Positions 1 to 64,000 of a DNA stretch of 64,000 nucleotides are shown here, piece by piece. Under the pieces are notes generated by a model, which had not been told where the DNA came from, did not search any database, and saw only the letters and a program-made list of their open reading frames with translations. Location of the stretch: contig CDRNVI010000021.1 of NCBI GenBank assembly GCA_977017575.1, positions 186,001 to 250,000 on the forward strand, given 5' to 3'. The position numbers and the translations under genes were made by a program. This DNA is from Paramoeba atlantica. Taxonomy: Eukaryota > Protista > Discosea. Position 1 is the stretch's first letter. Every line of letters starts with the position of its first letter.

Positions 1-604
1 TTTCAAACTCCGTTTCACGGTGTTTAGACTACATGGATAAAGTACTTTATCCACTCTCTTATGTACCCATTTAAACCCCGGACACCCGAATTGTGTGTCT
101 CGCTCAGCATCAACAATAGCACAGAGCATGGCTCGGAACTCCTCCGTATCAACGCCGTTATCGCGCGAGTAGGGTGCACGTGCCACGTCACCTGACTCAT
201 CGAAACGCGCTTTGTACCGAGAGACAGAGCTCTCTGAACAGTTCATCATACGTGCCGTATCCGGAATAGATGTCCCACGGTGTCTTTCGTGTGCGCAGAC
301 AATGCGCACAGGATATGAACACTGTTCTGGTGATAGCTGGCGACGGTTTAGTCTATTCCGTTTGCCCATAGTAAGGTAAAAAGAAGAAAAAATAGCCTTT
401 TTTACGTTTTTCGATACTTTTTGCAAAATATTTTGCCCAAAATTTCAATATTTTGTAAATATTTTTTTTTTGATTAGCAGAAACGGGCTCCAAATAGCGT
501 AGACACGATATTCAGAACGAGATCTCTCGTTTGCAACAAAAATCAGCTCAAACGGCCTCAGGACGCTAAAATGCGGACCTTGTCAGTTTTCGTGGCCCCC
601 CCTG
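1..604 (-). mobile_element. IS630-Tc1-mariner element, 5' end, with transposase N-terminus running off the window edge (ATG at 369)
   Basis: Minus frame from 369 reads MGKRNRLNRRQLSPEQ...ARMMNCSESSVSRY...GCPGFKWVHKRV...CSLNTVKRSLK with no stop. It is HTH-like and colinear with the transposase at 44039-44581 (GCPSFAAIHERI...SISSVKRAL). Terminus CAGGGGGGGCC at 604 is followed by TA. Confidence 0.8.
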
Positions 605-1396
605 TATACATGTATGCATTAACGTATTTTGGTTGTGGATGCACAATTTGTTATTCCATAATCTCTTCACCATACAGTGTAAGTGATACCAATATACACA
701 AATAAAATTTTATATACTGTCACCCCCCCCCCGTTTATACTTCCGTTTTCGTCCAGACGAAAAATCAGCACCCCCCCTTTAAACCCCTCGACAAGAATAA
801 GGCACTCCCCTTGTTTTTCGCGTGCAGGGACTCATGGGGGTTGCAGCACCACTTCTTCGTTCAAAATTTTGAGATCTGTGCGTTCCTGGGGTTTTTAGCC
901 TGTTTTAAAAATTCGAAAAAAATAGTTTGAGAATATAATTTTTGAGAATAGCTTTTGTAAAAATCCAAGTACCGTCCACCAAGGGGAGGATGATACCGTG
1001 GGGAAAATATTATTGTGCCAAATCTTCGAGGACGGTATCCCGAACAAGCAAATGGCATATCTGCTGGAGGCTTCAAGTTTTTTGACACCACACGCTGCAG
1101 CATCAGTGAGCATGAACATACGAAACCCTTTGAAAAATAAAGTAAACTACGCTATACATCGTATGTGTTGTGATGAGTACGCTGCAATAAGGTAAACAAT
1201 GTTTTATGCAAACAGGAACAATAGATTCGAAAAAAGTTTCATAAGTATGTGAGGAGTGATTTTCTCGAGCACAAAAAACATAGGATAATACGAGACAACA
1301 ACACAAGAACAGCGAATTACTAGAAGCCCACATAGCAGTAGGTAGCAAATACAAGCAAAATGTATGTAAAACAAGCAAAAATTGAAAAACAAAATA

Positions 1397-2781
1397 TTAT
1401 TCGTCAACAGAAATTCCCTCTACATGCATCTCCTGGAACACGCGGGACACAAGTTCTTTCTCGCGTTGCGCTTCCACAGTTGTTGCAGGAACAACGAGGG
1501 TGTTTGCGCGAAGGCTTTGCACACCTCGGACTGGGACAGTGTTAACGTTCCTTTGTAAAGCAGGAAGGAACAGACGCTCAAAGGCTTCAGAGTAAGCGTC
1601 TTCAGCGCGAAACGCACGTAGTGCATGAACTACGAAACGCGTAATCTTTTTCCGTGTTGGTCGACGGAGCTCACTCTGCAGTCCACGCCACGCCGAAAAT
1701 TTCTCGCGATAGTGATGCTTGAACTGTCGGTTGACCGACACATCCACAAGCTGAACAAGGGAAGTGCAGTCGGCAGGAACAAACAGACAGTCCACTTCAC
1801 GTCCGCGAAGGAAAGAGAGAACTTCCTCGAAACGATGCGGTGCGTAGAGATCGACTACGAGCAGCGTCTTCCGTGACGGATACCGTATCCACCAACAAAA
1901 CAACACGTATCATACGTGTACGTGTTGTGGTCCAAAAAAACCTCCTTCAACCAAGCCAGAAAAGAATCGCCTGTAGCCCAGCCAGACACTGTGGTAGTAG
2001 CAGTGCAACTGTACTTGTCAGCTGCACCGCGGACTTCCCGAAATATGGGCCCTGAATCGGACTGCGCCTGCCAGAGGAGATGCGGGGGAAGAAGTTGGTG
2101 GGTCCAGAGACCTTCGCCGTTTCAGACAGAGCGTGCGGCAAGAAAGGCAGTCGTCATTTGGCGCTCAGTGCCCAACGTACGTACACGCACCCGCGACGTT
2201 CCTCGAATCTCAAGAGTTGTGTTCACAGCAGGTTCACGCACGACTCCGGTCTCATCACCAGTGAGGGTGACAGTGTAACCGTTGCGAGAGGCACTCATCA
2301 GAGTCATCAACTCGAAAAAGTCTCGGATTCGTTCGTCAGCGTCCGTCGGAATGAGTTGCGTGCAACCGTTCACACGGCGGTGGGTTACATTAGCAAACCG
2401 ACAGAAGCGCTGCCAGAATTTCTCCTTACCATTTTCTGTAAGCTGATTGAAGTGATCGAATGTTCCAAAAAAATGAAACATCATCTGCTTCGTGACTCCA
2501 ACAAGTGCCTCACGCATAGCCGTCATCGTGCGAGCACCTGCCATGTAGAAGTCTCGGTTCTCACGTGGGGGATGGTACTGGTACGCTCGACCGTAACCGA
2601 GCTTCACCAACTCCAGCAGTTCCTTCTTTTTTTCTGCAATTTTATAAACTGTAGAAAGACTCACGCCGTACTCGCGAGCCACTACAGATTCGGGCTTCAT
2701 CGCTCCTATCGAAGAACAAATGTCCAGTTTTTGCTGAATGGTGAGCTCCACCCGAGTTTTACGGCGACGCTCTTTGCGCAT
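1397..2781 (-). pseudogene. pogo/Tigger (CENP-B-like HTH + DDE_1) transposase, frameshifted
   Basis: 2122-2781 gives RVELTIQQKLDIC...VAREYGVSLSTVYKI (HTH_psq-like). 1397-1906 gives LLVVDLYAPH...VPADCTSLVQLVDVSVNRQFKHHYR (DDE_1). 5' TIR TAACTAAGGGGGGGTAACGG-TA ends at 3149. Confidence 0.85.
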
Positions 2782-3151
2782 GAGCTTCTGTCAAGAGCTG
2801 CGCATTCGGAATTACGGTAGTGACCGCGGTTGCATGGGGAATAACAACAACTGGCTCTTGCGGAAGATGAGCATTACGAACCTGCTCGGCATTGAAAATT
2901 AATCGATTTAATGCCGGCATGTGGAAAAGCGAAAGAAGAGAGTACAAAAGAAGAAAATTTTGGCACAAAAAAACTAGTTAAAAGTAGCACGAAAACGAAA
3001 TTCGTTTTTTCTTCCATATTTTCGAACTCTTTTTCCGTGAACACAAAAAAATTGGATAAGTCAGTGACCTATCCAAGTACGCTACTTGTCCGAAAAATCG
3101 GATTTTTTTAGATAAGTAGCGTACTTGGATAACTAAGGGGGGGTAACGGTA

Positions 3152-3616
3152 GCCCCCTTGTGGAATCTATGCCGTTTCCCGTGCTTTTACGCACATCACC
3201 TTTTAGATAAAAATTACGTTTTTTCGTGGTGCAAAATTTGTATTTTTTCTCATTTTCTTACTTTTTTGCCTGTTTTTTCCCTTTGGAGCATTCATGCCAC
3301 AAAGACTGGTGCACTCACATTCTTCTCGAAGGAAATTTTCGGAGAGCCGTTTCTCACCCTCAGATAAAACAAAACTAACGCATAGAATGTTTTTTCGTTC
3401 AAGATTAGTCATTTCGCCTTTTTGCAGTTTTCTAGAAAAATTTGTAATTGATGTTTTTGAGCCACCTGTCATTTTACAAAAATGTTATCTATGCGGGAAA
3501 CGACATAGATTCCACAAGAGGGCTATTCGAGAGCTCTCGAATGCGCTATTATTTTTCAAAATTGACCGCTTTTTACAAATTTTACCCCCCCCCCCAGATT
3601 TAGCTGATCCCCCATG
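3152..3616. mobile_element. Relic of the Tc1-type TIR family carrying the TTCGAGAGCTCTCGAA palindrome
   Basis: Matches ends at 13663-13775, 44820-44862, 55563-55690 and 56560-56678; ends GCTGATCCCCCATG-TA. Confidence 0.55.
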
Positions 3617-3915
3617 TACATGCGAAGATATCCGAAAGCGAAAAGACACCAAATAGACAACAAGTTGACAGAGAAGAAAAAAATTTATGTCGAACAAAAA
3701 ATATAGACGAATCATTGTTACTAAAGATATTGATGGAAACTGCAGCGTTAGATACATGGCAGGAAGATGAGCCAAAAACAGGCGCATTTCCCCCTGGTTA
3801 ACCTTTTCGAACGAGTATTGCGGGTGCGTTTCTTCATTTTTATTTCTGCAAAAAAAGTACTCCTCCTCTCATTAATTTTTATAAATATAAATTATAACAA
3901 AAAAGAAAATTTATA

Positions 3916-4008
3916 CTGTCCCCCCTCCCCTTAAGCGCACCCGGTCAGACCCCCCCGTTTAAGCGCACTTTTCACGGAAAACGAGGTGCGCTTAAACGGG
4001 GGAGACAG
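3916..4008. mobile_element. Mini-MITE (TA-CTGTCCCCC...GGGGGAGACAG-TA)
   Basis: Short TIRs with TA flanks on both sides. Confidence 0.6.
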
Positions 4009-4020
4009 TATTTATAATTA

Positions 4021-5008
4021 CTGTCACCCCCCCCCCCCTTTGTACTTCAGGGGGGTCAACCCCCCCCCCCCTTTATACTTCCGTTTTCATCCAGATAAAA
4101 AATCAGCACTCCCCCTTTATACTTCCGGTCCCAAAAAGAATGCACCGCGAAGCGGCGCATTTTTTTTTAATAACAATTTTCTATATTGTTTTTAATAAAC
4201 GTTAGAGATGTGTGTAGAGATATTGCTAGATATACATTTAAATTATTTGCCGTATTTTTTCCCATGTCAATACTCACAGTGGGTTAAGCTTTCATCGCGT
4301 TCGGGCCCCCGACGAAATAATTGTTTCAAGCGCGGAGCCTGCGACATTGCCAGTGTCCGTCGGTTTACCCCAGGGAGGAAAGAGCCCAACAATGTAGGAG
4401 AAGTTGAATGTGTGTCATTCGAGTACAGTGCTCCACAAATCAGCGAGAAGTACGGCGTCTGATCTCGAACCATCCGCTCCATCCGGAAAAATGGTGTCGG
4501 ATTTTTCCAGAAGAAAGTAAATCTATCGTAGTCGCAAGCGCGATGGGGTTTGCCCAAGGACAAACATGTCCAGATGCGAAAAAATTGACGAACTCCTCCT
4601 TAGCGAACTGGGCGGGATGACAGCCAGCGCGGACATGCGCCTGCTGCAGCAAAGGCGAATGTACCTCGTTTCAAGGACTGTCCCATGAAGCTTCTAATGG
4701 TGGATCGTCCCGACACGTATTCACTACAGCGTAATATACAGCGTATGTTGATTATGTGCAAGAGGAACACGGAAGCAAACATTATGCCCTGCATGTTTGG
4801 AGATTAGATGATTGATTTTTAGCTAGAATAATAGGAAACCAGCGCCGCGAAGTGGCGCGCTTTTTTTTTTGCCCCTTTTTCAAAAATATTTGTTTCGCGG
4901 ATTTTTTAAAAAATCAGACGCCCCCCTTTATACTTCCGAAAGTCAGACCCCCCCCTTTATACTTCCAAAAGTACCGAAACCGGCGGAAGTATAAAGGGGG
5001 GGTGACAG
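4021..5008. mobile_element. Non-autonomous TIR element (CTGTCACCCCC family) with unique internal sequence
   Basis: TA-CTGTCACCCCC...GGGGGGGTGACAG-TA; subterminal CCCCCTTTATACTTCC repeats; GC hairpins at 4142 and 4842. Related ends at 717, 51055 and 56790. Confidence 0.75.
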
Positions 5009-6350
5009 TATAATTATAAAAATCAGTGAGAATGCTTTCCAAAGATACCGGAGACCCGTCAGTAAACGACCTCCGGTAAGAGAGATTGGCTCGGGAGGCT
5101 GGCTGGTTGGCGGGGCTGAGCGGGCGGGGGTTGTTGGACGAGTAAGGGTGGGTGAGCGAGGTGAAGGTTATTGGGAGGGCTGTGATGGCTGTGGTACGAA
5201 GTTGTCTGGACAGAAAATCAATGCGCGCATGAGTAAAAGAGGTCTTAAACAGAGTGGGAAACCGAGTTCAACTCGCTTTCGAAGACGTGTGTGCGATAAA
5301 TGTGATATAACGACTACTTGTAGAAGGGGGAGGAGCATTTAATCAAAACAACCCAGGCTAAAGTGGACGACGGAGATACTCGTCCTTGCGCCCTCTCCTT
5401 CCTCTAAGGTCTTGAGCGTCATACACGACCAGGTAAAAATTGGCCTTTGCACGTGCATTACCAGAACAGGTTGAAGAAGTATCTAACGAAACCAAAGCGC
5501 ATACAGGTACATCAGGGGCCAAACTGTCCAAATACGCTCGAGGAGTTAATTTGGGATCCTTTTATTTTCACCCACGAATTTTCAGGTTTTCATTTCGAAA
5601 ACTCACCTGACACGAAATCAGGCCACAAATCGGGCACGACGAATTAACCTACGGTACCGAGGGAATAGTGCCTCCCTCAATATTTTTAAGCATGTCGTGA
5701 AAGTTTTGTGCGAACAGAATCAAATTTATTAATTTCACAATTTTTATAATTTTTTTTTCGAAAATTCTGTCACGCCATTTATAAAAATCAATGAGAGACA
5801 GAGTATATCTTTTAAGAAGAAAATTATGACCTAGGAGGTGCACACAGGGGGTCTAGGGGTCTATACAGACGAAACAAATACGAGAAATGATTTTTTGATT
5901 CCAGTTCTGTCGAATGCCGAAGGAATTAGATCAAAAGCTCTTACGCTACACTCTGTGGCCTGATTAGATTATTGTGACCTGGACTATATAAGCAAAAAAG
6001 CATAGGAGTAAAAATGTAAAAAAATGGTAATCGCCCATTCATATTTTACCTTACTCACCCCACGATAAGTTTACAAGGTACGCAAAGTCTATTTACTGAG
6101 ATCTTCAAAATGACACAAGAATTAGCTCAAACGGACTTACCATAATGATTTTAGAGGGGGGTGTCTTATCGTGTCGAGGGGTTTATTATAAACCCTGGAT
6201 GTGGTAATGAGGTAATTACCTCCCATTACTTCCTATTACCACCCAATATGTTGTTTACCTTTGCTTGTTTTCTGAAACGATATTTTGGGAACAAAGTACT
6301 GTAAGGCGGTTGGTTGAATAAATTGTAGCGTCTGATTTTCCCTACACTAC

Positions 6351-6377
6351 TAAAGATACAGTTTCTGTACCTTGTTG
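6351..6377 (+). ncRNA. 5'-truncated SL exon-like sequence followed by GTAC (SL-RNA pseudogene or truncated SL-headed retrocopy)
   Basis: TAAAGATACAGTTTCTGTACCTTGTTG is identical to the last 27 nt of the five SL copies in 29869-41702. It is followed by a GT dinucleotide and a perfect 15-bp hairpin (6411-6454). Confidence 0.55.
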
Positions 6378-6669
6378 GTACATTTTCCCTTTAGTTCATC
6401 TTTTCTTTCCCCGGCAACGGGCATAATCTTACTGTTTTATATGCCCGTTGCCGGCCGGCACTAAGGCCGAAACTGTCCCTCTTTCTCGGCGAAGTAGGGG
6501 ACGCGCTTCCACCCCATCACCCCTCCCCGGCTCACTCCTTGAGTGGGTTTTCTTCCCTCCCCGGCTTTCTTCCCTTCGCGCCCTTTTCTTCCCGGGGAGC
6601 CATGCGCCATGGTGGCCTCCCTTGAGGACCACTGGGCGTGGCTCTGCCTCGCATTATCGCGAGGCAGCG

Positions 6670-6812
6670 GTCGGTTGCAGTGCGCCCCTCCGGCTGCGTA
6701 AAGAGGTGGTGAGTTGCCTGGACCACCTCTACCGACTGGGACCGAGTCGGTTGCAGTGCGCCCCTCCGGCTGCGTAAAGAGAGGGCGAGTTGCCTGGACC
6801 CCCTCTACCGAC
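6670..6812. repeat. Two tandem ~67-nt structured units, 76-bp period
   Basis: GTCGGT...ACCGAC closes the stems GCAG/CTGC and AGAGGTGGT/ACCACCTCT in each unit. Confidence 0.8.
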
Positions 6813-7439
6813 AGAGTCCGAGCTAAACCCCCTTGGTGCGACATCCGTCAATACGGATTGTGCCGATGATATCGGCTGTCGCATCCAGGGCTGTATCTCT
6901 GCGCCAACGAGCGCATGAACATCAAAATAATGTCGAATAACGACGAAGTATATCAACTTCTTATTCTTAACTTGCAAAATGAGAGGTAGAGGGCCTACGG
7001 GAGGATTTCGCATTCCTCCTCCTCCCATTTCTCTTCCACAGGGGTTTCCTCTGCCAGAGAGTATTTGTAAGAAGTCCAATGTCGAAAAAGACTCTTCCCG
7101 ACAAATTAATCACGCGTCTTCTCCCCCTGCTCCAACTTCTCCACTTTCTCCACCTCGACACTCTTCCCGGTCAATCCGTAAGGTACATGATGTTACAATT
7201 ACCACCTCTTCATCGGAAGTATTTTTTTCTCAAGAGGTTCACTCTTCAACGCACGATTAATTTCTTTATAACTCCCAAGATAAGACACTAAGAACACGGA
7301 AGAGGGCGAGCAACCGCATGGACAGTGCTATCTGCGATGCTGTTGCAGAGCGTGTGGCGGAAGGACCGCGGCAGCTACAGTTGTAAGTCTATCCACCCTT
7401 CGGGAAGCCATCACGTTGGGTGAAAAAAACAAGAAAAGT

Positions 7440-8420
7440 AAGCCTTCCGGAAACGTGGATGATCCACTGAAGTATGGGGATCTATCCAAATACTTTTATT
7501 ATGAGTCGTGCGATTTTAAGCATACGGATAACGCTTCCTCGAAATGGACCATCGTCAGGCCTCGGGCTCCTTTCTAAAAGATGACGCTCATCAGCGGCGA
7601 CATGTAGTTTGTCGATGCTGTTCCATGATTTTTCACAGCCGATGTAAATAAACATACTATGCACACAAAAACGACTTTTGCAAATCGGTGCGAGAGAACA
7701 AAAGCATAGTGAGGGCAAGTCGTCTCGTGATTTCGATGCGACATCATTCATTGAAAGGTCACTACCGTGTCTCGGTGCGAAAACGAATTTATCAACTGAA
7801 GGGTTGCTGAAATTTGTCTCTACGTGTATGAAGAAATGCGACCGCACAAAGAACCACAAATCATACTGCGCCGTCTTCCATGTGCCAAAACATCGTAACG
7901 AGAAAACCTTGGCAACCGAAATTTGGGAGAATTTATAAGACCGTATCGGAGGCTACGTTTTTCGGAATAGCAATAGAATTCATAATGTCAAGCATCAAAA
8001 CGTTTTAATTAGTGTTTTGTACGCAGGCAGTGAGTCTTTTGTCCTCCCACCTATCTACCATAAACGTTACAGGGCGTTTAACGGCAATGAAATGTCAAAA
8101 TCAATACTCAGTATGCTTCGGAGTGGTCTCGGAGACTCGATACAAAAATTACGATACCTAATGGTCGATGGTTGCGGTGTAAACCACGTTGTACGGGTTG
8201 CTACAGAGCGTGAATTGAAAGATCTTTACGATCGTATTTCACCTGTGGGGGCGGAAGACACAAATAATATGTATAAATAAATAATAGTATGTGCAATGGC
8301 ATACGCATGATGATTCCTTGTGTTAGGGAACTGTCGTGCTTTGGGCACATATTGAATCTCGTCGCGCGGGACACTTTCAATCGATGGCAGTTATGCGCCT
8401 CCGAAACACTTTTACGCATG
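7440..8420 (+). pseudogene. hAT transposase relic, N-terminal half
   Basis: BED-like HVVCRCCSMIFH near 7590, YLMVDGCGVN (8017-8280) and CxxH motif SCFGHILNL near 8330. Interrupted at the TA at 8421. Confidence 0.7.
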
Positions 8421-8422
8421 TA

Positions 8423-9365
8423 AACCCCTCCGCATCAAAAAGGCACCCACCCTTATTTTTTGTACGAGGGGGGCTAGGGGGGTTATCGCACCACTTTATC
8501 GTGCAAAATTTTGAGATCTGTACGTTCCCGTTGTCTTTAGGTCATTTCGAAAACTAAAAAAGAGTTGGATGTTTTTTTTTGAAAAACGCACTTTTCATAC
8601 CAAGAAATGCGTATCGACTCCCCAGGGGTGGTCTTACAGAAAGTGGAAAAGTGTTATTGCGCATGAGGCTTGGCCAAAGGGTTGCGATAAGGCAACTAGC
8701 CCGCGAGTTTAATTACCCGCGAATATAATGTGAAACATATTCGAAAATGTTTGAAAAACAATTCGCCTGAAAATTTACACTCTGAGCCCTGAAGTAAAAA
8801 AAAGGAATCCAAGGACACCTTGTTATTCTCCCATCCATCTCAATTACATGTGTTTCGTACATTAAAACATTAAAAAAAGTACCATTCACCCCAAACTGTA
8901 TTTTTCAGCAAGATGGGGCAACACCTCACATTGCGAAGGAAACAAAAGTGTACCTTGAGGACGGCAACATGAAATTATTGAAAAATTGGCCGCCCAACTC
9001 CCCCGATCTCTCACCAATAGAAAACGTGTGGAGCATGGTACAAAATCTTGTAGATGAATACAATCTTGCAAATAAAGAAGATCTCATAAAAACCGTACGT
9101 AAAGCTTGGCGTAAATTGTCTCAAGATTATATTTATGATTCGGTTTTGAACTTCGATGCTTGCCTCAAAGTTTGCGTAGCGAGTAACGGAGAAATGGTGA
9201 CAAAATGGTAATCTCTCTCTAAAGTATACGTATTCGTTTCTTTTTGTCTCATTTCTTCACGCGCAAAGTTTTTACGTTGAGATCTGAAAAATACAACAAA
9301 GATTAGCCCAAACGGACATTTGTCTGAAAAGTTAAGGGTGGGTGCCTTATTGGTGCGGAGGGGTT
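8423..9365 (+). mobile_element. Internally deleted Tc1-like element with DDE C-terminus (about 8900-9211)
   Basis: 33-bp TIRs (AACCCCTCCGCAyCAAwAAGGCACCCACCCTTA) with TA flanks; FQQDGATPH...WPPNSPDLSPIENVW. Confidence 0.9.
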
Positions 9366-9856
9366 TATTTTGGTCAGGGGGCAAGCCAAGTGCAAAGAAG
9401 GGGAAATATATGGGCCGTGCTACTCCTCCTTTCATAATTCTTTATAAATATAAACTGTAAATGTTTCGGCGATTCATATTTATATTATATAAAGCTTTAT
9501 AAGTGTTTGGTACCGAGATGGATTTACTTATTAATATACATTATGATCATTAGTTCTACTAGTTCTTATGCGCTTTGATGGGGTGTTTGCATAAATAGGT
9601 GACCGAATTTGATATGTAAAGTCACACACATTTGACCACATTGATGAATTTGATAAAAAAAGAGGACCGAAACGAAGAACCGATAAAGAAGTTTCTAAAA
9701 CTATTAGACTGCTTGATGTCTAAAAAAGAAAATTCAAAATATGCATTTGATACGCGAATCAGAATGAGAAATACGCGGCGCGCAGCGCCGCGAGCTCCGT
9801 TTTTTAACCTGCTCTTTTGGCGTTTTTCAGGCGTGTCAAAGTTTTATATGAATTTA

Positions 9857-10237
9857 ACCCGGGGAACGGTATATTATTTAAATCGCTATTTGAAGAATAT
9901 AGTGTTATTTAAATAATATAGTGTTAAAGTTCCTATTTAAATAATATAGCGTTAACGCTATAATATTTAAATCGGGGAAAAACGCAAGCAAAAATGTGGC
10001 CTTTAGAAGTAAGTACGGTAGTTTAAGGGGCTTCTAAGTTGGTATAGGGCACTTAAAAAGTTGTAAAAAATGATTTTAGCGTGCAATTCTATTACCAAAG
10101 AATTCTAGGTATTTCCAAAAAAATTTCTCAACAAGTAGGCCCGCCATAGTGGGAAAATGGGATGAATTTTGCTATTTAAATAATATAGTGTCATTTAAAT
10201 ATTATAGCGTTATTAAATAATATTCCGTTCCCCGGGT
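9857..10237. mobile_element. MITE (ACCCGGGGAACGG...CCGTTCCCCGGGT) with internal TATTTAAATAATATAG repeats
   Basis: TIRs with TA flanks at 9855-9856 and 10238-10239. Confidence 0.8.
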
Positions 10238-10421
10238 TATATAAAACCATGAATCATTTTGGGCTCGAACTTATAAAGAATTATGAAAGGGGGAGTATAG
10301 AGGAAATATTAGGTTCAGTAGTCGAAGAAACCCACGATGCAATCGAATTCTTTTCCCAGTGGTATCAGATATTGGGTGATGGCAATTTACCGGAAGAATC
10401 TCGTTTGTCACATGTCACATA

Positions 10422-11010
10422 CAGGGGCGGTTGTTGATCTTGCCCCCTCCTGGGAATTTTTTTTTTATCCGTTTTCGCTTATCTTTGCAGCATTGAAGAG
10501 AGTCTTCTAATTTCTTTATGCTCAAGCAATATTTCTGTAGAAACATCAATAGCTGCTTAATAGAAATTTTCAAACCTCAACAACACGCAATCAAGACCGA
10601 CTAACCCTAAAAGTGGTGAATATGTAGAAGGGTGGAAAGCTAATAGGCAAAAATACCCCCTAATATCGCACAGAAAAAAAAAGTGTTAAACTCCATTGAT
10701 TCGGTTCCCAATAGGCTTCGAAACGTACTGCAAAACAATGGAGGACCTGGATATTGATTCGTTGTGGGTTTCTTCTAGGACAAACATTTTTTTTGTTGAA
10801 GTCATTTTTTCTGAATATGATTAAAAATCCAAAATTTCCGATTTTTGTAAACTTTCGAGTCCCGACAGGGCATCAGGGGGTCTCTATGAAAAAAAGGCGG
10901 CAAAGCGCTTCGCTAGGGGAACGAGATCTCTTCAATGCTGCAAAGATGAGCGAAAACGGATAGAAAAATTTAAAATTCCCAGGAGGGGGCAAGATCAACA
11001 ACCGCCCCTG
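10422..11010. mobile_element. MITE with ~41-bp TIRs (CAGGGGCGGTTGTTGATCTTGCCCCCTCCTGGGAATTTT)
   Basis: TA-flanked; near-identical inverted copy at 42548-43053. Confidence 0.9.
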
Positions 11011-11012
11011 TA

Positions 11013-12065
11013 GCTATGTAATGCTATAGAAAAGCTAAAAGGTATTTCTGTGGAGCCTGTGACAGCTCTTCTATCGGCGTTACGGAGCACTGGATCTCTT
11101 GCAGAGAAACATCCTCAGCTACTTGAGCACGGTCCAATAGTCATGGAAGCCCTAAAACGTGCTAAGCATATGAATAGAATTCCAGCGCCGAAGCTGGGAG
11201 GACCTACGAGATGGTGTGTTGGACACTTCGACAGCTTGAACTATATCGCTGATAATTTGCCCACTATTATTCGTTTCGTGTCTGATGAAATTACTTCTGG
11301 AACGGCTTCAGAATCAGTTAAGCAATGTGCTGAAGTGATCCAGGAGGCAGACTACGATATTCTCAGAAAACAGACTTAGGATATATAATTTTATTACTTC
11401 GTCTCGATGTTGTACACAGCTCGCTCAAGCCTTTGTCAGATATGCCGAAAGAGCCCATGGCTTTGTTGCCACATCCAATTATTCAAAAATTAAAAATTGA
11501 GGGAGACAAAGAAGGCGGAAATGCGGTGTTGAAAGAGTCTCTAGAAAGGCATAAAAAAAGACTTGAGCACAAAGCATGCATATGTATGCTACATATGCAT
11601 GTATATGTATTACTGGAGGGGGGTGATGAAGTTTTCATCAATGCATGTATTTTTCAGCAGCAAAAAGCAGATGAGGATCTGGAGGTCGCGAATGATCTTT
11701 TTCGGAGCGGCGAACCTTTATTTCACATCACTGAAGAAGAGTGGAATAATTACGTAGAATACAAAAATTATGAATGGAAACCCTCTGTACACACATCTTC
11801 ATAGACGTGGTAGGAAGATGTAGGGAAAGAAAGGTTTCCTTCAATTTATCATGCTGCTAAGCTCTACTTGTGGGTACCCCCAATAGTCACTGCGTGTGGT
11901 TCTCTCCTCTCTATCATGGGGTGGAAATATAACCCCCGACAAGCTTCCTTAGATAGCAATACAGCAGCAATACAAATGTTCGTAAGAGGCAACCTGGATA
12001 ATTTCATTTTTCGTTTTTTAGATAAGGGTTCAGAGATTATTTTTACAATCGTAATGAATACATAA
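11013..12065 (+). pseudogene. hAT transposase relic, C-terminal half
   Basis: GGPTRW motif (11050-11379); dimerization-like FPSIYHAAKLYLWVPPIVTACGSLLSIMG...N.RQASL near 11830-12000. Confidence 0.75.
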
Positions 12066-13322
12066 TGTACAAAAATCTATTCTGCAGCTTAAATTTAGTT
12101 ACAGTGAAGTATTCGAATACGAGTGGATTATATTACGGTTATTTTTCATTACGGTTATTTTTAATTAAGATTATTTTTAGCCGCGAAAAAAAATACTTTT
12201 TTTCATGTCTATCACCATCGACCTCACCTTCATACGAAACAGAAACCTTTATAAAATCATCACAGACGAATCCAATGGCTTGAGCGCTTAAAAGTTACTC
12301 AAAAAGTGTGTTCAAAAAATATTAATTTACGAGTGGGTTATATTACGGTTAATTTAATTAAGATTATTTTTAGCCAAAAATAACCTTAAAAGCGTAATTA
12401 AATAATACCGTAATTAAATATAACACTGTAAATACTTTTTTGCTTTAAACCTAAGTGCGTGACAATCAATTTTATCCATGTGATTCAAAGCCTTTTATCT
12501 ATTAAAAGTTTTCCTTAAAAACTTTCTCGTATTCTTCCTGCAAATGATTTCGTATGGTTCTCCTACTGTAGGTCAACGTATTCATAGAATAAAGTATGTA
12601 ATACCTCTTTGCATGCTGGTCAGTAGTGCTGTCGTCGCCATGGTCGCTGAAAACCGTTCACACTGTGTTGCATCATATGACGCAATTTTTCGCCACGCGT
12701 ATCTAACACTTGAGGACGGTAGAAGGGCTCAAGTACACCCATATGTATATGCAGATCTATCTTATCGAGGTCTTTGTACAGCAATTCTTGAATGCCTAAA
12801 TCCTCTGCCCTGAGTTTATCCGGCTGGAGTTGATCACACCTACATAAGTAAATAAAAAATATCTTCAAGTGTCACGCTTCATGGTTGGGCTGAAAAACAT
12901 AAAAGTAGAAGTAGAGTATTTTATATTCTTTGTTGGTATTGATTTATGACAATCTTCCTTTTCGACTATTTCAAATGTTGGACCGCCATTAATGTATGAA
13001 TAATGTATGAAATGACGTTTGCATACAGTTTAGGTTGTATGCAGTGTAGGTCATAGGTTTTGCGAAAACGTACTTTAAATCAGACGCCACTCTGCCTTCT
13101 TTTGATACGCGCAAAATTTCCTAAAGTTTTGAAGGCAATACTACTTTCGAAAGGTTTTTTGAAGGCAAGTTTTGAGAGCAAAGTTTTACGAATTTTAGAC
13201 CCCCACCCTGTCGTCACCCACATTTGTATATTTCGTACCGTCCTTTTGAAATGCAAATCCGGCTGGAGTTTGGTGGCTCGGGTTGCTTTGCAGTCAAGAT
13301 GTCGGCTTTCGATAGCCTATTA

Positions 13323-13602
13323 CCGTATACCCCCCAGAAAGGTACCCCCCCCCCCCAGTAAGAGAAATTCGGATCGGGACCCCCACAGGAAGCGTATAGG
13401 GGGTAGGGGGTGAGTGTCCGCACGTCGGGGGCCTCGGGGGTAACCCAAATAAGCGTTTTAACACGCTTTCAGAAGCAAAAAATTAAAATTTGTCTAAAAT
13501 GTTGGAGGAAAAGATAAAACTGGCCAAAAAAGTATACCCCCCAGTAAGAGAGATTTGGCCATTTTGACCCAAAACCCATTCTCTTACTTGGGGGGTATAC
13601 GG
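13323..13602. mobile_element. MITE (CCGTATACCCCCCA...TGGGGGGTATACGG)
   Basis: TIRs with TA flanks. Confidence 0.75.
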
Positions 13603-13662
13603 TATAATGAAATGCTGATTTTTTACATGCACGGAGTCTTAGGTTTGCGAGTTCAGGTCATA

Positions 13663-13775
13663 TAGGGGGGATCAGCTCGATCTGGAGGCGGTCTAAAAAT
13701 GTTAATACTTGACCAGTTTTGGAAAATAATAGCGCATTCGAGAGCTCTCACATAGCCCTCTGGTGCAATATATTG
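13663..13775 (-). mobile_element. 3' TIR half of a Tc1-like relic whose other half resumes at 41843
   Basis: Joined to 41851 onward it aligns with 55563-55745: spacing from GAGAGCTCTC to AAAAACGTCAA is 68 nt versus 69 nt. Confidence 0.75.
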
Positions 13776-14329
13776 GTAGGGTTGGTTACCCTAGTCTAGA
13801 CGCAGCCTAGTAAGGGGTCACCAATCCATCATTATCACGGCGTAGTATACACGCCTTGGCAGGCCTGGCACCGAGTAGACCAGAAAAAAAAATATCTGGC
13901 GGCTAGCTGCGATGCGCAAGCACATCCCACTTAAGGGGCTGTCTACCGTACGATGGTGATCTCCCCAGCATACGATTCAACGCATGTCGAGGAGGCCTTC
14001 GTTCGGAGCCGGGATAGGATCCTGTATATACGATTTTGTATATACGCATCCGAACAAGAGGCTGATATACATACTTTAATAAAAGGTGAAATCTAACATT
14101 ACAGACACTAGTAGAAAGGGTATTCACTTATTTTATTGTTCATTGTGTTACCTTTTTGGGTGATGTTAAACCGCACACCATACACATAGGACATAGAATA
14201 AATGTATTTAAATACATTGTGTATTCTACATGAATATACCACACCGGGAGAAGTAGCAGTACACGGTAAGAGTCAAACAATTCTTTTGTACGTCAGCACT
14301 CTAGGCATGCAGGGCCCATAAACAAGAGA

Positions 14330-16108
14330 TTAACCCATCGGTAGATGACGCTTTGCGTATTCGATGGCAGAACTTAAAATGTCCATCTTGACGCAAAATC
14401 CGTGTTCGCTTCTAGTTAATCCATCGGCAGGGTTGCATTGGGACGGGATATAAAAGACTTGTTTCGTGAGTTGGCTTGAGGTACACGCGTCCTCCAGAAC
14501 TAAAAGTTGCTGACAAATATCTTCTCTGCTGGAAGTCCGTCTCATAAGAGCATGAACTGTGTCTGTATTATCACAGCCGAGGAGGACATGCTCAGCAAGT
14601 GTCCACGCGCTCGTTAGGGCTAAAGAGGCAGCTTGAAATTCTAATTTGTAGATGTCAGCACATTCTCTGGCAGGAATAGTTTTTTCCACCAAAATGCGCC
14701 CTTCCCGGGAGCATATGCAATAACCCAAGTGCGATAGTGAGGCATCTGAAAAGGCAATCACATAATCATTGATAGCTTTGGGGCATACACGGGAGTTTTC
14801 ACAATTCTGTAGTACCTGTATAAACGCATTAAGTAAAAGGACTAGTTGGTCCTTGGAAAGACCGTGTTTATCGCGCGTTTGTTTGTTAAAGACAGCCCTT
14901 CCCAGCGTATGAATGTCGTAGACCGATGCGAAAGGTGCATTTCTTACCAGAGTGTCCCACATAATGACCCCTATTATGTGTTGGACTTCTTGTACAGTCT
15001 GGCACGTCAATGGCTGTAACAAAGACCATTTTTTGATGTTCTCAAGAGAGTGCTTCCAAAGAAGCGACTGTTCACACCATCGAAAGTCAAATCCTAGAAA
15101 TGAACCCGTTGTGGTGGGGGACGTTAAGAACTTCCAGTTAATGCTAAAGCCGAGTGGGGCACTCTTTGCTGCTCTTCGAAGCTTGTTGTATATTTCTTCC
15201 GCAACACAACGATTATTTGATATTGTTAGTATATTATCAACCCACAAGAAAACTACACCACAGCGTTGCTGATCACGTTTTCTTGCTATCCAAATGTATG
15301 ATGGAGGAACATTAATTTGTTCCCTTACTAAAACATAAGTATAACCGATGGGAAGAGCATTCAGGACAATGATCCACCCCAGACATTGTGCTATATATGG
15401 CGCCCATGAAAACCCCATGGGTAAAACTTTTAGCTCAAAGACTTGCTTTGCACACTTGATGGAGAAAATATTCCTTATTCCATCCGGTAACGGAATGTGA
15501 TGGAACCAGTGGCGAATGTCACCCGTTACCACAATTCCTGAAGGAAACCATGATAGTGCATAAATAATTTCTTCTATTGAAGGAAGATTTATAGGATGAG
15601 GCTTTTCGCACAACTGGTTAAGAGGTGTGCCATCAACAATACTCCTACTTAATGACTTTGTTTTCTCTACTTCAAAATATCTTAAGAAAACCCGTGGAAC
15701 CTTGTGCGGAATCCTTACGTGGTCAAGAACATCCGCTTCACGTAGCTCTTGAAGATGGGGCATCCACTGTTCGTGTGATTGGTCCCCACAGCTATCCCCT
15801 AAGGGGTCTAACTTAATCATTGAGAGAAAAGATTTAGCGTTTAGTAGAGAAGCAACGCAAAGATGAGCCCACCCATGCTCTTGCACCAATGAGATGGTAC
15901 TAAGAGCTTTTAAGTTTAATTTGGCGGCTACATTTATCTTGTCTAGTGGTCGCATACCCACTCTATGTTTCTCTATTTTAGCAGAGCTCGCCTGAAACAC
16001 TTCGTATGGGAGTTCGTGCAAAGGTTCTTCCATTACAATAATATAGCTAAAAACAGAAGTAAAGTGTTTGTTGAATACAATGTGGTACCAGATTTGCCTT
16101 GCGCGCAC
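14330..16108 (-). CDS. DIRS/VIPER-type reverse transcriptase + RNase H (first ATG at codon 26)
   Basis: GDIRHWFHHIPL, LPMGFSWAP, WVDN, FLGFDF; RNase H motifs FSDAS, KLEFQAA, CDNT, NPADGLTR. Confidence 0.9.
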   Translation of the reverse strand: MRARQIWYHIVFNKHFTSVFSYIIVMEEPLHELPYEVFQASSAKIEKHRVGMRPLDKINVAAKLNLKALSTISLVQEHGWAHLCVASLLNAKSFLSMIKLDPLGDSCGDQSHEQWMPHLQELREADVLDHVRIPHKVPRVFLRYFEVEKTKSLSRSIVDGTPLNQLCEKPHPINLPSIEEIIYALSWFPSGIVVTGDIRHWFHHIPLPDGIRNIFSIKCAKQVFELKVLPMGFSWAPYIAQCLGWIIVLNALPIGYTYVLVREQINVPPSYIWIARKRDQQRCGVVFLWVDNILTISNNRCVAEEIYNKLRRAAKSAPLGFSINWKFLTSPTTTGSFLGFDFRWCEQSLLWKHSLENIKKWSLLQPLTCQTVQEVQHIIGVIMWDTLVRNAPFASVYDIHTLGRAVFNKQTRDKHGLSKDQLVLLLNAFIQVLQNCENSRVCPKAINDYVIAFSDASLSHLGYCICSREGRILVEKTIPARECADIYKLEFQAASLALTSAWTLAEHVLLGCDNTDTVHALMRRTSSREDICQQLLVLEDACTSSQLTKQVFYIPSQCNPADGLTRSEHGFCVKMDILSSAIEYAKRHLPMG

Positions 16109-16257
16109 CCTAAAACATGGGTAAAACTCTTACTGTTGCGCTTCCAGCTAACAGTCTAGGCAAAATACGGAATAATGACATCATTTAATACCATTTACTT
16201 CCATCCCCTGGTATTACCCTTTATTATCCTACTAATTATATTAGTATCACAAACATT

Positions 16258-17157
16258 TTATTGATTTCGCGGCCGCATATAATGTCTTTCCCTTACTCGG
16301 CTACTCATTCCCGACAAGGCATCCATCATTACATCCAATGCTTCATTTACTACCACCTCCGTCCCCCCGTGACGCAAAGTATGTGTGCCATCAAAGCGCA
16401 CACCGGGTGGCCAAGCAAGTTCTTTTGCTGCTTGCTTCAAACATTTACTAACGTTTCGCTTTTTGTAAGCCGGAAAGGCTAAATAACCATGGGGAACAGT
16501 ATTCATAATTGGTTGAATAATGCTGATCGCGTAGGGGTGTAATGGTTTGTTCCTAAGACGGTCCGTGCTAAACTTCTGTGTTTTATCACACCTTACAACC
16601 AAATACATCCTATTACCTTCCCCACATAAATCACCTCCACGTAATAATTCAACTTCACAAGATCTCAGTGCAGCATAATATTGTACCTTCAATGCATCAG
16701 CGAGTTGAAGGCCGTCACGTCGAACAGCGAACCATGCTACAAGTTGAGTTAACATGCTCTCGGTTACGTACCCCCTAGGCTGGATATCGGTGGACTTCCT
16801 TTTACTTAGACATTTTGCACCTTCAACCGCACGCATGACAATAGGGTCTTTTGCCCATGGCTGTTCCTCTTTTCCCAAGTCCAATCTGTGTACTTCTTGA
16901 AAGAAAAGGAGTGCACTGTGGTATCCTTGGATTGTTGAGCTAGATTTACTTGTTACTGCCAGGTGGTTGAGAAACCCCCCGAAGGCTTCCATAGTAATAA
17001 AAAGGTGACCAGTCTTTCTACAGTGCTGTTTTATAATTTCGATGCGGTTAGTGTATAACGAGAGGGTAGAGGGTGCTATAGAAACAATGGCAAGCTCGTC
17101 AAGAGTTGGGTGCGGACTTTTTTGTTTGTATACCAGCTCGTTCGCCGGTTCAGTCAC
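16258..17157 (-). CDS. Tyrosine recombinase
   Basis: R-H-R-Y tetrad intact (ALRSCE, HTLRHGG, RHY); N-terminal SSTIQGYHSAL. The ORF opens on GTG; the first ATG is at codon 54. Confidence 0.9.
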   Translation of the reverse strand: MTEPANELVYKQKSPHPTLDELAIVSIAPSTLSLYTNRIEIIKQHCRKTGHLFITMEAFGGFLNHLAVTSKSSSTIQGYHSALLFFQEVHRLDLGKEEQPWAKDPIVMRAVEGAKCLSKRKSTDIQPRGYVTESMLTQLVAWFAVRRDGLQLADALKVQYYAALRSCEVELLRGGDLCGEGNRMYLVVRCDKTQKFSTDRLRNKPLHPYAISIIQPIMNTVPHGYLAFPAYKKRNVSKCLKQAAKELAWPPGVRFDGTHTLRHGGTEVVVNEALDVMMDALSGMSSRVRERHYMRPRNQ

Positions 17158-17720
17158 GAGAGTAGCGCCGAATATGCAGTATGCTCTTTTATAGAGAACT
17201 TTAGAGCTTTGGCTTTAGTATTATTTTACAGACACTATGTATCAGTGTAAGTCATTGGAATCTTGCTTACTCTCACTCTTGAAACTTACAAAGTCTACTA
17301 AGTGTTCGTATTTCTGTTTCTAACTGATCTGTTTTCTTACCTGATCTGTTGTTTAGATTCAAACTCTGTATTCCAGAATGGTGCGCACTGCACTGATTCT
17401 ATCAAGAAATTTGTCCGATAATCAATATATAAAAAATGATGACTGATTGAAGCACATCATACCTAATACATATTTTTCTGTTACTCCATAATTCTACCCC
17501 CAGAAGAATCCACACGATATTGATAGAGAAAATAGATGTGAGCCGTTGCTTTCCTTTCCCTTAATAAGTCGCGTAATATATTCGCCGCATTCGTCTGAAA
17601 CAAATAACTATTCCTGCTAAGTCGAAAATATGCATTATTATGAAAGAGAAAGCAAACAGATTCAGAAATATTTTTAAAACTTCTCCGTAAGCTACCAAGT
17701 CGACTCCATTCGCCTGAATG

Positions 17721-18710
17721 CTACTTAGCATGCTGACGAGTCAACAAACCTCGGGCATTCCGTTCCCCCCGCACCACTGTTCCTGACCGAGGTTCTTCGT
17801 GGGCACGCACATATTTTAAGTGCGGCAGACGCTGAAATTTATAAGGATGAGAGTGGCCGACAAAGCTCTTATGCTTGTCCCGACGATATTGTCGTTTAGG
17901 ATAGTTTTTTGCTGCTTCACTCCGATTAAAAATTTTCTTTTCACTTGATTCCGTCTCCAACGACGCATGAACTTCAGCTGGAATATGTATTTTATCTTGA
18001 GAATGAATAAGTCCAACACTCGTGCGGCAAGGTGCAATGCATCGATTTCCGGTGGCCTCTTTGCATCCACTTTTGAACGCGAGAAAAAGAGCTGCCAGCT
18101 CAGAAACAAAGTAATTCGCCGCAATAATTAAACTTTCGTTGCCTCGAATTTCTGGAGGAACGCGTCCTTTCCCCGAGCTAACAAAAAGACCACCGAAGTG
18201 CTCACCAAAGGCAGTACTGAGCAAGGGGTTCGAAAAGTTCCTAAACAACATATCTTCATTCAGCGCATGCCACAACGCCCCGTCAATACATGGGCATTGC
18301 TTTGTCCCAATCCATCCGATGAGTTGTTCATTTGTGTCCCCGTCGGTCGAGCGACAATCTACTTTCTTTGTTGGCTTAGGTGGCTCAAGAATAAGTTCTA
18401 CCAACGAACGTTTCTTGACTTGGTCATCAAGTATCGATGCCAGAAGCTCATGATTTTTCGTTTTCCGTGCTTTCATTAGAGATTGCGCAATCAAGGAGCG
18501 TTCATGCTTCGCTTTATGAGCGAACTCCTTGTCCACAAACTCAAGGAACGTGGTCTGAATGGAGAGTTCTGGGGCTCCGTGGAGGAGTGATACGATAAAG
18601 GAAAGCTCGAAGGGCATATCATATCGTAAAAAACGAGAAGCGTCCCAAGTGGCTTCGGCGAAAGCTACTGGTAAGGATCGCTCACATTCCAGTGGCCCAT
18701 TTTCGGGCAA
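17721..18710 (-). CDS. Putative gag-like ORF1 of the YR element
   Basis: 329-aa first ORF just inside the 5' ITR with a basic C-terminus. Assigned by position only. Confidence 0.55.
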   Translation of the reverse strand: MPENGPLECERSLPVAFAEATWDASRFLRYDMPFELSFIVSLLHGAPELSIQTTFLEFVDKEFAHKAKHERSLIAQSLMKARKTKNHELLASILDDQVKKRSLVELILEPPKPTKKVDCRSTDGDTNEQLIGWIGTKQCPCIDGALWHALNEDMLFRNFSNPLLSTAFGEHFGGLFVSSGKGRVPPEIRGNESLIIAANYFVSELAALFLAFKSGCKEATGNRCIAPCRTSVGLIHSQDKIHIPAEVHASLETESSEKKIFNRSEAAKNYPKRQYRRDKHKSFVGHSHPYKFQRLPHLKYVRAHEEPRSGTVVRGERNARGLLTRQHAK

Positions 18711-19084
18711 ATCAATTTGATTAACGCCTTCTTAGCTTGAAGCCGACCCCTTTCGGCGCATCATGATTAAAATAAATTTTAAAAGGAAATAATGTTGCCA
18801 ATACATGCAAATACGCACGATGCTTAGACTATGTCTTAATCGAATCATCCTTATTTTTTCCTCCTTTTTTTTTCTCGTCTACTCGGTGCCAGGCCTGCCA
18901 AGGCGTGTATACTACGCCGTGATAATGATGGGTTGGTGACCCCTTACTAGGCTGCGTCTAGACTAGGGTAACCAACCCTACCATTGTGTTTATTGAATGC
19001 AGAATCATATTTAGATCTGCAGAGGTAAATTTCTACCTATGCTACGGTCGCATACGACGACCCCGCATAGGCTGTTTTACTAGC

Positions 19085-21475
19085 CTAGCCGCCCCCTTTC
19101 CAGTCGGGTGATTCCCGGTTTAGCCAAATAACAAAGCTACTACGAATTGCTTCGCGTATGGCTTCAAGTTGGCATTCCGTGGACAGCCCTTTGTCACTCC
19201 CAAAAAGGCGGGCTACCTGCCGAAGAGAGGAAGCCGGCAATCCTCTTACACCCACCTCCATACACAGCAGATGTGTGTTCGGGTGATCCATCCTGCGGCG
19301 ATGCAATATATTCTGATATTTTTCCGTTTTGCGGCAGTGTGCCTCCGCGATGTTGTCTTCCCAGGGTACGGTCAGTTCAACGATAAATTCAGTTCCATCG
19401 TGAAGCCTGACCAGGCCATCTGGACGCCGAGTGGTTTCTAGGTCTGCCCACCAACTTGGGAGGTTACGGAGGCCCTCGAGGTCGAATGAGGCCCAGGAGG
19501 TGTTGGGGGAGCCGACGATCGCGTTCGCAAGGACGCTCAACACTCTGTCATGTCGATACGTGTAGCGTCCTTGGTCTAAGGATGTCCTGCAACCTGAGAG
19601 CAGGTGCCTTAAGGTTTCGGGTGCTGAGTTGCAGATACGGCAAGACACACTATTTGCACCATTCTTCCCCCATGTTCTGAGCATGGTCCGGGTAGGAAGT
19701 GGGGCTTGGACCATCACATGTGTAGCGAATCTGCTCAGTGAAGTGCTCCTAAGGCCGTTAATGGCAGCTGCAAAATCTTTCGCCTGATCTTCCTCCGTGT
19801 TCGTGTCCCACCACTGTATGGCAACCGTGGTGCGGCGTCGCAGAGCGTTAATCATACGCTCCTCGTTCAGGTCAATGAGAGTTTTCCTGGCGCGAGATCG
19901 GTCGTTCAAGCAGTGCGTTATGTGAGTTGCGGGCCGTATTTGTCCTTTCAAGCGTCTCTCCTCTTCTTCCCGTATTTTGTTCCGAAGCACAGCTGCGGCA
20001 GCCGGATCTTTGGATTTCTTTAACTGGCACATAAGGTCTGCAGTACATTCATGCCACAGTTGCGACAGGCTCCTCAGTCCCCAGCCGCGCGATGAGTAAA
20101 TTGCTTCGGGACTAGAGCCACGCGCCACGTTAATCCAACGCCGCAGGAAGTTGGTACAGAGTTTCTGGAGTCGGAGGACAAAGTTCATAGTGATGCACGG
20201 GTGGATCGTAAGCGAGAAGCGCAAGCGGGAGATAATGGCATGCTGATATATCCATAGTCGCGAAGGGAGGTCGTGGGCGCTCTTATCGATATTTCTGAGC
20301 CATGAATTAATGAGAGGACGTAGCTTCATGAACAGCGCACGGGACTGTTGTGCTCCAGGGGCGATGATCATGCCCAGAAAGGTGCTACCTGCATCACAGA
20401 TTTGGGGAATGGGAATGTGATTGACCAGAATTTGTGGACGGCGTGTCATGTAACCTGGGTGTTCATCGTCCGGTCGCACGGCCATGCATTGTACCCTACT
20501 CTTTTTCACGTTTATAGATAAACCTATTTTGCGGAGGATTGAGGATAGGGCTCCAAGTGCGATTTGTGACTCCTTCGGGTTGCTGGTGAGGACAGTGAGA
20601 TCGTCAGCGTAGGCCTTTATAAAGCATTTCGCATTGCCTGGCAGATCGAGTCCGTACGCGGGAAAGTTAAGTGTCATATAACGCAGTACTACTTCCATGA
20701 CGATAAGGAATATAGACGGGGAGAGGGTGTCGCCTTGGAGTACCCCACGTTGCACAGGAATTGTAGAGGAGAGACCTTCATAACACTTTATTTGCGTAGA
20801 CGCTCCGTTATATAAACTACTGATGTACCCGAGGAGAGTCGGGGAGATCTTGGCCCATTGCATCGCCTCAAATATAACATTGTGTGGGACTGAACCGAAT
20901 GCGTTGGATAGGTCCAGTTGGGCTAAGCAGTATTGGAGCTTGTTCTTTCTGTAGTGCTGCAAGATTGCATCCAGCGTCTGAGTGTGTTCCAGTGTCCCGT
21001 TGATGGCCGGTAGGAAACCCTTTCGGATTGATGGATCAATTACTGCTGCCTCGACCAGATGGCGGTTTATTTTGCGACTTATGATCGAATGGAGAAGCTT
21101 AGCTAGAACACTGATGAGACTGATGGGGCGCCAGTTTTGGGGTTGATCGTGAGCTCCATTTTTATGAATTAGGCGGGTAACAGAGCATTTCCAGGAAGGT
21201 GGGCAAGTGCGATACTTGAGCAACGCGTTGAAGACTGTAGCGATGTGTGAGTGTACGCTGTGACACCGTTTTAGGATGGTATATGTGATGGTGTCTTGAC
21301 CTGGGGCACTGCCATTCCTTTTCGAGATTAGAGCGTCGGATATTTCGGTCGGGGTCAGCTCTTCCCATGACATGTCGACAAGAGGACGGGTCCCAAGCGA
21401 GTCAGACGGAGGAATGTGGTATTCCTCTGAAGGAGCAGAAAGTGTATCACCAAAGTGCTTTTCCACGCTGTGCAC
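19085..21475 (-). CDS. Reverse transcriptase + zinc knuckle + restriction-like endonuclease
   Basis: KGFL, LDLSNAFGSVPH, GVLQGDTLSP, YADD; CRIC...HLLSGC, RYTYRHDRVL, RPDG...VELTVPWE...KTEKY. Confidence 0.92.
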   Translation of the reverse strand: MHSVEKHFGDTLSAPSEEYHIPPSDSLGTRPLVDMSWEELTPTEISDALISKRNGSAPGQDTITYTILKRCHSVHSHIATVFNALLKYRTCPPSWKCSVTRLIHKNGAHDQPQNWRPISLISVLAKLLHSIISRKINRHLVEAAVIDPSIRKGFLPAINGTLEHTQTLDAILQHYRKNKLQYCLAQLDLSNAFGSVPHNVIFEAMQWAKISPTLLGYISSLYNGASTQIKCYEGLSSTIPVQRGVLQGDTLSPSIFLIVMEVVLRYMTLNFPAYGLDLPGNAKCFIKAYADDLTVLTSNPKESQIALGALSSILRKIGLSINVKKSRVQCMAVRPDDEHPGYMTRRPQILVNHIPIPQICDAGSTFLGMIIAPGAQQSRALFMKLRPLINSWLRNIDKSAHDLPSRLWIYQHAIISRLRFSLTIHPCITMNFVLRLQKLCTNFLRRWINVARGSSPEAIYSSRGWGLRSLSQLWHECTADLMCQLKKSKDPAAAAVLRNKIREEEERRLKGQIRPATHITHCLNDRSRARKTLIDLNEERMINALRRRTTVAIQWWDTNTEEDQAKDFAAAINGLRSTSLSRFATHVMVQAPLPTRTMLRTWGKNGANSVSCRICNSAPETLRHLLSGCRTSLDQGRYTYRHDRVLSVLANAIVGSPNTSWASFDLEGLRNLPSWWADLETTRRPDGLVRLHDGTEFIVELTVPWEDNIAEAHCRKTEKYQNILHRRRMDHPNTHLLCMEVGVRGLPASSLRQVARLFGSDKGLSTECQLEAIREAIRSSFVIWLNRESPDWKGGG

Positions 21476-21641
21476 ATCGCATGTAGGATAGGAGGCTGGG
21501 GCTTCAAGACCGATGTTTCAAGACCGAGGTTTGTCCAATGTTTCGCTAGCGGCGGTCCATGGGTTTCTGTTAAAGCGTTTCAGTGCCCGGCGTTGTTCGA
21601 GTGTTTGCCGCTGTGCGGTGGCCTCCGCATGATAAACCCTT

Positions 21642-24578
21642 TCACCTTTTTTTGGTTTCCTTGATCGTTCGTTTTAAGGCGTTCCTGTCTGCCTTTCCAT
21701 GTGTATAGCGTAGTTTTGTCTGCAGTTCTTTTAGGTGCCGGGAGAAGGACGAGGCTATTTTTTCGCTTTCCAAGGGTCTGCATCGGGTCTTTGCGTGACC
21801 TTTCTTTGTGCGGATTAAAAAGCCTTTCGTGGGATTCACGTCGCGAGCAACCTCGTAGGTAGAGACAGATAGTATGGAGCTCAGGAGTTCGGCGTTCCTA
21901 ACGGCGGAATCTATGTCTTGTTCAGGAGTGAGTAATGCACTACACCTTTTGAGAGCCTTGGTCTCAACGTCGTGCCACTGTGCGTCCGTTAAGTTGATAC
22001 ATATCTTTCCCCCTTGGATGTACCTGGCTGTTCGGAGTAGGTAATCGAGATCCTGTTCTTTATACTCCTGCAGGTCTGGTGGAACCGCCGAGCGAGGTAC
22101 TTTGGATTCCTGGGCAGAGCTGGTCTCGGCGGCAGTGGAACCTGCAGTTGGAGGAGCAGCGGGACCGAAGACTTTACAGCAACGATGAGCACACCCGAGT
22201 TTGTCGCGGCAGGTGTGGCGGCAGGGTTGTGCAAAGGATTGCAAAGAGGGTACACGACTGGGTGGGTCTGCTATGCGATATGCTGGAAGCTCCGGAATAG
22301 CTTCTAAGACCGGCGGAGTTTCGTCGATGGGTGTGTGTCGATGTAGGGTTATCACATAATCTGCAAGCCCGGGAATTTCGGAGCCGTTTAGTCTCTTAAG
22401 AACGGCTTTACTGAGAGTACCCGGAGAGGAATAGTAATCTGAAAGTTTTAGGGCTGCATCCTGGTACAGAGATACCCAACTGGAGTGGCGCGAAGACTTG
22501 TCCGGGCTTCCGACTTTGTGAATTGTAATGAAATCGCACGCCCCATGGTCCATCAGTTCTTCTACGGAACATCCTCTTACTATGATGTCGTGCGTGGGGT
22601 TGCCAGAGTTCAGCGCCTTCGAAATGGCTGCCTGCGCTCCCTGCAGGGAGCTAATCCTGCTGCGTGTGATTTGACTTTCGCAGGCAGCTCGTACGTCCGG
22701 AAAATATAACCATTCTTGGGCACTTGCTAGGCGAAGTTTCAGAGGCTTTGATCGGGATTGTATAAAATGTAGGCATTGTTTCCCTTTCTCTGTCGAGCGA
22801 CGTCTTTCTACAGGGACCCCCGAATTCCCAGAAGGCACGTCGTGAGGGACCTTCTCGAATACCCATTCCGGAACTTCGTCGTCCGCAGTGCAGAGAGGGA
22901 ACGGTGGTTCTGTCAAGAGTCCTTCTGAGTCGTCGGTATGGTGGGGTGACTTTATACGATTAATAAGTAGTTTCTCTACGCCGCGGCGTGTGGGACTAGG
23001 CGTGAACGAGACGTTCCAGGACTCCGGCACTATCGAAAGATTCTGTGGCGGCGATAAAGGGGCAGGGAGGTACGGGACTTTCTCTGCTTTGGAGTTGTCG
23101 GAAGTGTCCACCCCTGCGTCGTGCTCGGGCGTGCTGCTGGGATGGTCGCGATATGGTTCATCAGTTATCCGGTCTGGGGGGTGCTTTTCGGTATCAGAGG
23201 AAGAGATACGTGCGGGTGACGATGTTGTGATGCCAGGGGTAAGCCCTCTTTTGCAGCAAAGGTGGCCACACGTGGTTTTGTCCTTACAGGGATGTTTACA
23301 TGGTAGATTGTATGGGTTCTGAGGCTCTGGTTCGGGCTGTCGAGCGCTGAGGCGCAATATCGGTCCTTCCTGCAGCTTTTCTATAGCGAATTCGGGAGAT
23401 TCTCGCTTGGGAGATAGTTGGGACCCTCGGTTTACGGTCTTGGGAGTCATCTTTCTGAGAGGCGGTGGTTTCGCTCGTGCTTCCGGGGGAGGGATGCCAA
23501 GGAGGCCTTTACATAATTCATACGCAAGATTGATAGCTGTTGAGGAGATAGTATGTTGTTTTCCTTCCGGAGGAGAAGAAGGGGATTTCCGAAAGGTGGG
23601 CACCTTACTTGCTTCACGCTGATCAGCTCTGTTGGCATGCGTTGTAGCAGGGTTGTCGCTGTTTGATCTTGCGATTCCTGGGGCAATCAATTTTCTCTTC
23701 GCCGACATTTCTCCCTCGACGTGTTTCCTTGAGCGTTCGTAGTGGTTGGAGCCCTCGCTTGTGGATCTGCCGCTGGGTGAAAACACTTCCGTGTTCGAGG
23801 AGTTCTGCGCAGTTTGGGGTTTGCCCGCACATTGAAATATGGGCTTGGTCAAGTGGCGCAGTACTTTCACCATAAAGCCCCCAGAGTCTCCTGCCAGATT
23901 TTGACTCCCATTGTCGCGCGTACTGCTTTGTGGATCTAGTCTAGGTGCACTACCGGCGCTCGTACAAGTGGTGTGGAGGTGACGTTTACAACAGGGGTGC
24001 CCGCAATTCGCCTTATCCTTGCAGATATGTTTGCACGGGGCGATAGGTTCAGGTACATCCTTTACTCCTTCAGATGGTGGGGCTTCAGAGGACATTGTGT
24101 TTGTTTCCGTCCTCCTCGTTACATCGGTAACAGTATTCCCTTGGGATACATGTGTGGTACTATCTTCGGGAACACAGGTAGGAAGAAGATGTCGTTTACA
24201 ACATGGGTGGCCGCACAGACTCTTGTCTTTGCAGGGATGCTTGCATTGTGAAATGTTAAGGGGCTGAGTGGACGGCGGATTCGGCGCAGTCTTGCAGCAG
24301 GGATGGCCGCATTTTGTTTTCTCCTTACAAGTATGTTTACATCGCCGGGTCGTATTTATTGCGGTTTCCTTCTTTTCAGTGTTTGTTTTCAGTGAACCTC
24401 TCATAGGAGCTTTGGAGCTGACTCGGTAGGAGTTTGCATGTTGAGCTGCATGTTCCTTGGCCTCGCGTTCAGCACCTGTCAGAGAGGTGGCGGATCGGCT
24501 AGTTACGTTGCCTAGTCTCTTATGAGAGTCCTGCAACGCCTGTGAGATTTCCCCACTTCTGGCATGTGGCGAGGTCAT
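21642..24578 (-). CDS. N-terminal part of the same polyprotein, with five CxHxCx4CxHxCC repeats
   Basis: CKHTCKEKTKCGHPCCK, CKHPCKDKSLCGHPCCK, CKHICKDKANCGHPCCK, CKHPCKDKTTCGHLCCK, CRHTCRDKLGCAHRCCK. Confidence 0.8.
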   Translation of the reverse strand: MTSPHARSGEISQALQDSHKRLGNVTSRSATSLTGAEREAKEHAAQHANSYRVSSKAPMRGSLKTNTEKKETAINTTRRCKHTCKEKTKCGHPCCKTAPNPPSTQPLNISQCKHPCKDKSLCGHPCCKRHLLPTCVPEDSTTHVSQGNTVTDVTRRTETNTMSSEAPPSEGVKDVPEPIAPCKHICKDKANCGHPCCKRHLHTTCTSAGSAPRLDPQSSTRDNGSQNLAGDSGGFMVKVLRHLTKPIFQCAGKPQTAQNSSNTEVFSPSGRSTSEGSNHYERSRKHVEGEMSAKRKLIAPGIARSNSDNPATTHANRADQREASKVPTFRKSPSSPPEGKQHTISSTAINLAYELCKGLLGIPPPEARAKPPPLRKMTPKTVNRGSQLSPKRESPEFAIEKLQEGPILRLSARQPEPEPQNPYNLPCKHPCKDKTTCGHLCCKRGLTPGITTSSPARISSSDTEKHPPDRITDEPYRDHPSSTPEHDAGVDTSDNSKAEKVPYLPAPLSPPQNLSIVPESWNVSFTPSPTRRGVEKLLINRIKSPHHTDDSEGLLTEPPFPLCTADDEVPEWVFEKVPHDVPSGNSGVPVERRRSTEKGKQCLHFIQSRSKPLKLRLASAQEWLYFPDVRAACESQITRSRISSLQGAQAAISKALNSGNPTHDIIVRGCSVEELMDHGACDFITIHKVGSPDKSSRHSSWVSLYQDAALKLSDYYSSPGTLSKAVLKRLNGSEIPGLADYVITLHRHTPIDETPPVLEAIPELPAYRIADPPSRVPSLQSFAQPCRHTCRDKLGCAHRCCKVFGPAAPPTAGSTAAETSSAQESKVPRSAVPPDLQEYKEQDLDYLLRTARYIQGGKICINLTDAQWHDVETKALKRCSALLTPEQDIDSAVRNAELLSSILSVSTYEVARDVNPTKGFLIRTKKGHAKTRCRPLESEKIASSFSRHLKELQTKLRYTHGKADRNALKRTIKETKKR

Positions 24579-24780
24579 GAAGGGTCGTAAAAGTAGGGGA
24601 AAATAAACAACAAGCAACAACAAGCAAACCATCTCCGTAGATACCTAGATAACGAGGACAAGCCCACAAGTGCCAGGCAGGCCTGAAACCCCCCGTATTT
24701 TCCTTTATGTCTTCCCATTTTCCATTGAAATGACAGATCCCTTCCTTTTTATATTCACACTGTTGCATGCACCATAGAGT

Positions 24781-25481
24781 AGCTCAACACTGTTTCGTGC
24801 AGCGACTCAACCGGCTTTGGGTGGCTCAACGCCGTAACAACAGCGGATCTACACTACATGCGAGCGGCTCAACGCTGTATTAACAGCGGCTCAACGCTCC
24901 ATTTCATCAGCATGAGTGGCTCAACGCTGTATCAACAGCGGCTCTACACTACATGCGAGCGGCTCAACGCTGTATCAACAGCGGCTCAACGCTCCATTTC
25001 ATCAGCATGAGTGGCTCAACGCTGTATCAACAGCGGCTCTACACTACATGCGAGCGGCTCAACGCTGTATTGACAGCGGCTCAACGCTCCATTCCATCAG
25101 CATGAGTGGCTCAACGCTGTATCAACAGCGGCTCTACACTACATGCGAGCGGCTCAACGCTGTATTGACAGCGGCTCAACGCTCCATTCCATCAGCATGA
25201 GTGGCTCAACGCTGTAACAACAGCGGCTCTACACTACATGCGAGCGGCTCAACGCTGTATCAACAGCGGCTCTACACTACATGCGAGCGGCTCAACGCTG
25301 TATCAACAGCGGCTCAACGCTCCATTCCACCAGCATGAGTGGCTCAACGCTGTATCAACAGCGGTTCTACACTACATGCGAGCGGCTCAACGCTGTATTG
25401 ACAGCGGCTCAACGCTCCATTCCATCAGCATGAGTGGCTCAACGCTGTAACAACAGCGGCTCTACACTACATGCGAGCGGC
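24781..25481. repeat. Higher-order minisatellite (~95-bp unit built from 21/22/30-bp GCGGCTC-initiated monomers)
   Basis: Monomers GCGGCTCAACGCTGTATCAACA, GCGGCTCTACACTACATGCGA and GCGGCTCAACGCTCCATTCCATCAGCATGA recur in irregular order. Confidence 0.9.
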
Positions 25482-25521
25482 TTGATGTTTCTTTTTTTTT
25501 TTTGCTTACAAAAAGGTTGAT

Positions 25522-28500
25522 CTTTTTTTTTTGGGGGGGGGGATACGAGTTGAAAACAAGCAATCAAATTAGCAATTCTTTTTCTTTCCACAGATGTACC
25601 TTTTTTCTCAGCCCAAAACTAGCAATTTAGTCTCCCCTAAGTATATACTACAAACAAGAAAAACAGTAAAAATTAAAACAAGCAATCCATGCCCAATCCA
25701 TTCGCGCGTTCCGGACCGGGTCTTTCGACCTCTCCACGGCCTGACTTGTGAACCCTTCCCTTGTTATATGGGAGGGCGCAGGCGCGGGCCTGTGTCGACA
25801 GCGACACGGTCACGAAACAGGATGCTGGCCGACGGGGAGGAGATTCACTACCCGTGTGCTACCTCACTTGGGGTACCTAGCCCTCGCGGGCTAGGCGTGA
25901 GTATAGACTCTGTCGACCCGACCAGCACCCGTCCTGGATACCATGGTGTCTTCGTGCTGAAATAGGACTGTCAGTCCGAATCCCTACCTATCTCACATTG
26001 GGGTACCTCACTCTCGAAGGCGAGGCGTGAGAATAGGCACTGTAGGCTCGATCGCTCCTGCCGGTCCGCAGCTGGCACGATTCGGTGTGGTGTCAGAGGG
26101 TGCCTCGTGCAGTAAAGCGAGACTGGCATGGATATCCACGTCTGCCATGCGTCTTACAAGCATTCGTGCCTGAGACCGCATGAGCGTAACGTTCATGTCC
26201 TGGAGAAGAAAAAACATTGACGTTTGCTCGGACATATCACCCTTACATGCTGCGGCTCTTTTTCCCGCGATCTTCTTCAGCATATGGAGGGACGTCGGAC
26301 TCCATGATCCGTACGATTCCACTACCATGGCGGTGAAATCATGTCCGGCCTCTAGAGCCTCTTGCCTTTGTCCACGCTTGTGGTTCGTCGCATATTTCTC
26401 TGCGAAGGCCCCTGCAGCTACCATGCCAGCAGAACGGACCAGGTCCGTATATTTCTGTTGCTGGACGTGGGTCACCGCAAAATCAAAGACAAGGCCTTTA
26501 CCGAGCGTGTAGCTCGGAAGGAACACATCCCCTGGTCTTGTGAGTGCCCCCCTGGACCTCTGTTGCCGAGGCTGTGCTCCCTTTTCGGAGACAAATTGGC
26601 CTTTTGACAAACGTCAAAGAACTGGAGGGCCAAGGCATTATGCCTCGCCGAGATCCCGTAGTCGTGTTTACAGACCAATGCGTGGTCTCCTTGTGGTCCC
26701 ATCGGAAGCGTGCATCCTGAGACGGGACAGGGGTGTGTTTCTGGATATACTTTTTGTCCTAGCCACCAGGTGCACAGGGTGCGAAACTCCGTTTTAGTAA
26801 AGGCGTGCCCCTTTTCCCTGGAGGGCGTGACAAACAGCCAGTCACCTGCCCCTTTTCCAGATTGAGATATCCAACGTGCCCTCGTTTGAGGATCAGCTTT
26901 CTGATATGCATCGGTGTACTCGCGGGAAGAAATTGCACGGCTGAGCACCTTTTGGCGTGCGACTCGGTCGTTGGAAGATGAAAATTCGTGGTCGAGTTTC
27001 GTTTGTTCAAAGTAAGTGGTCGTCGTGTCTCCGGGTGGTGCTACGGAAAGATTCGCCGGGAGAGGTCGTTTTGATCCACGGAGACCCAGTACTTTTTTGA
27101 GGTGAGAGAGAGAGGAAGCGTGCTGAGGGGAAATTAGACCGGTTTTCTCTTCCAGGACGCTGGTGCCCGCTCGTGAATTGACGTCCAGTATTGCATCAGC
27201 AAAATCTTTTGCGTCGAGGGAGTTCCAGTTGTCCTTATCCGCTGCGAAAGAGACTGAGGAAACGTACGCCGATGAGGCATGCATCGCTGAAGAGCGCAGC
27301 CCGAATCCACCATAAGATTTTGGACGTTGTACTTGTGCGGCAGCGTCTTCATTTAAAGGACATATAGAGCGTTCCGTGGTATGCAGTATTGCTGTGTCAA
27401 GTTCTTCGCATAGCTCATGGACGGAATTGGTGGGTGTGGTTCTAAGAGAATATGCCATTTGGCTGAAACCAGCACATTGTCGGATGAGTGCGAGGGAAAC
27501 TTGCGGGTCTTCCATGTATTCGATCGCGGCTAGGGATTCTTCAGCAGGCAACAGGGTGTGTTCACGGAGAAATTCTGTGCAGAAATCAGTCGTTCCTACA
27601 GGGCTACATAAAATTGAAAAATTTCCCTCGCTTGTCTTTTTAGTCGTCGGGATGTTGTCGAAGCTGTCCAAGTGTTCGGCGGATTCAGGATGTGTAATCG
27701 CCTCGCACTTGCTGGCGTTTAGGAAGATGCCCCACTGTGGGCCGACTCGTTCGATGATGTCTAAAGCTCGTCTGACGTCGTGAGCCTTCCCCCCGAGAAT
27801 GCCGTCATCCAAATACCACAGATTAAGCTTAAGAAGACCAGGAAGTTGTCGATCTATCTCGGTAGTAACCAGTTGCATGACGAGGGAAAAAAGTAAAGGA
27901 CCCAACGGATCCCCTTGTTGCACACCCTCCTTTGAAGAAATCTGACGGAAACCGTAAGTGAGAATACTCTCGGTGGTGTAACACCATTCAACCCACTGGG
28001 AGAGCTCCGGGAAGTGCTCCCTCATAAGTGCAGCAAAGGCAGTTCTTGAGATGTTGTTAAAGGCATTTCGCAGATCCACTTTACATAGCGTGAAATCAGA
28101 ACTTCCCGCCTGAGAGGCCATCACGTGCCTACACAGGTGGATCAGGCGTTCGGCCCCTGCAGGTGTTGCGACTCCGTATTGATGAGGCCAGAGTAGTTTG
28201 CTTGCCTTTTCCTTTACTGCGGAGCAGGCCGCTTTGCTCACAAGTCGCCTTATTGTTTCGCCGGCAGCAATAGGACGGACATCATTTTCTCCCTTTTCTA
28301 AGGCACATAGTCTGGCGCCGCCGAAGAACTTCTGGACTTGGAGACAACCTTTCCCGGACAGCAAGAGGTTCATGACTTCCTTGAGATAGAAAAGCGGCTG
28401 TACCTTGTCGTCAGGGTGTGCTGCTAAGGCGCTCTGGAGATGCTCAGGGCGGAGGCCCATGGTGCCAGCCGATGTTCCGCGCCGGAAACTGCGTAGTGCC

Positions 28501-29904
28501 TTTTCAACTTCGCCTTCGGATAGATGTAAAGGCTCTCCTTCTATGGACGGAATGTGACTGAAGATGATAAAGGCAATCTACCTGGGTGCTTCGATTGGAG
28601 TTTTTCGTAAGTTTCTTCGGATTCAGGTGCCATCGGTGCTGCTGTAAGAGCTGCCATCGCACGGGAAAACTCCCCTTGTCTGGCCAGCAACTCGGCTCGT
28701 TTCGCCGCCTTGCCGGACTCGTCCACTTCCTCATCGTCGTTCCTCTCCCGCTTCTTTACCATTTGCGCAACAGATTCGTTCCACAGTGCCGCGTATTCCC
28801 TGGATTCCCAGCGATCCATGCGTTGGCTCGTTTTCGTGGTATAGGACGAATTTCCTTTTCGTCCCCCTCTTTTGGGCGCGGGCAGGACACATTTTGGGAG
28901 CATCGCTAAGCGTGTCCAGGCCTCAACCGAGTTCTCTCTAACCACTGCAGCCATTGTTTGGGTCAAAACGGAGGCCCACTGTTGTCTGCATCGGAATGGT
29001 ACATCTTTGCATGTGTTGATGGCGTAAGAGCAGACATAATCAAGAGACGGGAGCGAATCCTTGTAAATTTGGGAAATGGAAGCCTCTTCGGTTTCTGGCT
29101 CACAGGTTAGCGACGAGGTGTAAGAGCTAAAGGAGTCTTGACATTTTTCCTCATGGGAAGCTTTTTTATTGTGATCATAGTGCTTGCCGCATGAGGGGCA
29201 TAAGAAACGTCCTTCTTTTTCCCACCATTCCGAAGGCACAGTATCGCTATGTTGGCTTGCGACGTGATGGTAGTAGGCCTGCCACTTCCCTCCGTGTGCT
29301 GCGGTGCTCCAGTTGCACACTTCGACTGGACAGGTGCGACGTCTCATTGTGTCTCGTCTAGCTGGTTGGCGAGTCTTGGAATCTTTACTAACCCCTCTCT
29401 CGAAAATTTTGGGCGTCGACTTTTGGCTAGAAAGAGGGCTTTTTCGTAGGAGAAGCCTCGCTGTGGCCATGGAATGTGGTTCGTACCGCTCTGGGGTTTG
29501 GCTTGTTACTTCTTGACCTTTGCCAGACGTATTGGGGGCACAGTCCCTTGATACGCTGGAATGATTTCTCTCTTCGTCTGCCGATAAAATCATCCCCGTG
29601 TCAGGTGTCTGCTCTCGGTGCAAAGAATGTAGTGCCGTTTCCATTTTGTCTTGCCAGGCCGGTGTAATATTGGCGTCGTGTAGAGGGATTCATCATATGT
29701 ACTAGTTGCAGCGATAAGATGCTGATTACCCTCAAATTGGTCCCAGGAGCCTGGCGTGTGTGTTTTCTCCTCTTGGGCAAAAAGGTCATCTTCTGGTATC
29801 GTCATCGAGCCGCATGAATCAGCCTCCCTCATTGTCCGGATAAAAGAAATAGGGAAAGAAAAATAAGTCAACAAGGTACAGAAACTGTATCTTTATCGTT
29901 AAAG
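25522..29904 (-). mobile_element. SL-headed CRE/SLACS-type retrotransposon, unit E (frameshifted)
   Basis: SL 29869-29904; ATG 29832; ORF pieces 29832->28541, 28460-26472 (RT, WYLDD) and 26610-26008 (RLE: RPGDVFL, DFAVT, VVESYGSWS); C-run plus poly(A) near 25522-25542. Confidence 0.9.
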
Positions 29905-32900
29905 TTTTTTTTTTTTTATAATAGCTATATTAATTATACTTTTTTTTTACGCGTCCTTACTAGCAACAACAACAACAACAACAACTTACTTCCACACTTT
30001 ACGCGTCCTTACATGCGCAACGAAGGACGCAGGTTTTCTGCGGGCATCCGGAGTACCAACATGCGCGCTTGGGCTCGCATAAGGGTCACGTTCATTTCCG
30101 TGAGGAGGCGTTGGAAGGCCTTTCCACGCGAAAGTGTGCCCTGCGAAGCAGCTGAGCGGCGCTCGGCAACTTCTCGGAGAATTCCCCGCGCGCTCTCCGA
30201 CCAGGACCCGAAGGATTCCACCGCCATCGCGGTGAATCTATACCCTTGGGATTCGGCCTCGAGGCGCTCCAAACGTTTGTGTGCCGTAGCGTACCGTTCG
30301 GCAAAGGATCCTGCGTTTCCCACGTTAGCGCCTCGGACTGAGTTCGTATATGTAGGTTGCTGAACGTGAGTTACGCAGAAGTCCAATACCAAACCGGTAG
30401 CTAGGCCAAAGTTTGGGAGGAAGACATCGCCTGGTCTGGTGGGGCCGCCGCCCGGGCCGTGGTTGCCTAGACTGACCTCTCGTTGCGGGGCGAGGTGTGC
30501 CTTGGTGCACACGTCGCAGAAGTGCTCGACAAGGGCGTTGTGCCGGGAGATGAGGCCGTAGCCGCTTTTGCATGCGAGGGCATGCTGGCCATCAGATCCT
30601 AGCGGTTGGTTAGACTTGTCCATAGGGCAAGGGCGGGGGGTGTCGTAGACGTCTGCCCCGAGCCACCAGCGTGCCAGGGCGCGGAACTCCGTAGGGGTAA
30701 GGGCGTACCCCAGCTCTTTGGATGGGAGGACAAAGGCCCAGTTTGCGGCCGCTTCCCCGCTTTGAGAGAGCCATCTCGCTCTCGTTTCCTGATCAGCAGC
30801 CTCGAGCGCGCGGTAGAATTCTCGGGCGGCTATTGCTCGAGAAATGGTTTGTTGCTTAGGCGGAGTTGGACTTGCCGGTGGGGACTCTGGATCCTCTGGT
30901 GAGAGGTACCCTGTATGTACGTCGATGAGGGGTTTGTCGGACAGTTCGTTTACGTGGGCCATTGCCTCGCGGAAACCTTCTGCATCCAGCGCGTCCCATC
31001 CGTCTTGGCTCGCTGCGAAAGAGACAGAGGAAACGTATGCTGCTGAGCAGAAGAGAGACGAGGAGTGAAGACCGAAGCCGCCATATTCCTTTCTGCTCTG
31101 AGCCTGGACGCGTCCGGGAGGATTGAGTGAGCAAAGCGCGTCTTCTAATGCTTGTATCACCGCGGTGTCGAGGCTTGAGCATAGGTCTAATAAGGGTTTG
31201 GTAGGTGTTGCTCGGAGGGAGAAGACGAGCTGGCAAAAGCCAGAACATTGGCGGATGAGGGTTAGTGCTACTTGGGGGTCGTCGATTTTCTTTATAGCGC
31301 TGAGTGTGGACAATGCTGGGGCCAAGGCGTGTTCCCGGAGGTAGTCACTACAGTATTGCGCGGATCCCACCGGGCTGCCGAGGATGCTGAAATTACCGTC
31401 GCGGAGGATTCTCTGTTGCGGGATCTCAGGGAATAGTGCGACGCGGTGTGCGGATGGAGGCTTTAAAATCAATTCACACTTATGAGTGTTAAGAAGGAGT
31501 CCGAGTTGTTGACCTTCCCGTGCGATGATGTCGAGGGCTTGCTTGACGAGTGCTGCCTTTCCGGCGAGGACTCCATCGTCAAGGTACCAGACATGCAGGA
31601 AGAGTTCTTCGGGAAGCTCGGCGTTGATGATCTCCGCGAGGTGACGGATTACCAGGGAAAAAAGGAGTGGCCCCAAGGGGTCACCTTGCTGAACGCCTTC
31701 TGCGGAGTGCACTATGTGTTGTCCGAAAGTGAGATAGCTTTCCGTTTCGTAACACCATTCTACCCATTTAGAGAGGTTCGGGAAATGCTCCTGAGTCAAG
31801 GAAAGAAAGGCGGATCTTGAAACGTTATTAAAAGCGTTTGAGAGGTCAACTTTGCACAGGACGAAATCGGTATCATCAGCGTACTTGGTTACCGTCTGAC
31901 GACACAGGTGAATCATGCGCTCGGCTCCAGCGGCGGTGGCAACACCGTATTGCTGTCCTTGAAAGAACGTACTTGCTTTCGCCTTGCTTGCCGCACAGGC
32001 TGCCTTGCTTGCGATGCGACGAATAGTTTCACCTACGGCTATTGGGCGGATGTCCTGTTCGCCTTTCTGCAGTGCGCAGAGACGAGCTCCGGCGAAATAT
32101 TCGTGGGAGTCAAGGTGAGCCTTACCCGACAGAAGGAGATTAATAAGGTCAGTGAGGGCTGCGAGGGGCTTGGTCTTTGAATCAATGTTCACCAGCAGGG
32201 CCTCTTGGATGTGCTCCGGGCGGAGACCCATGGTGCCACCCGAGGAGCAACGACGAAAGGATTTCACAACCGACTCTAGCTCTTTTTCGGTGACCTGGAG
32301 CTTTTTCGGTGTTCCTGGATCTCTGTTGTGGTGGGAAACGTGTGTGGCGCTAGAGTGGGAAGGCGACAAGGATGTTTTTTCTGAAATTTGGCGAGGGACT
32401 CAGCGTTGTCCGGAGCCAAAGGGGACGAGATGAGGGCTGTGATGGCTCGGGAAAGTTCGCCTTGCCGTGCGAGAAGATCTGCCCGAACTTCTGTTCGCGT
32501 CATTCCTATGCGAGCGGAGACGTCTCGCTTCTTTAGGAAGTCGCTCTCCGCATTCTTCCAGAGGGAGGCATATTCCCCTGACTGCCACCGCAGAAGCGAC
32601 CCCTTTACATGATTAGAATATGATGTGTGACCCTTTCGACCGACGCGGTGGGGTGCAGGGAGTACACATTTCGGCAGCATGGCTAACAACGTCCAGGCGG
32701 TTACGGTGTTGTCCTTCACCGCTTAGTAGAGGACATCTGTCAGCACTGAGGCCCACAGTTGCCGACATCGATAAGGGACATTTTTACAGGTGTTCATCGG
32801 GGTACTGCATATGGTGCGAAGGGACGGTAAGTCGGTAGGCGACTCCCTAAGGTGGTCTGGTGATGAAACCTGAGGATCAATGGGAGAGGCAGCAGGAGGG

Positions 32901-35025
32901 TCGGTGCCTGCGGGGCATGAGCCGAGGTGGGAGGTTTTCTTGGCTAGGTCGTAGTTTTTCCTGCAAGAAGAGCAAAGGAACCTTCCATGGGATGTCCACC
33001 AATCTTCGGAAACGGTATCACTGTGCCGAAGGGCCACGTGGTTGAAATATGCCTGCCATTGACCTCCATGAGACGCTGAGCTCCAGGAGCAGCCTTCGGC
33101 CGGGCATTCTCGGGTCTCGGTAGGCAATAAATTCGAAAGTGTAGCAGCATTGACGCTGTTAGACTGGAGCAGAACGGAGCGGTGAGCCGAGTACGAGTTT
33201 TTAGGGCCCGGATTTTGTTCTATACCCCCACGAAAGAGTTCCATCTGCGCGGAGCGCTGGGTCCATCCTGTATTAGCTTCCAGCTCGTGGGTGGGTGGGA
33301 TTGAGTTTCGGGCTACGTATTGAGGGCCTGGGTTCCATTCCACCCCCCCTCGCATAAGACCGATATCGATTTGTGTTTTGCTCCATCCAGATTGAGCAAT
33401 TAGGTCTCGCGTCGGGGCGAAACACCAGAGCGGTCCGTCCGGGGAAGGAATTTCTTTCCACGCAGTGGCAAATTCCGTGTCGATACCAATTTGATTGCAG
33501 AGGGCGAAAGGGCACCGGTCAGGGGGAGTGGTTCGAGGGATGGCAATAAGGGTTCGCCCCGTTGGGTGGGTGAAAACTGCTGTCCTATTGCCTGGGATCG
33601 TACTAGATTGAGGAGCACACTGAAGTGCTGCGCTCACAGAGGTACCGGCAAGTTGTCCGATAGTGCAGTTGAGATCAAGACTGTGCAAATTGCAGGGGAT
33701 GGTTCTGAGATAACTGGTTTATTCGAATACTTGTGACGGAGTTCGGGCAAAAGCGAAGGTGGACGTCCACGCTAGTATCTCCTGGTTCTTGCTCGACGTC
33801 GTCGTCGTCCATCCATTCCTCTATGGGAATGTCGCAAATTTCTCGAGGAGGGAAGGGGGGGTTTCGTAGGGCTGATTGGCCAGAGTACCGTACCATGGGT
33901 AGCAAAACTGACTCAAATGCTTTACTCTCTTCTAGGATGGTCTTCTCCCTCTCTTCTAGAGCTAATCGGAAGGCCCTCTTGATGTCGTGCTCAAGATGGG
34001 TTTGCTGGTGCTCGTTTAGAAGGGAAGCGTCCATAAACTGCTTCGTACATTTAGAGCATACGTGTCCTTGTTTTTTGGTGATGGAAAGTTTACGGGTCAA
34101 GGCAATGTAGTACTGCTTTATGACTTGTAGATTTGCTATGCAAATCTTGTGTCGGGCTAGTTCCTCCTGTGCAAGAAGCTGTGTCACCGCCGAGGAAAAC
34201 TTCTGTGCTTCCGAGCACGCTGCGATGTACCCCAAGAATCCTTCATTGGGCGCACGGGTTCTTTTTGAACTCTGGGGCTGAGACTCCTTCTGAGCCTTGT
34301 CGATTAAGGATAGGCGCTCTTCTAGAGAAAGCGGGCGATACTGGTCCGATTTAGGCTCGTTTGAATTTGCGCCAAGATGAGTAGGTGCGGATGTCGGGCG
34401 GTCGCTGCCATGTGATCCAACCGCTTGAGCGTAGGTACTGCGTCGGTGAGATCCTTTGAAAGGCGCAGTGGAACGAAGTGGGAGTATCGAACCCCCACCG
34501 TGAGAGGGTTTGGGAGAAGAGGCGATGGTACGTTTTTGTGCGGGTAGCATATCACACTCATCGCAGCGTTTAAAGTAGTGGCGCGAAGGAGAAAACGAGG
34601 AAGCGCATAGTTCGCACGTTTTCGACGCCGACGGAGCGTTTGAAAAGGATAGCGAGCATGTCTCACACCACCGGAAGTATGGTCTGGCAGGGGAAAAGGG
34701 GGCAGAGCAAGCTACACATATTTTTTTGTGGGCCACGGTAAGGGAGGAAACAGATTTCGGCGCGGAAGTCTTGAACGGAGAATACGACCTGATAACAGGT
34801 TGTGCAGGAGGGGGTACGAATTTGGGTGAACATTTCACACAAAAGCGATGGGAGGGGCTCTGTGGGACGAAACGCGTGCCACAGTGGCAACACCAGAGCT
34901 TCCCCCCTGATCGAGGGTCATTCATTGGTGTCTTGTAATTGATTAATGAAAGAAAAAGGTAATAATTCAACAAGGTACAGAAACTGTATCTTTATCGTTT
35001 TTTTTTTGTATCTTTATCGTTAAAG
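29905..35025 (-). mobile_element. SL-headed CRE-type retrotransposon, unit D (ORF1 + ORF2; ORF2 has one stop and one frameshift)
   Basis: SL 34968-35025 (interrupted); ORF1 34925-33675; ORF2 pieces 33688-32723, 32719-32276 and 32369-30009 (WYLDD; RPGDVFL, DFCVT, AVESFGSWS); poly(A) 29905-29917. Confidence 0.9.
33675..34925 (-). CDS. ORF1 of unit D: three C2C2-like ribbons and one C2H2 finger
   Basis: CCHC...FCVKC, CVAC...WCETC, CELC...RCDEC, CSKC...HQQTH. Confidence 0.75.
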   Translation of the reverse strand: MNDPRSGGKLWCCHCGTRFVPQSPSHRFCVKCSPKFVPPPAQPVIRSYSPFKTSAPKSVSSLTVAHKKICVACSAPFSPARPYFRWCETCSLSFSNAPSASKTCELCASSFSPSRHYFKRCDECDMLPAQKRTIASSPKPSHGGGSILPLRSTAPFKGSHRRSTYAQAVGSHGSDRPTSAPTHLGANSNEPKSDQYRPLSLEERLSLIDKAQKESQPQSSKRTRAPNEGFLGYIAACSEAQKFSSAVTQLLAQEELARHKICIANLQVIKQYYIALTRKLSITKKQGHVCSKCTKQFMDASLLNEHQQTHLEHDIKRAFRLALEEREKTILEESKAFESVLLPMVRYSGQSALRNPPFPPREICDIPIEEWMDDDDVEQEPGDTSVDVHLRFCPNSVTSIRINQLSQNHPLQFAQS

Positions 35026-35026
35026 A

Positions 35027-36372
35027 TTTTTTTTTTGCAGATATATACGGATGCTTCTATTAAGAGTATGGTTAGTTCTCAGGAAATTCGAAGTGGCGCT
35101 GGTATTGTGGTTATACTTTTTTTTTTTTTTTTTTGAGTACGAATTCTAACTTTTCTTTTATACTACTACGACTTTCCTACTTCATTTCTTAACATTCCCG
35201 TATCTTACCCACTTTTTCCCGTTAACGCGTTTCCACCTACCCGCTTTCCCGTTAACGACTTTCCACTTATTCACTTTCCTTTTCCCACTTTCCCTTTACC
35301 CACTTTCCCTTTACCCACTTTCCCTTTACCCGTTTTCCGCTTAACTTTTTCCCCTACCCCCTCTCCTTTTCCACTTCCCCACGACCTCCAAGTCATTCGC
35401 GCAAGAAGATCACTAAGCAAGGTGCAGATCGCCGGGTCCGGAAACAACTTCGAAACCCACTTACCTCGCACTGGGAACCTCACTCGTAAAAGCGAGGCGC
35501 GAGAATTAGCCCCGTCAGCACGATCAACCCCCGAGGACTTTCCCAGGTGCCTTTACCGGCCTGTCCTTCGACGTTCTGCCCGCTTTCGCGCGTTCTTGTT
35601 GACATGGCCGCCCGCTGACACCGAGTTAGCTGAGAGGTTACACATTTTTTGATTGAGATTAGTAACTTCATCTACCCGGTCGAAGGTAAACGTACCCGCC
35701 CGCTGGGTCCTAATCGCCATGACGGCTTTCGGGCCTACTAGGTGCAGAGGAACCTCCGTTGTCTTCAGGTGACCAGTCGACACGCGAAGCTTATCGACCC
35801 TCTCCATGAAGGATTCTAATAAACATACGGTCTCTCCAACGGCATCCATGGCATTCTCATACCAGATGCTTATTAGAGCCTCGTTCGTATGTTCTGCGGG
35901 GAATGGTATTTTGGCGCTGGGCAGCTCACACAAAAGATCATTGGCGAGATTTCGATGGGCACGCCCGGAACCTCTAAGTTCACTGAGGAGGAGGTGGCAA
36001 AGGTCCAAGGATTGGGTATGAATCCTTGAGAGTGTGTGGTAAGCGTCGTCGCACCACAACGCGTAAGTCGTCTCCCCAGAAAGAGGTGGCTCGAAAGGAT
36101 TCCAAACCCAATCCTCCAGTCTGTTACAATTCCTACTGGCGTAATGTGCCAGGCGTCGCGAGAGAGGAAAAACCGGTTCACCATAGTATGCGATGTCTTC
36201 CTCATAAGATGTGCCTGTGTCCCCTGGGTCGAACGGCTCAGAGAGATTGCAATCAGATTCGTAGTCATCCTCGCTGCAAGGAAAAGATTCTGTCATAAAA
36301 CAGAAAACGTAGTAGAGAAAGGAAAAAGAAATAATTCAACAAGGTACAGAAACTGTATCTTTATCGTTAAAG
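35027..36372 (-). mobile_element. SL-headed RT-less passenger unit C
   Basis: SL 36337-36372; 40-nt UTR; 247-aa ORF; 3' structured motif shared with units A and E (35455-35525); purine-rich tail; poly(A) 35027-35036. Confidence 0.8.
35553..36296 (-). CDS. Hypothetical 247-aa protein (acidic N-terminus, basic C-terminus)
   Basis: Starts at the first ATG after the SL; uninterrupted; no family recognised. Confidence 0.6.
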   Translation of the reverse strand: MTESFPCSEDDYESDCNLSEPFDPGDTGTSYEEDIAYYGEPVFPLSRRLAHYASRNCNRLEDWVWNPFEPPLSGETTYALWCDDAYHTLSRIHTQSLDLCHLLLSELRGSGRAHRNLANDLLCELPSAKIPFPAEHTNEALISIWYENAMDAVGETVCLLESFMERVDKLRVSTGHLKTTEVPLHLVGPKAVMAIRTQRAGTFTFDRVDEVTNLNQKMCNLSANSVSAGGHVNKNARKRAERRRTGR

Positions 36373-36373
36373 C

Positions 36374-37120
36374 TTTTTTTTTGGGGGGGGGATAGTATTG
36401 AGTTTAACGTTTTTATCTACTTTTCGAACACTTTCGCACACTTTTCACACTTCACCGTACTTACTCTCCCCACTTCACCGTACTTACTCCCCACTTTCCA
36501 CACTTTCCCTTAACCCTCTCATCCATCCCCGTCCTTACCCCCTACCCTATACCGACTCGTCCGCGCGAGCGCCCATGTGGTCCAGAGCCTCCGCTCCCAC
36601 CCCGTTAGCAGTATAAGATACTTTGTGTTGCTGTACGAGGGTGGGAGATGTGGAGGTGACCTCCGCTCCCACCCCGTTAGCAGTATCAGATACTTTGAGT
36701 TGCTGTACGAGGGTGGGAGACGTGGAGGTAACGAAGCGCAAAGACGCCGTCGCGCCAAGGGCAAAAAGCGGGAAGAGGGACATGGCGGGACGGACGCGGA
36801 GACGAGGGAAAACGACGCCGCAGCCCATCCGTCTGGAACTCTGCCCCCACCCCGTGAGCAAGTATACAATACTTTGGGCTGCTGGCACGGGGGTGGGGGA
36901 CGCAAGAGAGAAAGACAGAAGAACAACGAGCGCGCAGAGGCGGGAGGAAGAGGTGGGGAGACATGACGCGAGGGGATGATGGGATGAGAGAGGGAGGAGG
37001 GTTGCCGGCAACAGAGTGAGAATTTGAGGGGGGTGCCCTCCCATGGTCCAGAAGATGTTGTAGGAAAGAAAAGGAGAAATAATTCAACAAGGTACAGAAA
37101 CTGTATCTTTATCGTTAAAG
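36374..37120 (-). mobile_element. SL-headed RT-less passenger unit B with three hairpin repeats
   Basis: SL 37085-37120; first ATG 37044; hairpins at 36588-36656, 36660-36728 and 36843-36899; C-run plus poly(A) at 36374-36391, the same end type as unit E. Confidence 0.8.
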
Positions 37121-37639
37121 ATTTTTTTTTTTAACTTTCTATAAATGTACGGTATCACTTTCTTACTTACTTTCCTACTTACTTTACTTCGCCCTTATCA
37201 ACTTCGCCCGCTTCTCTCCCTTCTCCCCCCCCCCCCCAAAGAAACCATCCGCGACTTCCCGACTTCACCCGCTTCTTTCCCTCACTTCCCCCCCCCCGAG
37301 CATCCATCCGCGCCTTCCAAACTTTGCCCTCCGCTTTCCCTCACTTCCCCCCAGAAATCAATCCGCGCGTGCTCCACTCCTTCTTCCAGCAGTGCGCGCT
37401 TCGGACCGGGTCTCTCGACCTCTCCACGGCCTGGCTTGGGAACCCTTCCCTTGTTATACGGGAAGGCGCAGGCGCGGGCATGTGCCGACAGCGGCACGGT
37501 CACGAAGTTGGGTTTTGATCGCCGGATTCGGATGAACATTCCGAATCCATACCTGTCTCACATTGGGGTACCTTGCTCGTGAAAGCGAGGCGTGAGGATA
37601 GGCACTGTCGGCTCGATCGGCCTCGGGCCGCTCTGGAGG

Positions 37640-40600
37640 CTATTCCTCCAGAGTTGCGATGGGGTCTTCGGAAGGTGAACGAGCAACCATCATGCGCGCT
37701 TGAAAGCGCATAAGGGTTATGTTTAGTTCAGCGAAGATTCGGCTCGTTGCCTCACCTTCCGAAAGTAGACCCCCCGAGGCGTGCGAACACCTCTCACCGA
37801 CTTTTCGGAGCACGGCTGAAGCGCTGGGGCTCCAGGCGCCATAACTTTCGACCACCATGGCCGTAAAGTCGCATCCTGCTTCTACGGCTTCTCGACGCTG
37901 CTTGCCCTTCTCCATTGAGGAATAATGTTCGGCAAATGACCCCGCGGCAACCCAGCTAGCGTTTCGGACTTTGTCCGTATATTTTAATTGCTGAGCATGG
38001 GTGACCGCGAAGTCAAGCACAATGGGATTTCCAAGAAAAAGGCTGGGCAAGTATATGTCGCCAGGTCTAGTGAGGGCCCCACCTGGGCCCCTGTTCCCGA
38101 GACTCTTTTCTCGTTGAGGGGCGAGGCGGGATCGACTGCACACGTCCGTGAACTGGTCCGTAACAGCGTTGTGCCTGGTCACAATACCATGGCCATGTTT
38201 GCAAGACAGTGCATGGTCCCCTTTGCTGTCAAGGGGGAGCGAGCATTTCGGCATGGGGCACGTGCTATCTTCATGGTAGATGTCCACGCCTAACCACCAA
38301 CGGGCCAAAGTTCGGAATTGTGTGGGGGTAAAGGCGTGCCCAAGGTCTTTCGAAGGAGTCACAAAGGCCCAGCTGCTCGCTCCCGTGCCACACTGGGAGA
38401 TCCACCTTGCACGGGTTCGTGCGTCAGTTGTCTCATATTCCTGGGAAAACGCATGGGCTGCAATAGCATAACTGATTACCCGCTGGCGCGGAATCTTCCC
38501 TTTGGGCCACTGTGGGGTTAACATGTCCTGGCATTCTTCAGAACCATAGAGGGGAGTCGAGAGTGGGTAGGCATCCGTGGGTGTGTTGGCCGTGCGGGAA
38601 GTCGTACGAAGAATATGTCCCGGAGGCTCGTCCGGGGGGTGAGGATCAATCCCTGGCGGAGGGCGCCTTCTCTTCCGGTAGGAGTACGGCGCGCTCAGGG
38701 CCTTCTCGCATGGGGCGTTGGGAGTTGTGAGAACACGACCTCGGGGATCGAGGAGAGCAGTGCCGGCCTTCTGATTGATATCGAGGATGGCCTCCGAGAA
38801 ACCTTCAGCGTCTGTGGGATCCCAGGAATCTTTGGCAGAGGCAAAGGCGACGGATGCAACGTAAGCCGCGGAGGCGTGGAGAGCTGCGGATCTCAGACCT
38901 AATCCCCCATGGCGCTTCAGTCGCTGTGCTTGAGATTGTGCTGACCTGTCCAGAGGACAGATGATTGCCTCTATAGCGGTCATGAGAAAGTCGTCTAAAC
39001 GGGAGCAAAGGTGAATCAGGGACTGTGGGGGCGTACTTCTCATGGCATACACCATTTGACAGAACCCCGCACATTGACGAATTAGGGCAAGTGCGACCTG
39101 GGGGTCCTGAATGTTGGTGATGGCATCGAGGGTATCCTCGGCTGGTTCTAGGGCGTGAGAAAGAAGATAAGCAGAGCAGTGGTCGGCGGATCCTACAGGA
39201 CTCCCTAGTATGTCAAAGTTCCCCTGCGAATTGATCTTCTCGTCGGGTATGTCTGGGAAGTAATCAGCCTGGTGGGCCGAGCTGGGGGAAGTAATAATTT
39301 CGCATTTCGACGTATTGAGATGCAAGCCCCATTGAGGTCCTACTCGGGCGATCGTGTCTAGGGCGTCTCTAACTTCCTGCGCCTGGCCAACGAGGACGCC
39401 ATCGTCGAGATACCAGAGTTGGGCGGGAATATCAGTTTGAAGGTTAATGGCTTCTGAGAGCTCCAGGGCCACTAACGAGAAGAGCAATGGTCCTAGGGGA
39501 TCGCCCTGTTGTACTCCTTCCTCGGAGGAGATGAATCGGGCCCCGTAGGTAAGAGAGCTGGGGTCGGAATAGCACCAATTGATCCAAGGGAAGAGTTCCG
39601 GGAAATATTCCTGTACTAGTGGAAGGAAGGCAGCCCTGCTTACGTTATTGAAAGCGTTACGTAGGTCCACTTTGCACATGACGAAGTTCGGGTTTTCCAT
39701 ATTGGACGACATGGCCAGGCGACACATGTGAATGACTCTTTCGGCCCCGGCTGGCGCTGCCACTCCGTACTGTTTGCCTTCAAAGAGCTCGCTCGCTTTG
39801 GGTCGGATTGCGTTGCATACGGCTTTGCTCGCTAATCGCCGAAGGGTTTCACCGGCAGCGATCGGATGAACATCATTTTCGCCCTTTGATAGGGCGCATA
39901 AGCGCGCCCCTGCAAAGTGCGCCTGTACTTCAGAGGGTGCCTTCCCAGCTAGGAGGTGATTTGTTAGCTTTGTGAGGGATCGGAGAAAGTCATTTCCGTG
40001 TACGAGCAGTGCTGCCTGTAGGTGCTCTGGGCGTAATCCCATAGTGCCGGCAGAGGAACCCCTGTTGAAGCTCTTCAGCGTCTTTGCAACTTCGCGTTCG
40101 TCAAGTTCCAGTGGAGCGCAGTTCGGAGGCGGGCAGTTTTCGCACGAGTCAATTTGAAGACGGCGGGGGTGTTTTTCTAGCAATTTTTCAAATGTCTCGT
40201 CATCGTCAGGCGCCATTGGATCTGACGTTAGGGAGGCCAACCCTCTAGAGAGCTCGCCGTGGCGGACGAGGAGTTCTGCTCGAATCGCTGCCTTCTCGTC
40301 TTCGTCAGGGAATTCCGTTGGGGACTTTTGCTTTTTTCGACAGGCTACAATTGCTTCGCTCCATAGGTCCGAGTACTCTTGTTCCGCCCAACGCTGCATG
40401 CATTTATACGCATGTGAGGCATATGCCATGTGGCCTTTGCGGCCCCCTCGATGCGGAGCTGGTAAAACGCATTTGGGAAGCATGGCCAGAAGCGTCCATG
40501 CCTGTAAGGAGTTTTCAGAGACCGCGTTCCGAATGGCGGAGGAGAGGATTTCTTCCCAGATCTGGCGGCAACGATAAGGCACGTCTTTGCACGTACTCAG

Positions 40601-41626
40601 CTGAAGAGAGCAGACAGAAGGAAGAGGTGGGAGCTCAAAGTTGGTGTTCTCTGGTGTTGGTGCGGTGCTCACTTCGTTGGGTGGAGTAAGAAGTTCGGGA
40701 GAAAGGAGCGCGACGGTTTTCGTTCCTTTGCAGCTGTGTGTGTGCGATGATCGTTTGTGGTTGTCGTAGTGGCGTCCGCATGAGGTGCATAGAAAACGGC
40801 CTTCTCTGTACCACCATTCATTAGGGATGCTGTTACCGTGCCGGCATGCGACATGGTTATAGAAGGCTTGCCAGGATCCGCCATGCGACGGACTGCGCCA
40901 TGAACATCCCTGGGCCGGGCACTCTCGGAGCGCGGCAGACTTTCCTTGGGACAATGAGTTGGGCTCAGCGAGGCTAACGCCAGCGTTTTCAATATTCTGG
41001 GTTTCGTGTCTTCTTCCTGGTTGCTCTTGAGATGGACCCGGAATAAGTTCATAAGGATGCAAGAGTGAAGGTGTCTCTGGGTCTACCCGGTATCGGATGA
41101 GCTTATTTCTCCGTGGAGTAGGGGTTTTCTTGGAGTGACCTTTAATGTCCTCATTGCTACGTGCTTGGGCGGATAGAGCAGTTTTGAGTGGTGTACTTAG
41201 ATGCTGTGTAGCATTCAAAGCCTCTTTCGTCTTCTTCGCTGGCGTTACTTGCCTGATAACAGCGGAGTGTTGCATCTCTTCATTTTCGACCTCCGTGTGA
41301 CCTGTGTCCGGTGTTGCATTAATCCCACCTACGATCGCGTTCGTTCGGCGGATCCAATCTTCAGAAATATTCTGAGGGATGGGGGTCGTGTAAACGTCTT
41401 CATGGTAGGTGCTCGTCCCCGTGTAAACGTCTTCATGGTAGGTGCTCGTCCCCGTGATTAAATGTTCGTTTCCTTTAAATTGGTCCCAAGACCCCGGTCG
41501 GTGAGTTCTGCCATTAATTTCTAAGCATTTGTCGTCCGTCTCCATGGCTTCGGCTTCGTGGTCCGGATTTCCGCTGTTGTCGTCTATGGGAGGAAGTGTG
41601 TCTGCGGGGGGGATGATACCAGACAT
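37640..41626 (-). CDS. CRE-clade polyprotein: zinc fingers, RT, zinc knuckle, RLE
   Basis: CPAQGC...HVACRH...CTSCGRHY; GVQQGDPLGP; WYLDD; CPMPKC...HALSC...RHN; RPGDIYL...DFAVT...VVESYGAWS. In-frame 33-bp tandem duplication at 41387-41452. Confidence 0.93.
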   Translation of the reverse strand: MSGIIPPADTLPPIDDNSGNPDHEAEAMETDDKCLEINGRTHRPGSWDQFKGNEHLITGTSTYHEDVYTGTSTYHEDVYTTPIPQNISEDWIRRTNAIVGGINATPDTGHTEVENEEMQHSAVIRQVTPAKKTKEALNATQHLSTPLKTALSAQARSNEDIKGHSKKTPTPRRNKLIRYRVDPETPSLLHPYELIPGPSQEQPGRRHETQNIENAGVSLAEPNSLSQGKSAALRECPAQGCSWRSPSHGGSWQAFYNHVACRHGNSIPNEWWYREGRFLCTSCGRHYDNHKRSSHTHSCKGTKTVALLSPELLTPPNEVSTAPTPENTNFELPPLPSVCSLQLSTCKDVPYRCRQIWEEILSSAIRNAVSENSLQAWTLLAMLPKCVLPAPHRGGRKGHMAYASHAYKCMQRWAEQEYSDLWSEAIVACRKKQKSPTEFPDEDEKAAIRAELLVRHGELSRGLASLTSDPMAPDDDETFEKLLEKHPRRLQIDSCENCPPPNCAPLELDEREVAKTLKSFNRGSSAGTMGLRPEHLQAALLVHGNDFLRSLTKLTNHLLAGKAPSEVQAHFAGARLCALSKGENDVHPIAAGETLRRLASKAVCNAIRPKASELFEGKQYGVAAPAGAERVIHMCRLAMSSNMENPNFVMCKVDLRNAFNNVSRAAFLPLVQEYFPELFPWINWCYSDPSSLTYGARFISSEEGVQQGDPLGPLLFSLVALELSEAINLQTDIPAQLWYLDDGVLVGQAQEVRDALDTIARVGPQWGLHLNTSKCEIITSPSSAHQADYFPDIPDEKINSQGNFDILGSPVGSADHCSAYLLSHALEPAEDTLDAITNIQDPQVALALIRQCAGFCQMVYAMRSTPPQSLIHLCSRLDDFLMTAIEAIICPLDRSAQSQAQRLKRHGGLGLRSAALHASAAYVASVAFASAKDSWDPTDAEGFSEAILDINQKAGTALLDPRGRVLTTPNAPCEKALSAPYSYRKRRRPPPGIDPHPPDEPPGHILRTTSRTANTPTDAYPLSTPLYGSEECQDMLTPQWPKGKIPRQRVISYAIAAHAFSQEYETTDARTRARWISQCGTGASSWAFVTPSKDLGHAFTPTQFRTLARWWLGVDIYHEDSTCPMPKCSLPLDSKGDHALSCKHGHGIVTRHNAVTDQFTDVCSRSRLAPQREKSLGNRGPGGALTRPGDIYLPSLFLGNPIVLDFAVTHAQQLKYTDKVRNASWVAAGSFAEHYSSMEKGKQRREAVEAGCDFTAMVVESYGAWSPSASAVLRKVGERCSHASGGLLSEGEATSRIFAELNITLMRFQARMMVARSPSEDPIATLEE

Positions 41627-41666
41627 AAAAATTAACCCGTACCTCGGAAAGAGATGAAATGGAATT

Positions 41667-41702
41667 CAACAAGGTACAGAAACTGTATCTTTATCGTTAA
41701 AG
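41667..41702 (-). other. SL exon-like sequence (other copies: 37085-37120, 36337-36372, 34968-35025, 29869-29904)
   Basis: Identical 36-mer CTTTAACGATAAAGATACAGTTTCTGTACCTTGTTG. With the preceding AAT seen in three copies it is 39 nt, the kinetoplastid SL length. Confidence 0.85.
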
Positions 41703-41711
41703 ATTTTTTTT

Positions 41712-41817
41712 CCCGTCCTCACACTTCGCTTCAGAGCTAGCTAGCACGTTTCTATTAGCTAGCAAATGCGACAGAAGCGACGCCGGGCTTGGAACCGGTA
41801 TCTAGCGTGTTTACGGA
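41712..41817 (-). ncRNA. Twister ribozyme (type P1, with P5 insertion)
   Basis: UCCG-UAA-ACAC-GC-UAGAUA-CCGG-UUCCAAGC-CCGG-[P5 UCGCUUC/GAAGCGA]-GUGU-GAGGA-CGGG. P1, P2, P4, T1 (UCC/GGA) and T2 (GC/GC) all pair. Predicted cleavage U41813^A41812. Confidence 0.9.
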
Positions 41818-41842
41818 GATGGTTATAATGAAATAATATTGT

Positions 41843-42140
41843 ATATATTGTTTCCTGCATAATTAGCAGTATCGTGAAATGGTAAGAGGGCCAAAAACGT
41901 CAATTGCAAGATTTTTAAGAAATTTCACCTTTTTGGCATAAAATAGAGCAGACGAACCTAGTACCCACAGTGCCCCCCCCGCTCCTTCTCTATAACAGTC
42001 CTCATTCTGTTTGGCGCACTTTTTAATGTGCGTTCAACGAAACCAACTTCACTAAGCAGCTCATTGTACGAAGCTGTGATGGATTCTTTCAATAAATCAC
42101 GGTTCAATGGATTTTTTCTGCACTTTATGACATCCATCAT
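41843..42140 (-). pseudogene. Tc1-like transposase C-terminal relic (other half of 13663-13775)
   Basis: LKSAPNRMRTVIEKERGGHCGY* resembles LNSMPRRFDIVVEKKGESCNY* at 55762. Confidence 0.7.
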
Positions 42141-42321
42141 TCACACAGCATTCTGTGTGTCAGCTTTGTTTTTCCTGGGGGTGAGAAATGGGTCTCAGAG
42201 AATTTCCCTCGAGAAGAACGCGACGTGCTCAACTTTCAGCAGTGACGACTTCTGAGCAAGCAGCACATTTTGTGCGTGTCTTCTTTCTCAGTGATTATCT
42301 CTGCAGCTCAGCTGCATGATT

Positions 42322-42547
42322 AATAATAATATTAATAATAATATTAATAATATATATATTAATAATAATAATAAAATAGGGGTCCGTACTAGATTTAGTA
42401 CATCGTACCGTACTATGCACATGTGTGTAATATACAATGTATACAATGTATTATAGCACATACAATGTATTATAGCACATACAATGTATTACTATGCACA
42501 TGTGTGTAATATACAATGTAATATACAATGTATTATAGAATATTATA
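42322..42547. repeat. AT-rich microsatellite and short tandem duplications
   Basis: (TAA)n-like run, then repeated ATACAATGTATTATAGCAC and TACTATGCACATGTGTGTAATATACAATG. Confidence 0.7.
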
Positions 42548-43053
42548 CAGGGGCGGTTGTTGATCTTGCCCCCTCCTGGGAATTTTAAATTTTTCTATCC
42601 GTTTTTGCTCATCTTTGCAGCATTGAAGAGATCTCGTTCCCCTGGCGAAGCGCTTTGCCGCCTTTTTTTCATAGAGACCCCCTGATGCCCTGTCGGGACT
42701 CGAAAGTTTACAAAAATCGGAAATTTTGGATTTTTAATCATATTCAGAAAAAATGACTTCAACAAAAAAAATGTTTGTCCTAGAAGAAAACCACAACGAA
42801 TCAATATCCAGGTCCTCCATTGTTTTGCAGTACGTTTCGAAGCCTATTGGGAACCGAATCAATGGAGTTTAACACTTTTTTTTTTCTGTGCGATATTAGG
42901 GGGTATTTTTGCCTATTAGCTTTCCACCCTTCTACATATTCACCACTTTTAGGGTTAGTCGGTCTTGATTGCGTGTTGTTGAGGTTTGAAAATTTCTATT
43001 AAGCAGCTATTGATGTTTCTACAGAAATATTGCTTGAGCATAAAGAAATTAGA
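42548..43053. mobile_element. Truncated inverted copy of MITE 10422-11010
   Basis: Near-identical reverse complement over ~500 bp. Confidence 0.88.
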
Positions 43054-43253
43054 GGTCTATTTAAGCTTATACACATTCAAATAAACAAATAAAATATTAA
43101 TATACAATGTACTTCGTTGGGGCATGAGTGATCAATAAAGGGGGAAAAAACAGGAAAAATCCAAAAACGAAAATAGAAAATGCAAAATTTGCAACACAAA
43201 AGATTATTTTTTCGACAAAATGCGTTTTAAGTAAAAATGCGGGAAGCGATATA

Positions 43254-44817
43254 CACTGTCGTTCAGCTATAAGTCCCCCCCCTCGAATTTTGAAAAACTG
43301 GTCTGTTTTTTATCATCTTTTTTTTAAACGTGTAGAGAATTTTACGTAGGTGCGTTTCCCGCCGTTTAAATTGGTTTTTCTCGACTCATTAGGATCGAAT
43401 TATTTTTTGAGAAAAATGAGCCGAGCAAATGATTTTTTTTACAAAAATGATCCATTTTTTGATATATTTGCCGGGTAAAACCCCATAAATACACTCAACG
43501 CAGGAAAAGAAGATTACATAATGACAAACTTAATATCCAATATTCCACCCCCCGCTCTCCAACACCTTGTTCATACGTTTTAAGTACTCTGAACACATTT
43601 TTTTGACCACCTCCCCCATTTCCCTCTGTACCCACTCAAACGTCACACTTCCCGTAATTCAGTTCTATTTTTGGGGCGAAGCGTTTCTTTTATGTAGCGC
43701 GCCATCATGGCCCAAATGTTTTCCACTGGGTTCAGGTCAGGAGACTTAGGAGGCCAGTCTAAGCGCCTGTTGATCATCTGAGCCTTTGTGATGGTGTGTG
43801 TCGGGGCGTTATCCAGCTGAAGCACCGCGTGTCTGTGATCGCGAATGTATCGTACAAAACCGGTATCATTCAACCCATCCCACACCGTGGTGGCCTTGAT
43901 GGATAACCCCCCCTCAAAGACATGAAACCACCAACCATGAGTAACACTGTACCCCATCCATACCATAACCCCCAGACCACCAAACCACTTCTGGTGCGCT
44001 GCGGTCATCCGCATGCGTGGGGCGTCGCGTCGGCCAATTTAGTAAAGGCGCCGCCCATTGCGACTGCAATTGAACGATTTTTCATCCGTCCAGATGATAT
44101 TGTTTATTTGGGCTGGGCTCCAAGTGAGAAGTTCACGGGCCAGTGCAACGCGCTTCATGCGCTGCTCAGTTGTAAGTCCCAAGTCTTTGCTCTTACGGAT
44201 GCGCCCGTAGTCGTCGCAATCCAATGCCCTCTTCACCGAGGAAATTGATCCTCCATGCGAATCTTTGATTCTTTCATGGATGGCGGCGAAGGAAGGACAC
44301 CCATCTGGGTCTTCCCGTGCAAGCTCCAAACAAGCACTTTTGCACGCCCTACGGTATCGGTTCGTTAAGGTAGTTTTTTTTCGGGGAACTCGCTCTGGGG
44401 TGGTCAAGTCATTTCTTTCACATCTTTTTACCCATTTTCTTACCGTTTTTTTATCAACTTTATATTTTTTAGAGATAGAAATGATGGAAGCACCGCATTT
44501 TCGTTCAATAACAAACGAAATGCGCATTGCGAGCGTCGTACGCTCCGAGTTGAGGTAACTCGGCCTGTGGTTCCTCACCATGGGTATAAAAAGGGTAGTG
44601 TCAATGAGAATAAAAGGGAAAATTTGACTGTACATTGGAAAATCTCATTTTTGACCAGTATTTTGAGTGCCATGAACGTATATTAAGTTCTTACAAAAAA
44701 AGAAGACCGGGAAAGATAGGCTGGGGATCGAGATCTCTCGTTTGCCGCTGGAATTAGGTCAAACGGACGCGCGACCCAAAAATAAAGGGGGGGGGGACTT
44801 ATAGCTGAACGATAGTG
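43254..44817 (-). mobile_element. Tc1-like element; transposase (44581->43643) has one in-frame TAA near 44040
   Basis: 28-bp TIRs (CACTrTCGTTCAGCTATAAGTCCCCCCC) with TA flanks; WTDEKSF, VMVWMG, DNAPTH, WPPKSPDLNPVENIW. Confidence 0.92.
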
Positions 44818-44863
44818 TATATTCCACCAGAGAGCTATGCGAGAGCTCTCGAATGCGCTATTA

Positions 44864-45272
44864 CTGTCCCCCCCTACTTAAGAGTCCGCGGGATACCCCC
44901 CTTGTTAAGAGTTCTTTTTGAGAGAGCCTCGGGCTACCTGCGGCGCGAAGCGCCGCCAGATTTCTTTTTTGCTTTTTTTCTATTTTCTTTGATTTTTTTT
45001 GTTGTCTGCCCATTGTGTTTAGTTGTGTTTTTAAAATTTCCAAGCTATTTATACTTGATGGTACTCTGAGGAAGGAGCAGACTATGGGCAGGCATGGTAC
45101 ACAACCATCCTCCTCAACCCCCTTCAACTCTCTCGCGAACTGATCGAAGTTCTTCTCGCCTCCGATCACCCACCTCACAAGAGAACGGAAAATCTGCCGA
45201 CCAACCCCCTTCATCTATCTCCTCACCTAACCAAATGCCTAAAATCGGCGGACTCTTAAGTAGGGGGGGCAG
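44864..45272. mobile_element. MITE (CTGTCCCCCCCTACTTAAGAGTCCGC TIR)
   Basis: TIRs with TA flanks; sits inside a GAGAGCTCTCGAATGCGCTA(TTA)TTTTC end. Confidence 0.8.
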
Positions 45273-45759
45273 TATTTTCTAAAATCGCCGAGTTATACGA
45301 ATTTTAGACCGGCGGATTGTCAACACCAACGCACCACTTTTTTTTCAAATGAGAATTTTTTTTGTCATTTCCAGTACACCACGTTTTCCTAAAAACTATA
45401 TTATCATTTCCAATGCACCATCAAATATTCAGAGAAGTACTAAACCACCGTCCGGGTTATTATACCTAGGGACACCTGAGGGGCTGCGAATGACGTAAAG
45501 CGTTGTTTCGCGCTGTTTCGCGGTGTTTCAACACTAGGTAAGTCAAAAAGGAAATAAGTTACTTATAAAAGTAGCTATTTTTTATTTGAAATAACCAATG
45601 AATGAAAGCAGAGTAGGCACTCGAGGGGGGCAAAATTCGGGAGTATGCCGCGGTGATCTCCATGCGTAAAAAAGATTAAAATATTAATGTACTATACATT
45701 TCAAAACTGAGCTTCACACTCATTCGCAAATAATAAAAAAGTTGAACACATTTCAAATA

Positions 45760-45846
45760 CTGTAACCCCCTTTAACGTAGAATAATGCGTTTTGTCTCTA
45801 TGATAGGGGGGTTTGGGGGGGGGGGTATATTAAAGGGGGGTTACAG
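45760..45846. mobile_element. Mini-MITE (CTGTAACCCCC...GGGGGGTTACAG)
   Basis: TIRs with TA flanks. Confidence 0.6.
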
Positions 45847-46570
45847 TACTGTACTTGGTGCTGATCTTCTCCACTTTACACTTTCGCACTTTGTATTCTT
45901 TTTTTCGCCCGATAGCGTTTTACTCGAGCTCGGGAAATCGAATGACACTGCCCGATAGGCCCTTTGCAGGGCATTCCACTTGGTCACTTTCCACTTGGTT
46001 GCTTTCAGCGCTTGCTTCGAGGGAAGTGGAAGCTTTCATGCGTTTTTGGCGCCATGCTGCGCATTTTGTAAAGGTGAATAAATTCTTGTCTAATAAAGTT
46101 TCTTACTCAAATCTTACACGTGTACTACGCTTTATTTAAATACTCTGGGTAAATTTTTATGGTGAAAGGAAAAAGGAACGATGTTCGACTATGGTGAGGC
46201 GCAGAAAACGGGAACGACCATCGACTATGGTGAAAAAAGTGGTGCGCTGGAGTTGACAATGGGGTGGTGCACTGGAGTTGAACATCCGGGACCCCCCCCA
46301 GATGTAGCTGATCCCCCCTGTATGATTCCATGCCTTGGGGATGAAATACCTCCGAAAAAAGGAGCAGAGTAAATAGGGGGGAGATAGTAATGCTCTTGCA
46401 GCTACGGATTGTTACATTGCAACAGCGCTGTCGCTATCGAATTTGCTGTTTTTACTTTTACATGTGTACTATCCTCGGCGGTAAAAGAGTGGTGGAAGGC
46501 TGGCGTTGGCTAATTTTTGAATTTTAATGATACCTTTATACTTCGTTTTATATAGATAAAAGCACACTTT

Positions 46571-46960
46571 GTGCACCAGAAAGTAATGGGCCGTGTTTTC
46601 GGAAGCAACTTCAACGAAACACCGAATCCGTGTCATAGACTCTCGGACGATAAGGGAAAGATTACTTCTTCCATGGAATCCGTATTGACGAATCAGTTGC
46701 ACAACAAAATGTCTCGCTCATGGGTGGAAGCTCTGCCCAACCGAGCGGAATACCTCATGCGCCCAGCGGAATGGGAAGTGGCCATGAGGATGCTGTACCT
46801 CATTGCCCCAACCTCATGGACAGAGGTGCAATGCAAATGTGGAGAATCTTTCCTTCTTACAGGACGTACGTGGAGAAAGAAGCGAAGTTCCCAGGGAGCA
46901 CCCTGGAGAAGGCAAAAGCTCAAAAAATGTGCCAGCACGAAGCATGTTCATGTTCATTTA
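46571..46960 (+). pseudogene. CRE-type retrotransposon relic (pre-knuckle region)
   Basis: SWVEALPNRAEYLMRPAEWEVAMRMLYL...CKCG, homologous to the relic at 62113-62502. Confidence 0.6.
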
Positions 46961-48249
46961 AACCCTTTTGTCCTCGAAAGGATATGCGTTCACAAGCGTT
47001 ACCCTAGTTATTTAGAGGGGGGGCACCGTCAATGCGGAACTATTCTGCCACATTCTGCCGATCGCAGGGGTTTCGTCCTTTTGAGACGTATTTTATTTTC
47101 GGAACCTGCCCCGCGCCGCGAAGCGGCGCCCTTTTTTTGTGCGAAAGGCTTTTTTTGATTTGGTGGTTATATACCCCTCCAGAAATAATTATATAATATT
47201 AATAGAATAATTATATAATATTAATAGAATCCTCCAAATAATTTAGAATCGATTTTGTATCAAAATGGATCAAATCCTTGTTACTGAGGGGGTATACTTT
47301 TTGGGAGCGAAAGGTGCTTTTTTGTTCATGAGTGCGTTGATTTTCACTCCATCCAACCCCGCAACCACGCTCCACATTCGCTCCCTTGCAACCGCCCTCA
47401 CCCCGCCCAAACACCCCCACCCGCCCAAACACCTACTGGACATTAAACGTGACATTAAACGCGGTGGTTGTTTTCAACGTAGAAATCACTCATGCTGCGT
47501 GCTTCGAGTTGAAAACTACCTCCGCGTTTAATGAAGCGACTCAAAAAGAAAAAAAAGATCACGAATAATACAATTTTTTGGGTGAAAATGCCCGTTTTTG
47601 GGGCGAAAAAAGCGAAATTTTGACCAAAATTTGGGGTGCTTTTGATGCCTTACCAGTAGGGGTAGCAGGCGCACCTGACGAAAAACACGTCGTAGAATGG
47701 TAGCCCAAACTCTTAAAATATGTTTTAGGAGTCGATTTTGGAAAAATAATAAACCACCGTCCGGGTTATTATACCTGGGGACACCTATTGTACCTCCTAG
47801 GTATAATAAGTGTCCCTAGGGTCCTTATTATACTTCCCCCCCCCCCCTACCGCATCATTTTTCACAATTTTTCTGATTTTCCCCTGATTTATGCCACAAA
47901 GACGGGATTACGGACGATCGCCCTACATGAACACCACGAAAGGGTTAATTAAACCCTAACACTCCGAAAGGGTTAATTCTTCGCCTGGACACGTAAAAGC
48001 ATGCTGATGCATGCTCTTTGTTGTCGACTACGAAGCAACACCATCTTTTCCCCTCACTGCGCGTAAGTTTCAATGTTGCGTTTGATGAGGAAAACTTACC
48101 AAGAAATCAGATTGACATTGTCAAGAGTTTTGACCAGTTGGGGTATAGTAACCACGAAAATAAATATATGTATACATGTATATGTATATATGTATTCATG
48201 GCATTTCATGTTCTTTTACCTCTGAAAGCCCAAGAAAATAAACTTCCCC

Positions 48250-48772
48250 CCACACTCGCGCACGTTTCCCCAGGCGCAATCGGGAAACTTGCAAATGGAT
48301 CATAACATGTTGTGGGCAATACGAAAAAGACCTGCGTAAGCTCGCGCGAATGTTAGCTAGGGAGGTGGGGTGTGCCATGCCCCTGCACCTTAGGGAATTA
48401 TTCATCAACAATATTAAACATAGTAAGAAAACATAGCACGAATTAAACATAGCACGAAGCATGGCATCGGCACGTAGTATGAGATTCTTTCCCCTGGCAT
48501 TTATATGTTTTGGGGTCCCTGGAAATAGGACCTTATCCTTCCTGCGCAAGTGCGGAAGCTTTACGAAGGACCAGGGCGGCTTCGTCAAGCACGCGCTTAT
48601 GTGCATAGGGATCGCGATCCAACGAGGGAACACAATCCGCCGTCCATGATTGGCGAGTGAACGGCGTTCGATAGCTACTCTTGGTCAGGAGGCATTGCCT
48701 GTGCGACGACAATGCCGGGGCCTAGCACACCCCACCATCCGAGCTTTCCTCCACCATTATTATTATTATTAC

Positions 48773-48815
<43 letters not shown>
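48250..48815 (+). pseudogene. CRE-type RLE C-terminal relic with (TAT)n tail
   Basis: FFPLAFICFGVPG..TLSFL and terminal IAIQRGN (48461-48649); TAT microsatellite 48755-48815. Confidence 0.6.
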
Positions 48816-48816
<1 letters not shown>

Positions 48817-50221
48817 GGCTCTTCGTTAAACGCGGTGGTTGTTTTCAACTTAGTCACTCGTGCTGCGCGCTCCGCGTTGAAAACTACCACCGCGTTTAAC
48901 GAAGAGCCTAAAAAAGAAAAATTGGCCAGGGACGCTGAAGATAACGGAAGGATTTGAGTCAAAAATATCCTATTTTTAGGTAAAAATGGGGTGATTTTTA
49001 GGTATTTTTACTCTCGGAGCACTAAATTCGACTTCTGCGTGTGGGAAATCACTCGTACGCATGTATTCGAGGTTACCAAACGTATTGGGTGGAGGATGCG
49101 ACTCCAACCACACCTTTCTTCCGACCCAAAAAGACCCCTTTGGGTCCGAAAATTACTTTTTCGCACTTTTTCGTCAAAAATGGGTCATTTGGGGAAGCGT
49201 ACCACGGCTTCAAGAAGCGACATCTCGCGAATACAATGGCGTAGAAAGCTAATATAGGTCCCAAACTATCAAAACACAATAGGCGAAATAATTTTGGAAA
49301 AATATTTTTTTTACCATTTTTTTCGTCAAGTTGAAATGTTTTTCAAATAAAAAAATCCGAACTTGACGGACCTGTCCTGCGCATACGAGGGAGGGTCACC
49401 CCCGGGTAGGGGGGTGGAAAATGCGCGCCAAGACACCGACTACCCCTTCTGCTATTTGTTTTCGAAAAATAATTTTTCAAAAAAAATTCGTGCGGTATGC
49501 CCCACCTGGACCCCTCCCATGGACCCCCCAAGGGTCCGATTTTTTTTGAAATTTTTTGGACCACCGGAGCCCCTTTTAGAAATTTTTCTTCTATTACAGT
49601 CTTCGTCATATTGATCGGCCCCCCAGGAAATTTTAGTTTTTTTATCCGATTTTGCTCATTTATGCAGCGCTCGAGAGATCTCGTTCCCATAGTTGCCACT
49701 GTTTTTACCTTTTAGCCAGACGCTTCGAAATAGTGGAAAATTACACGTTTTTTACTAAAATCTTGAATAGATTTAAAAATTGCTTATTTTTGCATGACTT
49801 TTTCTTCTTCCAGCACCCCGAAGAGGCCGAAACGGCACGTATCCTCGTCTGAATCCCTTAAAAATACCTTTAGTTACATGAAAAATACGAATTCCTCGAA
49901 AAAAAGCTTCGTAGCTAAGCGGCGATCACGCATGATTTTTGTCATTTTCTTAACTTTTTCTGTCTTTTCCTAACTTTGAGATTCTCTCCAGGAGGCACCC
50001 CCCCTCCTTACGTTTTATTCCGGCAAAATACTTTCCTACCGGAACGAGATCTCTCGAATGCTGCAAAGATGAGCAGAATCGGATAAAAAAACTAAAATTT
50101 CCTGAGGGGGGATCAATATGACGCGGACTGTATATTACTGTGTTCTTCCTTATATTTTCACTGTTTTTGTTCACTTTTTTTTCAATAATCGAGGGTAGAG
50201 CGGTAGTTATACAACTACCGC
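48814..50221 (+). mobile_element. Hairpin-headed interspersed repeat (other copies: 58023-58795, partial 47453-47750, right arm only 62583-62830)
   Basis: 36-bp stem at the 5' end (48814-48911); colinear blocks shared with 58023-58795; terminal 9-bp hairpin at 50200-50221. Confidence 0.7.
49597..50130. mobile_element. MITE (CAGTCyyCGTCATATTGATC TIR) inserted into the hairpin-headed repeat
   Basis: ~70-bp imperfect TIRs with TA flanks; absent from the 58-kb copy. Confidence 0.8.
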
Positions 50222-51173
50222 AATTATTATTATTACCGTGGAAACATTAATTGAGAATTACGCTAATTAAGTGAAAATGATTTTCAAAAAAAAATATTCC
50301 CTTCATTAGTGTTCCCTTATTTTATGTTCCCTTAATTGTTTTGCGGGAATCAAGTTGAAAATAGCCCAAGATCATCAGATAAGTAGAGGGGAAGCACCCA
50401 TTATCACACTTTTTTCGGTGTGATAATAAGTGAATTGTGTGATAACAAGTGAAATTTAGAGAAAGCGTGTTAATCAGTGGATAATTCACGTATTATCACA
50501 TTTTGGTTGCATATTTCGATTTTTTAACCTAAACTCTGAAATATTGCTATGCGTGCTCAGCAGGGTTTGGGGGTGCCTGGGCCATGGGTGGAAAAAATAA
50601 ATATTAATTGCCTGAAAATGCAAAAAATTGACGAAAAATAATTATTCCCTTAATTAGTGTTCCCTTAATTGGCGTTCCCTTATTTAATGTGTCTCTTAAT
50701 TAATGTTTCCACGGTATTACTATTATTATTACTATGACCCCCCCCCCCTTATGCCTCGCCCATTTCGAGCAGTAACGAAGTATAAAGGGGGGGGTCTGAA
50801 TTTTTTCCCCGCTGTAAAAACAAGTGTAAGAAAAAGGCCGTGCCGCTTCGCGGCGCGGCTCATCCAGTTTTCCTGTCTTTCCTTCTATATCACCTTCCAT
50901 TTCTAGAAGGAAAGACTTGGAAAGTTCTTGTTTTTTTTCCAATGTTTTTAGAAAAATTACAAAAAATTGAAAAAATCGCCCCCCCCCTTTCGGGGGGGCA
51001 CACGAAAAACGAAGTATAAAGGGGGGGTCTGACCAGCGAAGTATAAAGGGAGGGTCACAGTATTATTATTAGTAGTAGTAGTAATATAGAAACATTATAT
51101 TTTTTCGTATGGAAAAGATACAGATATTTTATTTAGTTAAAAAACATGTCACAAGGTTTTCCACTATCTAACT

Positions 51174-52904
51174 ATGCTTTCCACATCTACATTTGCAAAC
51201 TCCATCGACGATCCCATTCACATTTCTAGTACAGTTTGGGATGATGTTCTTCACGTTGTCGTAAAATTGTCGTCTTCTGGAGTACTTCTTTCCCCTGAAC
51301 GTATGACTCTGGTGGCATTATACGGTACGTTAGACTATCACGGTGATAGGTTTCCTGTTGGAAGCACCTGCTGTTTCCCCCGAGATCCGCACGCCGGTGC
51401 AGAAGTGCTATGTGGATACAAGAGTTCTACAAAAGCGATAAAACGCACAAGAACGAGCAGAACAGGTAATGCTTGCATGTCATGGCGGCCAGATACTTTC
51501 AGTGATCTGCACAAAAAAGAGTGCGCACAATGTAAAGGGTCATGTAGACTCAAAAGCATTAATAGAAGTTGGCTTGGTAATCTACTTGCTCAGATATTTT
51601 CAAATAAGAAAGTTAGATCATGGACGACCGCCTATGCACTTATCCTACTTGATCGAATATCAGAAGACGAAGGCTTGCTATCTCAACAAAGACGCATACG
51701 CCCACTGATGTGCATAAATAGTTTTCCTTTGTTTTCAGAACGAAAACATATAAATAGTTTTGGTAGAGTGGTCATAATTGAAGATCAGGATTGGGATATT
51801 TCCTCGGTAGTCAGTTACTTTATTAATCGTGCCATAAGTTTGCAGAAACTTCGTCACCTTAGTCGACCTTCCGTGTTGTACATAGAAATTTGCCGTTCGC
51901 GGTATTCCTTGAACTACCCTTATATAGCGGTCTGGGAAGTAGTCCATCCCTTGCACGGAAATGCATCTGGAACCTTTGTAAAGTCGTTTTATTTGGGCGG
52001 AGAAAGATTAGAAAAAATACCCCTTAGATACAAACAAATCGTCAAAGAATTGAAACTATGGTTGGAAGAGAACATAAATCATTCTTCTGTTGTAATACGG
52101 GCAAAAGACTCAAGTGACGAAAATGGCTTTTGTCTTCTGCGCATGACTCTCATTGATCTCGGAGTTGACAATTTGTTTTGCTGCTCCGAGCAGTTTCGTC
52201 ACGGAGCTCAGAATTTGGTACCGAGGATTAAGTGCCATACATTAAAATCATCAAACTTTAGTATGATCAACGGAAAAGACTTGAATAGCTCTGCGCAAAA
52301 TAAAGTGATTGATTTCGTGCAAAGTACGAGCACCCCATCTCATGAGTGCGCATGTCGCTATGACATAAACTTAAATCATGTACGTACAGATATATCCTGC
52401 GTTTCAACAAGATTTCTTGATACGACCTCAACATTTTCGTGCACACAAAGTCCTTTATTTCTTCAAAATCCAGATGAGCTAGTTGGACAAGTAGTAGGCG
52501 TTGCTTCTATTGATAGATTTGATGTAGTAAATGAAGCTGAGACACCAGCGACCACAGTAAAACCATCACAGAGAAAACCATTCACGGAGAAATCCATTAT
52601 CCGATGTGAAAAGGTGAGCCAAAGTAGCACTGAGTGGGAATTCTATGGCACAGCAATTGTTGAGCGGTGTAACATTGAAGAAGGCACGTTGTCGTTGATG
52701 TTAGAACATGCTGATATGATTCTAAAGAATTTAGTACATGAGTTTGAAGAAGAAAAGCGTCTTCTAATTTTGTATGGTCAGATAAAAAAGTTAATTCCAA
52801 ACCCACTCAATGTGTTTCCCGTTCCAACGATAGGACTGCCACCTGCAACGGAAAGTGCACACCATTTTTCAGCAAGACACAAAAAAATTAGAAAAACGTC
52901 ATGA
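51174..52904 (+). CDS. Hypothetical protein, 576 aa
   Basis: Long uninterrupted ATG-initiated ORF in AT-rich surroundings; basic C-terminus; no family recognised. Confidence 0.6.
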   Translation: MLSTSTFANSIDDPIHISSTVWDDVLHVVVKLSSSGVLLSPERMTLVALYGTLDYHGDRFPVGSTCCFPRDPHAGAEVLCGYKSSTKAIKRTRTSRTGNACMSWRPDTFSDLHKKECAQCKGSCRLKSINRSWLGNLLAQIFSNKKVRSWTTAYALILLDRISEDEGLLSQQRRIRPLMCINSFPLFSERKHINSFGRVVIIEDQDWDISSVVSYFINRAISLQKLRHLSRPSVLYIEICRSRYSLNYPYIAVWEVVHPLHGNASGTFVKSFYLGGERLEKIPLRYKQIVKELKLWLEENINHSSVVIRAKDSSDENGFCLLRMTLIDLGVDNLFCCSEQFRHGAQNLVPRIKCHTLKSSNFSMINGKDLNSSAQNKVIDFVQSTSTPSHECACRYDINLNHVRTDISCVSTRFLDTTSTFSCTQSPLFLQNPDELVGQVVGVASIDRFDVVNEAETPATTVKPSQRKPFTEKSIIRCEKVSQSSTEWEFYGTAIVERCNIEEGTLSLMLEHADMILKNLVHEFEEEKRLLILYGQIKKLIPNPLNVFPVPTIGLPPATESAHHFSARHKKIRKTS

Positions 52905-53085
52905 CAATATGCTCATTATACACTGTACGTATCATTGTCATGGCCGTATAGCCTCCGCTCTACCCTGAAGTATTGACAAAGTGAACAAAAACAGTGAAAA
53001 AATAAGAGAAGCACAGTAATGCAAAAGGAGAGTATGCAGTAGGTCTGTGTAAGTACGTACGTGATGAGCTGTGTAAGCACGTATA

Positions 53086-53885
53086 CCGTGACCCCCCCCC
53101 TTAGTTATCTGTCATTTTTGGTCCAAAATCGGGTTTTTTTTGGATAAGTAGCGTACTTATCGAAAAAACTGCTCAAAGGGCTGACTTATACAAAAATCTC
53201 TGAGCTCGAAATTTAGTACTATTCTAGTAATCTGCTGGGGCCTCAAGTTTTTTTAACACCACACGCTGCAGCATCAGTGAGCATGAATATGCGAAACCCT
53301 TCGAAAAGTAAAGTATACTATGCTATACACCGCATGTGTTGTGATGAGTACACTGGAATAAGGTAAACAATGTTTGGTGGAATCTCCCCTTTTTTTCCCC
53401 CAATTTTTTTAAAACATAGGGCAACGAAACATAGGATAACACTAGACAACCGTTGTGAGAGGCACTCATCAGAGTCATCAACTCGAAAAAGTATCAGATT
53501 CGTTCTTCTGCGTCCATCGGAATGAGTTGCGTGCAACCGTTCACACGATTACATTAGCAAACCGACAGAACGCTGCCAGAATTTCTCCTTACCTTTTTTT
53601 GTAAGCTGATTGAAGTGATCGATTGTTCCAAAAAAATGAAACATCATCTGCTTCGTGACCAAATCCTCGTTACTGGGGGGGGTGCTTTTTGGGTGAGAAA
53701 AGACATTTTTTGTTCATGAGTGCGTTGATTTTCAGGGGGGTCTATTACTTGGGGGGTCTGCGGGAATTGATTTAATACCGGCATGTGGAGAAGCGAAAGA
53801 AGAGAGTATAAAGAAGAAAACAAGTCCGTTTTTTCTTCGATATTTTCGAACTCTTTTTACGTGAACACAAAAAAGTTGGATTAGT
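53086..53885 (-). mobile_element. Internally deleted copy of the pogo element at 1060-3149
   Basis: TA-CCGTGACCCCC...TTAGTTA terminus; blocks match 1065-1290, 2280-2500 and 2900-3065. Confidence 0.85.
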
Positions 53886-54049
53886 CAGAAACTTACAGTG
53901 CGCCCAGATAGTAAAGTTGTTTTAGTATTTACCACCAATTTTGGGTAACTACTAAAAAAATCTTATAGGCCAGCATAGCTAGGGGGGGGTAGGGGTGGCG
54001 ATCAACTCTTCCGACTGACTGAAAACGATTTTTAGAATCTTTGAACGAA

Positions 54050-54822
54050 TTCTAATTTATTAGAATCTTTCATTACGAAGGAACCGTTGCAAAGAATGTT
54101 AGCAACACCTTTAAAATCACATTTCGTGCAACAATATGAGCTTTGACTGCGAAGGGTATGATACATTGAGTGAATTAAATCTTATCATCGACGTATGGGA
54201 TGAACATTCCTTCCTAGAATGTATAAAAACTCTTCAGCGCTGTGCGAAGGTGAAAGGTGCAATCCCGCAATACAAGCATTCGTAATATTTCTGGACTACT
54301 AATGAGGAACGATAAAATGTTTTTGTAAGTTTAAGAATTTTTTTATACTCGTCGGGGAGAAATTTCATTGAAAAAAATATTTAGTACAAAAATATGCCCC
54401 TTTAAGTTAAAGGGGCATATTTGATGAAAATGCTGGTACGCCTAAGGCGCTTCGACCATTATTCAATATCTCAGAACAAGAGTGGGAGGAATGGGGATCT
54501 TGCGTTGACTTTCGCTGGAATCCAGAGATGCACGAAGACGAAAATGTTTGGTGGCTAGAAATGGGCAGCGAGATGTTTCCTGCTATAGTTCGAGCTGCTA
54601 TGCATTACATTTGGACGCCACCTCTGGTTACCAAGTGTGACAGTTGGCTTTCGATTCTATCGTAGTTGTATAATTCTAGGCAAACTCGCACGTCGCCCCA
54701 AGTGGTGGCCAACCGGATATTCATTCGCGGCAACCAGGAGAAGCTTGAATATTTGATACCGGGAGGTGATGAAGAAAGTGATACGGATGAGTCAGTTGAC
54801 ATTACAGACAACGAAGGTTGAG
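54050..54822 (+). pseudogene. Second hAT transposase relic (dimerization domain)
   Basis: WWLEMGSEMFPAIVRAAMHYIWTPPLVTKCDSWLSILS*LYNSRQ...IFIRGN aligns with 11830-12000. Confidence 0.7.
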
Positions 54823-55562
54823 CATAACGCTGTGTGTAACATATGAATTGCAAATTCTACATCTATTCTACATCTACACGTATATCGAATAAAATTTACC
54901 AATCATCGAGGTTATGTTTTTCCCCGACTATAATCTTTTTTTCAAAAACAATGTTTTTCAAAAGCATATTTCCAGTTCAGCTTTTACCTTGGGTTTTTTT
55001 TCCATCGTTACATATCGTAGGCCTTGTTTTTCCCCTTCGTTAGCGTAATTTATCTAATTTTGTTTACATATGGTTTCTGCTCTGAGCATTAGTTTACGAG
55101 AAATACATGTATATGAGACAATACGGTATGGTTCTTACGTCATTATGGATAGTTTATTTTATTATACGAATGTACGAATGTTTTATCGTTATGATTCCTA
55201 CCTCCAACCATTCAAAATATTCAACAAATTGGCACACCTTGTGCAAATATTTTTCTTTCTGCACAATACTATACATCGTCGTACCCTCTTTATCACTATA
55301 CCACTTTCCTGACTTCCGCTTTAGATTTCTACGAACTTTAAATTAAATTTCAGATGAGTGCTATGTAGATCGACATAATTTTAGAGAAAATATCCTCTTG
55401 CATCCAACCGGGTCCCAAATGGCTTCCAATGCTCTTGAGGGCCTTTAAAGTACCTGAGTTCTCCTCCTTGGTTGATGAAATAGAAAGTCTTAGAAATAGT
55501 AAGTTCTCCTCCTTGGTAAAAAATGACGGTTGAGGGAAGTGTAAGTTTCTTGGATGGAAGTA

Positions 55563-56678
55563 CAAGGGGGTAAATCAGATGCTGCGGGGGGTCTAAAAAT
55601 TGCAAAACCTTTCCAATTTTGGAAAATGATAGCGTATTCGAGAGCTCTCGAAGAGTTCTATGTTTTAGAAAAGGCAGTTTCCCGGGGTATAGGGGGGTGT
55701 TCAACTGACAAGAAGCCCAAAAACGTCAAAATGCAAAAATTGTGAGAAAGGTTTTAGACGACTAATAATTACAACTTTCTCCTTTTTTTTCTACTACTAT
55801 GTCGAAACGCCGCGGCATGCTGTTTAAAGTGTTAATGAGCATGTCATGACCATCTGTTTTAATGTAATCAACCGCTCTTTCAATAGAAAACAAGAGTTCA
55901 GTCCTATTTTCTGGATTTGTACCATTTTTAATAAAGGCATCCATAATTTCCCAAATGTTTTCAATGGGGTTAAGATCTGGGGATTTTGGGGGAAAGTCCA
56001 AAACGACGACTTCGTTTTCTTTAAAGGTTCTAAAACTGCCATTGTGGCAAGGAGCATTATCCATAGCAACCCGGGCCCCGCTATGACGCTTTAAGAAACT
56101 TAAAAAAAACCCTCTTTTTGTCATCGCGCATTTAAAAACATCTGAAGTGATCGTAATTTTCCCATTACTGTCCCTGTTTGGAAAAACATGATAAAAAATT
56201 CCATAAATAAAGCTTATACCCATCCAAACGTTCACTCCATCCCCCCCAAACCACTTTTGCGAAGCTTTTAGAGGTGGTTTCGGGGGGTCACTTGCTCTGC
56301 AAATGTACGAGCTGCTTTCCTGTCCAAGCTGGCAAGTGAATTTTTTTCCTATGTGAATATTTGGTGTGCCCAGGGGAGGAGTACGCCCTATCGGAGAGAG
56401 ATCCTTTGTTCTGCATAGAACGGGATCGCTTTCGCGGCATAAAACTGAGACGAAATGGAGAAAAAGCGAAAAAATGAGCAAATTTGGGAAAAACTGCAAA
56501 TTTTAGAGGGGCAAAAAAACTTTAAAAAAAATGCCATAAACAAAATTGCTTTCTTTTGGGGTGAAAATAGCGCAAAAACATAGAACTCTGCGAGAGCTCT
56601 CGAATGCGCTATCATTTTCCAAAATTTGAAGGGTTTTGCAATTTTTAGACCCCCCGCAGCATCTGATTTACCCCCCTG
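55563..56678 (-). mobile_element. Internally deleted Tc1-like element with ~135-bp TIRs; DDE remnant about 55762-56300
   Basis: TA flanks; KWFGGDGVNVWMG, DNAPCH, FPPKSPDLNPIENIW. Confidence 0.9.
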
Positions 56679-56888
56679 TATAAGGGGAGTCCTGATTCAT
56701 TGTCTGGAATGAAAATGTATAAAGGTATAAAGGGAGGAATGAAAATGTATATAGGTATAAAGGGAGGGATCACCCTCTGAAATAAAAGGGGGTGACAGTA
56801 CTATTCAAATTCTTCCGATATGGCAATGATATTTTTCTAGCTCCCGTATTTTGTGCTGCGGGTAACACCGAGTACCATGCGTACGGTA

Positions 56889-56956
56889 CGCGAGTACGGT
56901 ACTCGGGTACTCAAGGCCCTAGGTGCTCATTTGAGTACCTGAGTACCGTACTCGCG
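56889..56956. repeat. GTAC-rich inverted repeat (26-bp arms, 16-nt loop)
   Basis: CGCGAGTACGGTACTCGGGTACTCAA / TTGAGTACCTGAGTACCGTACTCGCG, one G.T pair. Confidence 0.85.
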
Positions 56957-57153
56957 AATGTATGTTTAACCATATTTTACGATGTAAGAAATTTTTAAAG
57001 CGGGGATGTTCAAAAGCGCGTGAGACATCGTAACATTCCCCCCGGAATCAGACTACAGGAATGTTAAACCGGACTGTGGTCTAAAACTAACTTCACATAC
57101 AACCTCAGTACATTTTGCAGAAAAATATATATATTTTTTATCTTGTATTCAGA

Positions 57154-57831
57154 ATGCGCACGCTGTTGATCTTTGGATTGCGCGGTACACTTCTGGAAAG
57201 ACTTCCCGTGAGTGAAACACCTACCTCACTAAGCCGACTTCCATCGTTCACATTTGCACGATACAATGTATGGCTGCGTCCAGGAGCGCGTGAAATGCTC
57301 AATAAATTACAAGAACTAGCAGATGTGGCCATATGGTCTGCCGCTGCAGCACGAAACACGGTGCCCGTCGTGAAGGAGGCATTTCCAGACACTAATTTTC
57401 AGTTTGTGTGGCATCGCGATCACACAGAGGCAGATAAGATTCGAAGACAACTACGCGGTGCATCGGATGAGAGAGTCGATGCGCATAGTGTAATAAAAGA
57501 CCTGGGGCGTGTATACCACGAATTTCCGGGCCGCAGCGCTGCCCATACCGTAGTGGTAGACGACACCATTTTTAAGGGTCGAGGACAAAGTGAGAACGTG
57601 CTATTGGTGCCTTCCTACAGTCTTTTTGAAGTCATGTGCGAATCCGCTACGTATTCCACTTCATGTGAGAAGGACGTCGGCATGCCTCACGTCGTGCAAG
57701 AGGAAAACATCGAACAGATTCCCAACCATGATTTTGACGGGTTGTTTGAGACGCTAAAGAACGACATTTTAAGTGCTTCGGATGTCAGAAAGATCCTCCC
57801 CATGAAAACATTTCTTAGCGAAGTCAAGTGA
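57154..57831 (+). CDS. NIF/FCP1-like HAD-family protein with a degenerate DxDxT motif
   Basis: LLIFGLRGTL, WLRPGAREML, VAIWSA, KDLGRV, VVVDD...ENVLLV. An AG (possible splice acceptor) lies just before ATG 57154. Confidence 0.85.
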   Translation: MRTLLIFGLRGTLLERLPVSETPTSLSRLPSFTFARYNVWLRPGAREMLNKLQELADVAIWSAAAARNTVPVVKEAFPDTNFQFVWHRDHTEADKIRRQLRGASDERVDAHSVIKDLGRVYHEFPGRSAAHTVVVDDTIFKGRGQSENVLLVPSYSLFEVMCESATYSTSCEKDVGMPHVVQEENIEQIPNHDFDGLFETLKNDILSASDVRKILPMKTFLSEVK

Positions 57832-58818
57832 ATCGGTGGGCTTAGCAACATGTCAAGTGGGCTTATACAATCTTTCACCATGAGGAATGTTATCACTTGC
57901 CTACATGAAACGCACTGTGAAGCATATTTCACATAATGTACATTAGGTACGTTCAAATTACGAAACATTAATTAAGAGACACATTAAATAAAGGAATGCC
58001 AATTAAGGGAACACGGATTTCTTTTTTAGGCTCTTCGTTAAACGCGGTGGTTGTTTTCAACTTCGAAGTCACTCATGCTGCGCGCTTCGCGTTGAAAACT
58101 ACCGCCGCGTTTAACGAAAGGCCTAAAAATGAAAAATCGGCAAAAGATAGATGGGGATTAGATGAATAATCTATTTTTTTGGGTGAAAAAGCTGGATTTT
58201 TCAGCGAAAATTGCGAAATTTCAACTCGAATTTGGGCCGTTTTTGATGCCTTACCAGTAGGGGCAGGAGGCGAATCTGTCGAAAAAAACGTTGCAGAATG
58301 GTAGCTGAGGTCCAAAACTTAAAATACGTTTTAGGAGTCGATTTGGAAAAATAATATTTTTACTTTTTTTTTGCGTCAAATTCGTTGTTTGGTCACCCCA
58401 AAAATTTCGGAAATTTTGACCTTGTCGGACCCCTCCTGCGCGTACCAGGGGGGTACCCCCAGATGGGGGGGGGGTGGAAAGTCATCGCCGCGGCCTACTC
58501 TACCACTTCCCTGCGCTCGATTTTGAAAAGCAAAAAATTCGAAAAAAAAATTCGCGACGTATGCCCCCCCTCATGGACCCCCCCCTGGACCCCCCCTGGA
58601 CCCCCCCCTGGACCCCCCCTGGACCACCCCCTGGACCCCCCATTTTTTTCAATTTTATTTTAATTTTGGACCACCGGAGCCTCCTTTTATATTTTTTTCT
58701 TCTATTATATTACTGTGTTTCTATTTGTATTTTCACTGTTTTTGTTCACTTTTTTTCAATAATCGAGGGTAGAGCAGTAGTTATACAACGACCGGAATCA
58801 TTATTAATGAAAGGGGGT

Positions 58819-58955
58819 GTACTAAATTTCGAGCTCAGAATTTTTTGGATAAGTCAGCCCTTTGAGCAGTTTTTTCGATAAGTACGCCACTTATCCAAAA
58901 AAACACGATTTTGGACCAAAAATGAGAGATACATGTAACTAAGAGGGAGTCATGG
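58819..58955 (+). mobile_element. Solo pogo 3' terminus, inverted relative to 53086
   Basis: Reverse complement of 53086-53220; ends GGGAGTCATGG-TA. Confidence 0.75.
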
Positions 58956-59203
58956 TAATGTGCCCCCCGGTTTACGAATTTTGACCTCCATATTTTCGTG
59001 CCCACCCCTGTATAGCGACACTGTATAATGTCGTTTGGTCAAAATCCGCAGCACTATGTAGGGGGGGCACTGTAAATATGGTGAGCTACTTTTCATGTTT
59101 TTCTCTCAGAAACCTTTAGAAATATTTTCAGTGTTTATCATTCATTTTCTAGCAAAACAGATTTTTAGTTGTCTAATAGGTTTTTGCTCTAATAGATTTC
59201 TTT

Positions 59204-61672
59204 ATGAAAACCAAAGAAAAAGAGGACACTTGTGCTACCGAATACGTGGGTTTCTCAAACACACACGCTACCGGATCAGAGGGGGAATCCTCTCTTCAGG
59301 TTGAAGGACTAATTCCCCAATCACTTGAGCTATCTGCAGCAGGAGAATATGCTATGTGTTGTTCTTCATCGAAAAAAGTCCAGATTCACGAGATTATTCT
59401 AGCATATTATTTTCAACTGCAGCGTGGGTGTGGAAAAGTAGAATGTGTGAATCATTTGTGTCGAAGCAGCCCGCTGTACGAAGCAGCTTTGCGTACACTT
59501 TCCGCCGAGGAATTGTTTAGCAAGAGTGTACAACTTGCCAAACGCACTTTTCAATCAAGCAATATAGACTCTTTTTTCTTCTGTGACAATGTGGCACATC
59601 CGCTTCATTGTTTTCGTATCGATGTATGGAGCTCCGAAAAATTGTATCAAAGTGCACAAGAAGGGACTGAGGCGTTAAGCGAAGTCTTGAGAAGGGGAAT
59701 TTCAAGTCTGGAGCACTTGCTATTCTCCTTTCCGCTTTGCACAAAGTCTACTTATGTGCGAGAAAGTGAGCGAATGCGCGCCTTCGGTGTTCCTGAAGAA
59801 GATCAATTGGGAATTGAGTTTTCTAGTATGGGGGATGCGCTGAAACTCACGCGCAGCGTTTCGTCTTCAAAATGGCTTCCGAACTTAAAGGAAACTATAT
59901 CACAGCTGACATCCTTCATGTTGAATCCAATGTACACAATGGAGCCCGTACAATTTCACGCCGGACTTTACCTTACGGGGGTAAGTCTGGCTGTGCGTGC
60001 AATACTTGTTCTTTTTCACATTCCTGCGCTTTTTGACCCTACTCATGAGTATAATTCTTGCCTGCATAGCCTATGCAGCGCAATTGAAGATACGGAGGCG
60101 ATTCACTACATGCTGAAAGTACAATTCGCTTTGCTGCCCCAGGAAAATTTTTATTCACTGGTTATGAATTTGCAGCAGTACATTAGCGTATCTCTCTATA
60201 ATAACATTGTGTTAATAAGCGAAGTAATAGCGAGCGCGACGTTCGTTCTGGCGCTGTTATATAAGGCGAATTATTTGCTACCTTCGCATTCGACTCATGG
60301 CAAAATTTCTTATGAAGCTTTTTATAACGGAGCCGTCAATGACGTTATAGATGTAAGAAAAGACTTTCTAGCGTATGCGAACAGTCGACAACGAAGTACA
60401 GGGGAAATGACACTACGTGGGAAAATTTTCACTTTTGCCGAACACCCTTTTTTGCTAGATCTGTCTTATAAATCTCTACTACTTCATTATCACTCCCGTA
60501 TTGAACAGCAGCACGAGGTACAGAATACGATTCATTCCTTAATGGCTATCCATATGCTTGGGGGAACTGTAGATACCATTACCCAAGACGACTTTGCGCT
60601 TAAGATTGTTGTGGACAGAGAGGAGCTCTTAAAAACGACATTACAGGAACTATCCTCAAAGTCCGATAAGTACAAAAAACCGCTTCGAGTACATTTTAAG
60701 GGCGAAGAAGGTATTGACGAGGGAGGAGTAAGGAAAGAGTTTTTTCAACTTCTTATTAAACAAATTTTTGATCCCGAATTTGGTATGTTTGAAGAGACTT
60801 CTAATCACTATCAATGGTTTCGTCCACACATTCTCTGCGGAGAGCGGGACGAAGAGTTTGAATTTGTGGGACTTCTTTTCGGATTGGCGATTTATAACTC
60901 CATTATCCTGGACGTACAGTTTCCGCTTATCATATATCAAATGCTATTAGGGCATAAACCGGATACCAGTCTTGACACCCTGAAAAGAGTCGATCCAGAA
61001 CTCTCTGCTGGGTTGCAAACCTTGTTAGATTTCGAGGAAAATGAGGCGTGTGGGGACACTGTTCAGAACACTTTTTGTCGAACATTCTCGGAGTCCTACA
61101 CCACAAGTTCCGGAGAAATGGTTGAGGTGGAGCTTGTGAATGAGGGAAACAAAACTTCACTAACTAAAGAAAATCGCGCTGAGTATGTTGACGCGTACTT
61201 GAAGTATCGACTCTCTTTGGAGCACCAACCACACTTTAAACTTTTTTGCAAAGGATTTCTTAGTGTCTGTCAGAATCCTATGCTACCACAGATCCGCCCT
61301 GAAGAACTCGAGGTCCTTATCATAGGTTCGCCTGATCTTGATTTTGCTGTTTTACAACGGAATTGCAAATACGATGGATACAAAAAGAGTGACCCGACTA
61401 TTGTTTCCTTTTGGGAAATTGTTCTGCACGATATGACGAATGAGGATCAGCGCAAATTGTTGAAGTTTTGCACTGGCTCTGATCGAGTACCTATTGGAGG
61501 GCTCGGTAGTATATTGTTTGTCATTGGGAAAAACGGAGGAGACTCTGAGTTACTTCCCACAAGTCACACTTGCTTTAATCATTTGTTACTTCCTTCCTAC
61601 AGAACAAAAAATAAACTCCGCGAAAAACTTATGCAGGCCATTAATAATTGTCAAGGTTTCGGTCTCATGTAA
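59204..61672 (+). CDS. UBE3A: HECT E3 ubiquitin ligase with N-terminal AZUL zinc domain (UBE3A/E6AP-like)
   Basis: YYFQLQRGCGKVECVNHLCRSSP; F.GEEGIDEGGVRKEFF; catalytic LPTSHTCFN; intronless, 822 aa. Confidence 0.9.
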   Translation: MKTKEKEDTCATEYVGFSNTHATGSEGESSLQVEGLIPQSLELSAAGEYAMCCSSSKKVQIHEIILAYYFQLQRGCGKVECVNHLCRSSPLYEAALRTLSAEELFSKSVQLAKRTFQSSNIDSFFFCDNVAHPLHCFRIDVWSSEKLYQSAQEGTEALSEVLRRGISSLEHLLFSFPLCTKSTYVRESERMRAFGVPEEDQLGIEFSSMGDALKLTRSVSSSKWLPNLKETISQLTSFMLNPMYTMEPVQFHAGLYLTGVSLAVRAILVLFHIPALFDPTHEYNSCLHSLCSAIEDTEAIHYMLKVQFALLPQENFYSLVMNLQQYISVSLYNNIVLISEVIASATFVLALLYKANYLLPSHSTHGKISYEAFYNGAVNDVIDVRKDFLAYANSRQRSTGEMTLRGKIFTFAEHPFLLDLSYKSLLLHYHSRIEQQHEVQNTIHSLMAIHMLGGTVDTITQDDFALKIVVDREELLKTTLQELSSKSDKYKKPLRVHFKGEEGIDEGGVRKEFFQLLIKQIFDPEFGMFEETSNHYQWFRPHILCGERDEEFEFVGLLFGLAIYNSIILDVQFPLIIYQMLLGHKPDTSLDTLKRVDPELSAGLQTLLDFEENEACGDTVQNTFCRTFSESYTTSSGEMVEVELVNEGNKTSLTKENRAEYVDAYLKYRLSLEHQPHFKLFCKGFLSVCQNPMLPQIRPEELEVLIIGSPDLDFAVLQRNCKYDGYKKSDPTIVSFWEIVLHDMTNEDQRKLLKFCTGSDRVPIGGLGSILFVIGKNGGDSELLPTSHTCFNHLLLPSYRTKNKLREKLMQAINNCQGFGLM

Positions 61673-61879
61673 GCTATAGAGTGCAGCTCAATCACAATGT
61701 ATTTCTTTATTATGTTTGCCAACATTGTTGCATAAATCATTTCGCTTTTAACGCGCATACGTGATTCAGTAAAACAGCTTGCAGTGCGCTAGAAGTTATG
61801 GCTCCGTATGAAGAGTTTTACGGTACTCGCAAAAATTAGGAAAACTTTTATTGTAAAATAATAGAAAAGTTTACTAATT

Positions 61880-62590
61880 AAAACATTACTAACTTTAATG
61901 CGGTGTCACGAGCTGGAGGTAACGGCAAAAGCCAACGTGTTAGCGGACAAATCCATACAAAAGTGTGCGTCAGAGCTGTTAGGAGGCTTTGAAGATCTGG
62001 AAAAGAATCCGTTTCACAGTACTCTCATGACGGGCGACCATTTGGGGGCGAAACCTTTGGGCAGCAAGCGGCAACTCTGTATTCTCGCACAGAAGCTGAG
62101 GTATTAGGGTGTATGGAAAGACAAGAATTGACAAGATATGAAGGGTCGAAGTCAGCAGTGCGTAAAGAAACCAACGAACTACATGACGTTCATTCACTTC
62201 AATTGATGGACAAGAGAACGCGCAATTGGACAGAGGCGCGTAGGAATCGGGGTGAGTACTTCATGCGCGACGCAGAATGGCAAACAGCCATGCGTATGCG
62301 GTACTTGATAGCTCCTATTTCGGACCCTTTCGCACAATTTGAGTGCGGAGACATCCTCTCAAACAAAGATTTTGTCGTACACGCCCTTGACTGTAGTAAG
62401 GTCAAAGGTGACACCGTGGCTATTCGCCACAAACTTGTTCGCCACAAAGAATACCTTCGCGCACTTGCTACGACAGTACGGATTCACTCCAGACAACCAT
62501 GAACCCCGATTCTCCGATGGTCGGGGCCCCGACGTCTGCTTTATGCTGGGAGGGAAGGTATGTCTGGTGGACGTAACCGTCATTCATGCT
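61880..62590 (+). pseudogene. CRE-type retrotransposon relic (knuckle + RLE)
   Basis: HALDC...RHKLV and GRGPDVCF...VDVTVIH in shifted frames. Confidence 0.7.
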
Positions 62591-62885
62591 GCGCGCTTCG
62601 CGTTGAAAACTACCTCCGCGTTTAACGAAGAGCCTAAAAAAGAAAAATCGCCAAAAGATCATGAATAATCTATTTCTTTGGATGAGAAAGCTCGATTTTT
62701 CGGCGAAAAATCATAATTTTTACCCCGAATTTGGGCCATTTTTGATAGAAGGCGAATCTGACGAAGAAAACGTCGTAGAATGGTGGCTGAGGTCCCAAAC
62801 TCTCAAAATACATTTTAGGAGTGGATAAATAATAGTTTTACTTTTTTTGGGTAAATTCCAGCTGACGACCTCCTACATGAAAGGA

Positions 62886-63013
62886 AAGCTGGTCACTCCT
62901 TCTGAGGGTGGCCAGCTGGCCACTTTTTCAGCGGGTGGCCAGCTGGCCACTTTTTCAGCGGGCGGTCAGCTGGCCACTTTTCCAGGGGATGGCCAGATGG
63001 CCACTTTTTCAGA
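62886..63013. repeat. 27-bp tandem repeat, about 4.5 units, containing the palindrome GTGGCCAGCTGGCCAC
   Basis: Unit GGTGGCCAGCTGGCCACTTTTTCAGCG. Confidence 0.85.
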
Positions 63014-63122
63014 AGCCTTCAGAAGCCACTTTTTAGAAGAAGATTTGCATCGTTTTGTCAATTGTTACCGCCATGACGCCCACGAATTTTGCTGAATGAT
63101 ACGACGAAACTGTTTTTGTACT

Positions 63123-63329
63123 ATCCAGGCATAAAGGGGCGAGAGAGACACGAAGCAACAGATGTAGCAGCTTCCCACTGAAAAGAAATCGTATCTCCCT
63201 GAACGAAGTTGACTCCAAGCTAGAAAGAGCATAGATAGGCATTTCTCGTGCAGGGAGATACGATTTCTTTTCAGTGGGAAGCGGCTACATCTGTTGCTTC
63301 GTATCTCCCTCGCCCCTTTATACCTGGAT
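63123..63329. repeat. Long fold-back (84-bp arms, 5 mismatches, ~39-nt loop)
   Basis: 63123-63206 is the reverse complement of 63246-63329. Confidence 0.9.
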
Positions 63330-63564
63330 TTTTCCTTTTCACTTTTTTAAGGGGACTGACCGCTCTTTAGCACATTTACATTTTGAACGTACATATTCTA
63401 TGTTTTTTATTATTCCACAAAACAAAGGGGAATAATAGCTGTACAGGGGGTTTATGTAGTGTCAGGGCATTCGACTTTCGTCGAATCGATGATGGGGCGT
63501 AGCGACCCCAGCTTCCCTAGCTAACTCACCCAGCGTCGTATAACAAGACACTACATACCTAGGG

Positions 63565-63965
63565 TGAGCCTCCTTCACCTCCTTGCGTCACCCCCGCCAC
63601 CCCCCTTTCGCCGCCCCCTTCGCCGGCCGATTTGCCCCGCCCCCCGCTTCACCCCCTGTCGCCACAACCTTCACCCCCTTTCGACCCCCCCTTCACCCTC
63701 CTCCGCCGCCCCCTACGTCCCCGTTCGCCACCCTCTCTGACGCCCCTCATTACCTCCGGGTCCCTCATTGCCGCCCTCCCCGTCGTCCCCCACCTCCACC
63801 GCTCCCCCCGCCGTTTTCCTCGCCGCCCCCCCCCGCCGCCGCTCTCCCCACCGCTCCCCCCGCCGCTCTACGCCCCCCTTCGCCGCCCCCATCATCGACT
63901 GCGCTGCCCTTTTCGCCCCCCTCTTTTGCAACACTCCTTGCGCCCCCTTCCACGACACTACCCGG
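63565..63965. repeat. C-rich low-complexity tract (G-rich on the minus strand)
   Basis: CCG/CCCC runs; the Pro- and Gly-rich ORFs here are compositional artefacts. Confidence 0.8.
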
Positions 63966-64000
63966 TGCCAACATAACGAGGCACTAAGAGGGTTGAAACA

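Follow-up and report, generated by a model that had tools for sequence, protein, structure and literature searches.

A tail-to-head train of probable retrocopies carrying the host spliced leader and poly(A) tails in a Paramoeba atlantica assembly

Co-oriented LINE copies stacked in clusters are known from Zepp (Chlorella/Coccomyxa), HeT-A/TART, and Giardia GilM/GilT, where each junction consists of a poly(A) followed by a variably 5′-truncated next copy. R2 has a single target site, in the 28S rDNA, with which it is co-transcribed; its RNA is ribozyme-processed, and poly(A) is not needed. Zepp clusters form GC peaks (PMC3446292). In trypanosomatids, the CRE elements combine poly(A), a single ORF encoding RT and RLE with zinc fingers, and an association with the spliced leader (SL) (PMC12278014; PMC4728078). 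Members of this clade (SLACS, CZAR, CRE1, CRE2) occupy one fixed site inside the exon of SL RNA genes, and of that exon they bear nothing beyond the duplicated part. In dinoflagellate retrogenes, a DNA-encoded 5′ SL marks retro-copied mature mRNAs, and stacked SL relicts arise by re-splicing within an old SL (PMC5585692, PMC6050394). The literature searched documents SL-tagged retro-copies for dinoflagellates and, for kinetoplastids, only the SL-gene-resident CRE elements.

The locus described here lies in a stretch of 64,000 nucleotides (the window) of assembly GCA_977017575.1 (contig CDRNVI010000021.1, positions 186,001 to 250,000). It shares with the CRE clade the features listed above as well as a kinetoplastid host, here a free-living one, but its units carry the whole SL exon, whose 3′ end adjoins the element directly, its copies are dispersed, and the sampled SL genes are uninterrupted. 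The train lacks the fixed SL-exon insertion and target duplication of CRE elements. On the minus strand, 25492-41711 comprises five SL-headed, poly(A)-tailed units (A to E), three short poly(A)-tailed pieces (F1, F2, and F3), and one SL fragment. The five-unit head-to-tail train described in an earlier, sequence-only reading is real, but the three pieces and the fragment (SL nt 1-19 plus A's) were missing from its list. That one identical 36-mer heads every unit holds for four heads, where the copy is exact (41702-41667, 37120-37085, 36372-36337, and 29904-29869; none in shuffled sequence), but not for unit D, whose head is split. At the exact heads, ...TTG joins the unit directly, and each such unit closes with an A-run; as that reading also stated, no SL lies beyond the last poly(A) and no SL intron lies inside the train. 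When the SL intron was sought in the whole window, the sole 15-mer match was at chance level. Every train boundary is tail-to-head, and every one of the 10 runs of at least eight A's within 25492-41711 is on the minus strand, whereas the plus strand has no such run.

At its upstream edge, the train begins with an A8 tract (41704-41711) directly before the first head, with a T at 41703; the stretch further upstream (41712-41773) does not represent a repeated retro tail. Unit A (37122-41702), a predicted intact autonomous RLE retrotransposon, has after its SL a 5′ untranslated region (41666-41627), an ORF of 1328 aa (41626-37640), a 3′ untranslated region (37639-37133) with a hairpin at ~37590-37550, and an A11 tail (37132-37122). 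The putatively non-autonomous unit B (36374-37121) begins with a T at 37121 and the SL and continues with a body (37084-36383) containing two 72-nt hairpin repeats (36588-36731) and an A9 tail (36382-36374). The likely passenger unit C (35117-36373) has a G at 36373 before its SL, an ORF of 247 aa matching no Pfam family (36296-35553), a 3′ hairpin at ~35500-35450, and an A18 tail (35134-35117). It is followed by F1 (35027-35116), an SL-less, 5′-truncated 80-nt retrocopy (35116-35037) with an A10 tail, and then by an orphan 5′ SL fragment (34998-35026) consisting of a T, SL nt 1-19 (35025-35007), and an A-run (35007-34998). Unit D (29940-34997), a putative RLE element of a separate family, opens with a 5′-clipped SL, nt 7-36 (34997-34968), so that the order at its head is A10, T, SL nt 1-19, A10, and SL nt 7-36. 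Its body (34967-29949), which includes an additional ORF on the N-terminal side, is interrupted by a single in-frame stop and changes frame once; an A9 tail (29948-29940) closes it. F2 (29905-29939), a 22-nt piece (29939-29918) with an A13 tail, precedes unit E (25523-29904), another predicted RLE element, whose body (29868-25533) contains two copies of a 3′ hairpin (26054-25972 and 25924-25842) and is closed by an A10 tail (25532-25523). A 19-nt piece, F3 (25492-25522; body 25522-25504), provides the final A12 tail, and a 95-bp satellite, assigned to neither strand (24724-25490), adjoins it. The train forms a GC-rich, satellite-flanked island and is interstitial, with ~22 to 25 kb of other DNA on either side in the window and unrelated DNA reaching positions 1 and 64000, rather than at a chromosome end as in a telomeric or end-addition array. 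In short-read contigs from four other runs, unit A was covered at 97 to 100%, and no contig spanned any junction; a search of RNA runs turned up none containing the stretch. An assembly artefact is nevertheless an unlikely source of the train because the units differ mutually and many loci show the same architecture.

The 36-mer is the host SL exon, as had been proposed: in tandem SL RNA/5S rRNA repeats, its left neighbor is ...gttAA, its right neighbor is GTATGAGAAGC, and a GTATGAG intron follows the exon. A literature search for the SL sequence gave no match. The exon end ...TTG is continued by GTATGAG in the SL genes versus by the unit in the copies. The genome holds 469 SL copies versus ~40 SL RNA genes, and the intron-free train lies outside any SL RNA gene array, in agreement with the earlier claim. 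Every full-length copy begins with the host SL, and the body follows precisely at the exon end; the SL is nearly invariant across families whose proteins differ by 40 to 60%. Poly(A) sites are variable. In the A family, whose siblings are 98 to 99% identical, the A-run begins at at least six distinct 3′ untranslated positions, and the relatives of unit C have three poly(A) sites. Exact exon-end junctions together with these variable sites bear out the suggestion that the units are probable retro-copies of trans-spliced, polyadenylated RNAs. As far as the DNA alone can tell, they show that an RLE superfamily, RT-less passengers, and occasional unrelated transcripts are present as DNA copies of what appear to be mature RNAs. 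The features of a relict SL are found here, with a complete SL ending exactly at the exon 3′ end and a poly(A) site that is variable and absent from the source repeat of F1. So are the hallmarks of target-primed reverse transcription, namely, a tail on every unit and many 5′-truncated E copies with a common 3′ end.

The RT, CCHC, and nuclease motifs in its ORF indicate that unit A is probably an RLE element, as first described. This ORF encodes a pair of Cys/His fingers near the N terminus, then RT (residues 583-790) and, at residues ~1130-1215, CxxxxC...HxxxC followed by RHN, PGD, LDF, and K, the last series being read from the translation only. By motif reading, the features of the RLE class are present: a non-LTR RT and a C-terminal CCHC plus PD-(D/E)xK, with no APE domain. 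RVT_1 was detected in A, D, and E (E = 4e-16 to 5e-18); the best PDB matches of the units' RT are R2 proteins, and a homology search matched only unnamed relatives and Porphyridium elements. Searching the window against Rfam at gathering scores gave no match, and exact-protein look-up of the unit C ORF and of a flanking 996-aa ORF returned no record. Units A, D, and E, which share 40 to 55% amino acid identity, are predicted R2/CRE-like RLE retrotransposons, and B and C are putative non-autonomous passengers; a 3′ hairpin with compensatory changes is common to A, C, and E. The sequence-only reading had taken unit E for the founder, an mRNA retrocopy. This idea fails because E has an RT domain and at least seven full-length siblings at 97 to 99%; its alignment with A spans residues 31-1326 and involves three frame changes, and E carries both RT and RLE. 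The genome contains at least 148 RLE-domain copies and many trains.

The other units also have relatives elsewhere. In the unit B family, at least 40 copies were scored (752 candidates), bounded by SL and tail, with siblings at 99%. Unit C has one 98% sibling (C9:300034), which differs in the extra bases before the SL, in the SL junction, and in the poly(A) site; it carries CT where unit C has G, so this G is not an inherited base. For unit D, only partial siblings at 94 to 97% were seen. A, B, and C each have siblings with other neighbors, and these three units therefore arrived independently. Co-mobilization of A-B, B-C, or C-D as multi-unit transcripts was not seen, as siblings stop at the unit borders and the neighbors differ. 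Age order along the train is uninformative, with A, B, C, and E all young. F1 matches at 100% an internal stretch of another repeat (at least nine copies), where no A-run follows that stretch; being an internal piece with an added tail, it was not carried over from an old unit C locus by 3′ transduction.

The constant junction partner is the upstream poly(A). An A-run of at least eight lies within 4 nt upstream of 19 of the 41 distinct SL heads, compared with a chance of 0.2% at a random site, and an SL fragment plus A-run stands before 3 more. Eight E siblings, seven of them full-length, match into the SL region, and in six at least 13 A's directly precede the SL. The extra bases ahead of the SL differ among heads (none, T, G, C, CT, or CGT), and SL-less pieces such as F1 occupy the same tail-adjacent position as SL heads. 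These observations, together with the one-strand A-runs and the independent arrivals, favor growth of the train by new copies joining older poly(A) tails, our best explanation, which we regard as about evenly poised between right and wrong. Target-primed reverse transcription would start preferentially in existing A/T tracts, chiefly DNA-encoded poly(A) tails, the T-run of the nicked bottom strand priming on the poly(A) of the RNA. The new copy, full-length or 5′-truncated, would lodge in the same orientation between the older tail and its former follower, and each insertion would add a tail and so raise the number of targets. The SL would passively mark a completed cDNA rather than serve as a docking site. 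The earlier idea that each insertion regenerates its target would survive, the target now being the poly(A) tail in place of the SL.

Several points count against tail targeting. A target duplication consisting of A's is invisible; no recognizable retro unit has the A8 before unit A as its tail; and the orphan 5′ SL fragments ahead of full heads (nt 1-12, 1-14, 1-19, and 5-19) are not predicted. Some post-tail pieces have recurrent starts that could mark RNA ends and not the stops of aborted cDNAs, and a single event would more easily explain the adjacent young A, B, and C. RLE enzymes usually recognize a specific sequence, and an A-tract specificity is not known for them. No convincing target-site duplications were found at SL heads without a preceding A-run or in a SINE-like family (3-kb loci). 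A search for empty versus filled sites yielded no pair, and no single tail insertion was directly observed; L010 and L012, a candidate pair, differ by 729 nt through an internal deletion and not through insertion into a tail.

The main rival to tail targeting is serial template jumping, in which an R2-like RT would move from the 5′ end of one RNA to the poly(A) of the next during one integration event, giving a concatemer cDNA of tail, a few untemplated bases, and SL head, repeating. The junctions of A-run, zero to three odd bases, and complete SL fit such a product, young units are adjacent (A and B at 99% and C at 98% to their siblings), and SL-less pieces with recurrent starts may begin at genuine RNA 5′ ends. 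If jumping runs end to end, complete templates should be copied, whereas ~80% of post-tail pieces (~18 of ~22 following RLE-copy tails) are SL-less and 5′-truncated, and the seven E-tail fragments lying consecutively at C9:290997-295578 would require seven premature jumps. A jump to an RNA 3′ end should also copy the whole tail, yet internal tails have a median of only 11 to 15 nt, and those preceding full SL heads are not longer than the rest. We consider this reading unlikely. Insertion without targeting, with random integration, survival in tolerated TE islands, and arrays arising by DNA duplication or unequal crossing-over, is very unlikely in our judgment. It would account for four A copies at a 3990-bp period that all have the SL clipped to TGTTG, a case of DNA duplication, for 7.26-kb higher-order repeats and an identical 2.6-kb block on C1 and C3, and for the GC-rich island with its flanking satellites. 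Random insertion would nevertheless strike unit bodies and both strands, whereas only tail-to-head junctions and ten tails on one strand are observed, and the mutually different units have siblings with other neighbors. A variant in which chromosome ends or breaks are healed by successive additions, as at Drosophila telomeres, sits poorly with an interstitial train.

We give least credence to the SL as a landing pad, the mechanism put forward in the sequence-only reading, in which RLE enzymes would cut in or at a DNA-encoded SL, much as CRE/SLACS/CZAR and NeSL-1 cut SL genes, and each SL-headed insertion would create a new pad. The stretch 35026-34968 does look like an SL into which poly(A) alone was inserted, with a 13- to 15-bp duplication, 5′ SL fragments broken at nt 12-19 precede full heads in several families, and related RLE clades target SL genes (PMC12278014). 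Extra DNA of unread content is also present in the SL arrays on C74 (7.3-kb periods) and C11/C24. Against this, SL-derived sequence follows only ~4 of ~22 RLE-copy tails and 21 of 149 A-run junctions, the first base of SL remnants behind tails is nt 1, 3, 6, 7, or 32, with no fixed site, and SL-less pieces arrive in the same way. A genomic search for an A-run, SL, and intron in succession gave no match, so no true SL gene is preceded by a tail, and all 12 SL RNA genes read outside the C74, C11, and C24 arrays are intact. Double heads recur within larger duplicated blocks and hence represent few events.

Perfect SL regeneration from copies without a splice acceptor is a concrete puzzle. A search for an SL-less master with an AG acceptor found none; a DNA SL precedes 18 of 18 A-family 5′ untranslated regions, and the retrocopy junction reads ...TTG, not AG. 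A conserved AG|GTAC stands ~25 nt into the 5′ untranslated region. These observations and the near-invariance of the SL hint at a further reading, conceivable but in our opinion distinctly improbable, in which new copies are made from the SL-headed DNA copies and an undescribed step restores a perfect SL each cycle. One candidate step would be cDNA transfer by homology from the internal, DNA-derived SL of a read-through transcript to the terminal SL of an abundant capped RNA, with the SL acting like a retroviral R repeat. In another, the upstream A-run of the transcript and its own tail would supply homology to both sides of a tail target. If SL-headed copies are the source, this would be a LINE lineage that swapped a host-gene target for its own tail.

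Like R2, which provides the best solved-structure matches, the elements have a putative C-terminal RLE and a 3′ untranslated RNA structure shared with passengers, and the R2 RT shows template jumping and tandem products; unlike R2, they are apparently trans-spliced and polyadenylated and are not rDNA-bound. They resemble Zepp, HeT-A/TART, and GilM/GilT in the stacking of co-oriented copies, but those systems have other endonucleases or chromosome ends and no SL tag, whereas the present train is interstitial and mixes several families with passengers. The copying, with 5′ truncation, of an unrelated polyadenylated RNA (F1) and of the RT-less B and C recalls L1-type trans-mobilization, but the enzyme here is of the RLE rather than the APE type, and passenger C shares a specific 3′ hairpin, not poly(A) alone. 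The results point to a large, recently active RLE superfamily outside SL genes that is probably processed like host mRNA, mobilizes passengers and stray transcripts, and accumulates as co-oriented tail-to-head trains beside satellites. More speculatively, such trains may mark TE islands of chromosomal importance. The SL tag gives an exact 5′ end for each full-length copy, making RT behavior at capped ends, 5′ truncation, and re-splicing readable.

As in dinoflagellates, a stack of relicts occurs in the present genome. It is a single case, locus L045, with an SL followed by SL nt 21-36, and as read from the genome it shows apparent re-splicing at the AG inside a DNA-encoded SL. Separately, a DNA-encoded SL would mask an RNA-borne SL in short reads. 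In contrast to the dinoflagellate cases, retrotransposons and passengers, not host genes, supply most of the tagged RNAs here; the copies usually bear one complete SL and follow one another in tail-to-head chains.

The 36-mer is the exon of the host's own spliced leader (SL), and on this point the sequence-only reading holds. An intron-bearing SL gene, with ...gttAA before the 36-mer and GTATGAGAAGC after it, is present in about 40 copies, in tandem repeats shared with 5S rRNA genes (contigs C107, C97, C74, C11, C24, and C3 of the assembly searched). Genome-wide, the 36-mer occurs 469 times at up to 2 mismatches, and the same search with the reversed 36-mer returned nothing; this places over 400 of the copies outside SL genes. 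Some SL gene arrays are themselves unusual. The SL RNA repeats on C74 (104196-121665) have 7.3-kb periods versus the usual ~2.55 kb, hence ~4.7 kb of additional DNA per unit, and at C11:854-6863 and C24:267027-267485 an SL with intron nt 1-81 stands 297 nt ahead of a variant SL with the full intron. These oddities are possibly true insertions into SL genes.

Kinetoplastid CRE elements reside in SL genes (PMC12278014, PMC4728078), with Bodo saltans among the hosts in the literature, whereas the copies here that encode a restriction-like endonuclease (RLE) are SL-headed and dispersed. We found no description in the searchable literature of SL-headed, dispersed RLE elements, or trains of them, in a kinetoplastid. 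Retrogenes with relict SLs are known from dinoflagellates (PMC5585692, PMC6050394).

The train occupies 25492-41711 of the minus strand. Read along that strand, it begins with A8 and a T, followed by three SL-headed units: A, then B (its SL preceded by a T), then C (its SL preceded by a G), whose tails are A11, A9, and A18, respectively. Next comes F1, an SL-less 80-nt piece tailed by A10, and after it T, SL nt 1-19, and a run of A10. Unit D, headed by SL nt 7-36, ends in A9; F2 is a 22-nt piece tailed by A13; unit E, again with an SL head, ends in A10; and F3, a 19-nt piece tailed by A12, comes last before a 95-bp satellite (24724-25490). The picture of five units under one identical 36-mer was thus right for four exact heads (41702-41667, 37120-37085, 36372-36337, and 29904-29869, all on the minus strand; none in shuffled sequence), but the junctions show the head of unit D to be split, and the pieces that end in poly(A) number nine or more. 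Each of the 10 runs of A≥8 is on the minus strand, and the search likewise found no SL intron in the train. No independent reads spanning the train junctions were found.

Unit A has an intact ORF of 1,328 aa with two N-terminal Cys/His fingers, an RT domain, and a C-terminal CCHC followed by an RHN..PGD..LDF..K nuclease motif; the closest solved structures are R2 proteins. Units D and E, which have frame changes, are related to it and to each other at 40 to 55% aa identity. The nuclease domain recurs in at least 148 scored copies (674 candidates), many in ORFs of 1,200 to 1,350 aa, with subfamilies at 99, 84, 72, 65, and 62% identity. The family of unit B, a nonautonomous passenger, has at least 40 scored copies delimited by SL and tail; unit C, also a passenger, has one 98% sibling and several 3' fragments, and a 3'UTR hairpin with compensatory changes is common to C, A, and E. 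Unit E had been taken for the founding mRNA copy. With at least seven full-length siblings at 97 to 99% and many 5'-truncated ones, it is instead an ordinary young family member. Separately, a 33-bp tandem duplication in the unit A ORF (41387-41452) is single-copy in the contigs of four other runs, and an A-family variant that has CTGT in place of 508 bp (39850-40359) was found in the contigs of all four.

The templates of the units, judged from sequence, appear to be mature RNAs. Tails start at six or more distinct 3'UTR positions among A-family copies 98 to 99% identical, and at three sites among the relatives of unit C. The spacer that separates the SL from the preceding A-run also varies (none, T, G, C, CT, or CGT), and two unit C copies differ at the SL/5'UTR junction (AATTATTTC versus ATTTC), as do copies in two further families. 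F1 is identical to an internal part of another repeat (at least nine copies), where no A-run follows that part, so F1 was copied, with 5' truncation, from a polyadenylated transcript.

Co-oriented clusters of this kind are common (C48, C14, C55, C63, C16, and C9), and their constant junction feature is the upstream tail. The junctions sampled come from loci picked by SL or by RLE domain and are biased accordingly. An A≥8 run lies within 4 nt of 19 of 41 distinct SL heads, and an SL fragment plus an A-run stands before 3 more, compared with 0.2% for a random site. At least 13 A residues precede the SL in six of the eight unit E siblings (seven full-length) that match into the SL region, and an A-family head in another assembly has the same layout, with an upstream tail before its SL. 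What follows a tail is seldom an SL. SL-derived sequence comes next in only ~4 of ~22 independent RLE-copy tails, the others leading into SL-less, 5'-truncated retro pieces; across 149 distinct A-run junctions, a full SL comes next in 15, a partial SL in 6, and other sequence in 128. Seven E-tail fragments succeed one another at C9:290997-295578.

We favor, at even odds, tail-targeted TPRT as the builder of the trains. TPRT would be aimed at the poly(A) tails of existing copies, and as every insertion would contribute a new tail, the target would regenerate itself. The proposed self-extending array thereby keeps its renewable target, with poly(A) replacing the SL as the pad. An SL pad is now very improbable: most tails precede SL-less pieces, SL remnants after tails start variously at nt 1, 3, 6, 7, or 32, the genome search found no tail in front of true SL genes, and all 12 SL genes read, a count covering arrays other than the expanded ones on C74, C11, and C24, are intact. 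The stretch at 35026-34968 and the 5' SL fragments that break off between nt 12 and 19 do resemble strikes inside the SL.

The main rival, serial template jumping by an R2-like RT, is unlikely but more credible than the SL pad. Such jumping is documented for R2 proteins (PMC11371274) and would explain the three young neighbors and the odd junction bases, but the excess of truncated pieces and the short internal tails sit awkwardly with it. Duplication at the DNA level explains some arrays, namely the one on C55 and the 7.26-kb higher-order repeats, but not the train in the window: A, B, and C each have siblings whose neighbors differ from those in the train, which was thus not copied as a block. 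At C55:272655-288662, five A-family heads recur with a 3,990-bp period, four of them seen with an RLE domain; the four internal heads share an SL of which only TGTTG is left, preceded by an A-run. In this array a single clipped copy has been duplicated in tandem at the DNA level.

Retrocopy 5'UTRs are preceded by ...TTG rather than AG, yet each of the 18 A-family 5'UTRs found has an SL at its head, and the SL is near-invariant across otherwise very divergent families. Either the templates all come from a small number of unseen master loci or a noncanonical step restores the SL. A conserved pyrimidine tract with AG|GTACG lies ~25 nt past the DNA-encoded SL in unit A (41650-41640) and at four sampled loci (L016, L026, L057, and L059); it is probably an internal trans-splice acceptor through which retrocopies are expressed. 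In the sampled DNA, no LINE head reading SL|GTACG was seen. One copy (L045) carries an SL followed by SL nt 21-36, the expected product of a new SL spliced onto the AG within a DNA-encoded SL.

Other sequences also bear the SL. Of the "SL+GT" sites, 185 are not in SL genes, and most of these belong to a SINE-like family (window 6342-6379, plus strand; L031-L040), headed by the last 21 to 31 SL bases, then GTACATTTT and a pyrimidine-rich stretch; none of nine copies has an A-run before it. In a 5,093-bp tandem repeat (L001-L004, C1:9752-25065), a full SL is flanked on each side by the same ~28-nt sequence (CTTATTTGTATTTCGCACGAATAAAAGT) and looks like an SL-only insert with target duplication. 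Divergent pairs of SL heads (minus then plus strand), 1.1 to 1.8 kb apart, recur (C2:510218/511839, C13:61843/63464, C12:689578/691128, and others); their bodies start with ATGGG..TGTTCAC-type ORFs, and they form a different SL-headed family without A-runs before the heads.

Upstream of the first SL, the supposed twister ribozyme is an Rfam match (41783-41814) that reaches only 16.8 bits where the gathering score is 37.6 (E 0.42, 400-nt search). The twister-like core (41774-41830, minus strand, ~57 nt) belongs to a dispersed repeat, of which at least 20 copies match at 85 to 95%, and the 62 nt between it and A8 are absent from its other copies. GC peaks at 0.50 to 0.57 in the transposable element island (18000-42000) against ~0.40 in the flanks, and trains adjoin short satellites, in the window as at L084 (C9, from 301300 onward) and L064 (95-bp units in the window, ~15-nt units on C9). 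By analogy, the peak and satellites recall nested LINE clusters at algal centromeres; Zepp is one nested LINE cluster (PMC3446292). Just downstream of the satellite in the window lies a 996-aa ORF (21642-24632, minus strand) with no Pfam family; CTTGTTG occurs twice in a TTG-rich stretch upstream of it, a pair that is probably microsatellite rather than SL relicts.

Follow-up and report, generated by a model that had tools for sequence, protein, structure and literature searches.

A twister ribozyme family at the left end of tyrosine-recombinase retroelements, with a putative internal template for end repair

Here we describe a twister ribozyme whose family is the left terminus of tyrosine-recombinase (YR) retroelements, carrying gag, YR, and RT/RNase H genes, and of their non-coding derivatives. 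The ribozyme lies on the minus strand at positions 41712–41817 of the window, i.e., the whole stretch of 64,000 nucleotides of Paramoeba atlantica DNA that was analysed, and was identified by its sequence, its fold, a covariance model (R1), and covariation among genomic copies. All helices and the pseudoknot T1 are backed by covariation; the twister is a genuine conserved structure, and its cleavage is predicted. Taken as a whole, we consider it probable that the twister is genuine, that it stands at the left end of a YR retroelement, and that an internal complementary region (ICR) of this element restores the letters lost to the ribozyme cut. The element in the window is dead and interrupted: twister, satellite, and YR body constitute the single 28-kb wreck of one element that has received two nested insertions.

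Architecture and conservation of the twister

Read from 41817 to 41712 on the minus strand, the RNA contains a complete type-P1 twister set in the order P1, U^AA, P2, T2, P4, L4, two-tier P5, GA, and T1. P1 is formed by UCCG (41817–41814) and CGGG (41715–41712), with three Watson–Crick pairs and one G–U pair. The predicted scissile bond, between U41813 and A41812, belongs to the UAA segment (U41813, A41812, and A41811) that separates P1 (UCCG) from P2 (ACAC), and the UAA column is conserved in most copies. P2 pairs ACAC (41810–41807) with GUGU (41724–41721), and T2 joins GC (41806–41805) to GC (41788–41787). A 6-nt linker separates the 5' GC of T2 from P4, which is made up of CCGG (41798–41795) and CCGG (41786–41783) and encloses L4 UUCCAAGC (41794–41787). 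T1 is formed by UCC (41793–41791) and GGA (41718–41716), the latter preceded by G41720 and A41719. The outer tier of P5 pairs UCGCUUC (41780–41774) with GAAGCGA (41732–41726), and the inner tier is GCUAGC; CG lies between P4' and P5, and a single A between P5 and P2'. P5 is present and P3 absent. The minimum-free-energy fold (−38.3 kcal/mol, z = −2.5) recovers P1, P2, P4, and both tiers of P5. Every element listed in the original prediction, the two-tier P5 included, is found at the positions given there on the sense strand, and the prediction is borne out by sequence and fold. G41720 is presumably the equivalent of G45 in the crystal structures of the Osa-1-4 twister. The G-A ahead of T1 is kept in families A–D and F, while in family E an extra U is present (GAUGGA).

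All core positions are intact in the window copy, where an A-run follows directly 3' of the 4-bp P1. The perfect complement of its P1 5' strand would be CGGAGAUGG, and because the actual strand differs from this partner, insertion of a train of spliced-leader (SL) retroposons may have trimmed the P1 3' strand. In most twisters P1 comprises two pairs or more, and inefficient cutting is possible without P1 (PMC8501958). The window copy may still cut read-through RNA from the minus strand, but any present cutting would be incidental, since the element that it heads is dead.

The covariance model R1 was built from 15 genomic copies drawn from families A, B, C, and F, with the window copy excluded. 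It matches the window copy from end to end with 79.6 bits (E = 1.7e-21), and finds at least 106 twister copies in the 45.7-Mb kinetoplastid genome, a count that is a lower bound since 150 of 11132 candidates were scored. BLAST of the twister stretch against its own assembly (45.7 Mb) returns dozens of copies of the 5' half. The copies fall into subfamilies A to F, among which P1, P2, P4, P5, and T1 differ in a compensatory manner. Covariation was evaluated on a model-guided alignment of 38 distinct copies, with P1, T1, and T2, which are absent from the model, added by hand. In this alignment, 87.3% of the pair cells are paired compared with 69.7% in shuffles, and none of 500 shuffles reaches the observed value. 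Cells altered on both sides number 205, against 67.7 in shuffles, and the covariation score is 0.507, against 0.09–0.13 for slid partners. Over the same 38 copies, P2 is paired to 93% and P4 to 99%, with compensatory changes present, T2 is invariant and 100% paired, and T1 is paired to 97%. The T1 pair 35–133 is C–G in 25 copies and U–A in 11, in agreement with the earlier proposal that UCC/GGA is a compensatory version of T1.

The family resembles twister-P1 (Rfam RF03160, clan CL00120), as represented by Osa-1-4 of Oryza sativa, in the order of elements, in L4 UNCCAAGC, in having both pseudoknots, and in the conserved G before T1. Relative to Osa-1-4, the window copy has UCC/GGA rather than CCC/GGG as T1, its P1 comprises just 4 bp, and its cleavage is predicted. 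Relative to the Rfam twister-P1 model, the family is without the extra stem taken as P3, has P5 in addition, which is long and two-tier in the window copy, and scores below the gathering score. Scanned with Rfam at gathering thresholds, the whole window gives zero matches; in E-value mode the only match in the window is a partial one to Twister-P5 (16.8 bits, E = 0.52), and even when only 9 kb are searched, the window copy gives no match to twister-P1. Those sister copies whose P5 is short cover all 68 positions of the twister-P1 model with 37–39 bits (E ~1e-5, whole genome), and the gathering score of 67.2 bits is reached by no copy scanned. In these alignments of sister copies, the extra stem before P4, which we take as P3, is skipped and P5 is inserted. 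The low score is explained by the model itself, which has an extra stem that these RNAs lack, and no P5. Every consensus core position of Rfam twister-P1 is kept in families A–D and F, including the UAA site and the G-A before T1. The significant covariance-model score anticipated for the window copy was obtained with the genome-derived model, but not with Rfam twister-P1.

Organisation of the YR retroelement

The YR element extends on the minus strand from 41830, its left end, to its right terminus at 13774, and is broken by the two nested insertions. It begins with a 5' leader segment CATTATAACCATC (41818–41830, minus strand) that holds the outer P1 5' side; among family A copies, homology starts at CA|TTAT. 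The family shows a sharp common 5' boundary 15–18 nt upstream of the cut (CA|TTATCAC in family A), and the ~29 nt of upstream sequence that the original prediction took to have been copied is thereby too long, homology among copies beginning only at that boundary. Immediately outside the left end, the most frequent dinucleotide is CA, which is found in about half of the family A copies and in the window (41830–41829), and the right end terminates in CA both in the window (13775–13774) and in the family A element L062. On weak evidence, CA may be a short crossover core for the recombinase, comparable to the trinucleotide proposed for DIRS elements.

Directly after the ribozyme, an A-run and a 16-kb train of SL-headed retroposons are nested in the element (25522–41711, minus strand). 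This train is foreign to the twister element; it contains SL relics at 41685, 37103, 36355, 34986, and 29887, and RT ORFs are present. The letter before CTTTAACGATAAAG varies among the SL relics, being T, T, G, and A at 41702, 37120, 36372, and 29904, respectively, as would be expected if the reverse transcriptase misread cap-proximal nucleotides that carry modifications. The train had been thought to be released from read-through transcripts by the twister; as it is nested in the leader of the YR element, any such release would be incidental. Still within the leader, a satellite array of 95/96-bp repeats was found by a tandem-repeat finder and BLAST (24818–25482, minus strand), and the same satellite occurs downstream of family A twisters elsewhere in the genome. 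Its position differs: the element of the window has it between twister and ICR, as part of the leader, and non-autonomous family A elements have it in the body, after the ICR (L062:1173–1824).

The ICR of the window is split. Its first half, L' (24627–24692, plus strand), is an inverted copy, predicted to be catalytically disabled, of the left end and the 5' half of the twister (23/26 by BLAST). The second half, R' (18865–18983, minus strand), consists of a hairpin (S), a degenerate twister-like module (T''), and an A-run; its sequence corresponds to the right end read in reverse complement. A HERO-like RLE retroposon with RT and zf-RVT and a short SL relic (18984–24626, minus strand) is inserted at the ICR junction and is likewise foreign to the twister element. 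When it is removed, L' and R' adjoin as they do in intact elements elsewhere. In other HERO-like copies (L070–L074), the SL relics are shortened at the 5' end to varying lengths; in the window copy, all that is left of the relic is a duplicated (C)CTTGTTG (24626–24606).

The body follows on the minus strand, with a gag-like ORF (17721–18710), a tyrosine recombinase ORF (16258–17157), and an RT/RNase H-like ORF (14330–16108). It is closed by the right terminus (13774–13893, minus strand), which is the inverse of 18983–18865 and ends ...CCCTACCA. The recombinase ORF displays the motifs ALRSCE, HTLRH, and RHY by alignment, together with a weak match to Pfam Phage_int_SAM_4; sequence searches of PDB and NCBIfam with this ORF gave no matches, and its five database relatives are all unannotated. 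For the RT/RNase H-like ORF, Pfam RVT_1 is matched with E = 1.7e-06 and 28.4 bits, just below the cut-off of 29.6, and RVT_3 with 22.3 bits, above the cut-off of 21.6.

That twister and YR body belong together is seen most clearly from the gag-like ORF. This ORF (18710–17721) has 23 genomic matches at about 20 distinct loci, and 17 of these loci possess an upstream twister on the same strand, 16 at a distance of 0.6–4.6 kb and the window's own at 23 kb, a distance that spans the two nested insertions. By our own arithmetic, the chance of a twister upstream of a gag-like locus is ~0.006 per locus. In family C, five elements about 7–12 kb long contain twister, ICR, gag, and inverted right terminus in that order. 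The general order of the element is left end with twister, variable leader, ICR, body, and right end, where the body between ICR and right end holds either gag-like, YR, and RT/RNase H ORFs or, in the non-autonomous family A, the 96-bp satellite. YR elements that lack a twister may exist, since the list of twisters is a lower bound.

The internal complementary region and the proposed cycle

In families A, B, C, and F, an inverted and degenerate copy of the first ~47 nt is located 0.25–1.5 kb downstream of the left end. It is followed, without spacer, by hairpin S (~50 nt), the degenerate forward twister-like module T'', and an A-run, and inversion of S plus T'' yields the unit's right end. Joining the right end to the left end and taking the reverse complement thus gives the sequence of the internal junction (...CCAACCCTCACATTATCACCACC...). 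In family A, this relation is seen in L062 between residues 917–1108 and the ends (51.. and ..2430), and in the window between 24692–24627 plus 18983–18865 and the ends (41830.. and ..13774). The left and right ends are inverted repeats only in part, the module common to T and T'' being only CATTATC..GTA.ACACGC. Long inverted terminal repeats with an ICR near the right repeat were not found; the ICR lies between leader and gag. Published work defines the DIRS ICR by such a junction and has proved it necessary for the rebuilding of incomplete DIRS-1 transcripts (PMC7192593, PMC6681497).

The relation between the left end and its ICR copy changes at the predicted cut. A private 13-mer AACCATCTCCGTA, a variant of P1, occurs in 45.7 Mb only at 41824–41812 (minus strand) and at 24627–24639 (plus strand). 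When the left end is compared with the ICR copy of the same element, 152 of 156 positions are identical from the start through A+1, and 269 of 360 from A+2 to the end of P4. Between families, T copies are identical in 3–9 of 11 positions before the cut, and in 28–30 of 30 after it. From this pattern it follows that the sequence on the 5' side of the scissile bond and the ICR undergo concerted evolution, and that the 3' part is under ribozyme constraint. In every family, the ICR copy is altered at A+2/A+3, at the G of T2, and in L4/P4, changes that fit avoidance of a second active ribozyme. The concerted evolution of left end and ICR could also reflect selection for pairing instead of templated repair. 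The intact P1 5' strand had been taken as a sign that the copied RNA was uncleaved, an argument that is not needed because the internal inverted copy carries exactly those letters.

The original prediction regarded the twister as the 5' ribozyme of the outer, HERO-like RLE non-LTR element, processing the co-transcript of that element and the SL train. The twister is indeed located upstream of RLE-type ORFs on the same strand, and a non-LTR element of Schistosoma is headed by twister variants (PMC8501958), but other copies of the HERO-like element make this assignment scarcely tenable. Five of them (98–100% identical) begin at window positions 24624–24614, with their own SL relics and unrelated flanks, and among the features checked upstream of them there is no satellite or matching leader. 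A place for the twister in the HERO-like 5' UTR was rejected, given the start of the HERO-like element at 24624–24626 with an SL relic and the unrelated flanks of the other copies. Conversely, BLAST of the 10 kb downstream of eight family A twisters returned one weak YR-element match and zero HERO-like ORFs, and at one locus examined in detail the next ORFs are without retroelement domains. The retroposons of the train bear SL relics, from which it follows that they derive from trans-spliced RNAs, which need no ribozyme. A ribozyme at the 5' boundary of an RLE or APE RT element was not found in independent copies, HERO-like and train elements being SL-headed. The twister does mark the 5' end of a retroelement, as had been suggested, but that of the YR element and not that of the HERO-like element with its own 5' ends at 24624–24614; on the point, raised there as a check, of whether other copies precede the satellite or the HERO-like ORF, the answer is positive for the satellite, found downstream of family A twisters, and negative for the ORF in the eight 10-kb stretches. 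It has also to be considered that twister, leader, and inverted half-twister could form an arm of their own, an independent TIR element that adjoins YR elements through a site preference of the recombinase or of a transposase of its own, and that has no part in YR replication. In favour of this, the arm has inverted ends of ~47 nt and a variable length of 0.25 to 1.5 kb, and the window body (18983–13774) has its own inverted termini. We regard this as unlikely, because the arm abuts hairpin S without spacer in families A, B, C, and F, the composite is mobile as a unit with shared outer boundaries in family A, and arm and YR body diverge together, family by family. Nor would two unrelated elements give rise to a junction that is the exact complement of right and left ends.

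As for the nature of the RNA, a conserved leader structure that serves in packaging, priming, or translation and does not cleave in vivo, with a match between left end and ICR for annealing only, would be compatible with cleavage being a prediction, with Rfam thresholds not being reached, and with GAUGGA instead of GAGGA in family E. This is nevertheless improbable, considering that all core positions of Rfam twister-P1 are kept in families A–D and F, that the ICR copy is altered in every family at A+2/A+3, the T2 G, and L4/P4, and that the identity switch coincides with the predicted scissile bond. To a chance resemblance or decayed fragment of no structural meaning we assign a negligible probability. 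The gathering scan of Rfam is empty, and 27 of 100 window shuffles contain one or more matches to the 16-nt core alone when up to three mismatches are allowed, but neither point can be balanced against the full-length match of the window copy to a model made from other copies (79.6 bits), the number of copies (at least 106), and the covariation, including that of T1.

Under the preferred reading, in which a genuine twister terminates a YR retroelement on the left and an ICR serves for end repair, we infer a replication cycle from the element architecture and the identity switch at the cut. Read-through (polycistronic) transcription would pass across the element, and the ribozyme would cut at U^A, 17–18 nt inside the element, to give a sub-genomic RNA with a 5'-OH and without the first letters. 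During completion of the cDNA, the ICR would act as the template that restores the lost P1 5' strand, as in the DIRS-1 model, and each new copy would thereby regain a working ribozyme. To our knowledge, kinetoplastid genes have no individual promoters, so a ribozyme would be a natural means for an element to set the 5' end of its own RNA. A type-P1 twister forfeits its substrate strand upon cutting, and the ICR would be a built-in repair template for the strand thus removed. That the twister is obligatory in the life cycle of the YR element, excising the RNA while the ICR re-templates 17–18 letters in each generation, we rate as an even chance. A search with the left arm of a full element (1860 letters) against three sequencing runs matched DNA contigs only, and gave nothing from the one possible RNA run.

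Related copies and comparison with known elements

The twisters of families D and E differ from the window copy in several details. Family D (L031, L033, L035, L041, and L047–L053) has CUCC/GGAG as P2 and CCAG/CUGG as P4, and family E (L050 and L055–L059) has L4 UCCAAAGC and GAUGGA in place of GAGGA. Some copies of these two families adjoin remnants of non-LTR RTs (L049 and L041). At least 11 genomic matches of 57–58 nt cover only model positions 15–75, from P2 to P2', with near-equal scores (e.g., G000:C20:585381–585438 and C21:741464–741521); these could represent a P1-less class of twister, or copies of cleaved RNA. Antisense to the non-autonomous family A elements, L062:1109–1180 and L005 (oriented 2413–2480) contain an Sm-like site (AUUUUGG), a hairpin (CCGGG/CCCGG), and a run of T. 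This 3' half, similar to that of an snRNA or SL RNA, is located between the ICR and the 96-bp satellite. As a full SL RNA gene, the hairpin and T-run gave no exon–intron match, and no SL exon was found upstream.

A metagenome scan with the exact core of the family gave no match, and with a looser core pattern at least 120 contigs, among which close relatives are few. One contig, Ga0100379_10116997 (L127:1262–1511), carries, on either side of a perfect hairpin, two complete twisters that are closely related and point in divergent directions. This arrangement resembles an ICR or a circle junction with two intact ribozymes. In L112, two direct twister copies are 1276 nt apart.

Self-cleaving ribozymes are present at the 5' ends of non-LTR elements (HDV-like ribozymes and twister variants), as well as in Penelope-like elements and retrozymes (hammerhead ribozymes). 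The HDV-like ribozymes of R2 elements process the 5' end of a retroelement RNA produced by read-through from host transcription units, as is predicted for the twister described here, but the classes of ribozyme and element differ. An HDV-like ribozyme makes its cut at the 5' edge of its own sequence and leaves nothing to be rebuilt. Perere-3 (2021, PMC8501958) also features a twister at the 5' end of a retroelement and transcripts from host promoters, with a cut that strips the P1 5' strand. In Perere-3, the new P1 5' strand is taken from the target-site duplication and varies by insertion site (PMC8501958). In the YR family, by contrast, the P1 5' strand is element-encoded, family-specific, and mirrored in the ICR, and the ribozyme is hosted by a YR retroelement, which belongs to neither the APE nor the RLE type of non-LTR element.

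DIRS-1 and DIRS-like elements (Cappello et al. 1985; Malicki et al. 2020, PMC7192593) share with the present family YR, RT/RNase H, and an ICR, the latter having been proposed, and for DIRS-1 shown, to be required for rebuilding the full element from an incomplete transcript (PMC7192593). The origin of the incompleteness is different. In DIRS-1, transcription starts within the left LTR, whereas here the ribozyme cut would be the cause. The two also differ in architecture, the ICR being placed in the 5' leader here and near the right LTR in DIRS-1, and the present elements have no long LTR-like inverted repeats and the gene order gag–YR–RT/RH. This order is found in VIPER/TATE elements (Ribeiro et al. 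2019, PMC6681497), which also have a kinetoplastid host and short non-autonomous derivatives that share their ends (cf. SIRE). The likeness to VIPER is one of gene order and not of protein comparison, and the termini of VIPER/TATE are split direct repeats (PMC6681497), whereas here inverted ends, an ICR, and a twister are found. The word "ribozyme" does not occur in the VIPER/TATE paper (PMC6681497). Our literature search returned no paper that links any ribozyme to YR retroelements, or twisters to kinetoplastids, and in agreement with the original prediction no euglenozoan twister has been reported in the literature searched.

The sequence pattern at the cut site provides a handle for testing the replication model of DIRS elements, for which direct evidence is scarce (PMC7192593). 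If the proposed reading is true, the abrupt identity switch at the predicted cut would testify, in natural sequences, to end repair templated by the ICR; no YR retroelement dependent on a ribozyme would have been described before, and no twister from Euglenozoa.
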